This document shows positions 1-64,000 of a stretch of DNA of 64,000 nucleotides, piece after piece. The position numbers and the translations under genes are program-made. Under the pieces are notes generated by a model that saw nothing but the letters and a program-made list of their open reading frames with translations, ran no database searches and was not told the origin of the DNA. The stretch spans positions 184,574,001 through 184,638,000 of the forward strand of contig OZ024740.1 of assembly GCA_964016885.1 (NCBI GenBank). The letters are read 5' to 3'. The DNA comes from Eledone cirrhosa (taxonomy: Eukaryota). The stretch's first letter is position 1, and every line of letters starts with the position of its first letter.

Positions 1-1329
1 TCTCAATCCTGTGCCTGTGCCATTGTCTTTGAGTGGTGACATATATACATACATTAAGAATGAAAGATTGAAATTTCAGATTAACATACTTAATATATTT
101 ATTCACTTTATATTTTAATAGAGGATGGCAAATGTGAAACCATTATTTGTAATTTTTTTTACTCTACATACACAAAGGAAAATTATGTACACACGTATGT
201 GTGTTGGTGTTTGTAATATATGGAAATATGAATAGGCATATATATTTTGTAAATGTGTTTTTTTTATTACTGATTTCCTGTTTTTATTTTTGTTCTCTAT
301 ATTTCGGTTGATCTCTACAGGAGATTTTCTCTTTAACAAGATTTCACCTCTTTTTTTTTAACTCTAAACTTTAACAAAACCAGTCAGCTATAGAAAGAAG
401 TCTCAGGAGTTTGTTGACTCTAAAAACATTGATTTCTACAGTTCAATAAATCTCTAGCCTTTTTTACATTATCAGAATTGTATATAATTATATAGAGATG
501 TTTTTTTCTTATTTCACACCTTACTTCAATGTTAGTTAGAATTCTATATGGTCAAATGAGTTATTAGAAATAGTAGCCTAATCTCCCTTAATTCACATTC
601 TAACATCTTATAAAAGCGAGACATATTGGATAATAAGGTATGAAAATTATGCTGAATGGTAACATCTGAAATGCCTTTGATCATAGGAATCTTCAATCAA
701 GGTTATCCTAGAAAAACTTCATACTGTTTTTAAATTTTTTTTTAATGTTACATCATAACTTATTCCAAAACGCTGGATAGTTCACTATGAATAAATTAAT
801 TAACCCTCCCGACATAGTAAATAGCATCCAGTCCTTAATATAACATGGTTGGTGTTAGGAAGGGCAGTCAACTGTAGATACCAAGCCAAAATAATACAGA
901 ATTGTATGAGCATAATGTGGTCTCTGGGCCTGAGTTGTCTCATAATATGACAGACAACCTGTATAATCCATGCAAGCATGGAAAATGCCCATTAAATTAT
1001 GAAGATGACATTATTAGTCCAGATATTGTCATGCAAGTTTGACCTAACTTGTTTAGCTGAGTCTTACATTATAAAGAGCTATGCACTACTAACACATTTC
1101 TGAGCAGCCAAAATATATATAAATATATAAAATAAGTGATATATTTTATTTCTATGTTTACTTGTTTCCACCATTTAACTATTGTTCAAATATGACTATA
1201 TCTTCGATGATATAGTTGATTATATCAAACACAGTTCTTCACTGCAGCTGGTTTTTATCATCCTAGTAAGTATGAGAACCAAGTGGAATATGTAGAGATA
1301 TTCAAGGAATATATTGTGAAATATTTCAT

Positions 1330-1830
1330 TGTTTTTTGCCAATTTGTTAATTTCTTGTGTCATCAGGTAAGTGCATGACCCATAGACGATGTGCAAGAGA
1401 AAATATTAAAACTTAGTTGTGTGTCTGAAATAACAGTAGTGCACTTGCTGAAAAGAAAGCCACATGTATAGGCCATTATGCGAGACTATTGAATAAAGAG
1501 TATCTCCCTTAAGTAGACCATACTGAGAGCTCAATCACGAGTTAGCAGCTGATCTGTAAGTAAAGCAATTATTGGTAAGATAAGAACCAAATCAGTTGGT
1601 CCATCAGGGATAGTTGCTGAGATAAAAGCAGTTTGATATGGTGGGTCGCATGTTAACTGAACATATAGTGAACTGAGGAATACAGGATGGTGCCGTAGCT
1701 AATGACTGCCTCACAGAAAAGTGGATGCACAAGATAAAGAAACTACAGGGGCCTGAAGTTGATGGACCAAGTCATGAAAGTTACTAAAAAAGTTTTAGCA
1801 CAAATTAGGTATAGAATTAGCCCAGAAGTG
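1330..1830 (+). mobile_element. Decayed RTE-like LINE reverse transcriptase fragment
   Basis: Broken frames give KSVGPSGIVAEIK and RNYRGLKLMDQVMKV, matching the RT N-terminal KxPGxD / NYRGIxL region of RTE-type LINEs. Confidence 0.55.
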
Positions 1831-2590
1831 AGCAGGACGAAATGAACATTGAGAATATGTCAAATGAAGAAGCAGGGTGTTCCTTGTCAGCTAGTACACT
1901 CCTGAACTCCATCCATTGCCCACACCTATTTACTTACAAATGTTATCCCTCTTCCTTGTCTAGTCCATGCTAATGTAGTCCTCCCACACATTAGGATTTC
2001 CTCACTTTAGTCCTCCCTTACATCCTTCATCGTTCAACCTACACCAGCTTGGAAAAGAAGATGCACATCCTCCACAATGTACTCCCCTAACCACATTTCA
2101 ATCACACCTTCCTCGCCCAGCTGAGACAAGCGTAGTATTGTAGGCACATCTCACAACATACTGCCTTATGTCACACACTATATGCAAAGCACCCTAACAA
2201 TCTGGTATTTTTTGCCCTACTGTGAAATGACCTCCCCATGACCTGACATACTTCCTGTGTCAGTGTTGAACAAAAGGGCGACGGTGGTTGCCGAGCACTG
2301 TACGGCGTAATTCGGGATGTTTGTTTACAAACAAACTGAACATTATAATAAATGTTCAGTAAACCCATACGTACATATATATATATGTGTGCATGTATGT
2401 ATATATATACATACTACTGTGCGTCTGTACACATATATGTATGCATGCATACTTATATTTAGGTATCAGCCGTACTAAGAGTGAGAAATGAAATTTTGTT
2501 TCATTCTTTTCCATTTATCGTTTTCGGTATGCCCGGCTGACTAACTCACTCAATATGCAAATTAGGCTGCTCAGTCATTAATATGCATAA

Positions 2591-2938
2591 GGAGGCACAT
2601 GGCTTAGTGGTTAGAGCATTGGCCTTGCAATCGAAAGGTTGTGAGTTCAATTCTCAGGCCGGGTGATGTGTTGTTTCCTTGAGCAAGACACTTTATTTCA
2701 CATTGCTCCAGTTTACTCAGCTGTAGAAATGAGATGATAAGGACTAGGGTCCCTATCATTCCACTGCAAAGTGGTCGTGGAGGTGCCACGGCAAAAAAGC
2801 ACCCAGCACTCACTGTAAATGAGGTTGGTGTTAGGAAGGGCATCCAGCTGTAGAAATCAAGCCAGAATCAGTTCCCGTCCCACCCTTGCAAGCAGGGAAA
2901 AAGTGGACATAAAATGAAATGATGATGATGATGATGAA
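2591..2938 (+). mobile_element. tRNA-derived SINE, family 1 (CORE-like body, RTE-derived 3' tail)
   Basis: A box TGGCTTAGTGG, B box GTTCAATTC, body CCTTGAGCAAGACACTT...CAGCTGTAGAAATG, tail GGTTGGTGTTAGGAAGGGCATCC...(ATG)n shared with the LINE end at 8856-9553. Near-identical copy at 14262-14596. Confidence 0.9.
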
Positions 2939-2984
2939 GGAAAGTATATACTTTCAGACGTTCAATCATCTGACAGAAAGGTAT

Positions 2985-3027
2985 ACGATGCTGACGATAG
3001 CTAATAAGCTTGAAACTAGTACATCGT
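2985..3027 (+). ncRNA. Minimal type-I hammerhead ribozyme motif (family A)
   Basis: ACGATG-CTGACGA-TAGCT-AATA-AGCTT-GAAA-CTAG-TA-CATCGT: 6-bp helix I, CUGANGA box, AGCT/AGCT helix II, GAAA box, palindromic CTAG helix III, GUA cleavage triplet. Confidence 0.85.
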
Positions 3028-3859
3028 TCCTGTGTCAGTGATGAACAAAAGGGCGATGATGGTTGCCGAGCACTGTACGGCGTCATTTGGGCTGTTTGTT
3101 TACAAACAAACCGAACATTATAATAAATATTGGGTAAATCCATACGTACATATATATGTGTGCATGTATGTATATATATACATACTACTGTGCGTCTGTA
3201 CACATATATCTATGTACGTGTACATACTTATATTTAGGTATCAGTAAGAGTGAGAAATTAGGTATCACTAAGAGTGAGAAATGAAATTTCGTTTCATTCT
3301 TTTCCATTTATATATATATATAAGATTGTGTGTTTGTGTGTGAACACACATGTATATGTTTGTGTTTATATTTATGTGAACATACATACGTGTGTATGTT
3401 TATAGGTGTGTCAATGCAATGTATCTGTGTTTAAAGTTGTGTTATTGATTGAATCTTTTTTTTATATCTACACACATACATTTACTTTTTTTTAATATAT
3501 TTGTTGGCATTTCAGTAATTTTAATCATCTGATTGATTTGTTGATAAACTATCAAATATATTATTGTAGTTGCTGTAATTTGTTTTGTCTACCGAATAAT
3601 AAACTTAGATTAACTAAACCTTTCCTTGTATTCTTTCTAATTTCCAATTATTGCTGTCATCTCTGCTTATTTATTTACCTATTTATATATTTATTTCATA
3701 TGTTTTATTTCTCTGTGCTGGTTCACTGAGTTTCATCCGGAAAACAAGCTTTGTCGTATATAGTAAATTAATTGTTGCTGCCAAATGTGTGAAATATGAA
3801 TAACTGTTAATATTAATATATAATATTGCTTGAGTATCTAAAAAGTTTAAAGTCTGTGC

Positions 3860-4120
3860 TCAAGACCAGAGGCTCAACAGACCAGTGGTTATCCCAGTTT
3901 CTGTGGTGTGATGCAACAGGGAGTTCAAAACTTTCCCTGGAGTGAATGCCAGTCAATTGCAGGGTTAAACTCCCAGGTATTGCTGGTACTCATTTGCAGC
4001 TGAGTATACTGAAGTAAGGCGAAATGGAGTGTTTTACTCAAGAATATAACACAAAACCTAGTCCAGGAATCAAATCCACAATATTATGATTGTAAATCCA
4101 AAACTCTTATCACTATCGAC
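3860..4120 (-). mobile_element. Diverged SINE family 1 relative
   Basis: Reverse complement of the tRNA head and CORE-like body (CAGCTGAGTATACT...CTCAAGAA). Similar to 25885-26155. Confidence 0.65.
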
Positions 4121-4860
4121 GCATATCACTAAACATAATACTTAGAGTCTTTATTTTTTAATAGAGTGTAACATTTTAGTTAGGTATGCACCTTGTCTCC
4201 AAGTACTCAAAACATACTTTAACAGTATTCTTTTAATTTTTCAAGGAGTTTTGCCTATATTTCCAATTCATCAAAAACTAACATATTTACAGCTTACCCT
4301 CATTCTTATTGGTGTAAGTTTGAAAAATACTTAAAATCACTACATGCCAATTTAAATTTAAATAATCTTCTTTTGACTTAGTAGCCTAGAAGTATTGTTT
4401 GGGTTTAAATAACTATAACAAATTTACCTTGCAAAAATTTCTGTATTTCATTCAATTTTATCTATATGTCTGACAAATAGAATAAGTGTTTTTACTCTTT
4501 TTCAGTTTGATGTATTGTAATGTATTGTATTTTATGAGAAAGAAACTCCAGTGTTGTCATACAGATTGACAAGTCCTTGTAAGTTATCACTGCTTGACAA
4601 TCGTATTACACCCTTGTGTTTCATCATTTTTGTTTTTTCCATAACATTTCGAAAGTAGTGGGTGAAGAGTCTGTGCTTTCATTTTATTGATTGATCAAAT
4701 TTACATTTTTCACTCCTCAACCAGTTCACCACTGAGTTAGTTTGATACATGATGGTGTATATGTAAAAAATCCTCTGAAATGACTGAAATGTTGTTAATT
4801 CATCATTGATGGCCTCACATTTCACATAACCTTTCTTGGCAAACAGACATTTGTCATTAA

Positions 4861-5067
4861 CCCTTTAGCATTTACATTACTCTATATTCACTATTGTATT
4901 TTCACAGTAAGGCTTTACCTCACACAATCATCTCATAATATAAAATCTATGAGATTCTGATATTATTCATTTTGTGAACAATACCTTGAGTGGCAAGTTA
5001 CAGCAAGTTTGAAGAGAAATAGGTGAGAGAATTCTTGTCGGATATGGCCTGTTTAAATGCTAAAGGG
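4861..5067. mobile_element. piggyBac-type MITE
   Basis: TTAA|CCCTTTAGCATTTA ... TAAATGCTAAAGGG|TTAA: perfect 14-bp TIRs starting CCC, with TTAA target duplication. Second copy at 15271-15477. Confidence 0.85.
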
Positions 5068-5154
5068 TTAATGTTAAAGGCTTGGAATATAATACCACAC
5101 ATAACTCCTACAAATATCTGAACAGCCCAAATATTGACTCATTAAGCTGGCTGG

Positions 5155-5400
5155 AAAATGGGTTGGACAGATCATTCTCTGTGCAGCATCTCTTCACTTG
5201 TCATGTTCCACTTGTCATATTCCTTTGTCATCTCTTCCATGAGCTTTAGCAATCTGAGATCAACTTTCAGAACTGCCATCCAGGTTTTCTTTGGTCTTCC
5301 TCTACGGTGGCTTCCTTACACTGGGATTACTTTGCATTTCTTCACCCAGTGATCAACATCCAGGCACAACATATGTCCAAACCAACACAGTCTCCTCTAC
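5155..5400 (-). mobile_element. RTE LINE C-terminal remnant
   Basis: Minus strand reads LCWFGHMLCLD...RRGRPKKTW..VLKVDLR, the LxWxGHxxR / RGRPxxTW signature also seen at 8856-9158. Confidence 0.65.
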
Positions 5401-5536
5401 TACTTCTGATTCATTTTACACCCATTTAAAACATGATGCCCTCAGTCCTATTTAGTTGTCAATATGAGAAGGTGCTTGAATAATGCCTTTAAATATCAAA
5501 GATTTCCAATTTTATTTTCATTCAGTATTTTAAAGT

Positions 5537-5677
5537 ATTGATACCATGGAACCTGAGAATGAGAACAAACACCTTGAAAGTCTTCATTATGATAAAAAAA
5601 AAGTCAATACTTTTTTTTTATCATAATGAAGACTTTCAAGGTGTTTGTTCTCATTCTCAGGTTTCATGGTATCAATA
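5537..5677. repeat. Near-perfect fold-back inverted repeat (arms about 65 bp)
   Basis: TATTGATACCATGGAACCTGAGAATG...GATAAAAAAAAAGT followed after a 3-4 nt loop by its reverse complement. Confidence 0.9.
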
Positions 5678-6029
5678 TTAAACATATGTTTACATATTGG
5701 ATTCATAAGCTTTGTTTCATAAGCTTTGATTCATAAGCTTTGTTTCATTTGTTTCATTTGTACATAATTTCAAATATTATGTTTTATATTGCTTACACTT
5801 GGTAATATCAGATGCTACCATTATGCATATTAGATATGTTGCTCAATTTACACATTAAATGCACAGCTATTATGTACTGACACCTTTCTAAATGCTAAGT
5901 ACACATTGATTGTCACTAGACCAGTTAATCACATGGGGGTGGGGGTAGGGGGTAAACATAGAAAATGACGTGGCCAGAATACTCAGCTTTATTTTGCCCC
6001 AACCCAAAATTTCACGACATACTTGTGAA

Positions 6030-6372
6030 GTTGAGTGGCTTAGTGGTTAGAGATTTTGACTCACCATCATGAAGTTGTGAGTTCAATTCCAGGACTGGGT
6101 GATGTGTTGTGTCCTTAAGCAAGACACTTTATTTCACATTGGTCCAGTTCACTAAGCTGTTGAAATGAGTTTGGACATCACTGGTGCCAAGCTGTATCAG
6201 CCATTTCTTTTCCCTTTGACAACATAACTGGCATAGAGAATGGAGATTGGCTTACATGACTGACTGCTGGTCTTCCACAAAAACACCTTACCTGAACTTG
6301 TGCCACAGAAGGAAAACTTTCTAGATGCAAATCCCATGGTTATTTGTGACTGAAGGGGGTTCTTTACCCTTT
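6030..6372 (+). mobile_element. SINE family 1 variant with a different 3' tail
   Basis: Same tRNA head and CORE-like body, but the tail ends ...TCTTTACCCTTTA. This tail resembles 25495-25650 on the minus strand. Confidence 0.75.
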
Positions 6373-7025
6373 AGCCACTATTTGAAAACTAATCTCAGAA
6401 TAAAGCAAATTATTTTTAAATGCTAAAAGTCTACAACGCCAATGATGACTAACATAGTTAATTTGTTTATCGAGCAGTAAAAAAATTCATCCATGTGGAA
6501 ACAAGTATTTCATATAACGTTTCATTGTTTTGTAATTCCAACTAGTGATAAATCATTATATCTATATTATTATGTTTTAGGAAACATTATACACTAGAGA
6601 ATAAAAAAAAAAACTGATCTATAATATTTTTCTGATTGTCACGACAAGTTTAACACTTAACTATGAAAAAGAATTGGAGAATTAATTGAAATTTTTAACC
6701 TAATGAAACAAGCTCCAGCATTATCCTTTAACCCTGTTGTTACTATATTTCTCATGTAATGTTCTGCCTTTGCTTTTCAAATAATTTTGAAAATAATGAG
6801 GCTTTAGTATGGTGGATTTAATAATATAACTCACTTTTTCATTATTAATGGTGCATGTAGCATAATAAATGTCCTTACATAAAATTATGATGGAAGGCTT
6901 TTATATAAATAGAGACACATTAAAATAAACAGTTTAGTATGGTAGAACTAGTGGTGGTTTCAGGTAGTTTGATATCAAAAGAGGTAAATATGGAACAAAA
7001 TCGAAGACATAATTAAAATCTTTAA

Positions 7026-7424
7026 CACAATAAAAATAATTGTTTCTACTATTGGCAAAAAGCCAGCAATTATCCCAGTGTATTACTGGTACTTTATTTT
7101 ATCAACCCCCGTAAGGATGAAAGGCAAAGTTAACCTCAGCGGGATTTGAACTCAGGCCATAAAGGGTCGCAACTCTGCAAAGCATGGCGTCCGACACTCT
7201 ACTGATACTGCCAATCCACAATAAAAATAATTGTTTCTGCTATTGGCACAAAGCCAGCAATTATCCCAGTGTATTACTGGTACTTTATTTTATGGACCCC
7301 GTAAGGATGAAAGGCAAAGTTAACCTCGGCGGGATTTGAACTCAGTCCGTAAAGGGACGTAACTGTGCTGCAAAACATGGCGTCCGCCCCTCTACCGATA
7401 CTGCCAATCCACCATAAAAATAAT
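7026..7424 (-). mobile_element. Tandem dimer of tRNA-derived SINE family 2 (Meta-domain-like)
   Basis: Two units of about 190 bp with GTTCAAATCC B box and TTTGCCTTTCATCCTTACGGGG...AAAATAAAGTACCAG. The motif CAC(A/C)ATAAAAATAAT occurs before, between and after them. Confidence 0.85.
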
Positions 7425-7848
7425 GTTATGAATTTATGTAAATTTATGCATCAAAATAGGGATGAGAATATTTATAAAATGTGACATTGCCATAGGTTTC
7501 ACTAGCAAAATATGAATCAGAGGAACATATCAGAAACTTGCCATTTATTATATTTAATTCATTCTTATTTTTTATACAAGTGTCAACTTTGAATGGCAAA
7601 AGTTCAATTGACCCATTTTTGATCTTCTCAGGTATTAATTTTACAGAACCAACCATTAGATATCAATATTAATTAACTTTGATACCCTTTCATTACACAG
7701 CGGTATAATCTGCTAGGAATAACTGCCAAAATTGCTATCACATTGCACCCGATCAACTATGAAAAATGAATATTGGATGATATCTATTAGATAAAATATG
7801 ATGATTGGTAGGGCTATATAACTAAAGATTATGCCCATTTAACAAGCA

Positions 7849-7890
<42 letters not shown>

Positions 7891-7945
7891 TATATATATA
7901 CACATATATAAATATATATATATTTACATATATATATATATACAC

Positions 7946-7976
<31 letters not shown>

Positions 7977-8015
7977 TATATGTGTATGTATATATAATTA
8001 TATATATATATATAT

Positions 8016-8212
8016 GTCAGGTTGCTCTCGACTACTTTGCAGTGGAATGATAGGGACCCCAGTCCTAAGATCTCATTTCTACAGCTGAGTATACTGGAGC
8101 AATGTGAAATAGAGTGTCTTGCTCAAGGAAACAACACATCACCCGGTCCAAGAATTGAACTCACAACCTTTCGATTGCAATCCCAATGCTCTAACCACTA
8201 AGCCATGCGCCT
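8016..8212 (-). mobile_element. SINE family 1 copy within TA microsatellite
   Basis: Reverse complement of the 2591-2780 head and body; flanked by TA-rich repeats. Confidence 0.85.
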
Positions 8213-8820
8213 TTATGTATATATAATAATGTATATATATATATATGTGTGTGTGTGTGTATATATTTGTGTGTTTATATATGTGCGTTGGCCTTGTACC
8301 CCCTGTAATTGAAAACACATTCCCTTGTGTATTCTCCTCTCTATATTGTACTTTGAAGAGGCCACACAAAATGTTTCCCTTGAGCTCATTAAATTACAGG
8401 GATAAAGATGAGTCTTTAAATCCATTGGTACATTTGATATATAGCTCCTAACGATTATCTCTGTTGAGCATTTTAAGTTGAATGCCATTTCTAGCAGCTT
8501 GTTGCTCCATTCACACCACTAGTTACTGTTCCATACACACATTTTCCTTCTCCACATGCTACAAGTGAGTTAGCTAAAGTTTTTTTAGAAGTAAGGAATG
8601 TATCTTCTTTACACCTGCTGAAGATCCCTGAGTTGATATGCTTCTTACACTAATTTATGATGAAGCCTTCTCTTTGTGAGTCTGTACAGGTGTCATATAA
8701 TTATAAAGGTGGGTTATTCCATTTTAATGTATCTTTTTAATTGTAAAGTATTTCCCATACCTTTCGTAGTTTTTATGTTTTTCACTCTAGTGGCCTTATA
8801 ACTCCTGTAATTGAAAACAC

Positions 8821-8855
<35 letters not shown>

Positions 8856-8859
<4 letters not shown>

Positions 8860-9553
8860 TACGTGAACGGCAAAGCATAAGCGAACTAAGGAAAAAATTA
8901 GAAATAAGAGGGATCAGATGTTGTTTACTCGAGAGAAGGCTACGTTGGTATGGTCACGTGATGCGCATGAAAGACGACAGCTGTATAACAAAGTGCAGGG
9001 CAATAAAGATAGATGGTAGCCACGGAGTAGGCAGACCCAGAAAAACCTGGGACGACCTGATAAATTCCGACCTCACACACTTACACCTCTCCAAGACAAT
9101 GTCACTGGACCGAGAGCTTTGGCGGTACTCAGTAATAGAGAAGACGCGCCTTACCTAAATACAAAGTAAAACCTACTACAGTCAGTCGGCATCTCTAACA
9201 AAATACACCCCCGTCCCACCACCCCCACCCCATCCACACCGCTCCTTTCAATGTAAAGTTATGTTGGTACCACAACATCCAGGCCGAAACAAATGAGATC
9301 GTGTACGTGTCACGACAAAACAACACACAGTCCACGCTGTAATGTGGCCGTGTAGGCAACACAGTAAAAACCTCCCAGACCCACACTGTAAATGTGGTTG
9401 GTGTTAGGAAGGGCATCCTAGCTGTAGAAAACCCGCCAGACAGTCCTATGCGAGCAAGACAACCACTCTTGCCTCAAGTGGGAAAACTCCCGTCCAAACC
9501 CATGCAAGCGTGGAACACGGACGTTAAACGATGATGATGATGATGATGATGAT
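8856..9553 (+). mobile_element. 5'-truncated RTE-type LINE (ORF C-terminus and 3' UTR)
   Basis: ORF 8811-9158 has ERRLRWYGHVMRM...GVGRPRKTWDDLI. The 3' UTR ends in (ATG)n and the element is flanked by (TA)n. Confidence 0.85.
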
Positions 9554-9574
9554 ATATATATATACATACATACA

Positions 9575-9760
9575 TATATAAGTCACAGTGATAGACACAT
9601 TTTTCAAATGCAGGTAGGATCTATAGAAGTGGTTGATAGCATCGATACCTAGGTGATCAGATTAGCAAGGGAGGAGGGTGCGCTGAGGCCATAGTATCTA
9701 GAATAAGGACGGTTTTGACATAAGACGGGTTGGACATAAAATGATGATGATGATGAAGAT
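9575..9760 (+). mobile_element. RTE LINE fragment with internal deletion
   Basis: GSIEVVDS..YLGDQISKGGGCAEAIVSRIRT (RT thumb YLG region) joined directly to the GGACATAAAATG(ATG)n tail. Confidence 0.6.
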
Positions 9761-10130
9761 ATATAGGTAATGTAGTGAATTTCCTAAAGAACGTCTATAT
9801 CCAAAGTTGGTAGAGCCCTCAGCCCAAGAGACAACCATAATATACAAAATTAGGTTAAATTCACATTCTCATCTCTCAAGTATATACATTTAACTGTGGA
9901 ATTATTTGTGCACCCCTTCAGTTCAACTTCCAAGATGTCGACCTGACAAGCTACGGAAATAATTCCACCACAAAACACCCATATTTGACAATTTTCCTGT
10001 TAGTTTTTGAAATTTCTCAGCATACTTGTTGACACTTCTCTTCATTTCTACTGTTTGTTTCCTACAGAACCTAAAAGGACTTAATTCTATACAGCAAAGC
10101 ATGTTACCCGACTCTCTACTGATAATGATT

Positions 10131-10340
10131 TCTTGTATAGACACAAGGCCAGTAATTTGGGGGGAGGAGAACGTCGATTAAATCAACCCCAGTACGTTAC
10201 TGGTACTTTATTTTATCGACCCCATAAGGATGAAAGGCACAGTTAACCTCAGCGGGATTTGAACTCAGACCGTAAAGGACGTAACTCTATGCTGAAAAGC
10301 ATGGTGTCCGACTCTCTACTGATAATGCCAATCCACCACC
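10131..10340 (-). mobile_element. SINE family 2 copy
   Basis: Same B box and TTTCATCCTTATGGGGTCGATAAAATAAAGTACCAG domain as 7026-7424. Confidence 0.85.
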
Positions 10341-11800
10341 TCTGATTAAACAAATAATACCAATCGAAATAGTAGAATCTCAAGGACATATTTTTTGCTG
10401 TAATTGACCTGCTGCATCTATAATATATTGTATCTGCTATCCTTGACAGTTCTGAAAGTAGAAGTTAGTTGAAATATTAGTGAATTCAAGCCTGCTTGAA
10501 ACTGACTTGCCTCTTGGGTTATTTTCACTTCACCTACATAAGAAATCAATATGTTTAGATAAAACTAAAATTCAACCCAACCCTCAATATAATATAATTA
10601 AATCTATGCATGATGAACTAATTTGTTTTTCATTTTAATTCCTAATTTTGTTTACTTTAGAAACATGTTTAGTTGTATGTTGTTTGTTGTTTTTTTTTTT
10701 TTTTTTTTTTTTTTGCAATCAACATTGTTTAAATCAACATTACTTTTTATGTCTTCTGACATTTCAAAAAATAAGCAATCAATGTAATTTACGAATTAAA
10801 TGTACCTACCTTAGGTGTAAACAAAATGAAGTGTATTTTTATTATTCTCCAATTATTCATGTCTCTCTCTCTCTCACCATCTCTCTCCATATGGAAATAC
10901 ACACACACACAAAGTATATCTATATATTTATCTTCTTTGACCTCTCCCTTCTACTGTCATTTTAACTTTGACAGGTTGTTAGTTATAATTCAGCTAAGAT
11001 CACACACAAGAAATAGAGGAGTTCAGTTTAATTCAATTCAATTTCATTTCAATTTCATTTTGTGTGCAGTTAGATACTAGGAATCATGTGTAAGAAATGT
11101 GATGCTGCATTATATTGAGATTTGATACAGAAATACAGAATTATTTGCAGAAGTAGGAGAAAAATGAAGCTAATATAATCTTGTGGATTTTTAATGTTAA
11201 TCAACATGATTGCAACTAAGTTTTGTGTGCATTCAAAGCTTCAGAAAAGACAATTTTAATTATATGGGCATGTTACTGGAGTAGACAATGAGAGCTGGGT
11301 AAAAGAAAACCTGCTGTGTGCTCTAGATAAAGAGTACATGTGAAAGTGGGGTGCCAAAATATAACAAATGACAAAGAGGTCAGATTTCAGAAGACTGGCT
11401 TCAGTGAAGACATTATAAAATTATATAACTGGAGACATATTCAACTTATGTTTATATGAGAAAATGCTGTTTAGACAAAGGTCAGTCCTGATTCAAGAGA
11501 CATGTGGTAAAAGGTGTTCTAGTCATTCTATATTGTTTTAGGAACAGTGTATCTAAGACCATATTGTGCACTTATTTTTGAAAGTATATGAGAAAGATTG
11601 GATCAGGGTTAAAATGTGGATAGTGATAATGATGATAATGATAGTTATGTACCCAAATATAATTCAAGCACCTTAGAACAAACAAAATATGTGATGTTAG
11701 GTCAATTTCTGCTCAAGTAATTTCACTTAGAACACACACCAATTTTGTATATATTCACAACCAGTTAATGGCAAGATAAACTGATAGAAAAAATTCAGTG

Positions 11801-12027
11801 TTAACCCCAAAATGTAGCAGAGATTATATAACATTTTATTTCATATCTTATTATAATTTTTTTTTTCTACTTTTGGCACAAGGCCAGCAATTATCCCAGT
11901 GCAAAGTACCAGTAATGCACTGGAATAATTGCTGGCCTTGTGCCAAAAGTAAAAAAGAAAAAAAAAAAAAATTATAATAAGATATGAAATAAAATGTTAC
12001 ATAATCTCTGCTACATTTTTGGGTTAA
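11801..12027. repeat. Fold-back inverted duplication of flank plus SINE tail
   Basis: 11801-11902 is mirrored by 11915-12027, and the arms include the family-2 SINE end GGCACAAGGCCAGCAATTAT. Confidence 0.9.
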
Positions 12028-12039
12028 TATCTTATTATA

Positions 12040-12220
12040 ATTGTTTCTAATTTAGGCACAAGGCCAGCAAATACCCAGTGCATTACTGGTACTTTATTTT
12101 ATCGACCCCGTAAGGATGAAAGGCAAAGTCAACCTCGGCGGGATTTGAACTCAGATCGTAAAGGGACGTAACTATGCTGGAAAGCATTGCGTCCGACCCT
12201 CTACCGATACTGCCAATCCA
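12040..12220 (-). mobile_element. SINE family 2 copy
   Basis: Full-length match to the 7232-7413 unit. Confidence 0.85.
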
Positions 12221-12466
12221 CAAAGCAGTGATATGCATATACATAAAAGAAAAAAACTCCTCACCTATCATCAATCTTCTTAAATAATTGAAGCATTATA
12301 CAACTTCTAACTGTAACAGTTACCTCACTGAAGTAATATACTAACTCATAGCTTCCCCTGTCTGTTAGGTAAACCAGACATAGAATTTAAATTGTAAAGA
12401 GGAGAGAGAGAGAGAGACATTTGAAAATGGCAGTGTTCTATATATCTACACATAGAGAAGATAATA

Positions 12467-12574
<108 letters not shown>

Positions 12575-12783
12575 TATATATATATATATCCATTTACATC
12601 TGCTTTTTGCATGGGTTGCAGAGAGACATACATACACATATGCACGATCTTGCTATCTGTAAGATAGTGTAATTTTCTTGTTACGTAGGGTGGTATAAAA
12701 AGAGAGACAGGCAGACAGAGAGAGAATGAGAGAGAGTGAAAGGGAGATGGATCAATCAATAGGCAGACAGATATTGATTTACA

Positions 12784-14038
12784 TATGCAGTACGTTCAAT
12801 AATTAATGAGAAAATTTAAGGAAAAGCATTAAATATCATTCACTTAAAATGCTACTTCAGGGTGAAATAAACTTGAATGAAATGTATACAGTAAATTATG
12901 TGGCAAATTCCTATCTGTCTAGGTTGGGTGCAGTGATGTACGTAGAAAAACTGGTGTGATCCAATTAGCCAGTCTGTCAACATGTGGCAAGATGCAGAGG
13001 AGCATGGAGCAATGTTACAAATCAAACAAGAAGACTATGGAATGTTAGAGGAGGCTTATAAGCATGAAGTGATGAACAAAGAACGTTTCTACAGATGATT
13101 TCAATGATTTTCTAAAGGAAATGAACTGGTTGTGAGTGAATGCTGGAGTACTAGACAGCACACACAAAAACGAGAATATTGAGTATATGCAAACGTTCAT
13201 AACACAAGACCATTGAGATACTGTGAAGTTGACAACTGAAGCAGTTGGTATTAGTATTGGCACAGTAGGGACCAAACATCTGGAGTTCCACAAAGTTTGT
13301 GCCAAAGATCCACTCCAACAACCAGAAGCAGTTTCATATAGAGTGTTGCACTAACATTCACAATATGATAGAAGCTGATTCTAATTTCTTGAATAAAGTA
13401 GTGACTTGTGACAAGAGTTGGGCATTCACCTATAATGCTGAGAGCATATTTCAGAATGCACAGTGAAAGCACATGTCCTCCTCCAGACCCAAGAAGGTAA
13501 AGATATGCAAGTTGCAAAAGAAGACCATGGTAGTTTCTTTCTTTGACTCCTAGAGACTAATACATTCTGAATTGATTCCTGAGGGCCAAACCATCAATAA
13601 GGAGAATTACCTTGAAGTTCTGAAAAGGTCCAGAGAGAGGATGAGGAAGGAGAGGGCATAGAACTGGAGGGTGGTGGTTCCACCAGGCTAATAACCCATG
13701 CCACAAATTAATGCTGATGAACATCTAGATGAGCAACAGTGGAATGAAAGTGGTACAACACCCAATCTACAGCCCTGACCTAGCTTCTAGTGACTTCTTT
13801 CTATTCCCATACATGAAAGTACACCTCAGGCAAATCAGGTTCAAGTCAACACAGGAGCTGAAGGAGGCATCAGCAAATTTTCTGATGGAACAGCAGAAAG
13901 ACTGGGAGGAAATTATCCAGGAGTGGGAAAGACACCTACACAACTGTGTAGATGCAAGAAGGAAACAAAGTTTGAAAAGCTTATGCAAATGATACCTCAA
14001 ATGAAGATTTCTCCTTCCTTATGGAATGCACTTTGTAT
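12784..14038 (+). mobile_element. Decayed mariner (Tc1/mariner) DNA transposon
   Basis: EGQTINKENYLEVLKR and HPIYSPDLASSDFFLFPYMK (YSPDL motif). About 1.25 kb long with degenerate TIRs (CAGTACGTTCAATAATTAATGAGAA / TTCTCCTTCCTTATGGAATGCACTTTGTA). Many stops. Confidence 0.85.
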
Positions 14039-14261
14039 ATATCTGTTAACCATTTTTTGACAAATTACATGAAAAACATGGGTGGAGGTGGTGAGAGAAG
14101 ACCTCGGATTGCTGAAGCTCATGGAGGAGATGACAAAGGACTGTGACAAGGGGAGAGATGCTGTGCTGAATAGGACCTGTCCCACTCTCAATCAGGGAAA
14201 AGCAGACGTAAGATGATGATGATGATGATATATATATATATATATATATACATATATAGAT

Positions 14262-14596
14262 GGAGGCACATGGCTTAGTGGTTAGAGCATTGGCCTTGCA
14301 ATCGAAAGGTTGTGAGTTCAATTGTCAGACCGGGTGATGTGTTGTTTCCTTGAGCAAGACACTTTATTTCACATTGCTCCAGTTTACTCAGCTGTAGAAA
14401 TGAGATGATAGGGACTGGGGTCCATATCATTCCACTGCAAAGTGGTCGTGGAGGTGCCACGGCAAAAAAGCACCCAGCACTCACTGTAAATGAGGTTGGT
14501 GTTAGGAAGGGCATCCAGCTGTAGAAATCAAGCCAGAACCAGTTCCCGTCTCACCCTTGCTAGCAGGGAAAAAGCGGACGTAAAATGAAATGATGA
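14262..14596 (+). mobile_element. SINE family 1 copy
   Basis: Nearly identical to 2591-2938. Confidence 0.9.
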
Positions 14597-14603
14597 TATA
14601 TGT

Positions 14604-14965
14604 TAGGACGTGTGAGATGTATATATAACATATATATACATGTCCCACATCCTAACACTCCACCCATCACCCATACCCCCAGATCTACCTCTCCAATCCC
14701 CATGCACCTCCCCCACGCAAGTCCACAGTCCACACTGTAAAGTGGCTGTGTATGTGTCCTGACAAAAAAACACCCAGTTTACACTGTAAATGTGGTTGAC
14801 ATTAGAAAGAGCATCCAGCAATAGAAACCGAGCAATAATCAGTTCTTTATGAGCAAGACACGATCATCCGACCCAACTTGTCTCATATCAGGACAGCTCA
14901 TCTAACCCATACCAGCATAGAAAATGGGCATTATACGGCGATGATGATAATGATGATGACGATGA
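14604..14965 (+). mobile_element. RTE-like 3' UTR remnant
   Basis: Resembles 9200-9553 (CACACTGTAAATGTGGTTG...GCATCCAGC, ATG-repeat tail). Confidence 0.65.
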
Positions 14966-15029
14966 ACGAATATGTATATATTGTGTACCCATACTCAGTA
15001 GCCGACTGGCCAGGTTACCAGGTTTCCCA

Positions 15030-15229
15030 NNNNNNNNNNNNNNNNNNNNNNNNNNNNNNNNNNNNNNNNNNNNNNNNNNNNNNNNNNNNNNNNNNNNNNN
15101 NNNNNNNNNNNNNNNNNNNNNNNNNNNNNNNNNNNNNNNNNNNNNNNNNNNNNNNNNNNNNNNNNNNNNNNNNNNNNNNNNNNNNNNNNNNNNNNNNNNN
15201 NNNNNNNNNNNNNNNNNNNNNNNNNNNNN
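15030..15229. other. Assembly gap
   Basis: Run of 200 N. Confidence 1.
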
Positions 15230-15270
15230 ATTTTACTTTGGAAGCTGGTTCATATCGAATCTCTGCTTAA

Positions 15271-15477
15271 CCCTTCAACATTTAAACTGGCTGTATCAAG
15301 GCAAAATTCTCTCACATCAAACCGGCAGTAACTGGCTGCCTAGGCTTATGTTAAGGTATTGTTCTCAAAATAATATCAAAATCTCATACATTCAATATTA
15401 TGTGAGATAATTTTGTGAGGTAAAGCCTTTACCACAAAAATATAATAGTAAATATAGAGTAATGTAAATACTAATGG
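15271..15477. mobile_element. piggyBac-type MITE, second copy in opposite orientation
   Basis: TTAA|CCCTTCAACATTTA ... TAAATACTAATGG|TTAA. The internal sequence is the reverse complement of 4861-5067 and has the same length. Confidence 0.75.
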
Positions 15478-15659
15478 TTAATCATTTTGGCCACAAATAA
15501 ATGTTGTATTACATTAAATAAACTGAAAATTCAAATATGTCATTGTGATTTCATAATATTGTCAAATCAAAACTGTCGATTTTCTTTTCATGAATTTGTA
15601 AACATTTTATATATGCAGGCTGAAACACACACATATACATATGTAAGTACCACGATATA

Positions 15660-16035
15660 AAACACCCAGTACTCACTGTAAGGTTGGTGTTAGGAAGGGC
15701 ATCCAGGCAATAGAAACCAAGCCCAAATCAGTTCTATCAAGAGATAGAAGACGTAGAAGAATGGATGTAAAACAGTGATGATGATATATATATATCATCA
15801 TCACCGTTTAACATTCATTTTTCCTTGCTAGCATGGGTTAGACAAGTCGTCCTATTGTGGGCAATGCCAGGTCAGGAGACCATGTCTTCCTCATACAGAA
15901 CTGATTTTGGCTTGGGTTCTATTGATGGATGCCCTTCCTAATGCCAATCTCATTTACAGTGAGTACTGGGTGCATTTTGTTGTGACTCGTATATGATCAC
16001 TTTACAGTCTGGGCTGGGTGATTTTTGTCATGACA
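15660..16035. mobile_element. Two RTE-tail elements joined tail-to-tail
   Basis: A plus copy ending GATGATGA and a minus copy beginning TCATCATCA meet across a short (TA)n at about 15786-15795. Both carry TTAGGAAGGGCATCCA. Confidence 0.7.
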
Positions 16036-17156
16036 ACTGTGTATGTGTGTGTGTACACATACACATACACATAATATATACTTGTAGAAAACAAGGGTTG
16101 TGCTCTGCTAGTAAATACCACAAGCACTACATTACATCCTAAGTTACATATTAAACAAATCAATTAAGAGCAGCAATAAGTTGTAAGGAATTTGGAATTT
16201 GAGGAAATGGATATATTTTTATCACTTCATCAGGAAGATTGGCAATATCCTTTTCATCCAAACTGATGGGAAGGAACGAGGAAGATAACCTCCAAACAAT
16301 GAGAGCTAAATAGTAGTCACAACAATTGCTCTTTGTTTTCTTATTCCTTAAATTTTTGAAAGTGAAAATCAACCCCTAGTTCAACCTGTTAGGATTGGCA
16401 GCCAAAATCCCTCTTAAATCATAACCTAACATATTGCATTAAGAATGTTAATTAGGACAATCAGAGCTCACCTGGAGCTAAACAACAAAAATAGCAGCAT
16501 CAAAACCAAAGAACATTTATTCCAGTAATGCACAATATCTTGCTAAGTCAGGAATTATGATTTATTTGCTTGTGAAAATATGGAAGGTATATATATTTTA
16601 TCTTATTCATATTTTGCTTCAATTATTCTAGAAAAGAGGAATGAAGGATTCTAAAAATGTATTTTGCTGTTAAGTTCATCGTTGTAATTCTTAATGACTT
16701 TTATAATTGCCAATATATTGTTGTAATATACATAATTAGTATGAGTTTATAATAGATAGTTAATTATTAGGATTTCATATCAATCAAATAATTGTTGTCA
16801 ATGTTAAATGTATTGAATTTTATTCCTGTACCTGTGAATATATCGTATTTATTTATAAAATAATTTTGTTTGAATTAGAACAGAGATGTTATATTACTGT
16901 GTAAATAAATTGTGGAATATTATGTTACTCATGAAGTGCATACATTGATTATATTATATTTTATTTCAGATTGTTTTTTTAACCTTTCAGCATCATATTT
17001 AATATAAAATTATATTTGTCAAAGGAAAGCAAACACAATGTCTTCAGCTAGATTGAATAATATTTAGAAAATCTATATGATTATGTTTAAATATTTATTT
17101 GGAAGATCATGCAATTCATGGAACTTCTTAAACAAGATTGATTACTTTGATGGGAT

Positions 17157-17197
<41 letters not shown>

Positions 17198-17329
17198 TTG
17201 CAGCTAACAGAGATTAACTCCCACAATGTCAATTTTGAAATTATAAAATGCAAAAATGATTGACAAAGTTTCTTTTTAATGTATTTTGTATCATTTTGAT
17301 AAGTAAATTAAAAGTTTTGCTTTGTGAGT

Positions 17330-17680
17330 GCAGCAATGGGAAAATACTTAAAGGATATATCAATATTTGATAGATATTTATTATAATATTGCAGATGTGG
17401 GTAAAAGAAGATTTAATTTAAAATAAAGAAATTAATAACAATAAACAGTGAGTTTATTTAATAAAGAACAAATTTAAACAATAGATGTTTCACTAAACAA
17501 TTTTAGATAAAATCTCTTGAGAAATAAATAAAAAATATTATAATGATTGATATATTTCATTTATAAACTTATCTAAAGCAATATCATGATAAAATAAATT
17601 TTGACCTAATATAAATATAAACAAAGAAGTATATTCCCTCCAATATTGAGACAAATATAAGATGATGAGTTGGAAGATAT
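17330..17680 (+). mobile_element. Possible highly decayed Penelope-like RT remnant
   Basis: Patchy similarity to PLE motifs (WVKE, KYINK.S..PPILRQI); very degenerate. Confidence 0.3.
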
Positions 17681-18959
17681 AAATCTAGACATTAAAATAC
17701 TTTTCCAGTATTTGATATTACTGCTGTAAGTGTAAATCACTGAAGGCTTGATGATTGATTTTTATTTATACTACTTAGTGGGTGGGAGAAGACCAGCACC
17801 AAAGCTCTTTACTTTATTTCTTGGTCTCAAAAACTCGTACGATGTTATCCTCATATCAGAAGTCTGGCCCAAATGTGTGTAGCATTCGATACTTTCAATT
17901 CTGTCAGTTTGAGGGAATGTAAATCATAGTTGACTTTAGCAGGATTTGAAGTCAGAACACAAAGAACTTGAACAAATACTGCAAATCTTATATTCAAACA
18001 ACTCTGCAAATTTGCCCTCTGCATTTTATACACTTGTTGCTCAATTAAATAAATGCTAATAATGTTCAAGAGTTTATTTGATTGTCTATGCCTGGCTTCT
18101 GAATTGGGCTCTTCGGTTAATCAAAAGAAATTGATACAGATATAACTATAAATTACATGTGACTATAGTAAAATAATGCACTAATCAAGATGTTATGCAA
18201 AATTAAAATACAAAACTTAAGTATTGTCTTACTCTAGAAATGTTTATTACCAGACGCTTATATAGCTAAATATTAGTTTAAACCAAACTTCCAAGGGGTG
18301 CTGAAAGTTCTTTTTTCATACCTTTTCAGCATTCACTTGCATATATACAAGAGGATGCTGAAATTGAAATCAAGAAATGGGTTAACCCAAGAACTATTAA
18401 GTACCCCATCACTGCTAAGAAAAAATTCATTGCTGATGATTCTAATGATGGTATTAATAATGCGTTTTAATTTAGGCATAAAATCAACAATTCTTAAGGA
18501 AGAAGAAAGTCAATTAAATTTTCCTCGGTATTTATCTTATTAATTAATCATGGAAAGGTGAAAACCAGATTGAACCTGGTGGTATTTGAACTTAGAATAT
18601 AAACAGCATGAACAAATACTGAAAAACAATTTTGTTTGACACACTAACAATTGTGTTTGTCCATCTGCCTTTCATAATATTAATAATGTTGTTTTCTGAT
18701 TTAGGCACAACGTGAACAATTCATTGGGGGAGGGAAAGGTTGCTTAAATTGACCCCAGTGTATTACTAATGCTTATTTTATCGGCCCCTTAAGGATGAAA
18801 AGTAAAACAGGATTTGAACTCAGAAGGTAAATATTTGAAATCAATGTGAACAATAATTCTATGCATCAAAACCTATGCTTGCCATTACTGCCAGTGGTGG
18901 TGTACACAATAAAAGCACTGGTAGTGGCACAACCTCATAAATGCAAATTTCATGAAAAT

Positions 18960-20680
18960 GAATCTGACAAGGAATATAGATATAAATTGCTATTGGGGTG
19001 GAACTCTTGATGGGAGCCTCTTGGAGGCAACTTGAGGTGAAACCCTCGGGCAGGGCAAGTATGATTGGAGTAGAGCCGTTAACAGGTCTTCATCATACAA
19101 CTGTACCACAAAAGGAACCACAGGTTTATAACAGTAGGAAAATAAAGTGATACAATGAAATTGGAGGCAGAAGGAAATGAGCAAAAAGATAAAAAAGATT
19201 GCAATCAAGTGTCACATTCTTACAAAAGAAAGTAGAGCACGTAGTATCAGAGAACAGATGCTTCAATGTTTAAAAAAGATTTGGGATGTTTAAAGATTAA
19301 AAATAATAATTGGCTAACGAAGGTTGAGTTAGAGGCCCTGGAAGCTGAAGTACAAAGCAAATTGAAGGTAACTTAGATGATATGAATGTGGCAAGTGGGA
19401 AACATAGAGATGACATCTCAAAATGAATCAAATGAGGAAGAATTAGCCTACCAAAATGCTGATAAGGAAAAAAATATTGAATCACAAAATGTGGAGGGAG
19501 TTGAATATCAAGTGACTGATGATGTTGACATTGAAAGTTTGAATAAAAATGAAAATGAAGAAAAAGAAGAAGAAGAAGAAACAAGGTTAAGAGATTTGTT
19601 TAACGATCCTGGATTCAATAAGACTCAGCTGGATCTTTGGAATGTAGAGAGGTATTTTAACAAGTGAAGCAGTCAAAGTATACCATGCACTGGTGTGTAG
19701 AGAAACAAATGGTAACACTAACTTGAGAAAGTTAATTAGCATTGCAGGGTTTCTGGTGTATGAGCCATTAGGTATTAAGCAAATGGAAAGGAAGAAATGT
19801 AAGGAACCCTGGTGGAAGATAAGATTTGATGGTGATGTAACTTAGCACAGGAAATATCTAGGTAACATAGATAAATGGCATAAAAGAAAATGGAAATAGA
19901 CCAAATAAGGGGAGATGTGATACATGGATACAAGCTATAAAATAAAGTTAAAAGGTTTGAATGTATAGATGGAAGAAGTGAAACAGTGGATAAAGGCAAA
20001 ATCTCATCAGGCTGGGTGTTATACGAATACATAAAAAAATAATATGAACAGAACACATTGTTTTCTGCAAATCAGAAAATGTTCTTTAGAATATTGTTAG
20101 GGGGAAATGGTGCAGAAGTTGCACCTAATGTTGAAGAATCCACATAACAATTTTGGTTAAATCTATGAGGGATTGCAAAAGAGCCTTACAAGGATATGAG
20201 AGGGATAAATGAAGTTGAGCATAAGTTATCTAATAAACTAAAATAAAGATGGGAAAGAATTTCAAAGGGAGCCAAATTCTTAAATGAAAATGTCAAACTG
20301 CTGGAAATCTCCTGGATAAGATGGAATCCAAGGAGTTTGGTTGAAAAGATTTAAAAGTGTTCATTCAAAGCTAGGGAAGCACTTAAATGATTAAGTAATA
20401 CAAGGAGAATTCCCAAGTAGGAAGGTTGAAAGAAAGACTTTGGAAATTACAGACTGATTGCTTGCTAGAATTTGTTTTGGAAGCTGTTGACTAGCATATT
20501 TGCTGCAAAAGTATATGTTCATTTGCTTCAGAATGAGATGCTACCTGTCGAGCAAGGCCAGACATAACTTTGGCGGAGAAAGGTACTGAAAGGAAGCTAG
20601 TTGATTGTGATAGCTTACCCAAGAGAATATTATGTCAATGGTAAAAGATATGAGAAAGCATAAAGCTAACAAATCTGAGG
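18960..20680 (+). mobile_element. Decayed R4/Dong-like non-LTR retrotransposon (N-terminus to RT start)
   Basis: Broken frames give NQKMFFRILLG, WKSPG*DGIQGVWLKRFKSVH, NYRLIAC*NLFWKLLTSI and LLPVEQ, typical of R4/Dong-type RT domains 0-2. Confidence 0.65.
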
Positions 20681-21122
20681 GTGGAGTAAATCCATTAAAT
20701 TGACCTTAATAGAGGAATGGTACTTTATCTCATCACCCACATGCCCAAAATGTTATAGATTGTATAGGATTTGCACTCAAAATGTAAACACCCCTCTAAC
20801 TATATGCCATTAAGGATTTCGTTTGATGCTTTAATGATTGGGTATGATGAGTCTGATATCCTCCCTACTGTGTTAATGGTTATCCAACTGAAATTCTCCT
20901 TCAAACATTAACTGGAATTCATTTGTAAAATTATTATTGGTGAATTCTTCTACACTCATCGAAGACAGTTCGTTTATTAAATATTTCTAATTTTATCACT
21001 TCAGAAATATGAATATTTTAAAGTTTAAAATGTTCATTCTTTTCTAGAGAGAAAAAGAAAATTAACTCCTCCCAAGTGGTTCAGCAGGGAAGGCAGCAGA
21101 AATTGCAAATGCTACTGCTGAA

Positions 21123-21154
<32 letters not shown>

Positions 21155-21162
21155 ATTGTCAT

Positions 21163-21234
21163 TATTACATAGTCTAGTGGTTACAATTCCTGGCTTTCAC
21201 CCAGGGGGCCCAGGTTCGATTCCTGGCATGGGAA
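21163..21234 (+). pseudogene. tRNA-Glu(TTC) pseudogene
   Basis: AGTCTAGTGGTTA (A box/D arm), anticodon arm CCTGG-CTTTCAC-CCAGG, T arm CCAGG-TTCGATT-CCTGG, 3' CATGGGAA. The 5' acceptor strand reads TATTACA rather than TCCCATG, so the stem is broken. Confidence 0.85.
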
Positions 21235-21339
21235 CTTCATGGGAGTGGAATTCGTCAAATTGAACCAAGGAAACAATGTTTCCAATGCTGATACTATCTA
21301 CTGGTTACAACACTTTTGGTAACAATGATGACTAGGTTT

Positions 21340-22110
21340 AAGCATGTATGTGAATAATCTCCTGATATCTATTTATACCTTACTGGAAAGTGAAAAGATA
21401 CTAAATTAAGGAATTATCTGTGTGTGATGTTTCTACATGTAGGATTGAACCATAACTTATTTCTACATCCATTTTTATACCTTGAGACATTGTGGAGTGT
21501 TGTAAATTGGATTTTATTTGAGAAACTGCTTTTGTTGAGTCCTTTATTATAGAAATGAAAAGCAGATTTGAACATATCATTCTTCATAGATAAAGAAGTG
21601 ATACACATACTTATATTAAAAATTAAATTCTGAAGAAAATTTAGTGAGAGTTTAGAATATTTGTTAACATAGTTTGCTTCCAGTAGAAAGTAAATTTATG
21701 TCCTTAAATAATATATATTCAAAGGTTGTAAAAACAATATATACTTACATACCTATATTTATATTTATATTTATATATATAAACACACTCACATATATAT
21801 ATATATATACACACACACACAGAGGATGTGTAAAATCCCAACCATGCTGTCAAGAGGTTTAAGTTTGTGTGTTCCACAAGCCTTTTCATGGGTGTGTACA
21901 TATATAATCTGTCTTCCAAACATTAAGTTTCTCATAAGGATACTCCTTTGATAATAGATTTTTAAACCCAAAAATATTTGGGATTATTAAATTTGCTAAG
22001 GTAAGATTTTTGTTATCTTAGTAATTTTGATTTACTTTCTAGTGCATTGTTTGGTTTTCAAAATTACTTGAATTTGTGTTTCCTATTCAACAATGCCTCA
22101 AGCAAACTAC
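21340..22110 (-). mobile_element. Decayed Penelope-like element fragment
   Basis: ORF 21414-21608 contains MFKSAFHFYNKGLNKSSFSNKIQF...RNKLWFNPTC, resembling the PLE post-RT 'IIWFNPP' motif. KPNNAL lies upstream. Confidence 0.5.
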
Positions 22111-24789
22111 AACACACACACACACATATATATGTATATATATATATATACATGCATGTTAGGCATGTATAACAGTTACAGGCGGTGTGACTTTCAAACC
22201 ACTCAATGTTGTCACGAGATCCATTTTATTTGGGTTGTATACCAATGTTACAGCTGTAGTGTGTAGAGTATAAACAGATTTAAAATAGTCAAAGTCAGTG
22301 TTGTAGCATATGTGCAAACTTTATTTGCATATTACAATTGTTTTAATATTGATCAGCTCAGGGTACAATCATGGTGATGGGGCTTGACTTTTTTTCGACA
22401 TCTTGTCAGACATACAAGCTTATATGTGCAAAAACACAGGATCTTGCACCTGATTAGAGAGGTCAATTTTAGAAAGGTGACTCCACTCTACGGTGGTAGC
22501 CATAATTGGACCCAAAACCTTAGGTTGCGCATACATGCTAAGTGTATGAACCTTTAATATATATATATATGTGTGTGTTCACATAAACATGCACACTGAC
22601 AGCCTCACATATGTGTGTGTGAGTGTGTATGTAGTCAACATATTTTCTGGTGATGTCTAATTTTAGCTAAGATTTTCTGGTGCCCTTATCCTATATACTG
22701 TTCGTTCATCATATTTAATTTTCTGAAGTACTAAAGTATTTTATTGACATACTTCTTACATTTATCTCACTTTAAAACCTCAGTCAACAAAGAAGATTGA
22801 AAGGATGTTTGATTGCCAATTTAATTAAGTTTTAAAAGTGGAACTTGCAAAGCAATTAGATATCTCACACCTAATTACAACAAATATTAATATAGAAATA
22901 TTCCATAAAATTCTTAATCCATTACTGTCTGCATTATTTTCCAGTCCACATAGTTTACATTCTATTGATTTTTTTCATCTACCTTGTCTTTTGACTTTTC
23001 ACTAATTTTATCTTTTGTTTGTGTTTGAGTGAATAAGAATATCTGCCATATCATTTTGATGTGTTTCATTTTCTTTTTAATTTATTTTAACTGGTTTATT
23101 GTTTTGCTTCCAGTTTTCATTTTGTTTTTCATGTGCTTTATTTTTTAAATGATATTTCTTTTCATTTGATCTAGTATAATATCAGTTCCTGTCAATCTAT
23201 CTTTTGTTAGCCTCATCACATCGGCTCTTTAAGAAAAAAAAAATCCATGAACAGAACGTTTTGTACTTTATAAGTCTCCTTAACTTGTCATTAGAGATGT
23301 TTGTATTTGTCCACTAGCCTAGACAGTTTAGGCTCCTGAAAGTTTTGAATGCTTTCACACCATCATAAAATTCTCTTTTTTCTAGAACAATCGGAAAGAC
23401 TCAATGTTCTTCCTATAATTTCAAATAGAATGAATGAAGGAAGGAAAGAGTGAAAGAAAGATATTTGGAGAGTAAACAGTGGAGGAGAATCAAATAATAA
23501 CAAACAAAATAAAAACACAAAGCAAGAAATATAGCAAACAAAAAGACTCCATACAAATATTTTTCTTATCACTGAAATGGATAGTGAGAAGTGAGTTTGT
23601 AGAAATTAACTTCAACAATGACTGTGAATACAATAATGGTGGTACAGACAATCTATAATGAAACAGGCTGATTTGATTTCTTTTCAATGGTAGATTGATT
23701 GCAAGTTTACTTGATAGCAAAACAATGTTATAGAAACATCATATAATAAGGATTTGTTTTACATTGGTACAAAGACACACTTTTGGGGGGATAAAGCACA
23801 GCCCATTAGATTGACATAAGTATATGACAAGCACCCATTTAATAACATAGCTCTTAGTTCATTCTACAGAGCCAACTTAGCATTAACAGAAGGTATCCAA
23901 GTTGAGGATAATTTAATATCTTTATAAATTGCTTCTTACTGAAACATTCCATAAGATGTGGTTTCTCCCTCACTTTTCCTGCAAAACAAATGATCAGTGA
24001 TTAAGCTATAGTAAAAGTCAACCAGGAAACATCTGAAATGTAAAGTCTATCCCCAGTGTCGTTTGAATACAGAATATGAATGCATGTTAAAAAATACTGC
24101 ATGCCATTTTGTCCTTATATACTAGCAGAGTTGTTAGAATGTCACATAGAATGGTTTGTGGTATTTGTTCTGGCTATCTGAACTCAAATCCTGTCAAAAT
24201 AAACTTTGCCTTTCATCCTATTGAAGTCGATAAGAAAAAAATCCAGTTCAGTACTGGGGTCGATTTTCCCTCTGTATCTCTTTCTCACTTCCTCTCTTTA
24301 TTCTCTCTATCCTTTTCTGGAAGAAATCACCTGAACTCAGGCCTCAGTAGGGATGGTTTCTGCTAGGCTTAAAATGCCCAAGAAATGTCATATGCAAATA
24401 CAGTGCCCCTATGACTCCACCAGGAATTACAGGAACATACCACTATCAGTTATTTCATATTTTCTCATGACCCCCACCACCACTATTCCAGGTGCATAAG
24501 CATAATGCTTTGCTATACTAATCTATGTACAAAAATAACTAATCTCTCCTATCTTATATATATTTTTAATCAAGACTCAGGCACATCAAACGCTCTTGTT
24601 CTCTTTCTCAGTTTCGAACCCAGCTTTTATTAAGCCTTCCCTGTCACTACACTAATCAAACATTCCGACTACTACCTAATGATTGCTCCTTAAGTAACAT
24701 CCTCATACTGTGTAGCATGTTCATCCAAATCAAACAGTTTAGAACTTTTAATCAGCTGACAGGCTAGAATTCCATAATTTTTACACTAA

Positions 24790-25060
24790 TTATAGTTGCT
24801 TATGCAGAGTGTGTGGAAGGCAGCCATCCACAAGGACAGAAAACAAAGGTGTTTTTGGCTTGTATAGAAACGATCCTTCTGTACAGTTCAGAGTCATGGA
24901 TGTCAAATTTTGCTTGCTGCAAGACACTTGATGATACATACACCAGCATGCTATGCTCAACATACAACATCTGTAAATGTCATCCAATAAACAAGTCTCT
25001 TTATGGATCCTTGCTATGTTACTCACCATGATGGACCCACTGGAAGAATGCTCCACTGCA
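24790..25060 (+). mobile_element. RTE/RTEX LINE fragment
   Basis: TKVFLACIETILLYSSESW matches the 'LLYGxExW' RT C-terminal motif. Confidence 0.55.
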
Positions 25061-25884
25061 CTCAAAGATATTAGTTAGCCAGCTGTATATCACCTTGAAA
25101 TCAACCTTTGAGATGAACACAGGCCTCAAAGGAATATATTTGTGTGCTGTAATTTTCAACCGAGGATTCTGGAGCTTGAACTTTGTCAATGCCTCACCAC
25201 CACCTCAAGTTATTGTTTGACTCAAGAAAGAAAAGGAAAGATATGCTTTCTCTGTTACAACTCAGAGACAGTTAAACAGACGAATGAAACTATTGTTTTA
25301 AGGATGTTTCTTCCCATCATTCACACAAACAAATATGTAACTCGAAATTCTCAGAGTACTTCACACATAACTGATAACTGCCCTGCATCTATATAGGCCT
25401 AAACAAAAAATACAACAAACAAACAAAAAGCACTACAATGCTGGGAAAAATAACCCCCTTTCCTGCTCTACAGCAGAGATGACTTTTACACAATGGTAAA
25501 GTGTAAAGACTCCCTTTGGTCATGAATGACCATGGGATTAGCAGCTAACAAGTTCTCTGTGACACAAGTTTTGGCAAGGTTGTTTGTAGGAGACTAGCAG
25601 TTGCCCATACATACTCGACTCCCCTTCTCCAGGCTACCTATGTCCCTTCATACAACATGATATTTTATATCCTTTTACTAAAGGATCTCTATCAACTTTA
25701 CAGAAAACTTCTAACCTCTACATATCAAGGATAATGGATATATAATGAAACAAATCCTCCATATTTACTACCTGCTTTGCATCTAATTTCATGCAGTTCC
25801 CACAAGATAAACTCCTGTGACAGGTGAAATGGCATATTGGTTTGTTGTTGAGGTGAGATTTTTATCTAAAATAATTCTGTCTTG

Positions 25885-26155
25885 AGACCAAAGTCTCATC
25901 AGGCTGATGGTTATCCTGGTTTCCATGGTGTTAAGCAACTGAGTGTATAAGTTTCCTCACTGTACAGAACACTAGTCAATCACAGAGTCAACCCTCATCC
26001 CAGCTATTGCTGGTATTCATTTTCAGCTGAGTATACTGCAGCAATGTCAAATGAAGTGTTTTGCTCAAGAACACAATGCACAACCCAGTGCAGGAATTGA
26101 ACCATGATATTATGATCATAATTCAAACACCCTTACCACTAGGTCACATGCCTTC
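25885..26155 (-). mobile_element. Diverged SINE family 1 relative
   Basis: tRNA head (GGCATGTGACCTAGTGG...TTCAATTCC on the minus strand) plus CORE-like body; similar to 3860-4120. Confidence 0.7.
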
Positions 26156-26527
26156 ACTTATCACATCAATTAATTGACCAGATGTTGTACTGAAGCAACA
26201 TAAACGATTGGATGGAAAAATGTACAAAGACAAAAATAATAAGGATAAAAATATATTTATTGTTCATCAAGGCCTGGAATTTGAACTTGAAATATTGCAA
26301 AATATAATTTACACATGTACACAGCATAGAGTAAATAGCAATGTTAACCATTGCATAAACTAGAGTATGAGTTAAGCACTGTATAAGATAGTCATTTCAA
26401 TACAGTAGCAAAGTAAACAAAAGAGCATATAAAACATTGTTTGTACCCAAGCCACACAGATTGTGCTTGATTGCATAGTGAAAGCATGCAATAAAATAAG
26501 ACTACTGAAATAAAGATGATACCACCT

Positions 26528-26529
<2 letters not shown>

Positions 26530-26618
<89 letters not shown>
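26530..26618. repeat. (CTA)n(ATA)n microsatellite at the 3' end of the Tx1-like array
   Basis: Directly visible. Confidence 0.95.
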
Positions 26619-26621
<3 letters not shown>

Positions 26622-26928
26622 TGATTTCTTTATTGGCCACAAGGGCTGTCATCAAGAAAAACATCACAGACGGAACAGGACAGTACGATGTGGGTTTTGT
26701 GCGTGTAAATATTTTTATTATTTATATAAGAAAAGAAAAAAGACATAAAACATATATATATATAAACAATAAAATGAAAATTGAAACAATGAAAAATTCC
26801 CCTATAGGGGGGAAACCTCCGACAGTTACTCGTGGCAAAAACCACACAAAAGACCACGGCCACCCTGACTACCAGGGCAAGCGCCCTCTCTCAATTTTTC
26901 CATCTCTCAAACTACAGACGTATATTCA

Positions 26929-29900
26929 CTACAGACGTATATTCACTCGGACCATTCTCGCTACATTCACCCACCTTTCAACAAACTTGCTAGAAAGCAG
27001 CACTTGCCTCTCCACCCTGATTTTCCTCTTCAAGTGAAACTTGAAAAAGTTAATCAGGGATTCGCCGAAGAGGAAAGTGTTTGTCTTTAATCCTTTTAAC
27101 CTTGTCCACCACACAATCTCTTTCGCCATGGCCACCAGGCAGATGAAAACCGCCTGCCCTTCCTCTTCGAAGGAAGACGGCGAGACCATCTGCACAATGG
27201 ACTCAGTCGACAACCGGATCAGTCCCACACGTGACAGCAACTGTTCGACATAGCTCCACAAGTCAGCAATGCTCGGGCACTCAACGAGTGCGTGCACAAC
27301 GGTTTCGTCGCTATGCGTGCATCTCGGACAGGCTCGGCTGACGGCACTTCTGTGCCTGTAGAGCTTATCTCGAACCGGCAGCGCTCCCCGGTAGCACTGC
27401 CAGGGATTTTTGGAAATTATCCATAGGCCCCGGGCTGAAAGTTCTCCGGAAGAGAGCAAGCAGCTGATCTTCTTCGATGCCCAAGATCTCTCCGAGAACG
27501 TCGTCGCTCTTCCCCTCAACTAGTCCTCTATAGAACGCCGAGGTGGATGTTCCACCGATACTGGTGCCCAACTGGGAGAGGGCAGTGAGCGCCTGGAGAC
27601 ATTCCAGTTTCCAAGCGCTATCCCTCGGTCTTTTGTTGACCCAGGACTGCAGCTCCGTCAAGGAGACGAACTGTGGGAAAATGTGCCTGGTGAACGGCGA
27701 CCACACCCGTTCACCATCAAGGAAGCACCAGAGATGTCGCAGCCTCAGCGCATGTTTGCACATCATCAGCCATGGCATGCCCAGTCCTCCACCGAACGGG
27801 TGTTGACAGCAGATGGATCGTCTGACCATGGGAGCACGTCCCTTCCACTAAAAGCGGAAGTGGAGGCGCTCCATTTTGGTGAGAGTTGGGTTGGAGCAAG
27901 GGACGACGGTGAGGCGGTAGCAGATGACGGATGCGATGTACGCATTCGCCACTTCCGCCCGGCCTTTCAGGGACAGCTTCCTCTCAGCCCATTTCTGGGT
28001 GAGGGAGGCCACCTTGCTCGTCACCTCGTTCCAGTTTTTCTCCATCTGGAGATCCGGTTCCGAACCAGACCCCGAGCAATTTAACCGGTCCGTCCGTCCA
28101 ATGCCCTATGACGCTGTCGGACGGCATGGACTTGCCTCTCCAGGTGCCTAGCTGACAGCCCACCGACTTTGCTCCTGTCACCGTTTCGTATTCCTTGGGA
28201 GTGGTGCCGAGCATATGGACGTGTCTGGTGCTCGACACCACCACGGTGACGTCGGCAGCGTAAGCCGACTCGGATTTCCCGCATCCTAGTTCGCGTGGGA
28301 CGCCCATCATCGCCCCCAGTTTGTGCAGTAACGGCTCGAGAGCCAATACGTACAAGAGGGACGAGAGGGGACAACGCTGGCGGACTGAGCGCATGATGCT
28401 GAACGGCTGCGACAGGTGACCGTTCACCCTCACAGCCGAGCAGATGTCGCTGTACATTGCTGCCATCCAACGCCTGAAAACGGGCCTGAAACCAGCTGCC
28501 TCGAGGACCGCCGCTAGGTACCGATGGTCGACCCTATCGAATGCTTTGGATTGATCCAAGTTGATCAGAGCCCCACCCTTGCCAGGTTCCTTAACCACCC
28601 TCTCTATGATGTATCGCATGAGGTGGAGGTTGTCGTCTATGGATCTGTCCGGGATGGCGCATGTCTGCGCCTCTCCCACCAGACCCTTGACGACAAGCGC
28701 CAGCCTCGTTGCTAACACCTTGGCCAAAATCTTGAACTCTGCGTTTAGCAGAGTTATGGGCCTGAAATTATCAATAGCATCCCCCTTTTTCGGTCTTTTC
28801 TCAGCAGCGCCACTGCTCCCCGGCTCACAAAACTGTGAATTCTCCCGTTCTGCTGCCAGTTGCAGTAGACGTCTGCCAAGAGGTCACCGAACAAGTCTGG
28901 CATAAATGCATAAAGCTCGTAGGGCAGACCATCTAAACTTGGCGATTTATCTCTTGTGCAGTTAGCCATCGCTTCCCGTATTTCACCGGCTGTTATTGGC
29001 TTTTCGCAACACTGTGTTGCTGTCGTTGAGAGCCGAGGCAGTCCGTCAAGGTATGCACTGAAGTCCATGTCCCGATCCGGGCCGCCGCCGCTCCCGAACA
29101 GTTCAGAAAAGTGCTGCTGAAAAGCTTCACACATCCGCTCGGGTTCGAGCATCACGCACCCGTTTTGGTCAGACAAAGACCGAATTGTGGCTTTATTGCC
29201 ACGTCGCGCCTCTGCCACCCGGGCCCATTGGACGGCTTTTGTCTCCTCGTGTTTCAGAGCACGCGCTCTAGCTCTGACAACGCAGCCTTCGTGTTTTGCA
29301 TTGAAGAATTGGTCGAGTGCCAATCTCGCCGCAAGCACGTCGGTTGCGATGCCTGTCCTAAACGCCTCTTCTAGCTTTCTGACTAGCTCTCCCTCTACTC
29401 TATTTTCCTCTATCACTACTCCTTTGCTAAACCTAATCGACTCTACTTTAATTTCCCTTTTCAGGGCGAACCACCACCTGTTGTTGACGACCGCTCCCGT
29501 CAACGCCGGCTTAACTAATACGCTAATCCGGTATCTGTAGGCCTTGCGCGCCGGGAAAGACGCGTTCAGCTTCCAGTAACCAGGCCCTTGTCTATGAAGT
29601 CTGTTTATGTCGATCTCACAGATCACAAATTTGTGGTCTGTGTAGTCGACTATTTTAAATTGTGGACAACTTATACTAGCCTTATCTAGTTCCCTGCAGA
29701 ATACCCTATCTAGATACGATCTGGATGATCCGATACGGTTTGTCCATGTCCACATTGGCACATTCGGGTGATGCAGTCGATACCTGTCAGACAGTTCAAA
29801 ACGTCTGAGCAGGCTGGTGAGGCTCTTGCACCCTCCTCCCCTATCCACTAGCCCCACACGATCCCAGCGTGCATCCAGATACCGTTCCAGTCGCACACTA

Positions 29901-30311
29901 ACACTAAAGAGCGGGACGTTCCAAGAAAGGTCTCTAGACGTCTGAAGAAATCTGGCCGTCCTGCCCCTGTTGGAGCGTAGACGGCTACTAGCCTGAAAGC
30001 ATTGCCTTCGCTGCCGGTCACGTCCAGCACCACCGACTTACCTTCTGGGTCCAGGAAGATGGCCCGTATCGCGAGATCCAAGCCTCTCCGAAAAAGGACA
30101 GCAACCCTCCCCCCGATCCTGGACGGCTGGGAGATGCGTATACATCGTAGCCGCCGAAGTTCGGTGCGAAGGCCTGTGCCTCGGAGATTCTGGTTTCACT
30201 GATGGCCACCACATCTATGTTTAGTGACCTGAGGTCATTGAGCAGGTGACCCTGCTTCCAAGATGACCCCAGGCCACGTGCATTTATACTGCCTATTCTG
30301 AGTACAGCCAT
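26929..30311 (-). pseudogene. A1 ORF2 (APE endonuclease + reverse transcriptase + zinc finger), disrupted
   Basis: Collinear ORF fragments 30018-30347, 29848-30081, 28754-29896, 27984-28727, 27848-28045, 27365-27829, 26929-27519. Confidence 0.9.
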
Positions 30312-30343
30312 GTTGGATGAGAAACGGGGCAAATGGGAAAGGG

Positions 30344-32110
30344 TCACTTACCTTGTTCGTGTGGTGAAGGGACAGTAGAACCGTCCCTTTCGCTGGTCAT
30401 GAGTGTTTCCAAGAGGATGTCAGTGTATATCATCTTGGTAACCGTCCCTCTGAAGTCTCCAACTGCGTTGGGGAATTTTTGTTTTAAAGGTTTGTATTGT
30501 TCTATTGAGATTTCGATGTTGCTTATGTTTGTCGGGAGAGTTCTTGGTGTTGGTGGGGTGTAGTAGTTTTTTTCCGTTATGTCTGTGTGCTGCTTTATAT
30601 ATTTTATGAGTTCTTTTTTTGCTATGTTTATGGCTGTGTACTTTTTGGGGGGAGGGGTGATTTGTTTGCCGTTTTCTTCTTGTTGCTGTTTGGTGTGTGT
30701 GTCTTGTTGTGTTTGCATTGTTGGTGTTTGTGGTGGTATTGCTGCAAGTTTCCTTGCTGCCTTTACCCCTCTTTGTATGCCTTCGCTTTAGGAGGGTGAA
30801 TCTAAGGGTTTTTTTGTTTTTTGTTTTTTGTGGCAGACCGTTTGCCACTTCAATCCCGCCTCAAACTCTATGTCGGATTCCGTAGCGTCTGGGAGGGGTA
30901 TGTGCTCCACGGCTGTTCTTGGTGGTAGTGGAGCCCTCTTCGGCAATTTTGTTTCCGGTGTAGCTACTTCAAATGTAGCTATTGGTGTTGCCGCTACTGA
31001 TGATGCTGCTTTAGTTATCCGTGGCCTTGGTACGGGTGCTACGGACGTTGCCCTCCTACTCACCATGGAAGGGGATTCTTCGTTTGTTGCCTGTCCTGCT
31101 CTTGGTAGCATAGGACCAGGTATTGAAAGGAGAGGGGCCCTCTTCGCTGTCTTCTGCAGGCAAAACGCCCTGGGGTGACCCTTCGACCCAGAGAGATAAC
31201 ATTTTGGCCGTCTTCCTTCTACAATTATAGGGAGTTGGAGTCCTTCCTCGATGTCTATGATATCGGGGATAGCCTCGATACATTCCTGGTCAGTTTGTAT
31301 AAGCATTTGCATGCCTATACCTGACCAGTTCTCTCTCCCCATTTTTTCTACTTGCAGCATGGTCGCCCTGTTCTCAATTCCAGCAAGGACAGACGCGGCC
31401 AGCCAAGGTATGGGCACGTCGGGTGGGACCTGGGTCACTTTGACCCTCATAATTTTTTGCCCGCAGTAGGAGGGCACCAAGACTATCTCCTCACTCTTTA
31501 GGGTTTACAAAGTGTGATACTTTGCTTCCTGGGGGGTGGCGAAAAGTACGTCTACTGTGGCGTACTTTCTGCCTCGGGTGATGTGGGGTTTTGCGTGCCC
31601 AGACGCACCCCAAGGCCTTTTGGATTTGAGCCTTCGTGGCTCTCTCCACTCGATGTGAGATTTTGCTTACGGTGCGGTAAGTCGCCGTCCGTAGCTGCTG
31701 GTCCTTGAAAAAATCGGGTGGAGGTTTCAGGGAAACTCTATTTGCGCTTCTTGTCACCATGGCCCTTGCGACTGCCATCTCCTCCTCTGTGACTAACACT
31801 GTCTCGATATTTCGGGCGACACCTGCAAAAGAAGTTGTCACTTTTTCTGCAGCACCACTATTGCTGCCGCTACTGGTCTTACTGGTGGTGCTGAGGCCGC
31901 TGTTACAAGTATCGGTGTTATTGCTGTTGTTTTCGCTGGTACAGTTGCTGCTGTGGCTGTTGTTATTGTCATTGTTATTGTCGTTCTCGACCTTACCGCT
32001 GTTATTTTTGTTATTGTCGTTCTCGACTTTACCGCTCTTATTTTTGTTGTTGCTGTTGTTATTGATGGTGTTGCTGTTGAGGGTGTTGTTGGTGTTATGT
32101 TGGTGTTGTT
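30344..32110 (-). pseudogene. A1 ORF1 (RRM-like region, degenerate CCHC knuckle, T/P/K-rich linkers), disrupted
   Basis: RRPKCYLSGSKGHPRAFC knuckle. The central domain aligns with 33304-33936 and 39391-39873 (PSxxG.R..R.RV....P....WL..., EN/DWSG..ME/EILI). Confidence 0.8.
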
Positions 32111-32119
32111 TGTGTTAGA

Positions 32120-34783
32120 ACATTGGCACATTCGGGAAATCCAATCGGTACCTCTCAGACAGTTCAAAACGCCTGTGCAGGTTGGTGACACTCTTGCACG
32201 CTCCTCCCCTTACCACTAATCCCACACAGTCCCAGCGTGCATCTAAGATCCCGTTCCAGTCGCCCACTAACACTAAAGAGCGGGACGATCCAAGAAAGGT
32301 CTCCAGACGCCGGAAGAAATCAGGCCGCCCTGCTCCTGTCGGGGCATAGACGGCTACTAACCTGAAAGCTTGCCCGTCTCCGCTGGTCACGTCCAGCACC
32401 ACCAACTTACCTTCTGGGTCCAGGAAGATGGCCCGTATGGCAAGATCCAAACCTCTCCGAAAAAGCACAGCAACTCCTCCCCCGATCCCGGACGGCTGGG
32501 AGATGCATACACATCGTGTCCGCCGAAGATCGGTGCGAAGGCCCGATCCTCGGAGATTCTGGTCTCGCTGATGGCCACTACATATATGTTTAGTGACCTG
32601 AGGTTGTTGAGCAGGTGGCCCTGCTTCCATGACGACCCCAAGCCACGCGCATTTATGCTGCCTATTCTGAGTGAGGTCATGTTGAAATGGAGTGGAAAAG
32701 ATGGGAAAGACCAATTACCTTACTTCTCGGAGAAGAAGGACGGTATCTCCATTCTTTTCACTGCTTGTGGCCTCCTCAGGAAGGATGTCCTTATAAATCC
32801 TCCTGGAGAGTGCTTGTCGGAAGTCTCCGATGTCTTTGGGGAATTTTTGTTTTAGTGTCATGTACGTTATCTGTGTGATGCGAGTGATTTGTATGTGTGG
32901 AGGTGGTGTGAACTTTTGGGTTGTTGTGTAGTCTTTTTCTGTGATGCTGGTGTTGTGTTGGATGTAGTGTAATAATTGGTTGTTGTTCAAATGTAATGTA
33001 GTGTGTATCGTTTTGGTTGTTTTGTTTGCGTTTGTTGTGGGCTTGTTTCTGTTTCGCTTTTTGGTGACTTTTGTGGTGTAGGTGATGGTGGTGTTGGGGT
33101 TAATAATGGTGATGGTGTTGGTGTTTGGGGTGCTGGGGTTGGTGATGCTGGTGTGGATGGTGGCATATCTGTCCTAACTTTTTTGTTTGATAGTTTATTT
33201 GTTTCCCTCTGTATTTTGTTTTTAGAGGGGGAAGGAAGAGAATGTTTTTCTTTTCTGGTTATATTTTTTATTTTTTCCTGATACCGTTTCCCACTCCTCG
33301 TCGTCACAATCTATCTCCAGTTGTGATAGGCCGGGGAGTGGAAAATCCTCCACAGGCGTTAGTTTTGGTTGTGGCCTGGTGGATGGTGTAGGCGCTGGTG
33401 CTAGTTCTGGCGCGTTGGGTGGTGGTGGTGGTGTTGGTTTTGCTACTGTTGCTGAGGTTGTTGCTGTTACAGTTGCTTCTGTTGTTGCTGCTACAGTTGT
33501 TGCTGCCATCTCTGCTGCTGTTGGTGTTGATGGTTGAGTCACTTCCCTCGACAATTACGGTGAGGTGGCTGCCGTCAGTGAGGTCTATTACCTCTGGGAT
33601 CTCCTCAATGCCTTTTTGGTCCGCTTTGATCAGGAGCTCCATCCCAGATCCGGACCAGTTCTCCTGCTTTTCTTTCGCTATTTCGATTATCTTGGTGTTG
33701 GCTTCGATGCCGGCGAGGACGGCAGCTATTAGCCAGGGAATTTCGATGGCCGGTGAAACGTGGGTGACCCTGATCTTTACGAGTCTCTGGCCACAATAGC
33801 TTGGGACGAGTGTGAAGTCGTCACTTCTTAATGGGGCCATGGAGTATTCTCTAGCCTCCTGTGGTGTTTCAAAGAACACGTCCACAGTTCCATACTCCTG
33901 CCCACGTCTGATATGAGTTTTTTTTTGCCCACACATGTCCCAAAGCTTTTTGGATTTGGGACTCGGATGCCCGTTCCAATCGGCGCGATTTTATATTAAT
34001 TGTTCGATAAGACACGGTGCATAGGCGCCGATGGCCCATTTTATTAGGTGTTAGGGGGGGGGGAAGACGCCGTACCCATCTTTCTTTACCATTTTTTTGG
34101 CTTCTTCTAATTCCTCCTGAGTTACCTGAAATTATTCGCACTGTTTTGCTACTCTGGCAAAACTCACGGTGGTTTTCTTAATGTCATTGTTGCTGTTGCT
34201 GTTATCGTTATTTTTGTTATTATTAATTTTAGTTTCAGTTGTGGTCGTGGTGGCGTCAGTGGTGTTCGGTGTGGAAGAGCTCATTTTGGTTGAATTCATT
34301 TCGATATCACGAGTTAATTTTTTTTTCCTTTTGTTTCTGTTGTCGCGGTGCTGGTGAGGGTCGTGGTTGTCGCGGTGGTGGTGATGGTAGTGGCGGCTTT
34401 AACACCTGCAGTCATTGGTAATGGCGGGAAATGAATGTCTGCCTGAGACAAATTTAAAATATTGCTACTGCTTATATTTTTAGTGTTGGCAAACGTAGTA
34501 ATATTTACAATGGTGGTGTCGGTGTGAGGTTTTAGTTTGTGAGAAAGGAGTGACTCTGAGTCAGCCATGATGTTTCAAAGAAAAATTTTTGTTTGATAAT
34601 TATAAAAGTTTAAATTTGGGGCTCAAGGCCCCAATCTTTTTGGGTGTCCTTTTCAGATAACAATGTATGTGCACTTATATACAGTTAACAATAAAAAAAA
34701 TTCCATGAATGGCAATTTTGAACAACTGAAAATAACAAACCTTTGCGGAGCTCACGATGATACGATTTACTACGTAGGTCGCC
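32120..34783 (-). mobile_element. Tx1/L1-clade LINE, copy A2 (5' UTR, ORF1 and endonuclease N-terminus only)
   Basis: ORF1 starts at ATG 34568 (MADSE...). EN start MTSLRIGSINARGL at 32680 continues to LVGDWN...NVPM and stops abruptly at about 32120. The 5' end abuts (AAT)n. Confidence 0.88.

Positions 34784-34827
<44 letters not shown>
34784..34827. repeat. (AAT)n tract between Tx1-like copies
   Basis: Directly visible. Confidence 0.95.
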
Positions 34828-34830
<3 letters not shown>

Positions 34831-37800
34831 TTTCATTTATTAGCCACAAGGGCCGACATGTAGGGGACAATACAAAGACAGTGACACTGGGGTTTACAAT
34901 AAGGTCGAGTAAAAGTGCACAATGGCAAGACTAATTTAACAATGAAAATATAAAAATATAAAATAAATTATGCATAAATATAACAAAATAAATTCCCCGA
35001 TAGGGGGTGGACGACCCTGGGGTGACTCGGGTACACCACCAATCCTGAACCACCCTGCGTTTCTAGGGCACCCAGGGAGAGCACCCCTCTCCTCAAGTTA
35101 GCTAGCCTATAGGCGCATTGTCAGAGTAGGCTCATTCACACGAGCCATTCTCGCCACATTCACCCACCTTTTAGCAAATCTACTGGGGGACAGCACTTCT
35201 CTCTCCACCCTCACCTTCCTTTCCAGGTGAAACTTGAAGAAGTTGATGAGGGATTGGCCGGAGAGAAAAGTGTCTGTCTTCAGTCCTTTTAACCTGCTCC
35301 ACCATACAACCTCTTTTGCAACTGCCACCAGACAGAGGAAAATTTCCTGCTCTTTCTGACCTAAGGAAGGCGGTGGATCGATCTTCGCTATGGACTCGGC
35401 CGATAGCCGGATTCGTTCCACACGCGAGAGTAGCTGTTCGATATAACTCCACAAGTCAGTAATGCACGGACATTGGACGAGTGCGTGCAGAACGGTTTCG
35501 TCGTTCTGTGCGCATCTTGGGCAGGTCCGTCTGACAGCACTTCCGTGCCTGTAGAGTTTATCCCGAACCGGCAGTGCCCCCCGGTAGCACTGCCAAGCGA
35601 GGGATTTCTGGAAATTGTCCATCGTCCCCGGCTCAAAAGTCCTCCGGTACAGACTGGTCAATTCGACTTAGTCGAGGCCCAAAGCTTCTCCGAGTGCGTC
35701 ATCGCACTTTCCCACCACTAATCCTCTATAGAACTCGAGAGTAGAAGTTCCACTGATCGCATTGCCCGCTTGGTAGAGGGCAGCGAGTGTCAGTCACACA
35801 ATCTCGGTCTCTCATTGACCCAGATCTGCAGTTCAATCAAAGAAATGAGCTGCGGAAAGGCCCGTCTGATAAACGGCGACCACACCTGTTCACCGTTGAG
35901 GCAGAATATCTGGAGATGTCGCAGCCTCAACGCATGACTGCGCATCATTAGCCACGGCATGCCCAGCCCTCCGCGTAGAGGGTGATGGCAGCAGATGGAC
36001 CGCCTCACCAACGGAACTTGTCCCCTCCTCAAGAATTTGAAGAGGAGCCGTTCCAACTTGACGAGGCGCAGACGGGGACAAGGCACGACGGTCAGGCGGT
36101 AGTAGATGACGGACGCGATGTACGCATTCGCCACCTCCGCACGACCTTTCAGTGATAGCTTCCTCCCAGCCCATTTTTGGGTGAGACTGGCTACTCTGCT
36201 CGTTACCTCGTCCCAATTCTTTTCCACCTGGAGGTCTGGTCCGAACCAAACCCCGAGCAACTTTACCGGTCCATCCGTCCAGCGCCCCACGACGCTGTTG
36301 GACGGCATGGGCTTGCCTCTCCAGGTTCCGAGCTACATGCCCACCAACTTTTCCGGGTTAAGTTTGACTCCTGTCAATCTTTCATATTCCTTCGATAAGG
36401 TGCCGACCACCTCGATTTCTGAGGTGTTCGACACCATCACTGTGATGTCGTCCGCATAAGCCGACACCGCCTTTCCACGTCCCGGTTCGAGCGGGATGCC
36501 CTGCAACAGCTCCAGCTTCCGCAGTAAAGGCTCGAGAGTCAATACGTAGAGAAGGGAAGAGAGAGGGCACCATTGACGGACCGAACGGGAGAGCCGAAAT
36601 GGTTCCGAGAGGTGGCCATTAATTTTGACCACCGAGCAGGTGTCGCTGTGCATTGCAGCGATCCAGCTTCTGAAGACGAGGCCGAAGCCAGCCGCCTCGA
36701 GGACAGCCTCCAGGTACCGATGGTCGACCCTATCCAATGCTTTTGATTGATCTAAATTGATCAGAGCCCCACCGAAGCCAGGTTTACACCATACCCTCTC
36801 TATGATGTATCGCATTAGGTGGAGGTTGTCGTGTGTGGACCTGGTTGGGATTGCGCAAGTTTGCGCCTCCCCAACCAAATCCCCGACGTGAAGCGCCAAC
36901 CTCTTCGCTAACACCCTGGCCAAAATCTTAAACTCTGTGTTGAGCAGAACTATGGGCCTGAAATTGTCTAATGTGTCCCTCTTGTTCTCGTCTTTCCTTA
37001 TCAGCGTTACTATGCCCCGACTCACAGAACTGGGAATACTTCCGTTCTGCTGCCAATTGGAGATTGGAGAACAAGTCTGGCATATTTACATAAACTCGTA
37101 GGGCAGACCATCCAAACAGGGTGACCTGCGCTCATGCAGCCGACAAGGGCATCCTGAATCTCGGCTGAAGTAATCAGCCTTTCGCAGCGCCCAGCGTCGG
37201 CCATCGAGAGTTGCGGCAAGCCATCGACGTAGGGACTGAAGTCCGCCACCGTCTCTGACTCGCCACTTCCCCCGAACAACCGAGCAAAATGTTGGCGAAA
37301 GGCTCCACACATTTGCTTGGAATCGTTCAGCTCGTGTTCATCTCGGTCCGTCAAAGACCGACTCGTGGTTTTATTACGACGCTGCGCCTCTGCCACACGG
37401 CCCCATCGAACAGCTTTGGTTCCCTCTTTTCTCAGAGCATGCACCTTAGATCTGACTATGCAACCTTCGTGTTTCGCATTGAAGAAATGGTCAAATGCCA
37501 TTCTCGCCGCTAGCACATCAGTTGCAATGCCACTACCAATAGCCTCGTCTAACTTATCTAACAACTACCCCTCCTTTCTATTTTTCTCTAAAGCTACTTC
37601 TTTGCTAAACTCTATGAACATTACACTAATCGCTCTTTTGAGAGACCCCACCATCTATTGTTGACGACTCCCCCTGTCAACTTTTTCTTAACTAAATTGT
37701 TGACCTGGTCCCTGTAATCCTTACGTGCCGGAAAGGACATGTTCAGCTTCCAGTAACCAGGTCCTAACCTACGCGTCTTATCTAGGTCGACCATACAGAT

Positions 37801-40702
37801 CACAAACTTGTGATCTTAATAGGCGACCGTTTCAAAAGTTGGACAGCTTACACCATTTCTGTCTATTTTCCTAATGAATATCCTGTCTATATACGATCTA
37901 GATGACCCCATGCGGTTAGTCCAGGTCCACACTGGCGCATTAGGGAAATCTAGTCGGTACCTGTCAGACAGTTGGAACTGGCTGATCAGGTTCTTGAGGC
38001 TATTGCACCACTTGCTCCTATTGGATACTCCCACTCAGTCCCAGCGTGCATCTAAGATCCTATTCCAGTCCCCCGCTAAGAGTAAAGGGCGAGGCGTAAC
38101 CAGAAAAGCTTCCAGGCGTCTAAAGAAGTCCGGCCGTCCTGCCCCAGTTGGAGGGGAGGTAGACGGCCACCAGTCTAAAGGCACCACCTTCATTATTTTT
38201 CACGTCCAGGACCACCTACTTCCCGTCTGGGTCCCGGAAGATTGACCTTACCTCGAGATCCAGGTCTTTCTTAAACAACACTGCCACCCCACCTCCCGTT
38301 CCCGGCCGACTAACAGATGCAAAGATCTGACAGTCGTCGAAAATGGGGGCTAGTGCACGCGTGTCGGAAATTCTGGGCTCGCTGACGGCAATTACATCCA
38401 TTTCTAGAGACCTGAGGTCGTTGAGTAGGTGACCCTGCTTGCAGGACGATCCCAGGCCTCGAACATTTAAACTTTCTACTCTTAATACGGCCATGTTGGC
38501 AGGTTAAAAGAGAGAGAGGAAAGGTTTACTTACCTTCCGGGCTCTTGTGAAGGTCGGGTGATTCGATCTCCATAGTTGGTGGGGTTTGTTTTGGGAACCC
38601 CTTTAAAAGTCTTGAAGTGGGTTTTACGTTCGGGGTTCGCACGTCCCATGGAAAGCTGTCTCATATCTCTTTGTATAAATCGAGCGATATTCGCACCAGA
38701 AACAAATCTTCTGGCACGCGAAATGTGCTCAATTTAAAAATTTCACCCTCTTTTTGTATATTTTCACTTCGTGCTACGAGGGCCATCAGTTCCTTGTTGG
38801 CCCTCCTGACAAGCACGAAGTTTTGTATGTTTTGTTGGTGTGATTTTATTTGTTTGCGTGGATGTGGTGGTGATGGTTTTGGTGGTGTTGTTTCGGTTGT
38901 GTCTATGTTTGTTGTGAGTGCGGTGTCTGTGGTTTCAGATGTTTGTGTGTGTATTTGTTCTTGTGTTTGTTTAGGTTGTTTGCGTTTGGGGGATTCTGGT
39001 GATGGTGATGGTGGTTTTGATGTTGGTGTTATTGGAAAGATGTTTGCATGGGTGGTGTCTGCATTTTTTATTGTGGGTGATTTTGAGCTTTGTTGAGTTT
39101 TTTTTTTCCTTTTTGTGTTTCCTTTTTTGTATTTTGGGGGATTTGGGTTTTCCCTCATCTTCACTACTGGTAGATGAGGGGTCTGTGTCTGAAAGTGTGT
39201 CTGTGTGTCTGTTTATATTTTTTATTGATGTGTATATTTTGGGGAGGAGGGGAAATTTGACAACTTTCCCTGTTCCCCCCTGGGTGGTCAATGTTGGTGG
39301 TGGTCTTTCTGTTGGTGTTATTGTTGGTGGTTTTGCCGGTGCTGGTGTTGGTTGTGGTCCTCGCCTCGGCGTCAGCAGCAGCGGAGCCCTTCAACCACTT
39401 GCATCTTTCAGCAGTTGAAGGAAGAAGGCTCGCAAATGGGTTTTTTCCCCACAAACAAAACAATGCGGCCTTTTGCCCTCAGACATAATATGAATAATCG
39501 TCCCATTCTGAAGGCAGATATGGTCCGGGATTGTCTTCGCATTCTCGGGCCTGATCTGAAGAAGTATCTCCAGGTCAACCCCGGACCAGTCCTCTCTGGC
39601 CATTCTTGTCACTTCAATCGGGACGTTATCCGTCCCCTCCACAATCACACTTTCCAGAAGCCAGCACATGTCAAGTCCTGGTAGGATTCTGGGAATGCGG
39701 AGACGGGCCGTTCTTTTTCCAATGTGGGAGGGGTACATTATGACCTTGCTGGTTTTGCAAGGAGTCATAGCGTGTTTCATAGCGAGGGCTTCTGACTTGA
39801 ACAGCAACGAAATGGTGCCGTACTGTTTGCTCCTCGCTATGTATTCAGTGTTTTCTCTAATGCACCTCGACATCTGCTTGTGGAATTAATGCTGCCCTTT
39901 TGCTTTGTGCTGAGATGCATCTATAATGCACCGTTCTGCGCTCCACTGCCTCAATAGCTTCTACCGGGACAGTTAAGTTCGCCCAGGTTTGCTCTTGCTT
40001 AATGAGCTTCCAGGCCTGGGCCAACTTTTCATATTTGTTTGAGAGGTCCATGTTGAAAGATGACCTCTTTTTTGCTGCTGCCGCAGCGAAAGTGTTCTTC
40101 TTGTTGTCGTTGGGGGTGTTGTTGTTGTTGTTCTTGTTGGTGGTGTTGTTATCACTGTCGCTGTTATCATTGTTGTCCTTGGTGCCACCGTTGTTCTCGG
40201 TGCAGTTGGTATAGTTGCTGTTGGTGTTGTCGCTATTTGTTTTCATGTTAGTGGTGTTGATATTGTTGTTGCATTTGTCATTTTTCTTTGTTATCTGTAT
40301 TTTCGTTGTCGCTGTTACTGTCATTTTTTTCAAAATTAGAGTTCTCAGTGTTGTTATCATTGCTGACTTTGTTTACATTGTTTGTGGTGTTGTTTTCTTT
40401 TATCAATTTCTGTTAATTTGGTCATAGTGCTCCTCTCAACATTTACGTCATTGTCGCACGACAGCAGACATATCGCTGAGGGGCGTGGCTCAGCCATGAT
40501 TTTTTTTTCTTTTTTTTTCGATAATTTTTTTTAATGTAAAGAGTTCAAATATTTCGGTCAAAAGGCCCAAATATTATTCTTTCCCCTTCACAGGGCAAAG
40601 TTCAAGGGCTTGTATGCCTTACACCACAACAAAAAAATTCAATAAATAAGTTTTGACAGGTAAATAAATAAACTTACGGGAGAGAGCAAAAAGACGCTGC
40701 TC
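34828..40702 (-). mobile_element. Tx1/L1-clade LINE, copy B (apparently full length, about 5.9 kb; frameshifted)
   Basis: 5' UTR, ORF1 from ATG at 40497 (knuckle KRPHCFVCGEKTHLRAF), ORF2 from 38494 (MAVLRVESLNVRGL) through RT (NFRPIVLLN, LDQSKALD, AYADD) to CPRC..H..C ending at 35107, then a 3' UTR with AATAAA. Confidence 0.92.

Positions 40703-40733
<31 letters not shown>
40703..40733. repeat. (AAT)n tract at the 5' end of copy B
   Basis: Directly visible. Confidence 0.95.
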
Positions 40734-42029
40734 GATACATTTGATAGTACATATTTTCCATCTGTAATTCAGGAATCCAACTGAACAATTGGTGAGTAAA
40801 TGTTTTTAACATCAAAGCATGTGAGTTGCAGACAATCTTTTTATTATTTAATCTACCAGATAAATATGAAGACTGTGCAAAAAGAAATCTAATATAAAAA
40901 AATCACAATTGTTTCCTGTATTGTAAGATTGAGATAAGCAAACATTTTCCTGATAGATTACGAGTTTTTAGCCTAACAATAGCTGTATCTTTATATAATA
41001 GATATTCATTGATGTTCAATAGGAAATTGATGTTTAATGAAACTATATAGTTTTGTGTTTATAGTACTGAAAAAGACAGCAAATTGGTGGAGTCATTAGA
41101 GCATAGAATTGAATGCAATATTTGTTCTGGCTTTCTGCACTCAGGGTCGATACATAAAGTACCAGTCTAGTAGTCAATAAAATTGTTTTCTCTATCTGTC
41201 TCTCGCTTTCTCTCCAGAAGAAATTAGTAGTAGTCAGACCTTGAGAGAGAGGATTCATGTTTTACCTGCCCAATACACCCTCTCTACAGCTCCATCGGAA
41301 GTTGATTGCTCATGGAAAGAAGGAAAAAAGGAAGTGTAGCATTGAAAACCAATAGAAGCAATAGGGATTAAAGCTTCATTAAAGATATACCTATATGTAA
41401 AAGTATATATTAGAGAGCATATATACACAAGGGAGCTTCTATAGAATCCCTCGACATGTTAGAAATATCAGTCAAATTTTCCTCAAATCATATCCTACCC
41501 TTCTAAATAAAGGAAGAGCATATTTTATATAATATAGTAATATGTGCAGATAAAGTATCAAAACCAATCGCAAGTAGTATATCTTTAATCATAGGTCTTC
41601 TTAATCAGGATTGAAATGGTTATAAATGAAAGCATGAACAACTGTTATGTGCAGAGATTGGAATTTATAGCAAAACAAAATTATACATGATAGATAAAAA
41701 TTAAGGGATCGAGCAAGATACAATTTTCTGATCTGACTTGTCTCAAAAAAGGACAGCTCATCTTACCCATACTAGCATTGAAATGTACATTAAACAGTGA
41801 TGATGATGATGATTATTGTTGTAGTATATACTTTCAAGAGATCAATGTCCAACCAAAGACCTTTTTCACACTTCAAAAGTTGTTGGCTATTGAAGTTGTT
41901 TTAATCATTTTTTATAATAAATGGCAAGTTGTTTTAGTACTGATCAGAGTGCATGAAAATGGCTCTCTCTTGATTTCATGTATTTCTACTGTTACTAGTT
42001 ACATAATATAAGGCAATTATAAAAAAGTG

Positions 42030-42140
42030 CCTGGCTTAGTGGTTAGAGGATTAGATTTGCAATTGTGAGGTTGTGAGTTCGATTCCCGGATCGAACGATG
42101 TGTTATGTCATTGAGCAAGCCTATTTATTTCATGTTCCTC
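42030..42140 (+). mobile_element. Truncated SINE family 1 head
   Basis: TGGCTTAGTGGTTAGAG...GAGTTCGATTCCC...TTGAGCAAG. Confidence 0.7.
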
Positions 42141-42745
42141 CCTTTACCAAGAGGTGCGACCAGGAGATAGTATTGGCAATGGAAGGACCAATGGAAACAT
42201 CGTTTTCTCAGTCCAATTTTATGAGTTCCACCCTACTCAGTAAGCAAATGAGGTCTGAGATCTTGTCAGTCGACCTTTCTTTCCTATAGAATAGCCAATA
42301 GGCAAATTGGCAGTTGTTAGACCATCAGATAGAATGCTCTACCCTCTCTAAATTCAAATTCCACAGAGGTCAACTTTGCCTTACATCTGTTTGAAGTCAA
42401 TCAAAAAAAGTATCAGCTCAATATTGGTATCAAATATCCCCTATATTCTTTTCTCACTTCTTCTCAATCGCTTTCTCTCTCCTTCTCTGAAGAAAGTCAG
42501 CTATTTTCATACCTGGGGAGGGGTCTGAGCACCACCAAGTTTTAAATTCCCCCCAAATGCTGTATGTCCTTATAGCACTCCTACAAATCCATCATGAGTT
42601 ATGGGGCCATACATACCGTATTTCCCAGCACCGAAGACGCTTCATCCTCAAAGACGAAATATGGTACATAAAATATCCAATACTACATTTATTTTAACAA
42701 TAACTCATTTGAAACATCAATACATCTATATATACATATTTATAT

Positions 42746-42830
42746 ATTGTTATGTTTGAGGATGGTCATGTTGCCAATATTACCAATAAAATGAAACACA
42801 CATATCATATGATTTTCACATTATTTTTAT
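42746..42830 (-). mobile_element. Decayed 3'-terminal fragment of the Penelope repeat
   Basis: ATTGTTATGTTTGAGGATGGTCATGTTGCCAATA resembles 45941 and 57709 and also follows a TA-rich tract. Confidence 0.6.
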
Positions 42831-45223
42831 CTTTATTGCTCATTTGTCAAATATTCTGTGACCTCTTAAATAAATATCTGTTCTCTTTTGCACCTTCTCT
42901 TCTTTCTGGGCTTAAACGTCCACTCCATCTTGTCTTTTGTTTTCTGGTGTGTTTTACACATATACGTATATTATTTTATGTTTTCCTGTGATTTTGTGTT
43001 TCAATATATGATTTTATAGCTTATAGAAAAACATATCTGAATGTTTATTTTTACACACCTACACACACGTAGTCAGTCATTTTCAACAGTGAGAATTCAG
43101 TTATTTAATCAAATGTATATGTGATTAAATAATCCAAAAACACATGTATTGTTAATATAACTCTGAGGTCAAATACACCTGGTATAGAATGTGACAATAG
43201 TTGCACCATTGAATTTATGGTACAAACAATCCAATGGATTTCTACAGTTTCCTTCTATCTAGTTTTAACCACAATATACCAAGAATTTTCTTGAACAACA
43301 TATTCTTTGAAATTAATTTTTGTAGAATAGTTTTTTGAATATATTATTTCATAAAATATACTACTGTCGGCAACCTCCTGCACAATAGTCATACCATCCA
43401 TATCAGGTGTCTTTAACTTGCAGGTCATGCCATGAGGAGCAATGAACTTACTACAAAACTTTTACCTTAGAGGTCCATTAATGTAAAATACAAACGTGAA
43501 AGACCTCTCAAGGAATTGAAGAGACTGATTGAGGAAGATACAGTGAAGAACTGAAGCAGTTAATGCTTGATCATGTGAGATGAAAAGGTTTTATCATGTC
43601 ACAAAAAAAATGGATGAATTTAGTAGTTAGTTAGTAGTAGAATATATTTTTTGTCAATAGTCATTTGATTTGTGATTGCTGTTTAATATTATTTTATAGA
43701 CATCAAAACATCAGATCAAATAATCAGACAATATAGTACAAAATTCATTAGATTCTGCTTCTGTGTTTGATCAATATTGATTATTTTTATCCATAGGTGT
43801 GATGGAGTTTGTGTTGTGTAGAATAGGAATAATGTAAGTTAATTCCAACTGGTTTTTCTTTTTGTATATGTTAGCTACAAGACTTTTAACAATATCATGA
43901 CTTGGAGATATGACATGTAAAAAATAAATGTCTGTTGACAGAAATGATATTTAAAAAAACAGCTGACCAATAACATGTACCAGCTCTAACACAGATTGAA
44001 GCATGAAATACAGTATCCAGAGTACAGGGAAAGAGCTGTGTGATGTACTGATTTCAAAACATTTTCTGGGCATATATTTTGTTCAGGATTGAAAATGTAA
44101 TCCTTTTTATTCAATTGTCATCTTTATTACATACCCACATGGGTGCCACTCCCCTACCCACATCCATTCTCACTGCATAATGCAACATCCCAGACACCTC
44201 ATAATACATCTGCATGTCTGACAAAACACGGTCATATGACTGTGACCTTGCCCCGTTTATGGTTATGCTATTTAATATGCATTTTGTCTACAGTAAACGA
44301 CTTCTGACTCAGAGAGTTTTATTTGTGGTCACTCCTCTCAAACTTGACAGCTTATTTCACTCATTTCAAGCTGGTAGCTCAGGCAACAGTTATTATCAAA
44401 AGATGATTTAGATTTTACTACTGCTCTTTGCTGCATGTGTGAATGTACACACACATGTGAGTGTTATTGGGTAGGATACATGAGTACCTGTGCATGTGTA
44501 TGTATGTAAGAAAGAGAGAGTATCAATGTTTATATGAGTATGGATGTGGAATGTTTGTGCGTGTTTCAGCAGTTTTCTTGCTGCACAATAAATGGGTAAA
44601 TTTGTAATTCACCTCTTAGCATAAAGGGAATGCACTCACATGATATTTAAGAGATATAGAGATTGATTCCGTGTAGGTATGTCAGGCCACATTTTTTGGT
44701 CTCTAGGAATAATTTAGCCGATTTTAATAGCAGATATATTTATAGTGATTGGCTGCGCTTCAGGTTATTTTCTATGCTTGGCATTTTCACATTTCTGAAT
44801 TTTTATACATTCATGCCTACATACATTCCCAAAATTATGCATGTATTAACTGCATGTACACATGTACAGATGCATAACCTATGCACATGCACATATGTAA
44901 CTCAAAACATCCACATACACACATAGAATAACTTCCATACCTGCACTTACATGCATGCAAACATGCATACATATCTTGCTAGTTGAAGTTGTCTAAATTC
45001 AAATAAAAATGTCTTGTGTATGTTAAAAACTGACTCTCTCGCTATTGATAAAAATTTATAAAATTATAAAACCAGAAAAATATACATACATATATATGTT
45101 TGCACAAGTGTAATATTTTTGTTTATGTGCACATATCTATCTATGTGTACACGCACACACAAGGGTATCATATATATATATATGATACCTTTGTGTGTGC
45201 ATGTACACATATACATATATTGC

Positions 45224-45289
45224 CTTATCAGACGAACCAATGTGGACATCTCTTGTGTTCGTCCTGTTCGGGAAACCTTGGGTAATGAG
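45224..45289 (+). ncRNA. Degenerate hammerhead-like motif (family E)
   Basis: CTTAT-CAGACGA-A-CCAA..GGAC..GTCC.TTCGG-GAAA-CC TTG GG-TA-ATGAG. Helices I and III pair, but the core has a U4A change and helix II is imperfect. Confidence 0.4.
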
Positions 45290-45475
45290 ATAATTATACT
45301 GTGTGGTTTATATATTATTATACATTAAATATTTAGCTCTGTTACTTACATAGAGCACTCTTCATTCCTTTTACTTTTTCCACAGAAACTTCAACACTTA
45401 TACACATATATATATATATATATTGTAATAAAATAACAGGAGGCTGGACTTATGTAAATCCTTGAAAGGTTTATT

Positions 45476-45533
45476 ATACTATGATCATTTCAATGACCGG
45501 GTTCCGTATGAATCCGGTGTTATCATCAGGTAT
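45476..45533 (-). ncRNA. Hammerhead motif (family B), left arm
   Basis: ATAC-CTGATGA-TAACACCGG...CCGGTCATT-GAAA-TGATCA-TA-GTAT with palindromic helix III. Confidence 0.75.
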
Positions 45534-45627
45534 TCGAAATATAACAAAGGAATATAACAGATAAAATCCATGGGGCTGAAAATCATACACAAGGGGATGA
45601 CTGTTATATTCCTTTGTTATATTTCGA

Positions 45628-45685
45628 TTACCTGATGATATCCCCGGATTGATACAGAAGCCGGTCATTGAAATGATCATAGTAT
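45628..45685 (+). ncRNA. Hammerhead motif (family B), right arm
   Basis: TTAC-CTGATGA-TATCCCCGG...CCGGTCATT-GAAA-TGATCA-TA-GTAT; more decayed than the left arm. Confidence 0.65.
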
Positions 45686-45871
45686 AATAAACCTTTCAAA
45701 GATTTACACAAGTCCAGCCTCCTGTTATTTTATTATAATAATTAGCTCCGTACTTGCACCACCAACTACACAAACGAAGACGGGTGAGTTGCATTACGTT
45801 GAGTACTCTCCATTACATCGAGATTGACCATACAGAATGACCAATTCTATCCAGTGGTGAACCAGCAAACC

Positions 45872-45944
<73 letters not shown>

Positions 45945-46094
45945 TTATGCTTTGGGAGGGTCATGTTGCCAATAAAAAACACACGCACCAGATGCTTTCA
46001 CTCCAATTTATTATAAATTAAATTTATAAATTTAAGAATTTATAAACTTCCGGTTGGTTGGTTGGTTCCACAACCGGACGGTTGTTCATATATT

Positions 46095-46137
46095 GTCAAA
46101 GTTCTTTCGTCACACATTCTGTGATATCTTCAGTGAC
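46095..46137 (-). ncRNA. Minimal hammerhead motif (family C), left arm
   Basis: GTCA-CTGAAGA-T-ATCACA-GAATG-TGTGAC-GAAA-GAAC-TT-TGAC. Confidence 0.65.
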
Positions 46138-46254
46138 TGGGGATTCTTTTCTTTGTTTTGTGCCTCTCCTTTGTTTTGTCCTACGCCATCTTGAAAAACA
46201 AGATGGCGTAGGACAAAACAAAGGAGAGGCACAAATCAAAGAAAAGAATCCCCA

Positions 46255-46297
46255 GTCACTGAAGAGGTCACAGAATGTGTGACGAAAGAAATTTGAC
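46255..46297 (+). ncRNA. Minimal hammerhead motif (family C), right arm
   Basis: GTCA-CTGAAGA-G-GTCACA-GAATG-TGTGAC-GAAA-GAAA-TT-TGAC. Confidence 0.7.
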
Positions 46298-46710
46298 AAT
46301 ATATGAACAACCATCCGGTTGTGGACGCAACCAACCGGAAATTTATAAATTCTTAAATTTATAAATTTAATTTATAATAAATTGAAGGGAAAGCAACTGG
46401 TGCTTATGTTTCTTATTGGCTAGATGACCCTCCCAAAGCATAACAATATCGGTTTCAACACAGGTTTTCAGATAAAGAATCTTGCTAAACAAATTCAGAA
46501 ACGAAATATATATATATATATTTATATATTTATGTATGTATATATATGAAGGATTCACTCTGACAGCAGAGCATCTGTCATTTCAACAGCTAGATCCGAG
46601 CACGAGCTCAGCTGTTGGGGTCCCAAATCTTTCATATTACCCAATCTACCACCCCAAGTATCAAGTTCTCTGGTGAGTAATGGCCTAACTGGTTTTTACT
46701 GCATCCATTA

Positions 46711-46747
<37 letters not shown>

Positions 46748-46752
<5 letters not shown>

Positions 46753-47188
46753 TGAAATAAAATGAAAACAAAATTTCATTTCTCACTCTTAGTATGGCAC
46801 TTACTTAAATGTAAGTATGCATGTATACGTACATACATATATGTATACAGACGTACAGTAGCATGTTAAGGCAACCACGTCACCTTTTTGTTCAACACTG
46901 ACACAGGAACGATTGTACTAGTTTCAAGCTTGTTAGCTATCATCAGCACCGTTTACCCATCTGCCAGATAGTTGAACGTTCGAAAGTATATACTTTCCTT
47001 ATGAAAATTAACGGCTGAGCAGCCTAATTTGCATATTGAGTGAGTTAAATCGGTCAGGCATACCGAAAACGATAAATTGAAATAAAATGAAAACGAAATT
47101 TCATTTCTCACTCTTAGTATGGCACTTACTTAAATGTAAGTATGCATGTATACGTACATACATATATGTATACAGACGTACAGTAGCA

Positions 47189-47262
<74 letters not shown>

Positions 47263-47380
47263 TATGCATACAGGTACACATACATATATGCACGTATCAG
47301 TTTACGGACGCTTATTATAACGCGGCTTTGTTCGTTTGTAAACAAACTGAACAGCCTGAATTTATGCCATACGGTGTTAT
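46748..47380 (-). mobile_element. Second copy of the partial-tandem hammerhead element (family A)
   Basis: Reverse complement homolog of 2251-3310 without the SINE. Internal direct repeat 46748-46866 / 47074-47190. The 3' end abuts (TA)n. Confidence 0.8.
46909..46952 (-). ncRNA. Minimal hammerhead motif (family A), second copy
   Basis: ACGGTG-CTGATGA-TAGCT-AACA-AGCTT-GAAA-CTAG-TA-CAATCGT. Differences from 2985-3027 fall at N7, loop II, a wobble pair and a bulge. Confidence 0.82.
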
Positions 47381-47593
47381 ATATATATAGTATTAATTAT
47401 ACTATTTATGGTTATGCAAATACAAAAACCTTTTGTAGTTATATATATTTTTATAAGCCCTAAATAGTGGTAGGCAGTAATATATTACTACCTTATTACC
47501 AGTAAGTTAAATAGCTCAATGTAATAACATCAGATGTTTTACAGAGCAGTTATATGAATTATAAGAATCAAAGAACTGTTCAAAACATTTTTA

Positions 47594-47640
47594 TGCTTAC
47601 AACTGTTTCCTCCAAACCAAGGTTTGGATTCTTCGGAGCA
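47594..47640 (-). ncRNA. Hammerhead-like motif (family D), left arm
   Basis: TGCT-CCGAAGA-A-TCCAAACC-TT-GGTTTGGA-G-GAAA-CAGTTG-TA-AGCA; core has U4C. Confidence 0.6.
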
Positions 47641-48159
47641 ATTTATTATTGAATGAACACTTATATGACCTCCTATTCACCCAAGAGACATACAGATACA
47701 TATGCAAATATTGTGGGTCAACATTCATTACAGCATTTAGTGTGGCAGTACACATTTAGAGATTACATTCATATTAAAAGATACAATCAAAAATACAGGT
47801 TAAAATACATGAAATTAAGCGGTTATAGAGTGCAATGGTTATATGTGTGGCAAGCACGTGCTTCTTGTTTATATAGTGTGGCAGAGAGTTACGTGTAATA
47901 GAAGCATTTAAGCAGGTAATCTATATAAACAAGACGCACGTGCTTGCCACACATATAACCATTGCACTCTATAACCGCTTAATTTCATGTTATATTTTAA
48001 CCTATATTTTTGATTGTATCTTTTAATATGAATGTAATCTCTAAATGTGTACTGCAACACTAAATGCTGTAATGAATGTTGACCCACAATATTTGCATAT
48101 GTATCTGTAAGTCTCTTGGGTGAAAAGGAAATCATATAAGTGTTCATTCAATAATAAAT

Positions 48160-48206
48160 TGCTCCGAAGAATCCAAACCTCGGTTTGGAGGAAACAGTTG
48201 TAAGCA
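48160..48206 (+). ncRNA. Hammerhead-like motif (family D), right arm
   Basis: TGCT-CCGAAGA-A-TCCAAACC-TC-GGTTTGGA-G-GAAA-CAGTTG-TA-AGCA; core has U4C. Confidence 0.6.
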
Positions 48207-48251
48207 TAAAAATGTTTTGAACAGTTCTTTGATTCTTATAATTCCTAATTC

Positions 48252-48330
<79 letters not shown>

Positions 48331-48729
48331 TCATTAAATTTATATAAATGCATTAATGCAAATATAGTTATAAATATATAGCCTGCATTAGTTTTTGTGT
48401 GTACATAATATAAATTCAATTTATTTATAGTGATGCCTTAATTAAAAAACATATACGTCTATGAAAGCATGTTTACTTATGATTACATCTTATGTTGTAC
48501 TTTATGAAGAGTGTGAAATGAATAAAAATTTAGATCCATATTTTACCATGCATCATATACTCAGCTTCACCTGAACTGTTTCATTATACAGATACACACA
48601 CACACACACACACACTTATATATGTGTGTGTGTAAATTCGATAACCATATTCCATAAACATTTTTGAAAATTTCATGAACAACTCTCCAGTCAAATACTT
48701 GAAAGCCTTTTGATAATGATATATCAAAT

Positions 48730-48900
48730 AATTGTTTCTACTTTTGGCACAAGGCCAGCAATTACCCAGTGTATTATTGGTACTTTATTTTATCGACCCC
48801 GTAAGGATGAAAGGCAAAGTTAACCTCGGCGGGATTTGAACTCAGAATGGCAAGGGCCGTCAAAGCATGCCGTCCGACCCTCTACCAATACTGCCAATCC
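48730..48900 (-). mobile_element. SINE family 2 copy
   Basis: Match to the 7232-7413 unit. Confidence 0.85.
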
Positions 48901-50129
48901 AATAATCTTATATTACCCAAATATATATGAGCTGCTGGTAAAGGAAAATGTTATTTTTTCAAGAAACCTTACTATCAAAATAATTGATAAAATTGTACAT
49001 ATGAAATGTAATATTTCATGTATATTTTCTCTATATCCTTAACAAGACATTACTCAATATTCATGCTGAAACATTTTTTCCTGCAAATAAAGATTGAACG
49101 TTATTTCTCATTGGAGAAGCATTAACTCACAGCAGTTTATGTTATGTGCACTGATTGGTTGTAATTTCAACTACAGAGTGAAATTCTGAGAATGTATGTA
49201 TAGAAATTTCAAATTCATATAGGAATTAAAGTAACTTGGTTGGGAGTTTAATAAGTGTAAATCTACCATAGGCAATGAATTCCTAAAAGCACTACAATTC
49301 TTTAACAAAATTCTTTACAGTTCAAATATAATAAGTTCAACTTCACCTTTTATCATTCTGGAGTAAATAAATAAATTACTGGTTTGTCGGAACAGACTAT
49401 CAGATACATTAGAAAATTTCATAAAGCATTTGGTTCTATTATTTACATTTCGATTTCAAATAATTATGTAGCCTTTTTGGATGATCAAATTAATTTGTCA
49501 CCTAGTGTTAAACCACTATATAAATCTTTGGTGCTATTATGAGAGACTATTTAGTTGCAAGTATTGTGGCTATATCTCTGACTTAAGCATAATTTCCTCT
49601 TTTAACCACACCAGTCAAAGAAGCCCTGAAAAGAAGCATTGGCCAAATTATTAAAGAAAATAGTTTTCTTGTGTCTCTAAGAAAAACACATATCCTTTTA
49701 TATGTGTCATGTACAATAGACTACTATTCTCATCTAATTATCTGAGTTTAAATACTTGCTGAGGTGAACTTAGCCTTTCATCCTAATGGGGCCAATCACT
49801 AAAGTGATAGTCAAATATTATTATTCATCATTCTCTCCCTGTCTCTTACCCACTCTCTCTTTCCCCAAATCACTGACATTATGGAAAAGAGTCATGAACA
49901 AATACTCCCAGCTTTTTTTTTTTTATTAAATGTTGAGAACAATTATATGAGAATCTAGCAATATCTTTTTACCAAATGAGATATATATTATAGGAACGAT
50001 CAAAGGACAAACTGATGGGCAGTAAAACATAAACTAGAAATTAACTTTTAACAATCTGTAATGATTTATCAGAACATATCTAAAAACAGGTTTCTAAATT
50101 TAAATGTTTATACTGTCTTTACTAGGTAA

Positions 50130-50575
50130 AGCATGGCACCTACGTAAAGATACTATAAATATTGGGTAATGACCAAAAGAAATCAATCGTGAATGGAAGC
50201 AGCTAGGATGGGGTTCCCTCAAAGGGTCTTTGAAGTAAGATTACTAGATACAGTGCATGGCTTGGATATCAGAGAGTCACTGCAGGTAGAGCAGCTACCT
50301 CTCTGAATTGAGAGATCACAGCTTTGATACTATACATATGTGGTTAGAATGTCTCAGGAAAAAACTGCTGGACAGATTTTATAGGCAAAACCAACTGGCA
50401 GGAGACCCAGGGTAGACCCCAAGCGAGATGGTTGGATAACATCTATGAACTTGGCTGGTCTCATCTGGGTATCCAGCCAGATAAGTTGGAGACAGTTACT
50501 TCTGACATGAACTGCTGGAAGGAGTGTTTGAGGACTCTGTCCCCACAATCCTCTCATGAATATGTAAGCAAAGAA
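50130..50575 (+). mobile_element. RTE-like LINE C-terminal remnant
   Basis: IERSQL*YY.HVVRMSQEKTAGQIL*AKPTGRRPR resembles the LRWxGHVxRM / RPRGRP tail region. Confidence 0.6.
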
Positions 50576-53500
50576 AAAGTATCTTTACTAGTAGATAAAT
50601 TGTTGTGAATATTTGCAGTAAACTAATTTCTGATGCAGTCATAATGCTGTTTACTACTTTTCAACAATGTCTTACTCATGGCGTTTTATCTGACACAACA
50701 CGTTAATAGTTAAAAAAGAAAAAAATTACAAGTACCAGTCAAGTACTGAGTTTGACTATTAGCTCTCCTTCTGTCTCACCCACTCTCCCTATCGCTCTCA
50801 ACCCCCTCTCTTTCTCTCTCATTCTATCTCTCACTTTTTCAGAATAAGGTATACTGTACTTTGTGAGGGTCATGTGAGATGACTCACAGTATTTCCTTCT
50901 TCCAAGTAATTGGGGAGAGGTGAGAGATAGGCTAATAATCTCCTTTTATCTTGCATACAACAAAAAACATTTCATGAAACAAGAAAACCTGGCATGTGTT
51001 GAAATATCAAAGTAAAGTATAGCTTGGAATGATTAAATAAACTCAAGTGAAGTAGAATGTAATGACTAACTTTTAGTTAATAATTAACTGAATAAAAATG
51101 TAACATTACACCATCTCTAATTGATTGGGTTGAAGGATCCTCTCTCTTCTACCTTTCTGTAATAGTTTCCAATTTTCACTTTACATACTTGCATCTCATA
51201 CTCTTTTCCCTCTAAATAATTAGACATTTTTTCCAATCCATCTTTTCTAAAACCATTACCTTCATGAACTACCCCGTTAATAATCCCACCACTACATTTT
51301 TCCAATAAACATCAGTCTATAGAAGTTTGAATATCAACCACAAAGGGACATGAAAATATCATTTATTGTCAATTATCCTTTTCTTTTAACTAACTTATAA
51401 AATCAAACGTTCTGAGTCTTGATACTAGTTTGTTTCTCATATCTGGCAATGACACAAAGAATCTCTATGGTCCCCTAGTCCTGATTACTATTTCTGGTAT
51501 ACAGTCTCAAAATTATACATTACTGTCTTAAATAAAATAAAAATGGACATATTTAAAACATCAAGCCCTACATAACCCCAAGAAACAATGACACATGATG
51601 ATTGTTGTCACTGGGTGTACTTCTGTGCTGCATCTACTACACTGGCATTAAGTATAGTCATACAAACTTTAAGCTATTTTTATACATAATATAACTTCAA
51701 CCTGCTTTAATCTATCTTCCTGTGTTTGCATTATAAGATTTGAAAACAATTTTCAATCAGATTATATCATGATCATGCCAGAACAGAATTATTATCAGGA
51801 CATTTTACCATCTAGCACATCCAGAATATTTCAGACTGCTAAACCGTCACTGTCGTTACAACTGAAATGCTGTTGGTCATGACTGCTCAATCAGATCTGA
51901 CTTGAGGTTAAACAATGTCAATATTAACAACTGTTAATTTCCATTTGAGCTCATCTATATTTGCATTTAAGCCTCCTGGTATAAAAATAGAATTTTTCTC
52001 CTTCAATTTGAATTTTAATGACATAATAGGAAGAATCTAAAGCAAGTAAGGTGTGTTCCAATTATTGAACACAAATATTAAAGCATAAATAAAAGAATGA
52101 CAGCAGACTATTAGAGTTTTTCTAATATGAAAAAAAAAAACCCCATTAATGTAGATAAAAATGTAAGGCAGTAAAAATAAAATTGGTATGGAAAAATATC
52201 ATTCATATATTCATTAGTTTCCATTTAGAATTTCAAATCTTTCATTTATATGTCAGGGTGAGATTTTCTATGTTGTTAAATTTCCTGCAAGATATAGTTA
52301 TCAAATTGCACTTTAACATGCATTCTTACGTTAATGTTTTTTAAAAGGACATATTGGATAATGTAGTGAAGTCGCTGAGAAATTAAAACTGGTTGGTCAT
52401 GGGTGGAATACCTCTAAATGTAGATCTTTTGACTGAACAACAATTTCTTTAATTATAAATTCTTTTTGAACTTAGTCAGTAGTGATATTTGACATCCTTC
52501 AATCCCACTACCTGCATCATATCCTGAAATAAAACAATTAATCTCTCTTTACTATGCATTTAACTATAGAAATTATTACCGGAAATAAGTAATTTAAAGA
52601 GTTAATTTTCTGTCAAATAATTCTACTAAAATGTAATATATAATATCGTGTTTGGAATGAGAGAATTGTTAAAGCATTGAACAAAATGTTTTGCTGGTTT
52701 TTACAGTATTGTCTCAAGCCTCATTTGGATCAACATTGTCTTTCATCCTTCTAGGATCGATGAATTAAAGTACCAGTCAAGTACTAGGGTCAATATTTCC
52801 AACTTTGCTTTCTCTCAAATTGCTGGTTTTCTGCTTAAATGAGAAATCTTTATTTCTTTTTTATCTGAACCATTGTTTAAGGATACAGATACATATCTTA
52901 GATTCTGAAGAATGATTTACTCTTAGAACTTCCTATGTTGCTTCTCTGTAAAGAACGACCTATGTTCCCAGACATTTCTCACATCATTCTAATTTCAGAA
53001 ACAATTAGAACAAACATCACTAGCTGGTCAAATGTCAGTGCACTTTGGATCATCATTTATTTCTCCCATCCTTGTGATGTCCATCACATTACTTGATTAG
53101 CAAGTCTGGATGGAAATTGGGAACCTTAATGCATGGCTGAACCAATTCAATCCAAATGATAGTGTGAATTTATTGATTTGACAATTTTCATATTTATTGC
53201 TATATAACATCTAATATAGCTCGTGGGGTGGGTGAAAACTAGCTTAACAATAACAGCAGTCTATTTTAGTATGTTCATGTTAATGATGTGGATTGGCAGA
53301 TATAGCTGAACATTGGACTTAAATGGCATACACTCATTTGTTTTATTTCTCTGTATTATGAATTCAAATCTCATGGGAGCTAGCTTTAGCTTGCATCATC
53401 TCTCCATAGTCAATATAATAAGAACCAACAATCTAACAAAGTTGATTTAGACAACTATACTCTTACCCCTACAATGTATAACCATTGAAGCAATGTGATA

Positions 53501-54459
53501 AATCATTATGTTAATGTAAATCACGATTTGTTTCAAAGTGAGAAATCCTATCGATGATATTATCAGCTTCACTAGTTGTTCTTTGATATTATAAATATAC
53601 TTAAATATGAAGCTACACTTACTTTAACAAATTGTTTGAAATACAGTTCTACTCATTTTCCTAAAGTTCTCATCTGTATTTTCCAGCTTCAGTGCATGAT
53701 AATTTCTCTTGTGAGAGAAGTCAATCTTGCATAGAAATATGGGTTCATGGGGTACCATATTAACGGTTTGCATTGGCTAAATAGTTCTTTTCCTCCTGAT
53801 ACATGCACGTTACTACCCAAATCCATGACCAAGAGAGAATTAACATTCAGTGACTTAGTCTACCTTATCTATATCAAACAAAAAAACACAAGGATTGACA
53901 CTGCAAATTTACTATTCTCCTTTTACTTTGCTCCACTTTTCAGATTAAATGACACGACGGTTTAGTTATATTCAAATATTGTAAGCGCGTCATTGAGAAT
54001 ATCATTACGATGTTTGCGAAAATGTAAAACAAATATTTATATCCCAGACAGAAATGTTAACTTTTATTTCTATATACTTTTTTTATATAATTTTCTGCTG
54101 GTGGATTTTGTATTTCGCTCTACAGCTTCACCATTAACAAGAGGAAAGCAACAATGACAACAGTGACATTAACAACAACAACTCTACCATTAACAAGAGG
54201 AAGCCAACCCCAGCATCAGTGACTCACCTCCAGCCACAAGGTCCTATGACAGACTGCTAAGTTGCTCACATGTGTGAGGTCTTTCTGGGTCTTTCTGCTG
54301 GGGACAACTCCCTGTTTTCTCCCCCCCCCCCCATTTTTTTTTGTACATTTATCCATTCACTCATTCATTTACTAACATTCTACCTTCCTGTGTCTCCCCC
54401 TCCATGCAGCCTATTCTTTTCTCTCTTGTTTTCTGACACCTCCAGATATATAGGTGAGC

Positions 54460-57400
54460 TATGAGGCCCTCTTACCAGCACTTTCACTTCCACCCACCCC
54501 TGATGCCGCTCGGTGCCCCAGTCCCCGGCCCACGCCCCACACCCCATCCCTCTAAGCTGACACCTGCAGCACTTGCAGCACCACTAAAAAATGGAAGAGG
54601 CGCCGGAACTGTTTGGGGTGCGGCTGCTTCCACCCCACCACCTCACCTGCATTGGCTTGACTCATCGAGCTTCCAATGCCCTCGCAGCATGGAGGTGCAG
54701 GAGCTGCCTCCTCCTCCACATCTTCCCAGCCACGGCCGTCTGGCACACCACCAGATGGGACAGTGAGCTTGCCTGATACCCGAGCCTCGCTGGTCAACAT
54801 CGCTTATCTCAGGCGGCTCCAGAAGATCCCACTCAGGATCCCGAGAGCGGCACGGGTGCCGGTAGCTGATGCCCTCGCTTCCTCAATTGAGAGCGCCAGT
54901 GACTGGGAGCGGCTGTTCTATTTCGCCCCACTCGCCCTCGGCCTCCCCAGTTCTGGTGCTGACCGGGACGGGCGGTCAACAGAAGCCTTCGTCAAGGCGA
55001 ATGTCTCATCCTTTGGGTGAGCGCTCATTCCAAGCATGCCCAGGGACATCACACAACCCACCATCTGGTACCCCCTATCCTCCACCCCCGAGGCCAGCGC
55101 CAAGCGTTTGCGTGACCAGATAAATGCCAAGCTTATCATGGGTGATGTCTCGGCCACAGTCAGCGTTGTTGCCTCAGAGGACACTGTACTCCAACCCACC
55201 GAGGAGTCCTTGGCTGCTCTGCGACTCAAACACCCTGATCCACCCACTGATCTCAGGCCCATACCCCCACCCGACCCCCACTTTCTCGTTCTGGCTTCTG
55301 ATGCAGACATCATGTCTGCCATCAGGTCCTTCCCAGCTAGCAGCTGCGGAGGTGTTGATGGTCTCCGACCATGCCACTTCAAGGAGTTGACATCCCCCCT
55401 CTCTGCTGAGGCCGGGCGCTGCCATCTGAGTGCAATTGTGGGGCTCATCAATAGGCTCATCTATGGTGCCCTTGACCCTTACGCCCGAGGTCTTTATTTT
55501 TTGGCCAGCCTCACTGCCCTCAGGAAGAAAGAGGGTGGCATACACCCCATTGCTGTGGGCAATGTCTTCCGGAGGCTGGCTGACAAGGTGATCTGCAGGT
55601 CTGTAACACACGAACTGGGTGAGGAGTTTAGTCCAGTGCAACTGGGTGTCGGCGTGTCCGGTGGCTGTGAGAGGGCCGCTCATGCAACCACGCAGTTCTT
55701 CAACAGCTGCCCATCGGAACCAGCATACAGGGACTCCAGATACCTCATTGTCAAGCTTGACATGAGGAATGCCTTCAACCCTTTACGCCGGGATCATCTG
55801 CTCGAGGCCTGCCTCAGCTGAGCCTCCTCTGCCTACCCACTGGCCTACCTGTCATATGGAGCCTCGAGCATGCTCCTTACTGCTGATACGGTCATACCCT
55901 CGGCTACTGGGGTACAACAGGACGACCCTTTGGGACCCCTCCTGTTCGCCCTTGGTATTGACAACATCGACCGGAGTATCATGGCCCCTCTGGATGATGT
56001 TATGTTGAGCGGGCCCGTACGGACGGTCTGCCATTACCTTCAATCGGTGGTTCCTGCCCTGGCGGGAATCGGCCTCCAGGGTAACTCGACAAGTCGGAGG
56101 TGGTGAATGTCAGCCTCGATACTGCGAGCGTTTCAGCCTCCGTCTTGGACATGCGGTCCATTCTCCGCCAGGTTCAGGTGGCCTCCAAAGAGGATGTCCT
56201 TATCCTCGGGTCACTGATCCACCCGCCGGCCATCCGCTCCACCATCAGGTCCAGGCTTCAACAGCTCCACACTCTCACGAGCCGACTGAGTTTGATAGAT
56301 GGCCACCCAGCTTTCTTTCTGCTGAGGAACTGCTTCACCATGCCGAAGCTCCTCTATACACTCCGCAGTGCTCCGTGCTACACCCAGACATCTCTCCTCG
56401 CTGACCTCGATACTTGTATCCGAGCAGCAGCCGAGGAGATATGCAACGTCAAGTTTGACGACATAGGGTGGCAACAGGCCACTTTACCTGTCAGGTATGG
56501 CGGCCTTGGCCTCCGGTCGCCGATCTCACTAGCTTTGCCGGCGTATCTTTCGTCGGTAATTTCGTGCCGCATCCTCGTCAGCAGGGTTTTTCAAAACACA
56601 ACAGAACCCTCTGTGTTCAGAGAATGTGAGGCCGCCTGTGAGATGTGGGACCGGCTGGGACTTAGTCCAGTTGACATCCCCCTCCTTCTCCCCCTGTTGA
56701 CGTCAAGTCCCCCCAACGCACTTGGGATGCTATCCAGTGCAGCCTGGCCTCAGACAGGCTCAGGCGCCAGCTTGACCAGCACCACCTTGCTTGTTTTTGT
56801 GTGGCCTCCAAACTCCACAGTGATGCCTGGCTCCATGCCCTGCCCCCTTCTCCACTGGCACGCAGCTAGACAACCATAGCTTGCGCATCAGCGTTTGCCT
56901 GAGGCTCGGCCTCCGGATCTGCCAGCCACACCAATGTAACTGTGGTTCCACCGTGGACTCTTTCGGCCTCCATCCGCTTTCCTGTTTACACAGTCCCGGC
57001 CGCATTCCACGCCAAGCTGCACTCAACGAGGTCATTAAGTATGGCTTGGATGCTGCAGGCCTCCCTTCCCAGCTCGAGCCGGTGGGGCTGGATCGAGGGG
57101 ACGGCAAAAGGCCAGATGGTATGACCATCTACCCATTCCGCGGTGGCAAACCCCTCGTCTGGGATGCCACTTGCACCGACACTTTCTGCAGCTGCAACCT
57201 GGTGCAGTCTGCGACTGACCCAGGTCCTGCTGCACGTCGGGCTGAGGGGCCAAACTCCTCAAATACTGGTCGCTCTCCGACAGGTTTGCGTCATACCCCT
57301 GGCATTGGAGACTTCTGGTGTCCTCGGCCCCAGGGATACCTCCTTACTCACCACCATGGGCGCTGAGCTGGCTAGCCGCAGGTGTAAGCCCCGCGACTTG

Positions 57401-57560
57401 GAGTGGCTTTTCCAGCGCGGCTCCCTTGCCGTCCCCCGGGGAAACGCCTTCTCCATTCTGTCCGCCGGGGTTGTGGGTGGGCCCCATTGTGTACCATTTT
57501 AGTTGTTGTATACAGATATTAACTCATCAATCCCATTGTCCTAAAACTCTATATAAAAGA
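54460..57560 (+). mobile_element. CRE-clade-like non-LTR retrotransposon (PHD-like finger + RT + CCHC + restriction-like endonuclease), disrupted
   Basis: GVDGLRP, LTALRKKEGGIHPIAVGNVFRRL, QLGVGVSGGCE, KLDMRNAFN, GVQQDDPLGPLLF, LDD, QATLPVRYGGLGL, CNCG..DSFGLHPLSC, KRPDGMT..PLVWDATC, PLALETSG. GC-rich; several stops and frameshifts. Confidence 0.88.
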
Positions 57561-57866
57561 GAGATGTTTCTTGGTTGGTTGGTTTAATCACACACAAATT
57601 ATACACACACACACATCTAAAGTGAGAGAGAGACAGGGAGAGGAGCAGAGAGAGAGAGTGTGGCAATGAACGCGGGTACTCCACATATATATATATATAT
57701 ATATATATATTGTTATACTTTGGGAGGGTCATGTTGCCAATAAGAAACACACGCACCAGTTGCTTTCACTTCAATTTAATTTAATATATATTTATAAATT
57801 TACAAATTTATAAATTTCTGGTTGGTTGGTTGGTTCCACAACCAGATAGTTGTTTATATATATATA

Positions 57867-57909
57867 GTCATAGTTCTTTCGTCACACACTCTGTGACCTC
57901 TTCAGTGAC
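57867..57909 (-). ncRNA. Minimal hammerhead motif (family C) in the Penelope 3' repeat
   Basis: GTCA-CTGAAGA-G-GTCACA-GAGTG-TGTGAC-GAAA-GAAC-TA-TGAC, on the same strand as the PLE ORF. Confidence 0.82.
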
Positions 57910-58218
57910 TGGGGATTTCTTTCTTCGTTTCTGTGCCTTTCCTTTCTTCTATCCTACGCCATTTTGTTTGTGTGTGGGTTGCGTGCTCAGTTTGCGCATG
58001 CGCCACATCCGGGTGTCTGTGTGTGTTTGTGTTCATTTTTCTATTTTTCTATTTATATTTGTTTGTTTATTTATTTTTTATTTATTTATTTATTGTTGGT
58101 TGGTTGTTTGTTCTATGTGTGTGTGTGTTTTCATTTTGTCTTGTGTGTGTTTTCATTTTGTGTGTGTTTTCAATTGTAAGTTGTTTGTTCTATGTGTGTG
58201 TGTGTTTTCATTTTGTCC

Positions 58219-60681
58219 TTAATTGTAAGTTGTGATGTTGCTGTTCCACTCATATTTTCTATTTAATTTTGGTTTTAATTCTTTTATGCTTACTGCCTCT
58301 GTAATTTGCCTAAACATTGCGTCTTTCTTGTGTGTGGATTCTATTTTTATTTCTATGCTCTCTAATTTACCCCTGTGTTCTATCTTAGCATGTTGGTAGA
58401 GCACAGATGATTCTTTACTATCTTGGAGGTCTCGCCAGTGTTCATTTATTCGTTCCTCTATACTACGAGCTGTCTCACCTATGTACACTATATTTTTGTT
58501 TCTACATTGTCCTTCAGTACATCTTATGCTATATACTACATTTCTAGTTTTACAGTTAATATGGAGGCTTATTTTACAGGTTATACATTTCTTATCTATA
58601 CATGAGGGTCTTTGGAACGGGTATGTCTTGCTAATAAGTGTTTTTACGGAGGTACCAGGTCTTTCTACTATCTTAATAATGAGATTATGTTTCTTTAGGG
58701 CCCTTCTAAATTTGTAGGCTAGTTCGCCTCTAGGGGTTGTATTGATGAACATTACACTCTGGTATTTATTGCTATCATACCATGAGTTTATTCTATTGGC
58801 CTTGTTCTTAGTTCTTTCTATTCTATTCCAAAATTTGCTCCTATACAAGGGGCAGGTCCCATTTATGTCATTATTTACCATTTTTTCCCATTTGGTTCTG
58901 GCTCCTTTATACACTCTGATTCTATCTCTCTGATTGTAGCCAGAGAACTGCATACGGTGGATGAAGTGTTGTATGTGTCTCTCTAGTTCTTCGGGGTTGC
59001 ACATGCGGGACACATTTCTCATCACCCGTACCAAATCCGCAATCAGTATGTTGATTTTGGTATGGTCCGAAATGGCCGAGTTTCGGTGGATCAGATGTTT
59101 GGAAGTCATGGGTTTGGCATAATGGGAATGGAGGATTTGTTTTTGGTTGTTAATAGTATCTAACCAGAGCTCTGTGTCTAGTACAGGTAATCGATGGTTG
59201 GGGTGTCTACTTGGGTAGTCTATAGTAACTCTAATGCTCTGGTGGATGGAGTTTGCTATTTGCTGGATGCTTTCCATTGTGTTTTTCTCTGGTTCCTGAC
59301 TGTTCTTTAGTGGGGGTGTCTTAACTACGATGTTTATATCATCTACGTAGCGGGAGTACATTATCAGGGTTAAGCTGTCTTCTAATTGTTCATTAAGTTT
59401 TTGTTTAAGTCTACTGTCCCACCATACCATGAACAAGTTAGCTATGTCGCCTGCAATGCTAACACCAATGGCTGCTCCTTCCTCTTGGGCATATGTTTTA
59501 CCATTAAATTTGAACATATGTTCCTTAAGGGTTAATTTTATGCTGGCCCCTACCGCATGTGCAATCATTTTCTTCAGTTCATCGTGGTTTTCGGGTGTCC
59601 GTATGGCTCTGGTCCACCTGTTCCATCTATCTGTGTGGGTTTTCTTGGCCATTGAGGTAATGGTAGGTGGTCTGCCTCTTGCTGGTCTTGTAGGGCACAG
59701 GTTGCTAAGGTCATAAGTGTCTAGGTAACTATTACTATGGGTAAGCTTAAGTAGAAGTCCCAGCTCACTGGTATCAATCCCACGGAACTCAACCTTGCTC
59801 TCGCTGATCATTTCGACGCATTTCTCCACAGCAAAATCCACGTCAATAGATGGATACAGGGACACAACATCCATACTGCCTATTATGCAGTTTGTTAGGT
59901 CCCCAGATCGGTTACCCGCGCCGATTCTGCTGAGGAGGTCCTCCGTGCTGTCACACACATCTGGGGACATCTCAATGATGGGGCGTATGATCAGGGAGAG
60001 GAAGTAGGACAGTCTGTAGTTACTAGCAATGTTAGCCCCACAGACTGGCCGTGTTGGTGGTCCCGCGACAGGGTCCCAGCCCGTTTTATGGTCTTTTCGA
60101 AGCCCATACAACGCCGGCACGTCATTGTTCCAGGCCTGGAAGTTGTTGGCAGTCCTTTTGTTGGGCTGCATTATATTTGTCCACATCACCATATGGGCAT
60201 TGAGGGTTTTTTCTCTATCCTCATGCTCCTGTGGTGTTACCTCTCTTGTGTTAGTGATGTGGGGTTGCATTGCCTGGATGTAGTTTGGCAGGCTGTCAAC
60301 CGACATTCTGCCAGACTTGTCTGTTGGAAAGCATGCTATCTCTCCATTACGCGAGCGCTGCATGAGCTTACGCAAGCCATTTGCAGATTCTTCTCCCAGT
60401 TGCTGGGCCTCTATTCTATTATGCTTCTTGCTATACTGTTCTATAATATTTCTAAGTTCGGATTTAGCTATACTAAATTGTGCTTCTGTTTGTTCATCGA
60501 CCTGCGACGGCAACTGCGTGCGTTTGTTAGAAACGAAATATATATATATACATTTATATATAAAGACAAAGAGAGAGAGGGAGATTTGCGTGTTCTTGAT
60601 TGTTTCACGGCCAGCGTCTCTGACTGCATCAGCGAAGATTTGTGTGTGTGTGTGTTTGCGTGTGTGTGAGTGGCATCCCAC
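58219..60681 (-). CDS. Penelope-like reverse transcriptase / GIY-YIG endonuclease (open frame; first ~60 codons probably not genuine)
   Basis: DKSG, LYGLRKDHK, PTRPVCGAN, SMDVVSLYPSID, QEEGAAIG, RYVDD, LPVLD, HYAKP, then CxxC...VVYSIRC...YIGETARSIEERINEH...EAVSIKELKPKLN. Confidence 0.9.
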   Translation of the reverse strand: MGCHSHTRKHTHTQIFADAVRDAGRETIKNTQISLSLFVFIYKCIYIYFVSNKRTQLPSQVDEQTEAQFSIAKSELRNIIEQYSKKHNRIEAQQLGEESANGLRKLMQRSRNGEIACFPTDKSGRMSVDSLPNYIQAMQPHITNTREVTPQEHEDREKTLNAHMVMWTNIMQPNKRTANNFQAWNNDVPALYGLRKDHKTGWDPVAGPPTRPVCGANIASNYRLSYFLSLIIRPIIEMSPDVCDSTEDLLSRIGAGNRSGDLTNCIIGSMDVVSLYPSIDVDFAVEKCVEMISESKVEFRGIDTSELGLLLKLTHSNSYLDTYDLSNLCPTRPARGRPPTITSMAKKTHTDRWNRWTRAIRTPENHDELKKMIAHAVGASIKLTLKEHMFKFNGKTYAQEEGAAIGVSIAGDIANLFMVWWDSRLKQKLNEQLEDSLTLIMYSRYVDDINIVVKTPPLKNSQEPEKNTMESIQQIANSIHQSIRVTIDYPSRHPNHRLPVLDTELWLDTINNQKQILHSHYAKPMTSKHLIHRNSAISDHTKINILIADLVRVMRNVSRMCNPEELERHIQHFIHRMQFSGYNQRDRIRVYKGARTKWEKMVNNDINGTCPLYRSKFWNRIERTKNKANRINSWYDSNKYQSVMFINTTPRGELAYKFRRALKKHNLIIKIVERPGTSVKTLISKTYPFQRPSCIDKKCITCKISLHINCKTRNVVYSIRCTEGQCRNKNIVYIGETARSIEERINEHWRDLQDSKESSVLYQHAKIEHRGKLESIEIKIESTHKKDAMFRQITEAVSIKELKPKLNRKYEWNSNITTYN

Positions 60682-60939
60682 AATAGATCCAAGTATCAGT
60701 AGATTTGTTGTTTTAAACCAGTCATTGAAAGTATTTTACAGAACACAGAAATAAATGATACTATTAATCTACGATGTAAATTAATTTAGCTTTTTGAGGA
60801 TAGAGTCATATTATTATTGACCTAATTCAGATGACAGAGAGTCAACCTATTCTCTAAGGCTGCGATTTGCATTTATTTCTATTTTTTATATTGCTTTATA
60901 TTGTTTATTTTTCACAATATTTTCCAAGAAAATTAATTT

Positions 60940-63480
60940 CATCTATCGGTGTCCACCAAATGGTTGAAATCTTCAAGCAAAAGAGAAACTCAGAGATGGG
61001 AAACAGAAATATTAAGGCAAGAAGAAAGACGATGGAAACTTTCTGAAAGTGAACAGAACTTGAGTAGGGAAACAGAAAGATTAAGGCAAGAGGAAAGACA
61101 ATCGCAACAAACGAAGGCTGAATATGAAAATCACCGAGAGGCAAAGAGTTGTGATGCAAATGAGGTGGGCACAAAGGACTCTTCAAGGCAAAATAAACTG
61201 GCTAAGAGCTACAATTTCCTATGATCCATCGAGAAATTATAGAAATGATTAGAAATTATAGAAATGATTATAGTGGTGATTAGTAGCATGGATATTATAT
61301 GCAGTAGTTGTGGAGTGAGAAAATGGAAAGGAGAAACACTTAGTAGAATAGGTCAGATTTCCACTGATAGCAGACCCACCACCTGTTATTCGTATACTGC
61401 TTACAGACCATACTAACGAAGCTAAACACTTCAGGAGCAATGTTATGCGGTATAATGCTGGATTTCAGATGACGTCCTTTGGAGCTGAAAAATACCATAC
61501 TGACTATGGTTATTTCACAACGTTTAAAATCCAAGGACAATGCTACCATTTAATCAGCGGTTTACTCCCTCGAGCTAATGAGGAAACAAAATGCATTCAA
61601 GCTTAATTTTTGGGCAACAATGAACAAGAAGCTACTCAACGATGCAGAAATATTTCTGGTGGTCTTCGGCTACAAGTTATTAGCAGTCTGCAAAATATGC
61701 TTCATGAAAACCATCATTACATAAGAGCATTGAAATTTGCGTTAGAAAAGAAAAAAGGCAAACCCCCATCTATAAAATTACTATTAAACCTGATAAAAAA
61801 ACAGCAAAGGAACACAAAAGACGTTACAACAAAATACTGCAATGTGAAGTGGCTGTACTTATCGTCAATGAACAACACAAATCCAGAGACAACATTGTAC
61901 CAGAGAGATCTGACCAATTACTAAGAATGTCAGAGACACACAGAGCATATGATGCTCTTCGGTATCCTTTGATATTTTGGAGAGGTCAGGATGGATACAA
62001 TTTCGCCTTAAGACAATTAAACCTTAGTACAGGTGAGGAAACTAATAGATTGGTCAGTTGCAAATGTTTTTATTAATTTCAGTTCATAATAAGAGATTGC
62101 TTTAACCATATCCTAAGAATGGGAAGACTTACAAGCCAATTAATGATTCATGTGTATGCCAAGATTGAAGCTAAATGGTTGGCATTCATTAAAACAACCA
62201 AGCTAAACCTAGAGCAGAGCAATACATCCATTTTAGAGACACCATTATAATTGATGGAATGAATTCTTCCAGTGTTGGTCAGCCAGTCATTCTGCCATCT
62301 AGCTTCACAGGCAGCCCACGCTATGTGGCTGAGCGCACACAAGATACCATTGCATATGCAAGAAAATTTGGTTGTCCAGATCGTTTCATTAAATTTGCAT
62401 GCAACCCTACATGGCCAGAAATTCAAAATGAACTGTTTGAACACCAATATGGAAAAGTTTCATAGAATCATTGCCAAAGTTTTTAATGAGAAACAGAAGA
62501 TCTTCACATGATAACCAATTGAATGAAATTAAAACATGCCCAACCGGGAGATATATTTCTAGTAATGAAGCCATATGGAGAATCTTTGGTTTCGACATGC
62601 ACAATAGAAACCCAGTAGGAAGTACACAATAGAAACCCTGTAGGAAGTTTCGTGCCTGTCTGAAATAATGATTTCAGACAGGCACGAAACTTCCTACAGG
62701 GACGAGAGCCTATATTGTAAACGCTTGCCTCAAAGTCTCAACTATATGACAACAAGTTCAGCGATTGCCTTTGAGGACAAACATGAAAGTGCAGTTGTAC
62801 AATGATGCAGAAATTGATACAGAAATTAAAACAGCTAATTACACAGGGTGATGGAAATATGCAACAAAATGAAAATGGAAATATCTGTAATACAACAAAT
62901 GAACTAATTGATCAAGTATTTCCAAATGTTGCCTCAAATTATATCAATCTGTTATGGCTATTTGAGCAAGCAATTTTAGCACCAAAAAATAATATGGTAA
63001 ATCAGATCAACTAATGCCTGCTCGATACGCTCCCAGGGGAGGTTCATACGAAGCTGTTAATTATCCTGCAGAGTTCCTTAATAGTCTGGAACTTCCTGGA
63101 CTTCCTCCACATAAATTAATGCTAAAGATTGGAACACCCACCAACCTTTTGAAAAACCTGGACCCACCACGTCTATGCAATGGCATGCGCTTAACAGTGA
63201 TGAAACATCTCCTAGAGGTCACTATTCTTGGAGGCAATCATCAAAGCAAAAATGCATTTATTCCAAAGATTCCACTTATCCCTTCATCTACCGAGCTGCC
63301 ATTAGAGCCAATTTTGCTATGATCATAAATAAAGCTCAATTTTGCTATGATCATAAATAAGTCTCAGAGTTGTAGGATTGAATCTGAGAGAATCATGTTT
63401 TACCCATGGTCATTATATATTGGTTGTACACGAGTGGGAACATCTAGAAATCTTCATATAGTATGCACAGTAAAACAAAG
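60940..63480 (+). mobile_element. Decayed, internally deleted Helitron (Rep + PIF1 helicase)
   Basis: [126 protein letters not shown]. Confidence 0.92.
62636..62701. repeat. Perfect hairpin (arms about 31 bp) at a Helitron deletion junction
   Basis: CCCTGTAGGAAGTTTCGTGCCTGTCTGAAAT-AATG-ATTTCAGACAGGCACGAAACTTCCTACAGGG. Confidence 0.9.
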
Positions 63481-64000
63481 AATCTGGTGTATCTGGAATT
63501 TCTTTTACTTTTTTTGTCACTCACACACCATGGTCTCACCTCATACTGTAAACCAGACAACGCATCCAATACAGTCGTTTCCTTTTCTACCTGTCTTCTC
63601 TTATCAGGTACCTCATTTAGTACTAAATCAATATAATATGCATATCGAAAGTACTAAATAAATACAATATGCAAATCGAAAAAGATGATCCCTGCTGTAA
63701 GGAATAGCAGCAATCTAATGAATGTTTCATTGGCATGCTGTTCTACGTTCAAGTCCTACTTTGAATCACTCATATGAGACACAATATTACAGACCTATAG
63801 TAATTATGTCACCATTGGACTAAAGTATACTCATGTTCATATCAAAGATTTAAGAAGAAGGATAACCAAGCAACGGAAATATTAGATTAGTGTTTTATAT
63901 GAAAATTATATCGTTGCTAATAGGTATTTCACTATTTGGAAAAGAGTCATGACATAGAAGTGCTAAATGGTGATAGCTTGGCATATATTTTTGTTCCAGC

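Follow-up and report, generated by a model that had tools for sequence, protein, structure and literature searches.

Palindromes with hammerhead motifs in Eledone cirrhosa: candidate head-to-head insertions of Penelope-like elements

Results

The window, by which we mean the whole stretch of 64,000 nucleotides of Eledone cirrhosa contig OZ024740.1 analysed here, contains three palindromes (P1, P2, and P3), each of two arms joined at their 5' ends. An earlier note, made from the letters alone, had described them as long inverted repeats with no evident sequence in common, and both points hold. The arms were found where it had placed them, at 45421-45560/45601-45740 in P1 (94% identity), 45939-46193/46199-46449 in P2 (two blocks, 93%–95%), and 47553-47876/47921-48247 in P3 (two blocks, 97%–99%), and the arms of different palindromes have no significant similarity to each other (best cross-family blastn E 0.13). 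The note had the arms right and the units too small, having missed a tail on one arm of each (45741-45875, 46450-46505, and 47390-47552). It had seen at least one outer end of each palindrome by (TA)n; with the tails counted in, all six are at or within about 10 nt of such a tract. The joints, at 45601 (P1), 46193/46194 (P2), and 47921 (P3), overlap by 0–1 nt, and the central "loops" are the 5' extension of the longer arm and nothing more. Outside CpG, the arms of P1, P2, and P3 differ at 8/132, 14/239, and 6/311 positions, respectively (2%–6%), and those of P2 disagree at six of 12 scored columns. In four of 21 public runs (two contig sets and two RAD-seq read sets), what piled up was other copies of these families, and no sequence spanned a palindrome.

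P1 begins with a remnant of its (TA)n target (45407..45422, no strand) at the short end. Its inverted arm (45421..45601, minus strand, 181 nt) is a 5'-truncated copy of the pLTR end of what appears to be a non-coding family of the Penelope-like element (PLE) type, has a short 3' end, and is 95% identical to a natural long copy, L121. The direct arm (45601..45740, plus strand, 140 nt) carries a tail of 135 nt (45741..45875, plus strand; 140 nt in L121), which in tandem copies continues into the next unit. One (TA)n tract (45876..45941, no strand) is common to the end of the P1 tail and the short end of P2. That short 3' end belongs to the P2 inverted arm (45939..46193, minus strand, about 252–255 nt), and the direct arm (46194..46449, plus strand, about 257 nt) bears a 56-nt tail (46450..46505, plus strand), then (TA)n at 46507-46520. 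In tandem copies the P2 tail is the first codons of the ORF; an ATG at 46424 in the direct arm is likely the ORF start, and the frame from it runs via the tail into N-terminal ORF sequence in the tandem copy L127. In P3 it is the inverted arm (47553..47921, minus strand, about 366 nt) that is tailed (47390..47552, minus strand, 163 nt, adjoining (TA)n at 47378-47389), and this tail leads into the ORF start in the tandem copy L134. The P3 direct arm (47921..48247, plus strand, about 325 nt) has the short 3' end, with (TA)n at 48257-48292.

On sequence evidence, we identify all three palindromes as 5'-truncated PLE insertions with the known inverted partner copy, and the link to PLEs drawn in the earlier note is borne out by RT and GIY-YIG-type frames, partial tandems, and tails. 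Partial tandems forming pLTRs, an inverted 5'-truncated copy, and an optional tail are found in all three families (L134, L133, L121, L127), as is a minimal type-I hammerhead motif in the pLTR; L134 is a full pLTR-ORF-pLTR tandem, and L121 and L133 are inverted long-plus-short units. Long copies of the P2 and P3 families have, upstream of the arms, a single ORF with RT and, C-terminal to it, a GIY-YIG-type nuclease. The P2 frames match Pfam RVT_1 with E values of 3.3e-5 (L126) and 2.1e-4 (window 58222-60522), both below the Pfam curated cut-off, and P2 and P3 frames have weak GIY-YIG matches (E about 0.02), again below the curated cut-off. The P3 RT has no Pfam match; the PLE motifs visible in the frame are RVRWRT (RWR), HADKTNN (DKT), CNCRANRTC (CxCX5C), CNLC..E (CxxC), and N....CQH (CxH), the last two flanking E and N, without CCHH. 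The account of the Hydra clade in PMC8557442 gives it RWK, DKT, a CxCX5C linker, CxxC/CxH, no CCHH, and a (TA)n target. P3 agrees in all of the Hydra features tested and, by motifs rather than by an RT tree with references, is a putative Hydra-type PLE, with a unit of about 4.2 kb against the generally <3 kb described there for that clade. P2 has CIDKKCITC (CX2-5CxxC linker), C-TEGQ-C within the core (CCHH), and DKSG (DKG), which suggest a Neptune/Nematis-type PLE and do not separate Neptune from Nematis.

The P1 family is a 2.1-kb non-coding unit. It has no RT/EN ORF of its own (no stop-free frame of at least 90 aa in L121 300-4200) and no tblastn match inside the unit, and a search among 30 GIY-YIG loci and 25 tandem read-through loci gave no coding partner. 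We file it, by structure alone, as a presumptive non-autonomous PLE-type family. PLE frames near P1 in L121, L124, and L127 were considered as its coding part and rejected as separate insertions.

Elsewhere in the window lies a long, 5'-truncated copy of the P2 family (57707..60529, minus strand), with its short 3' end on (TA)n, a hammerhead motif (57866-57910), and a 767-aa stop-free frame of RT and GIY-YIG type (58222-60522). Beside it, an 11-nt inverted stub (60529..60539, plus strand) matches the end of the P2 tail and is followed by (TA)n; it is likely the minimal partner arm of the long copy, a match short enough to be suggestive only.

Hammerheads were called by our own minimal type-I hammerhead descriptor. 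Both kinds of scan proposed in the earlier note were run: the descriptor has six matches in the window, compared to a mean of 0.02 in 100 shuffles, and Rfam (E ≤ 10) matched no hammerhead model there, giving only hairpin-driven miRNA matches below gathering scores. The note had placed a hammerhead in each arm, and four of the six arms do match the descriptor: P1 left (45476-45533, minus strand; a predicted minimal type-I motif, CUGAUGA / GAAA UGAUCA UA, intact by descriptor), P2 left (46095-46137, minus strand), P3 left (47594-47640, minus strand; a U4C core variant, CCGAAGA), and P3 right (48160-48206, plus strand). In the other two arms the motif is present but damaged by a single change, a stem I mismatch in P1 right (45628-45685, + arm) and, in P2 right (46255-46298, + arm), an A at 46291 where the family has C, by which the closing pair of stem III is lost. 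The core is kept within each family (per-column conservation); the stems differ between families, U4C is fixed in P3, and P2 has a UU cleavage site. U4C reduces activity in vitro, yet a viroid tolerates it (PMC3088659), and minimal PLE hammerheads showed no activity as monomers and only weak activity as dimers (PMC4209133).

By computation, a transcript would form a long rod (MFE -235 to -570 kcal/mol), as the earlier note envisaged. Each strand has one motif, preceded by its own complement and computed to be 89%–100% paired to it; in read-through RNA the motif is taken up in pairing with the other arm, and stem I forms with a computed probability below 1e-38. No pile-up of 5' ends was seen at hammerhead cut sites, one of 175 scored 5' ends being within 5 nt of a predicted site, a count biased by query length, as the main arms were chosen longer than the cut-site distance.

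Genome-wide, we took loci from the best 40 of 1,095–2,201 candidates per search, and young copies are therefore favoured. Four loci (L136, L139, L152, and L160) that are the same places as L001, L011, L003, and L017 were dropped before counting, L163–L165 were left out of scoring, and L066, L030, and L161, whose inverted partners the pairing rule does not admit (the gap exceeds 60 nt or the arm is broken), were scored as singles. Head-to-head structure is seen in 41 of 90 best-match loci picked by one arm (11/30, 18/30, and 12/30 in the three families), including the window's own three palindromes; nine further loci had their 5' end out of view. Each family has two fixed 3' ends, and each insertion has one of each: 61 of the 65 pairs from best-match loci have one tailed and one short-ended arm (binomial p about 1e-17 against independent ends). 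Three pairs are unclassifiable, and the sole pair scored as tail plus tail (L070) reads through into a tandem unit. (TA)n, in which target-site duplications are unreadable, stands at 116 of 130 outer ends.

In 34 of the 61 pairs it is the short-ended arm that reaches further 5', by >5 nt; in 22 the tailed arm is the longer, and in five the two are equal within 5 nt. In the 34 un-nested pairs, therefore, neither arm can have been copied as DNA from its partner. Minor variants are common to both arms in 84/305, 25/171, and 20/66 cases in the three families in turn, against permuted means of 0.063, 0.040, and 0.052 (the observed value was reached in 0, 0, and 4 of 2000 permutations), with one P2 column showing no excess sharing (6/11 versus 6.0 expected). 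No exact junction recurs among the 65 pairs from best-match loci, the joint being different at every locus, and none of the 26 loci with the best matches to the whole P1 unit has the window P1 junction, P1 being the unit that this search covered. Five P1 pairs are joined at positions that match to within 3 nt on either side, with differing joint sequences. Joints overlap by at least 3 nt in 22/65 pairs (null 4%–6%), a microhomology that is probably overstated because the BLAST ends behind these counts tolerate mismatches; inserts of at least 6 nt occur in 11/65, several of them local duplications, and 10/65 joints are blunt. The shortest partner arms have a few bases and the longest more than 1 kb, stubs of 10–40 nt adjoin (TA)n, and among 42 unselected pairs the partner arm is too short for a hammerhead in 13, both arms extending past it in 29. 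Measured upstream from the short end, 5' ends cluster at 201–226 nt in P1, 239–272 nt in P2, and 449–503 nt in P3. The P1 family has a stem-loop near its 5'-end cluster, 175–222 nt upstream of the short end.

Sixty evenly spaced 10-kb stretches (0.6 Mb) hold 13 palindromes of at least 200 bp, or about 22/Mb, with three in one stretch. Three in 3 kb, which the earlier note took to be telling, is thus a local cluster and not a rarity, and P1 and P2 share a TA tract. All 13 are candidates for a PLE origin, and a one-sided tail-like offset is present in eight of them; one of the 13 has a strict descriptor match and none has two, so a hammerhead on both strands is not typical of the sampled palindromes. 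One further head-to-head pair lies at the edge of L247.

Discussion

Each palindrome is probably one PLE insertion in which truncated copies lie head to head through priming at both ends of a (TA)n cut, with two fixed RNA start sites and joining of the cDNAs. The GIY-YIG nuclease would cut both strands in (TA)n; one 3'-OH would start at the pLTR end, giving the short arm, and the other 55–166 nt downstream, giving the tail. Both primers would copy the same source RNA toward its 5' end, be it a single molecule copied twice or two transcripts of one locus, and host end-joining would seal the two cDNA ends. The hammerheads would ride along because they are located in the pLTR, two per palindrome being a by-product that in read-through RNA would be buried in a long hairpin. 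The one-tail rule, the un-nested arms, and the shared subfamily alleles together favour such two-ended priming and end-joining, and of the two origins offered in the earlier note, cDNAs primed from both ends of a TA-microsatellite break would best fit the genome-wide anatomy. A purified PLE protein acts on both strands, cutting and extending each, and the tail lies between its two internal start sites; no start-site difference was found between top and bottom strand (PMC11167929), so that a strict one-tail rule is not predicted by that alone. Against this reading, a single tail could equally be left if a hairpin intermediate were trimmed later by a nuclease making staggered cuts, nuclease resolution being suggested as the source of the tail in PMC8557442, and gene conversion between arms could be a partial source of the shared alleles.

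Read chimeras can create palindromes, and with over 1,000 candidates per family, two independent copies might also land back to back by chance. Neither artefact nor chance seems at all credible as the explanation, given arms that differ by 2%–6% outside CpG and end at different, biologically defined sites, and one rule that holds in 61/65 pairs; chance insertions would be expected to meet at (TA)n in random orientation with unshared alleles, whereas the 5' joints are TA-free and alleles are shared. We give equally little credence to the other option in the earlier note, fold-back mini-elements that propagate themselves, encode a ribozyme in both polarities, and move, or replicate as RNA, as a unit, a reading already largely refuted. 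It could appeal to arms that extend past the hammerhead in all three window units and in 29/42 unselected pairs, to a core kept within families and, despite different stems, across them, and to the long rod of the transcript. The palindrome is nevertheless not a mobile "ambisense ribozyme", because no junction recurs in 65 pairs, nor that of P1 in its 26 best loci, and in 13/42 unselected pairs the partner arm is too short for a hammerhead. The near-agreeing P1 pairs differ in joint sequence, two of the six window motifs are damaged, 5' ends are scarce at predicted cuts (1/175, main arms selected longer), and the single motif per strand is paired to its own complement, minimal PLE monomers being inactive (PMC4209133).

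An unlikely alternative, with more in its favour, keeps the same PLE insertions and makes the inverted arm by fold-back self-priming of antisense RNA or of the first cDNA, the hairpin being resolved by staggered cuts that leave one tail. Self-priming has been proposed, in the treatment of inverted junctions in PMC3846280, from palindromes found there; it explains shared alleles and one tail per insertion, the P1 stem-loop lies near the 5'-end cluster, and the short joint overlaps could be fold-back priming sites. However, in simple fold-back one arm is templated by the other, and the 34/61 un-nested pairs would need later trimming. Nor does fold-back priming need the scattered joints, with inserts of at least 6 nt in 11/65 and blunt ends in 10/65, and partner arms go down to stubs of 10–40 nt beside (TA)n.

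The formation of tandem and inverted PLE structures is called still undefined where Craig et al. discuss it (2021, PMC8557442), and antisense self-priming is proposed for inverted structures by Arkhipova et al. (2013, PMC3846280). The value of these data is as a dataset on that question, in which the one-tail pairs (61/65), un-nested arms (34/61), shared alleles, and end-joining-like joints favour two-ended priming; for the in vitro PLE system that already exists (Frangieh et al. 2024), the counts amount to a sharp prediction. A stricter proposal, which we offer tentatively and would lean against, is that the strict pairing of one tailed with one short end records, in the genome, an obligate two-primer reaction, undescribed for other retrotransposons: a PLE dimer would cut (TA)n on both strands, two RTs would flank the tail on one twice-copied RNA, head-to-head palindromes would be what normally results, the partner arm measuring anything between zero and more than a kilobase, and, at about 22 long palindromes per Mb, much of the long, near-perfect hairpin RNA of this genome would come from this reaction. 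Very high A-to-I editing is reported for octopus. If transcribed, such insertions would be a dense source of potential long dsRNA, bearing on editing and silencing, and if the two-primer proposal were true, they would be a main source of near-perfect hairpin RNA and hence of A-to-I editing substrate.

As objects, the palindromes are nothing out of the ordinary: they add three families to those in which this anatomy of PLE insertions is known, and their architecture and opposite-strand hammerhead pairs are already in print (Arkhipova 2013; Cervera 2014; Craig 2021). The general mechanism supposed in the earlier note exists, and appears in the structural accounts in PMC8557442, PMC3846280, and PMC4209133 as the inverted 5'-truncated copy of PLE insertions. 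Inverted-pLTR EN+ PLE insertions, as portrayed in PMC3846280 and in Fig. 2 of PMC8557442, likewise have a 5'-truncated copy with an inverted 5'-truncated copy at its 5' end, a hammerhead in the pLTR, (TA)n targets, and a tail, often at one end only, that is the first ORF codons. Unlike the insertions portrayed there, whose tails are 30–40 nt, those here have tails of 55–166 nt and are often just two pLTR-sized stumps. What is new, a modest increment, is the counted one-tail rule; it, the un-nested arms, and allele sharing are counted here over many loci, as they are not in those structural accounts.

Non-LTR retrozymes are presented in bioRxiv 10.64898/2026.07.22.740005, in its description of their organization, as head-to-tail tandems with a same-strand hammerhead per unit. 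These and viroid-like circular RNAs resemble our families in having type-I hammerheads in non-coding repeats, P1 being non-coding with PLE-like structure. Unlike retrozymes, the units in the window are laid out head-to-head, and each has a single motif on either strand and a junction of its own; unlike viroid-like ambisense RNA or a mobile palindrome, they have no fixed junction (none recurs exactly among 65 pairs), and 13/42 partner arms are without the motif. Remnants of the Cercyon PLE in Schistosoma mansoni have dual minimal hammerheads on opposite strands, 100–700 bp apart (PMC4209133). The palindromes here are like them in having a pair of minimal type-I hammerheads, one on each strand and separated by a few hundred bases, in which stem I is short (4–5 bp), stem II is long, the core is followed by an unpaired base, and stem III is small and often palindromic; they differ in host and families and in the fixed U4C of P3 and the UU cleavage site of P2.

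Palindromes and Hammerhead Motifs

Three head-to-head palindromes lie at 45421–45740 (P1), 45938–46449 (P2), and 47556–48244 (P3), where the earlier note had placed them, and the arms of each (5'-truncated copies) are 93%–99% complementary. Their claimed unrelatedness was borne out (best cross-family E 0.13), and their apparent loops are the 5' extension of whichever arm is longer. The earlier note had also proposed two scans for hammerheads. Rfam, the covariance-type check, gave zero hammerhead matches in the window at E ≤ 10. Hammerheads were scored with a purpose-written minimal type-I descriptor, which matches two further window sites besides four of the six arms, against a mean of 0.02 matches in 100 shuffles. 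The right arms of P1 and P2 each have a single damaging change in this motif, in stem I and at the stem III closing pair (where the P2 family has C), respectively. A hammerhead on both strands of each palindrome, as had been claimed, is present as a motif in all six arms and descriptor-intact in four. These predicted motifs have a stem I of 4–5 bp, a long stem II, an unpaired base after the core, and a tiny stem III, an architecture that matches the minimal hammerhead of Penelope-like elements (PLEs) described by Cervera and de la Pena 2014 (PMC4209133). In P3 the core is CCGAAGA, a U4C variant at position 4 in 31/31 scored copies; U4C is reported to reduce activity in vitro yet to be tolerated in a viroid (PMC3088659).

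Family Identity and the PLE Tail

Searching the 3.0-Gb genome (the window sits on a 443-Mb contig) yielded 1,095–2,201 candidate copies per arm; we scored the best 40 in each case and retrieved 30. Upstream of the arms, long copies have more than 1.6 kb of sequence in common. P2 is a Neptune/Nematis-type PLE, with a long copy inside the window (57707–60529, minus strand) that holds a 767-aa open frame. The P3 frame has RWR, DKT, CxCX5C, CxxC, and CxH and lacks CCHH, which is the diagnostic set of Hydra clade PLEs (PMC8557442, section 11), and one locus (L134) is a complete 4.2-kb tandem in which two terminal repeats (pLTRs) flank the ORF. The P1 unit bears a hammerhead and is 2.1 kb long without a coding frame; its diverged subfamilies still include both partial tandems and inverted copies (L121:377–2594, minus strand; also L166–L190); on its structure alone we file it as non-autonomous.

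In every family, copies terminate at either of two fixed 3' ends: the short end, or a second end 55, 140, or 166 nt beyond it. This downstream extension is the PLE tail: in tandem copies it continues as the beginning of the following unit, and the P2 tail shares its reading frame with an ATG located in the pLTR. In the window, a single arm of every palindrome bears a tail (45741–45875, 46450–46505, and 47390–47552). The earlier note had missed the tails; once they are counted, its observation that at least one outer end per palindrome adjoins (TA)n extends to all six, with one TA tract common to P1 and P2.

Anatomy of Head-to-Head Pairs

Of 90 loci selected with a single arm (30 per family), 41 are head-to-head (11, 18, and 12 of 30, the window's three included; 9 of the 90 do not show their 5' end). 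Together with 23 pairs from a search with the entire P1 unit (four duplicate loci removed), the set comprises 65 pairs. One tailed and one short-ended arm make up 61 of these; three have an unclassifiable end, and the sole pair with two tails reads through into a tandem unit. Of the 130 outer ends, 116 lie at (TA)n. The smallest partner arms are tail-only pieces and 10-nt stubs (L048, L069, and window 60529–60539), and the largest exceed 800 nt. The short-ended arm extends further 5' than the tailed arm in 34/61 pairs, and in these neither arm contains the other; the reverse holds in 22, and five are equal.

Minor variants are shared by the two arms of a pair in 84/305, 25/171, and 20/66 cases, far above re-paired arms (0, 0, and 4 of 2000 permutations reach the observed values). 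Three P1 columns agree between arms in 30/32, 30/34, and 29/33 cases versus ~17 expected; one P2 column shows no excess of sharing over expectation, and within the window the two P2 arms differ at 6/12 columns. Joints overlap by at least 3 nt in 22/65 pairs (null 4%–6%; BLAST ends may overstate the overlap), are blunt in 10/65, and hold inserts of at least 6 nt in 11/65, some of them local duplications.

Mechanism

Of the two origins that the earlier note had offered, reverse transcription primed from both ends of a TA break is the one we prefer and consider probable. From the observed DNA anatomy of the insertions, which it fits, we infer every step: a nuclease would cut both strands within (TA)n, each 3' end would prime reverse transcription, with synthesis from one beginning at the short site and from the other at the tail site, both would copy the same source RNA toward its 5' end, and host end-joining would seal the two cDNAs. 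This agrees with the biochemistry of a purified lizard PLE protein (PMC11167929), which is described as cutting and extending both strands, starting at two internal sites that bound the tail, with hammerhead cleavage dispensable. The same account gives no difference in start site between strands, a result that by itself does not predict a strict one-tail rule. Antisense self-priming has also been proposed in print (PMC3846280); the inverted arm would then be primed on the antisense template and trimmed in a staggered fashion afterwards. We regard this as unlikely, given non-nested arms and extra letters inserted at the joints.

The other origin in the earlier note, self-propagating "ambisense ribozyme" mini-elements, is very improbable. 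Its proposed check, recurrence of the central junction at other loci, found no exact case among the 65 pairs; five P1 pairs have junctions within 3 nt of each other on both sides, with different joint sequences. Thirteen of 42 unselected pairs have no room for two hammerheads. On either strand the motif follows its complement in the transcript and is computed to be 89%–100% paired to it, and comparable minimal motifs are reported as inactive as monomers (PMC4209133). Equally hard to credit is an artefact, as the arms diverge by 2%–6% and their ends obey a rule.

The 5' ends of P2 copies cluster 239–272 nt upstream of the short end (window ~46194–46210; 15/49 scored ends, and both arms in 8/19 pairs), a likely RNA start. 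The cluster directly precedes the word AAGATGGCG, which we take to be a YY1-type motif. Comparable clusters lie 201–226 nt (P1) and 449–503 nt (P3) upstream of the short end.

Abundance

Sixty evenly spaced 10-kb stretches (L191–L250; 599,800 bases) contain 13 palindromes of at least 200 bp and 27 minimal hammerhead matches (~45 per Mb), the latter in roughly ten families with a common core and differing stems. Only one of the 13 palindromes has a strict descriptor match inside. In eight, (TA)n lies no more than 15 nt from one side and 33–167 nt from the other, an offset that we read as the one-tail signature. One sampled stretch alone has three palindromes. The three unrelated families that the earlier note had remarked on within 3 kb are therefore clustered locally, in TA-rich DNA.

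Relation to Known Elements

P1–P3 are a real feature of a known kind, and three new family members. Both the inverted 5'-truncated copy and the one-sided tail appear in a published drawing (PMC8557442, Fig. 2) and in the accounts of PMC3846280 and PMC8969392, and Schistosoma has hammerhead pairs on opposite strands 100–700 bp apart (PMC4209133). Retrozymes, in contrast to these head-to-head units, are presented as same-strand tandems (bioRxiv 10.64898/2026.07.22.740005). Our literature search, with older subscription papers and supplements outside its scope, found no paper with a counted one-tail rule or a two-primer model; the counted rule makes an open question on PLE mechanism directly testable. 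For octopus, PMC5625713 reports exceptional levels of hyper-editing and of potential for long near-perfect dsRNA, with no repeats assigned; it also describes heavy editing of Penelope in lizard. We hypothesize that the palindromes described here supply such dsRNA.

Other Window Features

A fourth, degraded hammerhead-like repeat (45219–45297, plus strand; core CAGACGA) resembles an intact descriptor match elsewhere (L193:2789–2866) and is immediately preceded by a small palindrome with a TA run at its centre (45143–45210). A separate minimal hammerhead family (CUGACGA, GAAA CUAG UA) occurs at 2985–3027 (plus strand), with relatives at L194 and L196 and head-to-head at L247:53–421. Additional palindromes lie at 5526–5686, 11801–12027, and 62636–62701. 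The very high-copy repeat at 46747–47374 holds a 119-nt direct repeat (46747–46865 and 47072–47190) between TA runs; this copy looks permuted or partly tandem, because 47374 joins 46864 in both the reads and the contigs of other copies. Antisense to the P3 arm, a frame at 47682–47770 (plus strand) in the family's 3' region resembles by eye a C2H2 zinc finger in broken form (C-x2-C-x12-H, stop, H), perhaps by chance. Within the GC-rich stretch at 26–40 kb, 28757–30037 (minus strand) is a 427-codon frame without stops.

Follow-up and report, generated by a model that had tools for sequence, protein, structure and literature searches.

Two Penelope-like end repeats lie head to head in a microsatellite

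The 570-base palindrome at 45938-46507 of the window (the whole 64-kb stretch of DNA analysed here) is, judged by its sequence, a pair of Penelope-like retrotransposon end repeats (pseudo-LTRs, pLTRs) set head to head in an (AT)n microsatellite. The best overall explanation, to which we give a probability of roughly 55%, is that a full-length relative made this pLTR pair in trans, by priming at both ends of the target. The identity of the palindrome, and its family link with an open reading frame (ORF) encoding a reverse transcriptase (RT) and a GIY-YIG endonuclease, we regard as highly probable. The palindrome is an ORF-less pLTR pair, likely a dead insertion and not an element in its own right.

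Self-blastn aligned the palindrome with itself over 45939-46449 (91.3% over 515 columns) and matched the left arm to 57685-57966 (87.2% over 282, E 4e-94) and the right arm to 57707-57969 (84.4% over 263, E 1e-76), the repeat of the ORF-bearing copy. In a three-copy alignment, left arm, right arm and ORF-copy repeat were collinear from ATTGTTAT(G/A)CTTTGGGAGGG to CGCCAT(C/T)TTG, with the hammerhead core present in all three, as the preliminary description of this DNA had reported for the left arm and 57709-57962. Its attribution of the palindrome to the end repeat of a Penelope family was likewise borne out by self-blastn, collinearity and the likeness of the start peptide discussed below. The extent it gave, 45938..46449, fits the palindrome proper (45939-46449), but the element runs on to 46507.

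The left flank is a (TA)n microsatellite (45876-45940), the likely insertion target, which is common to the neighbouring palindrome at 45421-45740. The left arm (45941-46193, minus strand) runs from CAAGATGG to what we call the short end and contains an ATG at 45964 with the first 8 codons, MTLPKHNN. At the head-to-head junction five bases, AAAAA (46194-46198, plus strand), precede the right arm (46199-46447, plus strand), which begins with CAAGATGGCG, a YY1-like motif by comparison with L1, and has its ATG at 46424. From the sequence of relatives, which have ACAAA or AAAGA there, the spacer is likely to represent five extra nucleotides of the right arm. A one-sided tail of 60 nt follows (46448-46507, plus strand), in which the frame runs on for 20 codons, to 28 amino acids, and ends in AGAAACGAAAT at the right-hand (AT)n (46506-46548). 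The terminal motif had been described as lying next to (TA)n; this is so for the left arm, whereas the right arm gets to the microsatellite only after the intervening tail. A second copy of the whole 60-nt tail was not found within the 64-kb window. No target-site duplication was readable at the palindrome or at the ORF copy, as all ends lie in (AT)n. An assembly artefact was rejected, since the arms differ by 6%.

A third, decayed end had been reported at 42746 and proved to be real. This more distant pLTR (42746-42932, minus strand), delineated by nhmmer and by sequence, has the short end, an ATG at 42769 and CAAGATGG at 42932-42925. The nhmmer matches had E values of 1.1e-7 for 42730-42814, with high composition bias, and 0.13 for 42838-42870. 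The hammerhead core of this copy is largely lost.

The repeat ends within the start of an ORF

In 4/4 copies an ATG stands 24 nt from the short end and opens a run of 8 codons, which reads MTLPKHNN in both arms, MTLPKYNN at 57732 and MTILKHNN at 42769. These 8 codons, the start of the ORF, close the pLTR; only the right arm reads on in frame for 60 nt, to MTLPKHNNIGFNTGFQIKNLAKQIQKRN, followed by (AT)n. Two types of end can accordingly be told apart: the short one follows codon 8 (..AACAAT), and the long one codon 28 (..GAAACGAAAT). The 28-residue start peptide ranked 1/729 among the Met-started 28-mers of the window (E 0.28) against a profile of the N-termini of five relatives, which were picked from 120 listed matches after the N-termini had been viewed and have at least 41% identity and at least 273 extra residues. 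By summed pairwise alignment score the peptide tied for rank 2-3/729, and 44/5000 shuffles reached its score. This N-terminal match lends modest support to a repeat that ends in the ORF start. A 30-residue start peptide gave 0 matches among 1.84 billion representatives in a search that is insensitive at such a query length, and a word-index search for longer proteins with a 41-residue version, also insensitive for so short a query, gave 0/2 candidates. Residues 1-290 of P0028, used as a query for more N-termini, returned 3 matches of 1566 candidates, none of them new.

The window contains the terminal 11 nt of the tail, AGAAACGAAAT, exactly twice, at 46497-46507 and 60529-60539. The second copy, in inverted orientation, directly adjoins the last base of ORF homology, with (AT)n on its other side. 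The two strands together hold 106 starts of (AT)4+ tracts; the 9 informative bases of the 11-mer, with up to 2 mismatches allowed, stand before these 2 alone, and the chance of a tail-end match in a 10-nt junction window is ~6e-5. Because the truncated end of the ORF bears the inverted 11-nt tail end, repeat and ORF can be assigned to one family without other genomes. It is therefore unlikely that 57709-57962 is an unrelated neighbour of the ORF, a case that had been set against the link: the inverted tail end on the ORF and the likeness of the ATG peptide to relatives' N-termini both argue against it. Alternatively, 60529-60539 could be an older copy in opposite orientation that was deleted down to 11 nt.

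Both complete insertions (n=2) pair one short with one long end. The ORF-bearing one reads (AT)n, short end, pLTR, 3' UTR, truncated ORF, inverted long end and (AT)n, and the palindrome reads (AT)n, short end, pLTR, 5-nt spacer, pLTR, long end and (AT)n.

The ORF-bearing copy as a truncated relative

In the ORF-bearing copy (57709-60539), the 3' pLTR (57709-57966, minus strand; sequence and self-blastn) has the short end, with its ATG at 57732, and abuts (TA)n at about 57685-57709. An AC-rich 3' UTR (57967-58218, minus strand) lies between this repeat and the ORF stop; positions 57994-58003 in it are what we take, by consensus, to be an NRF1-like motif. The ORF itself (58219-60528, minus strand) comprises 769 open codons without a start codon, and the inverted tail end (60529-60539, plus strand) follows at the truncation point. 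The ORF contains RT motifs (DKSG, DVVSLYP, GAAIG, YVDD), a CX4CxxC linker and a GIY-YIG endonuclease; Pfam gave 24 bits for GIY-YIG (cut-off 22.6) and E 2.5e-4 for RVT_1, below the cut-off of that model. A single ORF with RT and C-terminal GIY-YIG is the hallmark of an EN+ Penelope-like element (PLE). Among 7999 sequences scored, 178 relatives were found at E<=1e-10, the best being an Octopus vulgaris protein with 68% identity over 90% of the query; the next reached up to about 50%. On this likeness the host is probably an octopus.

No stop interrupts the frame over 58219-60735, but flank and microsatellite make up the opening 69 codons. Of 17 relatives tested, 14 begin to align at residue 70-71 of this frame, 2 at 55-56 and 1 at 113; 10/11 tblastn matches end at 60525-60528, and the first Met of the frame is residue 125. 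Five close relatives that apparently keep their start have 273-310 residues before the truncation point. On this homology the ORF is 5'-truncated at 60528, with about 270-310 N-terminal residues missing. A tblastn search of the window with 11 long relatives found neither the missing N-terminal piece nor a second PLE ORF (other matches, E 0.31 and 0.56). An intron or a natural start at 60528 was rejected, as the O. vulgaris protein P0002 aligns to relatives at least 20 residues further upstream. The copy thus has neither the start codon nor the upstream pLTR of an autonomous element. The earlier claim of an intact RT/GIY-YIG ORF 11 kb away holds for family membership but not for intactness: the frame is open and 5'-truncated.

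Left and right arm differ at 16/248 sites and by one 4-nt indel, with several of the changes in adjacent pairs, and their distances to the ORF-copy repeat are 30/252 and 32/248. As a tree of the arms is trivial with three alignable copies, we counted site patterns instead. In the aligned region both arms together differ from the ORF copy at 23 sites, and the left arm has 7 private changes and the right arm 9, consistent with equal rates (p 0.80). The copy at 42746, which could polarise only 8/39 variable sites in confident alignment, sides with the majority at 8/8 of them and shares the arm-private state at none of the 6/6 polarisable arm-private sites. Because 23 states are common to both arms against the ORF copy, with 7 and 9 private, the arms are on these patterns sisters, from a subfamily other than that of the ORF copy; arm-to-arm gene conversion could also yield sister arms. 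By the same patterns the ORF copy is a relative of the palindrome, not its parent.

The arm divergence of 5.9% falls within the range of 0-11.8% for 8 palindromes measured in the window, so age suffices to explain the arm differences, one of the two explanations offered earlier. Each arm would have diverged by ~3.2% since insertion, and with a calibration of JC 0.09 = 25 My (PMC13282606) this loosely suggests an age of roughly 9 My for the palindrome. In simulations of decay with frameshifts, the 769-codon frame stayed open in 9/600 runs at 2% decay and in 3/600 at 3%; with stops only, it survived in 41/600 at 3%. At 9% decay, no run (0/600) kept it open. An open frame of this length is hard to reconcile with more than 2-3% decay, and each arm carries about 3%. 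From these simulations it follows that most of the ORF copy's 23 differences would be subfamily differences, and the ORF copy is likely no older than the palindrome.

Hammerhead motifs in the repeat

A scan of the window for minimal type I hammerheads, with criteria taken from PMC4209133, gave 4 matches, at 46259 (+), 46133 (-), 57905 (-) and, in another family, 2991; the same scan of 100 block-Markov controls gave a mean of 0.04 and a maximum of 1. The pLTR has the core, a 6-bp stem II, an extra base after A9 and G10.1-C11.1. Motif scans and folding place the hammerhead of the left arm at 46099-46133 (minus strand), with a stem II shortened by a 2-nt change and the predicted cleavage triplet CUU, and that of the right arm at 46259-46293 (plus strand), with a 6-bp stem II, the extra base after A9 and the predicted triplet AUU. 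The hammerhead of the ORF copy (57871-57905, minus strand) has a 5-bp stem I, a 6-bp stem II and the predicted triplet CUA. Relative to it, the triplets and stems in the palindrome look decayed. In stem/loop III, AGAACT, an A-U and a G-C pair close an AA loop; a scan for perfect palindromes picks up the family at 2991 but not this sequence. A palindromic stem/loop III would allow cleavage as a dimer. Loop III (GAAC) does not look palindromic here, and self-cleavage is putative. The predicted stems I and II form, with folding z-scores for the three 56-nt hammerhead pieces of only -0.4 to -1.3, no better than shuffles. An Rfam scan of the window at the gathering threshold gave no hammerhead match.

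Other repeats in the window

The second head-to-head palindrome, at 45421-45740, has 140-nt arms with 9 substitutions, a 40-nt spacer and its left end in (TA)n. A one-sided extension of 135 nt carries it to 45875, at the (TA)n shared with the main palindrome, and within 45421-45875 lies a decayed hammerhead-like core of another family with the palindromic stem III ATGATCAT. The third large palindrome, at 47553-48247, has arms of 325 columns that are 2.8% different, a 48-nt spacer and its right end in (TA)n; motif scans found no hammerhead in it. The extensions of these two palindromes showed no clear ORF start in their reading frames. Four more palindromes, at 5529-5682, 11801-12027, 15756-15823 and 45133-45220, differ by 1-12% between their arms; the last two lack a spacer, and (AT)n forms the centre of that at 45133-45220. 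At 62636-62701 there is a perfect hairpin with 31-bp arms.

A third hammerhead family, with the palindromic stem III ACTAGT, has motifs at 2991 (+) and 46946 (-) and occupies the regions 46736-47190, 2246-2518 and 2937-3311. Positions 46747-46865 are repeated at 47072-47190 (99%), which makes a retrozyme-like 325-nt unit between (TA)n tracts. A decayed hammerhead-like motif was seen by eye at 60590-60632 (minus strand; motif scans were negative), just beyond the (AT)n at the 5' junction of the ORF; the insertion site of the ORF copy may have been the end of a further hammerhead-bearing repeat.

A broken non-LTR retrotransposon at 54600-57480, presumably CRE/R2-like, has RT-like and KRPDG restriction-like endonuclease motifs; Pfam gave no match in the two pieces of it that were scanned. 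Several broken L1/Tx1-like copies lie at 26900-38540, where 26941-30354 and 35134-38536 are 73.5% identical (RVT_1, E 5e-20). The open frame at 61708-62076, in which Pfam found no match, we take to resemble a Helitron Rep/helicase fragment. A SINE-like dispersed family of about 190 nt has several copies (7026-7424, 10074-10338, 12037-12223, 48726-48901), another dispersed family is found at 2591-2926, 14262-14597 (97%) and 8029-8246, and a partial tRNA-like Rfam match (34 bits) at 21170-21226 is possibly a SINE head. Positions 15030-15229 are an assembly gap of 200 N.

Priming from both ends of the target

In the explanation that we favour, a full-length relative elsewhere in the genome would act in trans. 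Its endonuclease would nick both strands of the microsatellite, and its RT would start once from each nick. One cDNA would begin at each of two sites in the 5' leader, +24 and +84 of the ORF, on the transcript or transcripts of one source gene. Both cDNAs would run for about 250-315 nt to the 5' end of the RNA, which would lie shortly before the YY1-like motif, about 230 nt upstream of the ATG, and their 3' ends would then be joined head to head. The arms would afterwards diverge with age, by about 3% each. In the ORF insertion, the long-end cDNA would have stopped after 11 nt, while the short-end cDNA ran for 2.8 kb. For the central steps, the priming of both target ends at two internal RT start sites, run-off at the transcript 5' end and joining, we see about even odds.

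Several observations bear on these steps. Both ends here finish in AAT. In vitro, PAc, a Poseidon element of Anolis carolinensis, nicks and extends both target strands, cutting preferentially at ATT, and its tail lies between two internal RT start sites in the 5' part of the ORF (PMC11167929). The inverted piece at the ORF copy is the end of the tail and not the sequence adjoining the truncation point; fold-back of the main cDNA is disfavoured at this copy because it would mirror ORF sequence instead. The inner ends of the palindrome lie 5 nt apart, with a chance of 0.4-4% under three uniform truncation models, and sit at CAAGATGGC; the 5 extra bases at the junction are purines. Human L1 has CAAGATGGCCG at nt 12-22, a YY1 site that directs initiation at nearby purines (PMC2912911), and Drosophila Penelope has an internal TATA-less promoter (PMC2377424). 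Because the inner ends coincide at an L1-like YY1 motif and Penelope provides a precedent for an internal promoter, we infer run-off at the RNA 5' end, with transcription starting near this motif. The window holds 8 instances of the YY1-like pattern, of which 3 belong to the family of the palindrome and 5 do not. Coincident inner ends are not general, since the two neighbouring palindromes have 40- and 48-nt spacers.

A tentative alternative is fold-back, or self-priming. One cDNA or antisense RNA containing tail and leader would snap back with a 5-nt loop and be copied to the short end, and ATAT microhomology or the endonuclease would join it to (AT)n. Inner ends within 5 nt of each other, with the predicted 5-nt loop and a perfect 4-bp closing stem, fit this proposal, as do the sister arms; the natural sequence after the short end reads ATAT, matching the target, and self-priming is the model favoured in the Discussion of PMC3846280. 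The sibling ORF insertion fits it poorly, since its truncation carries an inverted tail end and the neighbouring ORF sequence is not mirrored. The two relatives whose sequence reaches beyond the YY1-like motif also lack an upstream primer hairpin (0/2), but the source subfamily could hold one. A possible hybrid would be primed at the long site, run off, snap back and be joined by ATAT microhomology at the short site. A comparison of the arms with other copies had been proposed as a way to choose between snap-back and separate templates. The site patterns did establish sister arms, but they do not decide between snap-back and two primings, because both, when the primings use the transcripts of one source gene, give sister arms.

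A proposal in which each end copied RNA of a different source gene or subfamily appears improbable. It draws on the 16/248 differences and 4-nt indel between the arms, several of them in adjacent pairs. The fourth copy, however, shares arm-private states at 0/6 polarisable sites, the private counts are equal and the divergence is ordinary for palindromes of the window. The preliminary description's two templates from different subclades thus find no support in sister arms that agree with the majority at 8/8 polarisable sites. We likewise doubt strongly that the palindrome is a propagating non-autonomous element, a hairpin RNA or MITE-like unit copied as a whole. It has kept both RT start sites, and a promoter-like motif in each arm, as such a unit would, but there is one copy in 64 kb, its arms have diverged by 6% and its hammerheads look decayed against that of the ORF copy.

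Very improbable, too, is an inverted duplication of a solo repeat at the DNA level, in which replication template switching or repair would have made the second arm without retrotransposition. Sister arms would be expected, and other palindromes in the window show no sign of PLE origin, one of them (45133-45220) being centred on (AT)n; yet the left arm, in common with the copies at 57709 and 42746, stops exactly at the family's short end, and (TA)n follows where a duplicated tail and flank would be expected. We give almost no credence to the nearby ORF copy, the candidate mobiliser of the preliminary description, as mobiliser or template of the palindrome: it is of the same family, 11.3 kb away and has its catalytic motifs, but it has no start codon, 5' pLTR or tail, misses about 270-310 residues, differs from the arms at 30/252 and 32/248 sites, 23 of these shared, and is likely no older than the palindrome (9/600 frames open at 2%, 3/600 at 3%).

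PMC8557442 lists the origin of inverted repeats in PLEs as unresolved, and PMC3846280 explained it by antisense self-priming. As an object the palindrome is ordinary, a dead Penelope by-product, and its value is as evidence on mechanism: two insertions that pair short with long ends are a small but useful clue. The inverted piece of the ORF copy is beyond what fold-back of the main cDNA could supply, and it fits two start sites and two-strand priming as described in a different clade (PMC11167929). We advance a broader generalization only as speculation. Inverted repeats of Penelope would arise by two-ended target-primed reverse transcription with a different start site on each strand, giving every insertion one short and one long end, and ORF-less palindromes would be pairs of strong-stop cDNAs, with transcription starting at their centre, at an L1-like YY1 site. 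An octopus-like genome, in which several hammerhead families are stacked in (AT)n tracts, would then preserve a large natural archive of such events. If so, the palindromes of the genome would let the origin of inverted PLE structures be tested by end counts. Should the pattern hold genome-wide, PLE transcription starts could be read from palindrome centres and RT start sites from the ends. Annotation may also mistake palindromes of this kind for MITEs. A MITE or DNA transposon was rejected here on ends that are asymmetric by 60 nt, a single copy in the window and retrotransposon-derived arms.

Comparison with known systems

Inverted 5' copies with a one-sided tail are standard PLE anatomy (PMC8557442, PMC3846280), and this arrangement is seen here at 46448-46507 and 60529-60539. 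As in Pen2/Pen2a of Adineta vaga (PMC3846280; scheme in PMC8557442 Fig. 2), the inverted repeats are head to head, hold the first codons of the ORF and bound 5'-truncated copies. In Pen2a the pLTR holds the first 12 amino acids, and an optional tail at one inverted end extends this to 22 (PMC3846280); the values here are 8 and 28. Unlike those elements as described there, the palindrome has no ORF between its arms, its tail measures 60 nt rather than 30-40, the inverted piece of its sibling is 11 nt of tail only, and no target-site duplication is readable.

Pairs of minimal type I hammerheads on opposite strands are also known from Schistosoma mansoni, 100-700 bp apart there and about 125 nt apart here, with the same long stem II, short stem I and unpaired base before stem II (PMC4209133). 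The S. mansoni pairs are noted in one sentence of that section, which gives no ends or mechanism; here, loop III looks non-palindromic. Non-LTR retrozymes (bioRxiv 10.64898/2026.07.22.740005) resemble the palindrome in being non-coding, in carrying a type I hammerhead and in their relation to PLE pLTRs. We rejected this assignment, as their units are direct tandem repeats whereas the arms here are inverted. No long-period tandem array in the window passed the trf filter.

Like PAc, the family has ends inside the ORF start, two end positions that bound a tail and an AT-rich target, and its terminal AAT is the complement of the preferred ATT of PAc (PMC11167929). PAc belongs to the Penelope/Poseidon clade and has its ATG inside the hammerhead, whereas the ATG here is about 130 nt downstream of it; PAc starts at about +111-118, against +24 and +84 for the ends here, the short one of which may involve ATAT microhomology. 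L1 twin priming also starts reverse transcription from both ends of the target (PMC2912911). It draws on a single RNA and inverts stretches of it that do not overlap, whereas both arms here copy the same 250 nt, so that two RNAs or re-use of one would be needed. Among open-licence papers we found none that proposes two-ended priming for PLE inversions.

Recently active Penelope families have been reported in O. vulgaris, and the passages on them contain 0 mentions of palindromes or hammerheads (PMC13282606); the O. vulgaris repeat library may already hold the PLE family of the palindrome. A Cys linker marks Neptune and Nematis, and (TA)n targeting has been linked to it (PMC8557442). The ORF has CIDKKCITC at 712, VYSIRCTEGQC at 734, two downstream His and a C-terminal EN, a linker common to Neptune. 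By eye against PMC8557442 Fig. S2, it agrees with Nematis in its C-terminal GIY-YIG, CX4CxxC, a 7-aa gap to the next Cys and an EA-type C-terminal motif. Neptune rows of that figure have a gap of about 20 aa and mostly ExxWI; the long gap and the end motif ExxWI..L.T..P.GLN were not seen in the ORF, which has the 7-aa gap and EAVSIKELKPKLN (also by eye). On these motifs the element looks Nematis-like, and the palindrome is a further, Nematis-like example of the already published inverted pLTRs with a one-sided tail.

Follow-up and report, generated by a model that had tools for sequence, protein, structure and literature searches.

A fossil retrotransposon with an N-terminal PHD finger and its apparently undescribed, probably CRE-like, RLE lineage

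Retrotransposons with a restriction-like endonuclease (RLE) are thought to choose their targets through N-terminal C2H2 or Myb domains, and R2-type proteins are being developed as gene-insertion tools. The RLE nicks the target DNA, and the element RNA is copied by target-primed reverse transcription. In the searchable text of the sources cited here, CRE-clade elements have an N-terminal zinc-binding motif (PMC12278014, PMC12857005), the N-terminal domains of R2 recognise target DNA (PMC11204384), and RLE clades are described with a Ulp1 protease or with between one and three zinc fingers at the N-terminus (in part PMC12278014). PHD fingers have been described in other transposons. Some L2/CR1 elements encode one ORF whose N-terminus carries a PHD (PMC4120745), and PHDs occur in Chlamys and other Chlamydomonas elements (PMC8557442). 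An earlier sequence-only reading of the DNA studied here also stated that CR1/L2-type LINEs carry PHD fingers. A figure legend in PMC9977147 names PHD for one or more of the elements that it covers, among them a Dualen element, which has both APE and RLE. As of 2014, according to the searchable part of PMC4120745, there was no functional study of a LINE PHD.

Within the searchable literature, including PMC13580325, PMC4640811 and PMC6222470, we found no report of a CRE-like or RLE-only element that carries a PHD; Repbase and key reviews lay outside that scope, and an existing note is quite possible. Here, we describe such a finger in a 64,000-nucleotide stretch of the Eledone cirrhosa genome (the window) and compare the element that carries it with its intact relatives.

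The split finger and the element around it

The sequence-only reading had placed a C4HC3 PHD pattern with its conserved Trp at 54565-54707, interrupted by a 5-nt excess, CACCC, at 54631-54635. Both the coordinates and the pattern proved exact, and the excess was verified. The codon of Cys1 lies at 54565. The frame of position 54301 reads CSTC-STTKKWKRRRN-CLGC-GCF up to 54630, and the frame of 54300 continues from 54636 to 54707 as HHLTC-IGLTHRASNALAA-WRCRSC. Across the break, this gives C-x2-C-x11-C-x2-C-x4-H-x2-C-x13-W-x-C-x2-C, with measured spacers of 11, 4 and 13 residues and the Trp two residues before Cys6, as in PHD fingers. The features of the element are as follows.

54200..54564, + strand: probable 5' UTR and ORF start region, suggested by GC content, which climbs from about 54200; boundary not fixed
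54565..54630, + strand: PHD N-half (Cys1-Cys4), by frame reading; profile score 14.0 bits
54577-54609, + strand: basic loop STTKKWKRRRN, within the PHD N-half
54631..54635, + strand: 5-nt excess CACCC, first frameshift
54636..54707, + strand: PHD C-half with His, Cys5, the conserved Trp and Cys6-Cys7; Pfam PHD E 0.043, profile score 29.9 bits
54709..54780, + strand: Ser/Pro-rich linker with the second frameshift (about 54709-54733); the equivalent linker of a modelled relative is of low confidence
54781..56110, + strand: N-terminal extension and reverse transcriptase (RT), with the RT core from about 55525
56111..56934, + strand: thumb and linker region, with frameshifts near 56675-56708 and 56851
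56935..56985, + strand: CCHC zinc knuckle, C-x1-C-x9-H-x3-C
56986..57502, + strand: RLE, 64% identical over 140 aa to the relative P0009; ORF end at about 57493-57502

To score the finger, we built a profile from 21 natural fingers of intact relatives. Among 2,639 six-frame peptides from the window, the two halves of the finger ranked first and second (29.9 and 14.0 bits), and the next peptide scored 8.3 bits. With the break read through as X, the whole finger reached 45.1 bits (E 1.1e-12), against a maximum of 5.2 bits in 1,000 shuffled controls. The C-half also shares 13 of 28 residues with the finger of P0004, an intact relative. Pfam was less decisive: the C-half alone matched the PHD family weakly (E 0.043, 14.3 bits, under the cut-off of 24), and the N-half alone matched nothing. 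The C4HC3 pattern in the window is real and not a product of chance.

The rest of the copy is heavily decayed. It contains seven frameshifts, including the one within the finger and the one just past it at 54709-54733, which is absent from the sequence-only description. Stops interrupt the region of the N-terminal extension and RT at 55018 and 55819, a frameshift follows at 56091, and five amino acids are deleted at 55990, at the RT catalytic motif. Two further frameshifts lie in the RLE (near 57246-57261 and 57287-57296), which retains RPD at 57109-57117 and has RQ in place of the RH motif. Because of these frameshifts, stops and the catalytic-motif deletion, we regard the copy as a dead RT-RLE element. 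The second frameshift also means that no continuous frame joins PHD to RT in this copy, even if the first break is bridged.

Pfam found no matches in the RT and RLE fragments of this copy, and the 64-kb window holds no second copy from which a consensus could be built. We saw neither a poly(A) tail nor a spliced-leader (SL) RNA target at the copy, and found no target-site duplication above chance (the longest word shared by the flanks of this old copy is 8 nt). An Rfam scan of the window revealed no rDNA around the element and no RNA gene near it, although Rfam may lack the SL RNA of the host; its sole match was a weak tRNA at 21170-21226 on the + strand (34.1 bits), possibly a SINE head.

Several other features were observed in the window. 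Two 46-nt copies, 56 nt apart, occupy 54122-54223, just upstream of the GC rise, and may belong to the element as a repeat in its 5' UTR. Long palindromic MITE-like repeats lie at 45421-46449, 47553-48247 and 57685-57969, the last of them a partial repeat just downstream of the element. At 58222-60735 (- strand), an open frame of 838 aa encodes the RT and GIY-YIG domains of an apparently intact Penelope-like element, and Helitron fragments with Helitron_like_N and Pif1 2B domains lie at 62193-63319 (+ strand). Two related LINE copies with RT matches, which by motif we take to be L1/Tx1-like, are 73.5% identical over 3.4 kb (26941-30354 and 35134-38536, - strand). A run of 200 N at 15030-15229 marks an assembly gap.

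Intact relatives and their phylogeny

Relatives of the element were collected by an ORF search from the RT side, which yielded 106 longer proteins, and by a profile search, which yielded 1,326 relatives, of which 120 were listed; 202 relatives were examined overall. The full N-terminal C4HC3-Trp pattern occurs in 21 of the 106 longer proteins and the finger in 45 of the 202. In 39 of these 45, finger, RT motif, CCHC knuckle and RPD lie within a single ORF. One ORF joining PHD to RT is thus shown in relatives and not in the broken window copy. Intact relatives are colinear with window positions 54535-57493, from the finger to the end of the RLE, at approximately 49-50% identity over 940-959 aligned residues. 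Given these single-ORF proteins, the outcomes that the sequence-only reading had named as fatal to its claim, among them the lack of a continuous frame from finger to RT, did not arise.

Pfam PF00628 was detected in 19 of the 21 pattern-positive relatives at E values up to 0.05, and in 7 at or above the cut-off. All eight zinc ligands are invariant in the fingers of 20 aligned relatives. The Trp before Cys6 is present in 44 of the 45 pattern-positive relatives, a count to be read with the fact that the pattern itself demanded an aromatic residue there. Many relatives that lack the finger are N-terminally truncated predictions (39 of the 94 in the 95-row tree set). The clade nearest to the window copy includes two Octopus sinensis proteins, neither with a finger in its predicted sequence, and the host range of the relatives rests on few named sources.

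We also searched 1.84 billion representative proteins. Among the best 150 hits, 71 multi-finger proteins were set aside, leaving 79 single-finger hits. For 61 of these, a lenient threshold gave a further match to the element body; the remaining 18 are short proteins of 83-224 aa. An ESM Atlas search with residues 1-240 of P0004 gave no usable match. These results bear on the possibility that the pattern arose by chance or is a fragment of a host gene adjoining the element. Two frameshifts must be bridged to join finger and RT, and each half of the finger falls under the Pfam cut-off, as that account would have it. However, the window copy is colinear from the finger through the end of the RLE with three intact relatives, most single-finger hits have a match to the element body under that lenient threshold, and the intact single-ORF relatives already refute it. 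We consider it highly improbable.

In a FastTree phylogeny of 95 rows, from which 12 of the 106 relatives were dropped as too short, the window copy falls in a 45-row clade (support 100) that holds 20 of the 21 PHD rows and none of the 20 rows with another finger. IQ-TREE on a subset of 45 rows agreed with this (support 99), and a 136-row tree, which left out 58 truncated rows, placed the window in a 60-row clade (SH-aLRT 98); all of these are quick trees without bootstrap. Besides the window copy, the 60-row clade contains 45 rows with a full finger, 8 with a partial one, 2 that are truncated and 3 in which no finger was detected. Another kind of zinc finger was found in 55 rows, 54 of them outside the PHD clade and one inside (P0126, with a different Cys cluster). 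In the sister lineages, the same N-terminal slot is mostly occupied by a C-x2-C...H-G...C finger.

Mapped on the 136-row tree, the finger label requires 8 changes, compared with 43.6 when labels are shuffled. The finger is therefore strongly clustered, yet a clean single gain does not describe its history. Five rows with the PHD label fall outside the 60-row clade, and P0134 is an apparent pattern mislabel. A strict single origin is not shown by the tree: at least seven of the eight changes are forced by its starred branches, and several changes concern truncated or degenerate ORFs.

By sequence, P0004 matches a Diplonema protein annotated as SLACS at 31% identity over 790 aa (E 2e-73; the name is a database annotation), whereas its matches to R2 cover just some 150 aa. 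The label that fits best is therefore CRE-like, and we favour the view that the lineage consists of CRE-like RLE non-LTR retrotransposons. The class given in the sequence-only reading is thereby favoured, as a probable placement. Collectively, these data indicate a sizeable lineage of PHD-RT-RLE elements, apparently undescribed in the searchable literature, of which the window copy is a fossil representative.

Fold, residues and possible function of the finger

We modeled the finger of P0004, a relative of the window copy, from 20 sequences and obtained a pLDDT of 89.5. Foldseek returned the PHD fingers of BPTF, PHF8 and AL1 as top matches (TM about 0.8), and VIA-align gave Z scores up to 7.6, which is middling for a small domain, with an rmsd of 1.6-2.4 over 49-54 aligned residues. 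PHD chains also ranked first in a sequence-profile search of structures, and the nearest solved structures are the H3K4 readers BPTF, PHF8, PHF2 and AL1. RING and C1 folds were rejected, as they appeared merely as weak Pfam side matches and the structure searches were led by PHD. Among single proteins, P0005 matched Pfam C1_1 and not PHD, and P0006 matched neither. The full-length P0004 model (pLDDT 89.5, pTM 0.84) carries the finger on a low-confidence linker (residues 67-80, pLDDT <50), and its best structural matches are R2 proteins (E about 1e-24, TM 0.5-0.57). As modeled on this relative, the N-terminal finger is thus confirmed as a true PHD fold. Together with the single-ORF relatives, the model substantiates the claim that a PHD finger stands at the N-terminus of an RT-RLE protein.

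We take the H3K4me3 cage to consist of a Trp two residues before the His and a Met three residues before Cys3, positions that are visible in the PHF8/PHF2 alignments. We further presume that reader PHDs contact the H3 tail through an acidic surface and through an acidic residue that follows Cys3. Among 100 element-linked fingers, the cage Trp is present in 20 (an aromatic in 36), the Met in 5 and both in 5, and D or E follows Cys3 in 11. Between Cys2 and Cys3, the loop of 94 fingers contains a K/R pair; the median net charge is +5, and in 20 aligned fingers a loop Lys is the sole near-invariant position besides the ligands and the Trp. In the window finger, the Met, post-Cys3 acidic and Trp positions are occupied by Arg, Leu and Phe, respectively, and the charge is +9 overall and +6 in the loop. 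The host control (P = 0.003) was small, with 5 fingers that came from 3 of the 10 proteins named for it and whose sequences are not independent; these fingers had a median charge of -2, and all 5 had D or E after Cys3.

The sequence-only reading had proposed a histone reader that guides insertion to chromatin. Its PHD fold stands, and a minority of fingers (20 of 100) keep the Trp; the window finger and most others lack the cage and acidic residues and are strongly basic. In its present form, the proposal is that, in some sub-lineages at least, the finger reads the H3 tail and directs insertion to chromatin that bears marks. The canonical C4HC3 fold, the H3K4me3 readers as nearest sequences and structures, the fingers with Trp or with both Trp and Met, and the canonical look of P0084 and P0177 outside the main clade speak for it, and the searchable text of PMC4120745 advances the same role, as a proposal only, for CR1/L2 PHDs. 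Against it, 95 of 100 fingers lack the Trp-Met pair and 89 lack D or E after Cys3. The loop beside what we take to be the H3-pairing strand is basic, like the H3 tail, and the window finger departs from all three key positions. On balance, this role seems rather unlikely.

Another possibility is that the finger acts within the ribonucleoprotein (RNP), binding the element's own RNA, aiding nuclear import by means of its basic run or binding a host protein, with no part in target choice. The basic surface and flexible tether would suit this role, and, to our knowledge, single-ORF elements have no ORF1 chaperone. However, an import signal would hardly need a folded domain with two zincs that persists throughout a divergent clade, and the finger occupies the slot of the DNA-binding fingers of R2 (PMC11204384, in its searchable part). 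We consider an RNP role quite unlikely.

We lean slightly towards a third reading, in which the PHD finger is a basic module that grips DNA or nucleosomes rather than a reader of histone marks. This reading is favored by the residue and charge counts, by the single ORF and PHD fold in relatives, by the flexible linker of the full-length model, by the exchange of finger types in the N-terminal slot, by the DNA binding of the R2 N-terminus and by the precedent of BAZ1A-PHD, which lacks cage and acidic residues and binds DNA via lysines and no histone peptides, as far as the available text of PMC5636791 goes. The same source cautions that a basic pair alone is insufficient for DNA binding. Other counterpoints are that the closest solved structures are H3K4 readers, that 20 of 100 fingers keep the cage Trp and 36 have an aromatic there (Phe in the window finger), that the host control is small, that the basic run could be a nuclear localisation signal and that a ubiquitin protease domain in thirteen relatives hints at contacts with chromatin proteins. 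As is known for the family, the RLE of the element protein would nick the target DNA, and the element's own RNA would then be copied by target-primed reverse transcription. Were the finger a DNA grip, the PHD, on its flexible tether and in the slot taken by zinc fingers in sister lineages and by the DNA-binding ZF and Myb domains in R2, would touch the backbone of the DNA close to the nick with the Lys/Arg loop between Cys2 and Cys3. It would thereby keep the RNP bound to chromatin while showing little preference for sequence.

The thirteen relatives carry a ubiquitin-specific protease (USP; Pfam UCH) C-terminal to the RLE in the same predicted ORF.

UCH relatives: P0017, P0019, P0028, P0029, P0041, P0044, P0045, P0067, P0088, P0099, P0107, P0108, P0111

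By simple patterns, the Cys box is present in 12 of 13 and the His box in 8 of 13, with several divergent types. Pairwise identities over long alignments lie between about 22% and 74%, a spread suggestive of several sources or at least two. The seven UCH relatives placed in the 95-row tree all fall within the PHD clade, and one UCH relative is named from the barnacle Amphibalanus amphitrite; unlike these fusions, the window copy ends after the RLE. The USP may reflect fusion with neighboring host genes in the gene models. The searchable literature yielded no report of a ubiquitin hydrolase in a CRE-like or RLE-only element. In a wider proposal, the lineage would have replaced its sequence-specific zinc fingers with a set of chromatin tools. 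The PHD would pick nucleosomal targets and, in several sub-lineages, the captured C-terminal USP would act during insertion to strip ubiquitin off chromatin or off the protein of the element itself. We regard this as unlikely.

Other module arrangements were observed among the relatives. In P0084, outside the main clade, a PHD of canonical appearance, with the cage Met and Trp and an acidic loop, precedes an RFX DNA-binding domain (residues 27-171). P0177, a SLACS-annotated protein of Nymphon striatum also outside that clade, has a PHD at residues 56-99 in which the cage Trp is retained. Two stretches of PHD sequence occur in P0111 besides its UCH domain, and P0083 has ankyrin-like repeats at its N-terminus. 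The N-termini of P0126, P0066 and P0097 hold a Cys-rich cluster in the finger slot, which Pfam did not match and which we take to resemble a CRC/tesmin domain. As P0126 lies inside the PHD clade, this suggests a module swap.

Comparison with known systems

PHD capture by other transposons was already known, and the copy in the window is a dead remnant; what is apparently new, within the searchable literature, is a PHD in a CRE-like, RLE-only lineage. A natural clade with a PHD fold in the N-terminal slot implies that the slot is modular. Its intact relatives are compact proteins of about 970-1050 aa with which one could ask whether a reader fold directs insertion, be it by way of the DNA backbone, a nucleosome or a histone mark.

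Like the CRE clade (SLACS, CZAR and CRE1/2, with MoTeR and FoTeR related), the lineage combines RT, a CCHC knuckle and an RLE in a single ORF, but its N-terminal module is a C4HC3 PHD and not of C2H2 type. In 39 of the 45 PHD-bearing relatives, the RLE motif reads C-x1/2-C-x9-H-x3-C-x8-RH[A/S/T/K/Y]...PD-x15-D. The SLACS/CRE motif quoted in the available text of PMC12857005 has x7-8, x9-10, RHD/N and x12-14. With spacers of 9, 8 and 15 and RH[A/S/T/K/Y], the lineage differs in this motif from the trypanosomatid SLACS, CZAR and CRE1, the CRE elements in the narrow sense.

R2 elements (R2Bm, R2Tg) likewise have an N-terminal zinc module, RT and RLE. In contrast to R2, to which sequence identity is only 15-18%, no rDNA surrounds the window copy, and no Myb domain was found by Pfam in the 30 of 106 relatives scanned. 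The combination that marks R2, a zinc-finger and Myb N-terminus with a 28S rDNA target, is thus not that of this lineage.

Among cellular proteins, the PHDs of BPTF, PHF8/PHF2 and AL1, which are H3K4me3 readers, share the fold (TM about 0.8), but the element fingers mostly lack the cage and acidic residues and have a basic loop. They are more like the DNA binder BAZ1A-PHD in being basic with cage and acidic residues missing, a likeness in the combination of residues. Finally, the lineage resembles the PHD-bearing CR1/L2 LINEs and the Chlamys Penelope-like elements in being a transposon with a captured PHD. Those elements use APE or GIY-YIG nucleases, whereas this lineage, with no APE endonuclease among the Pfam matches of the 30 relatives, pairs its PHD finger with an RLE.
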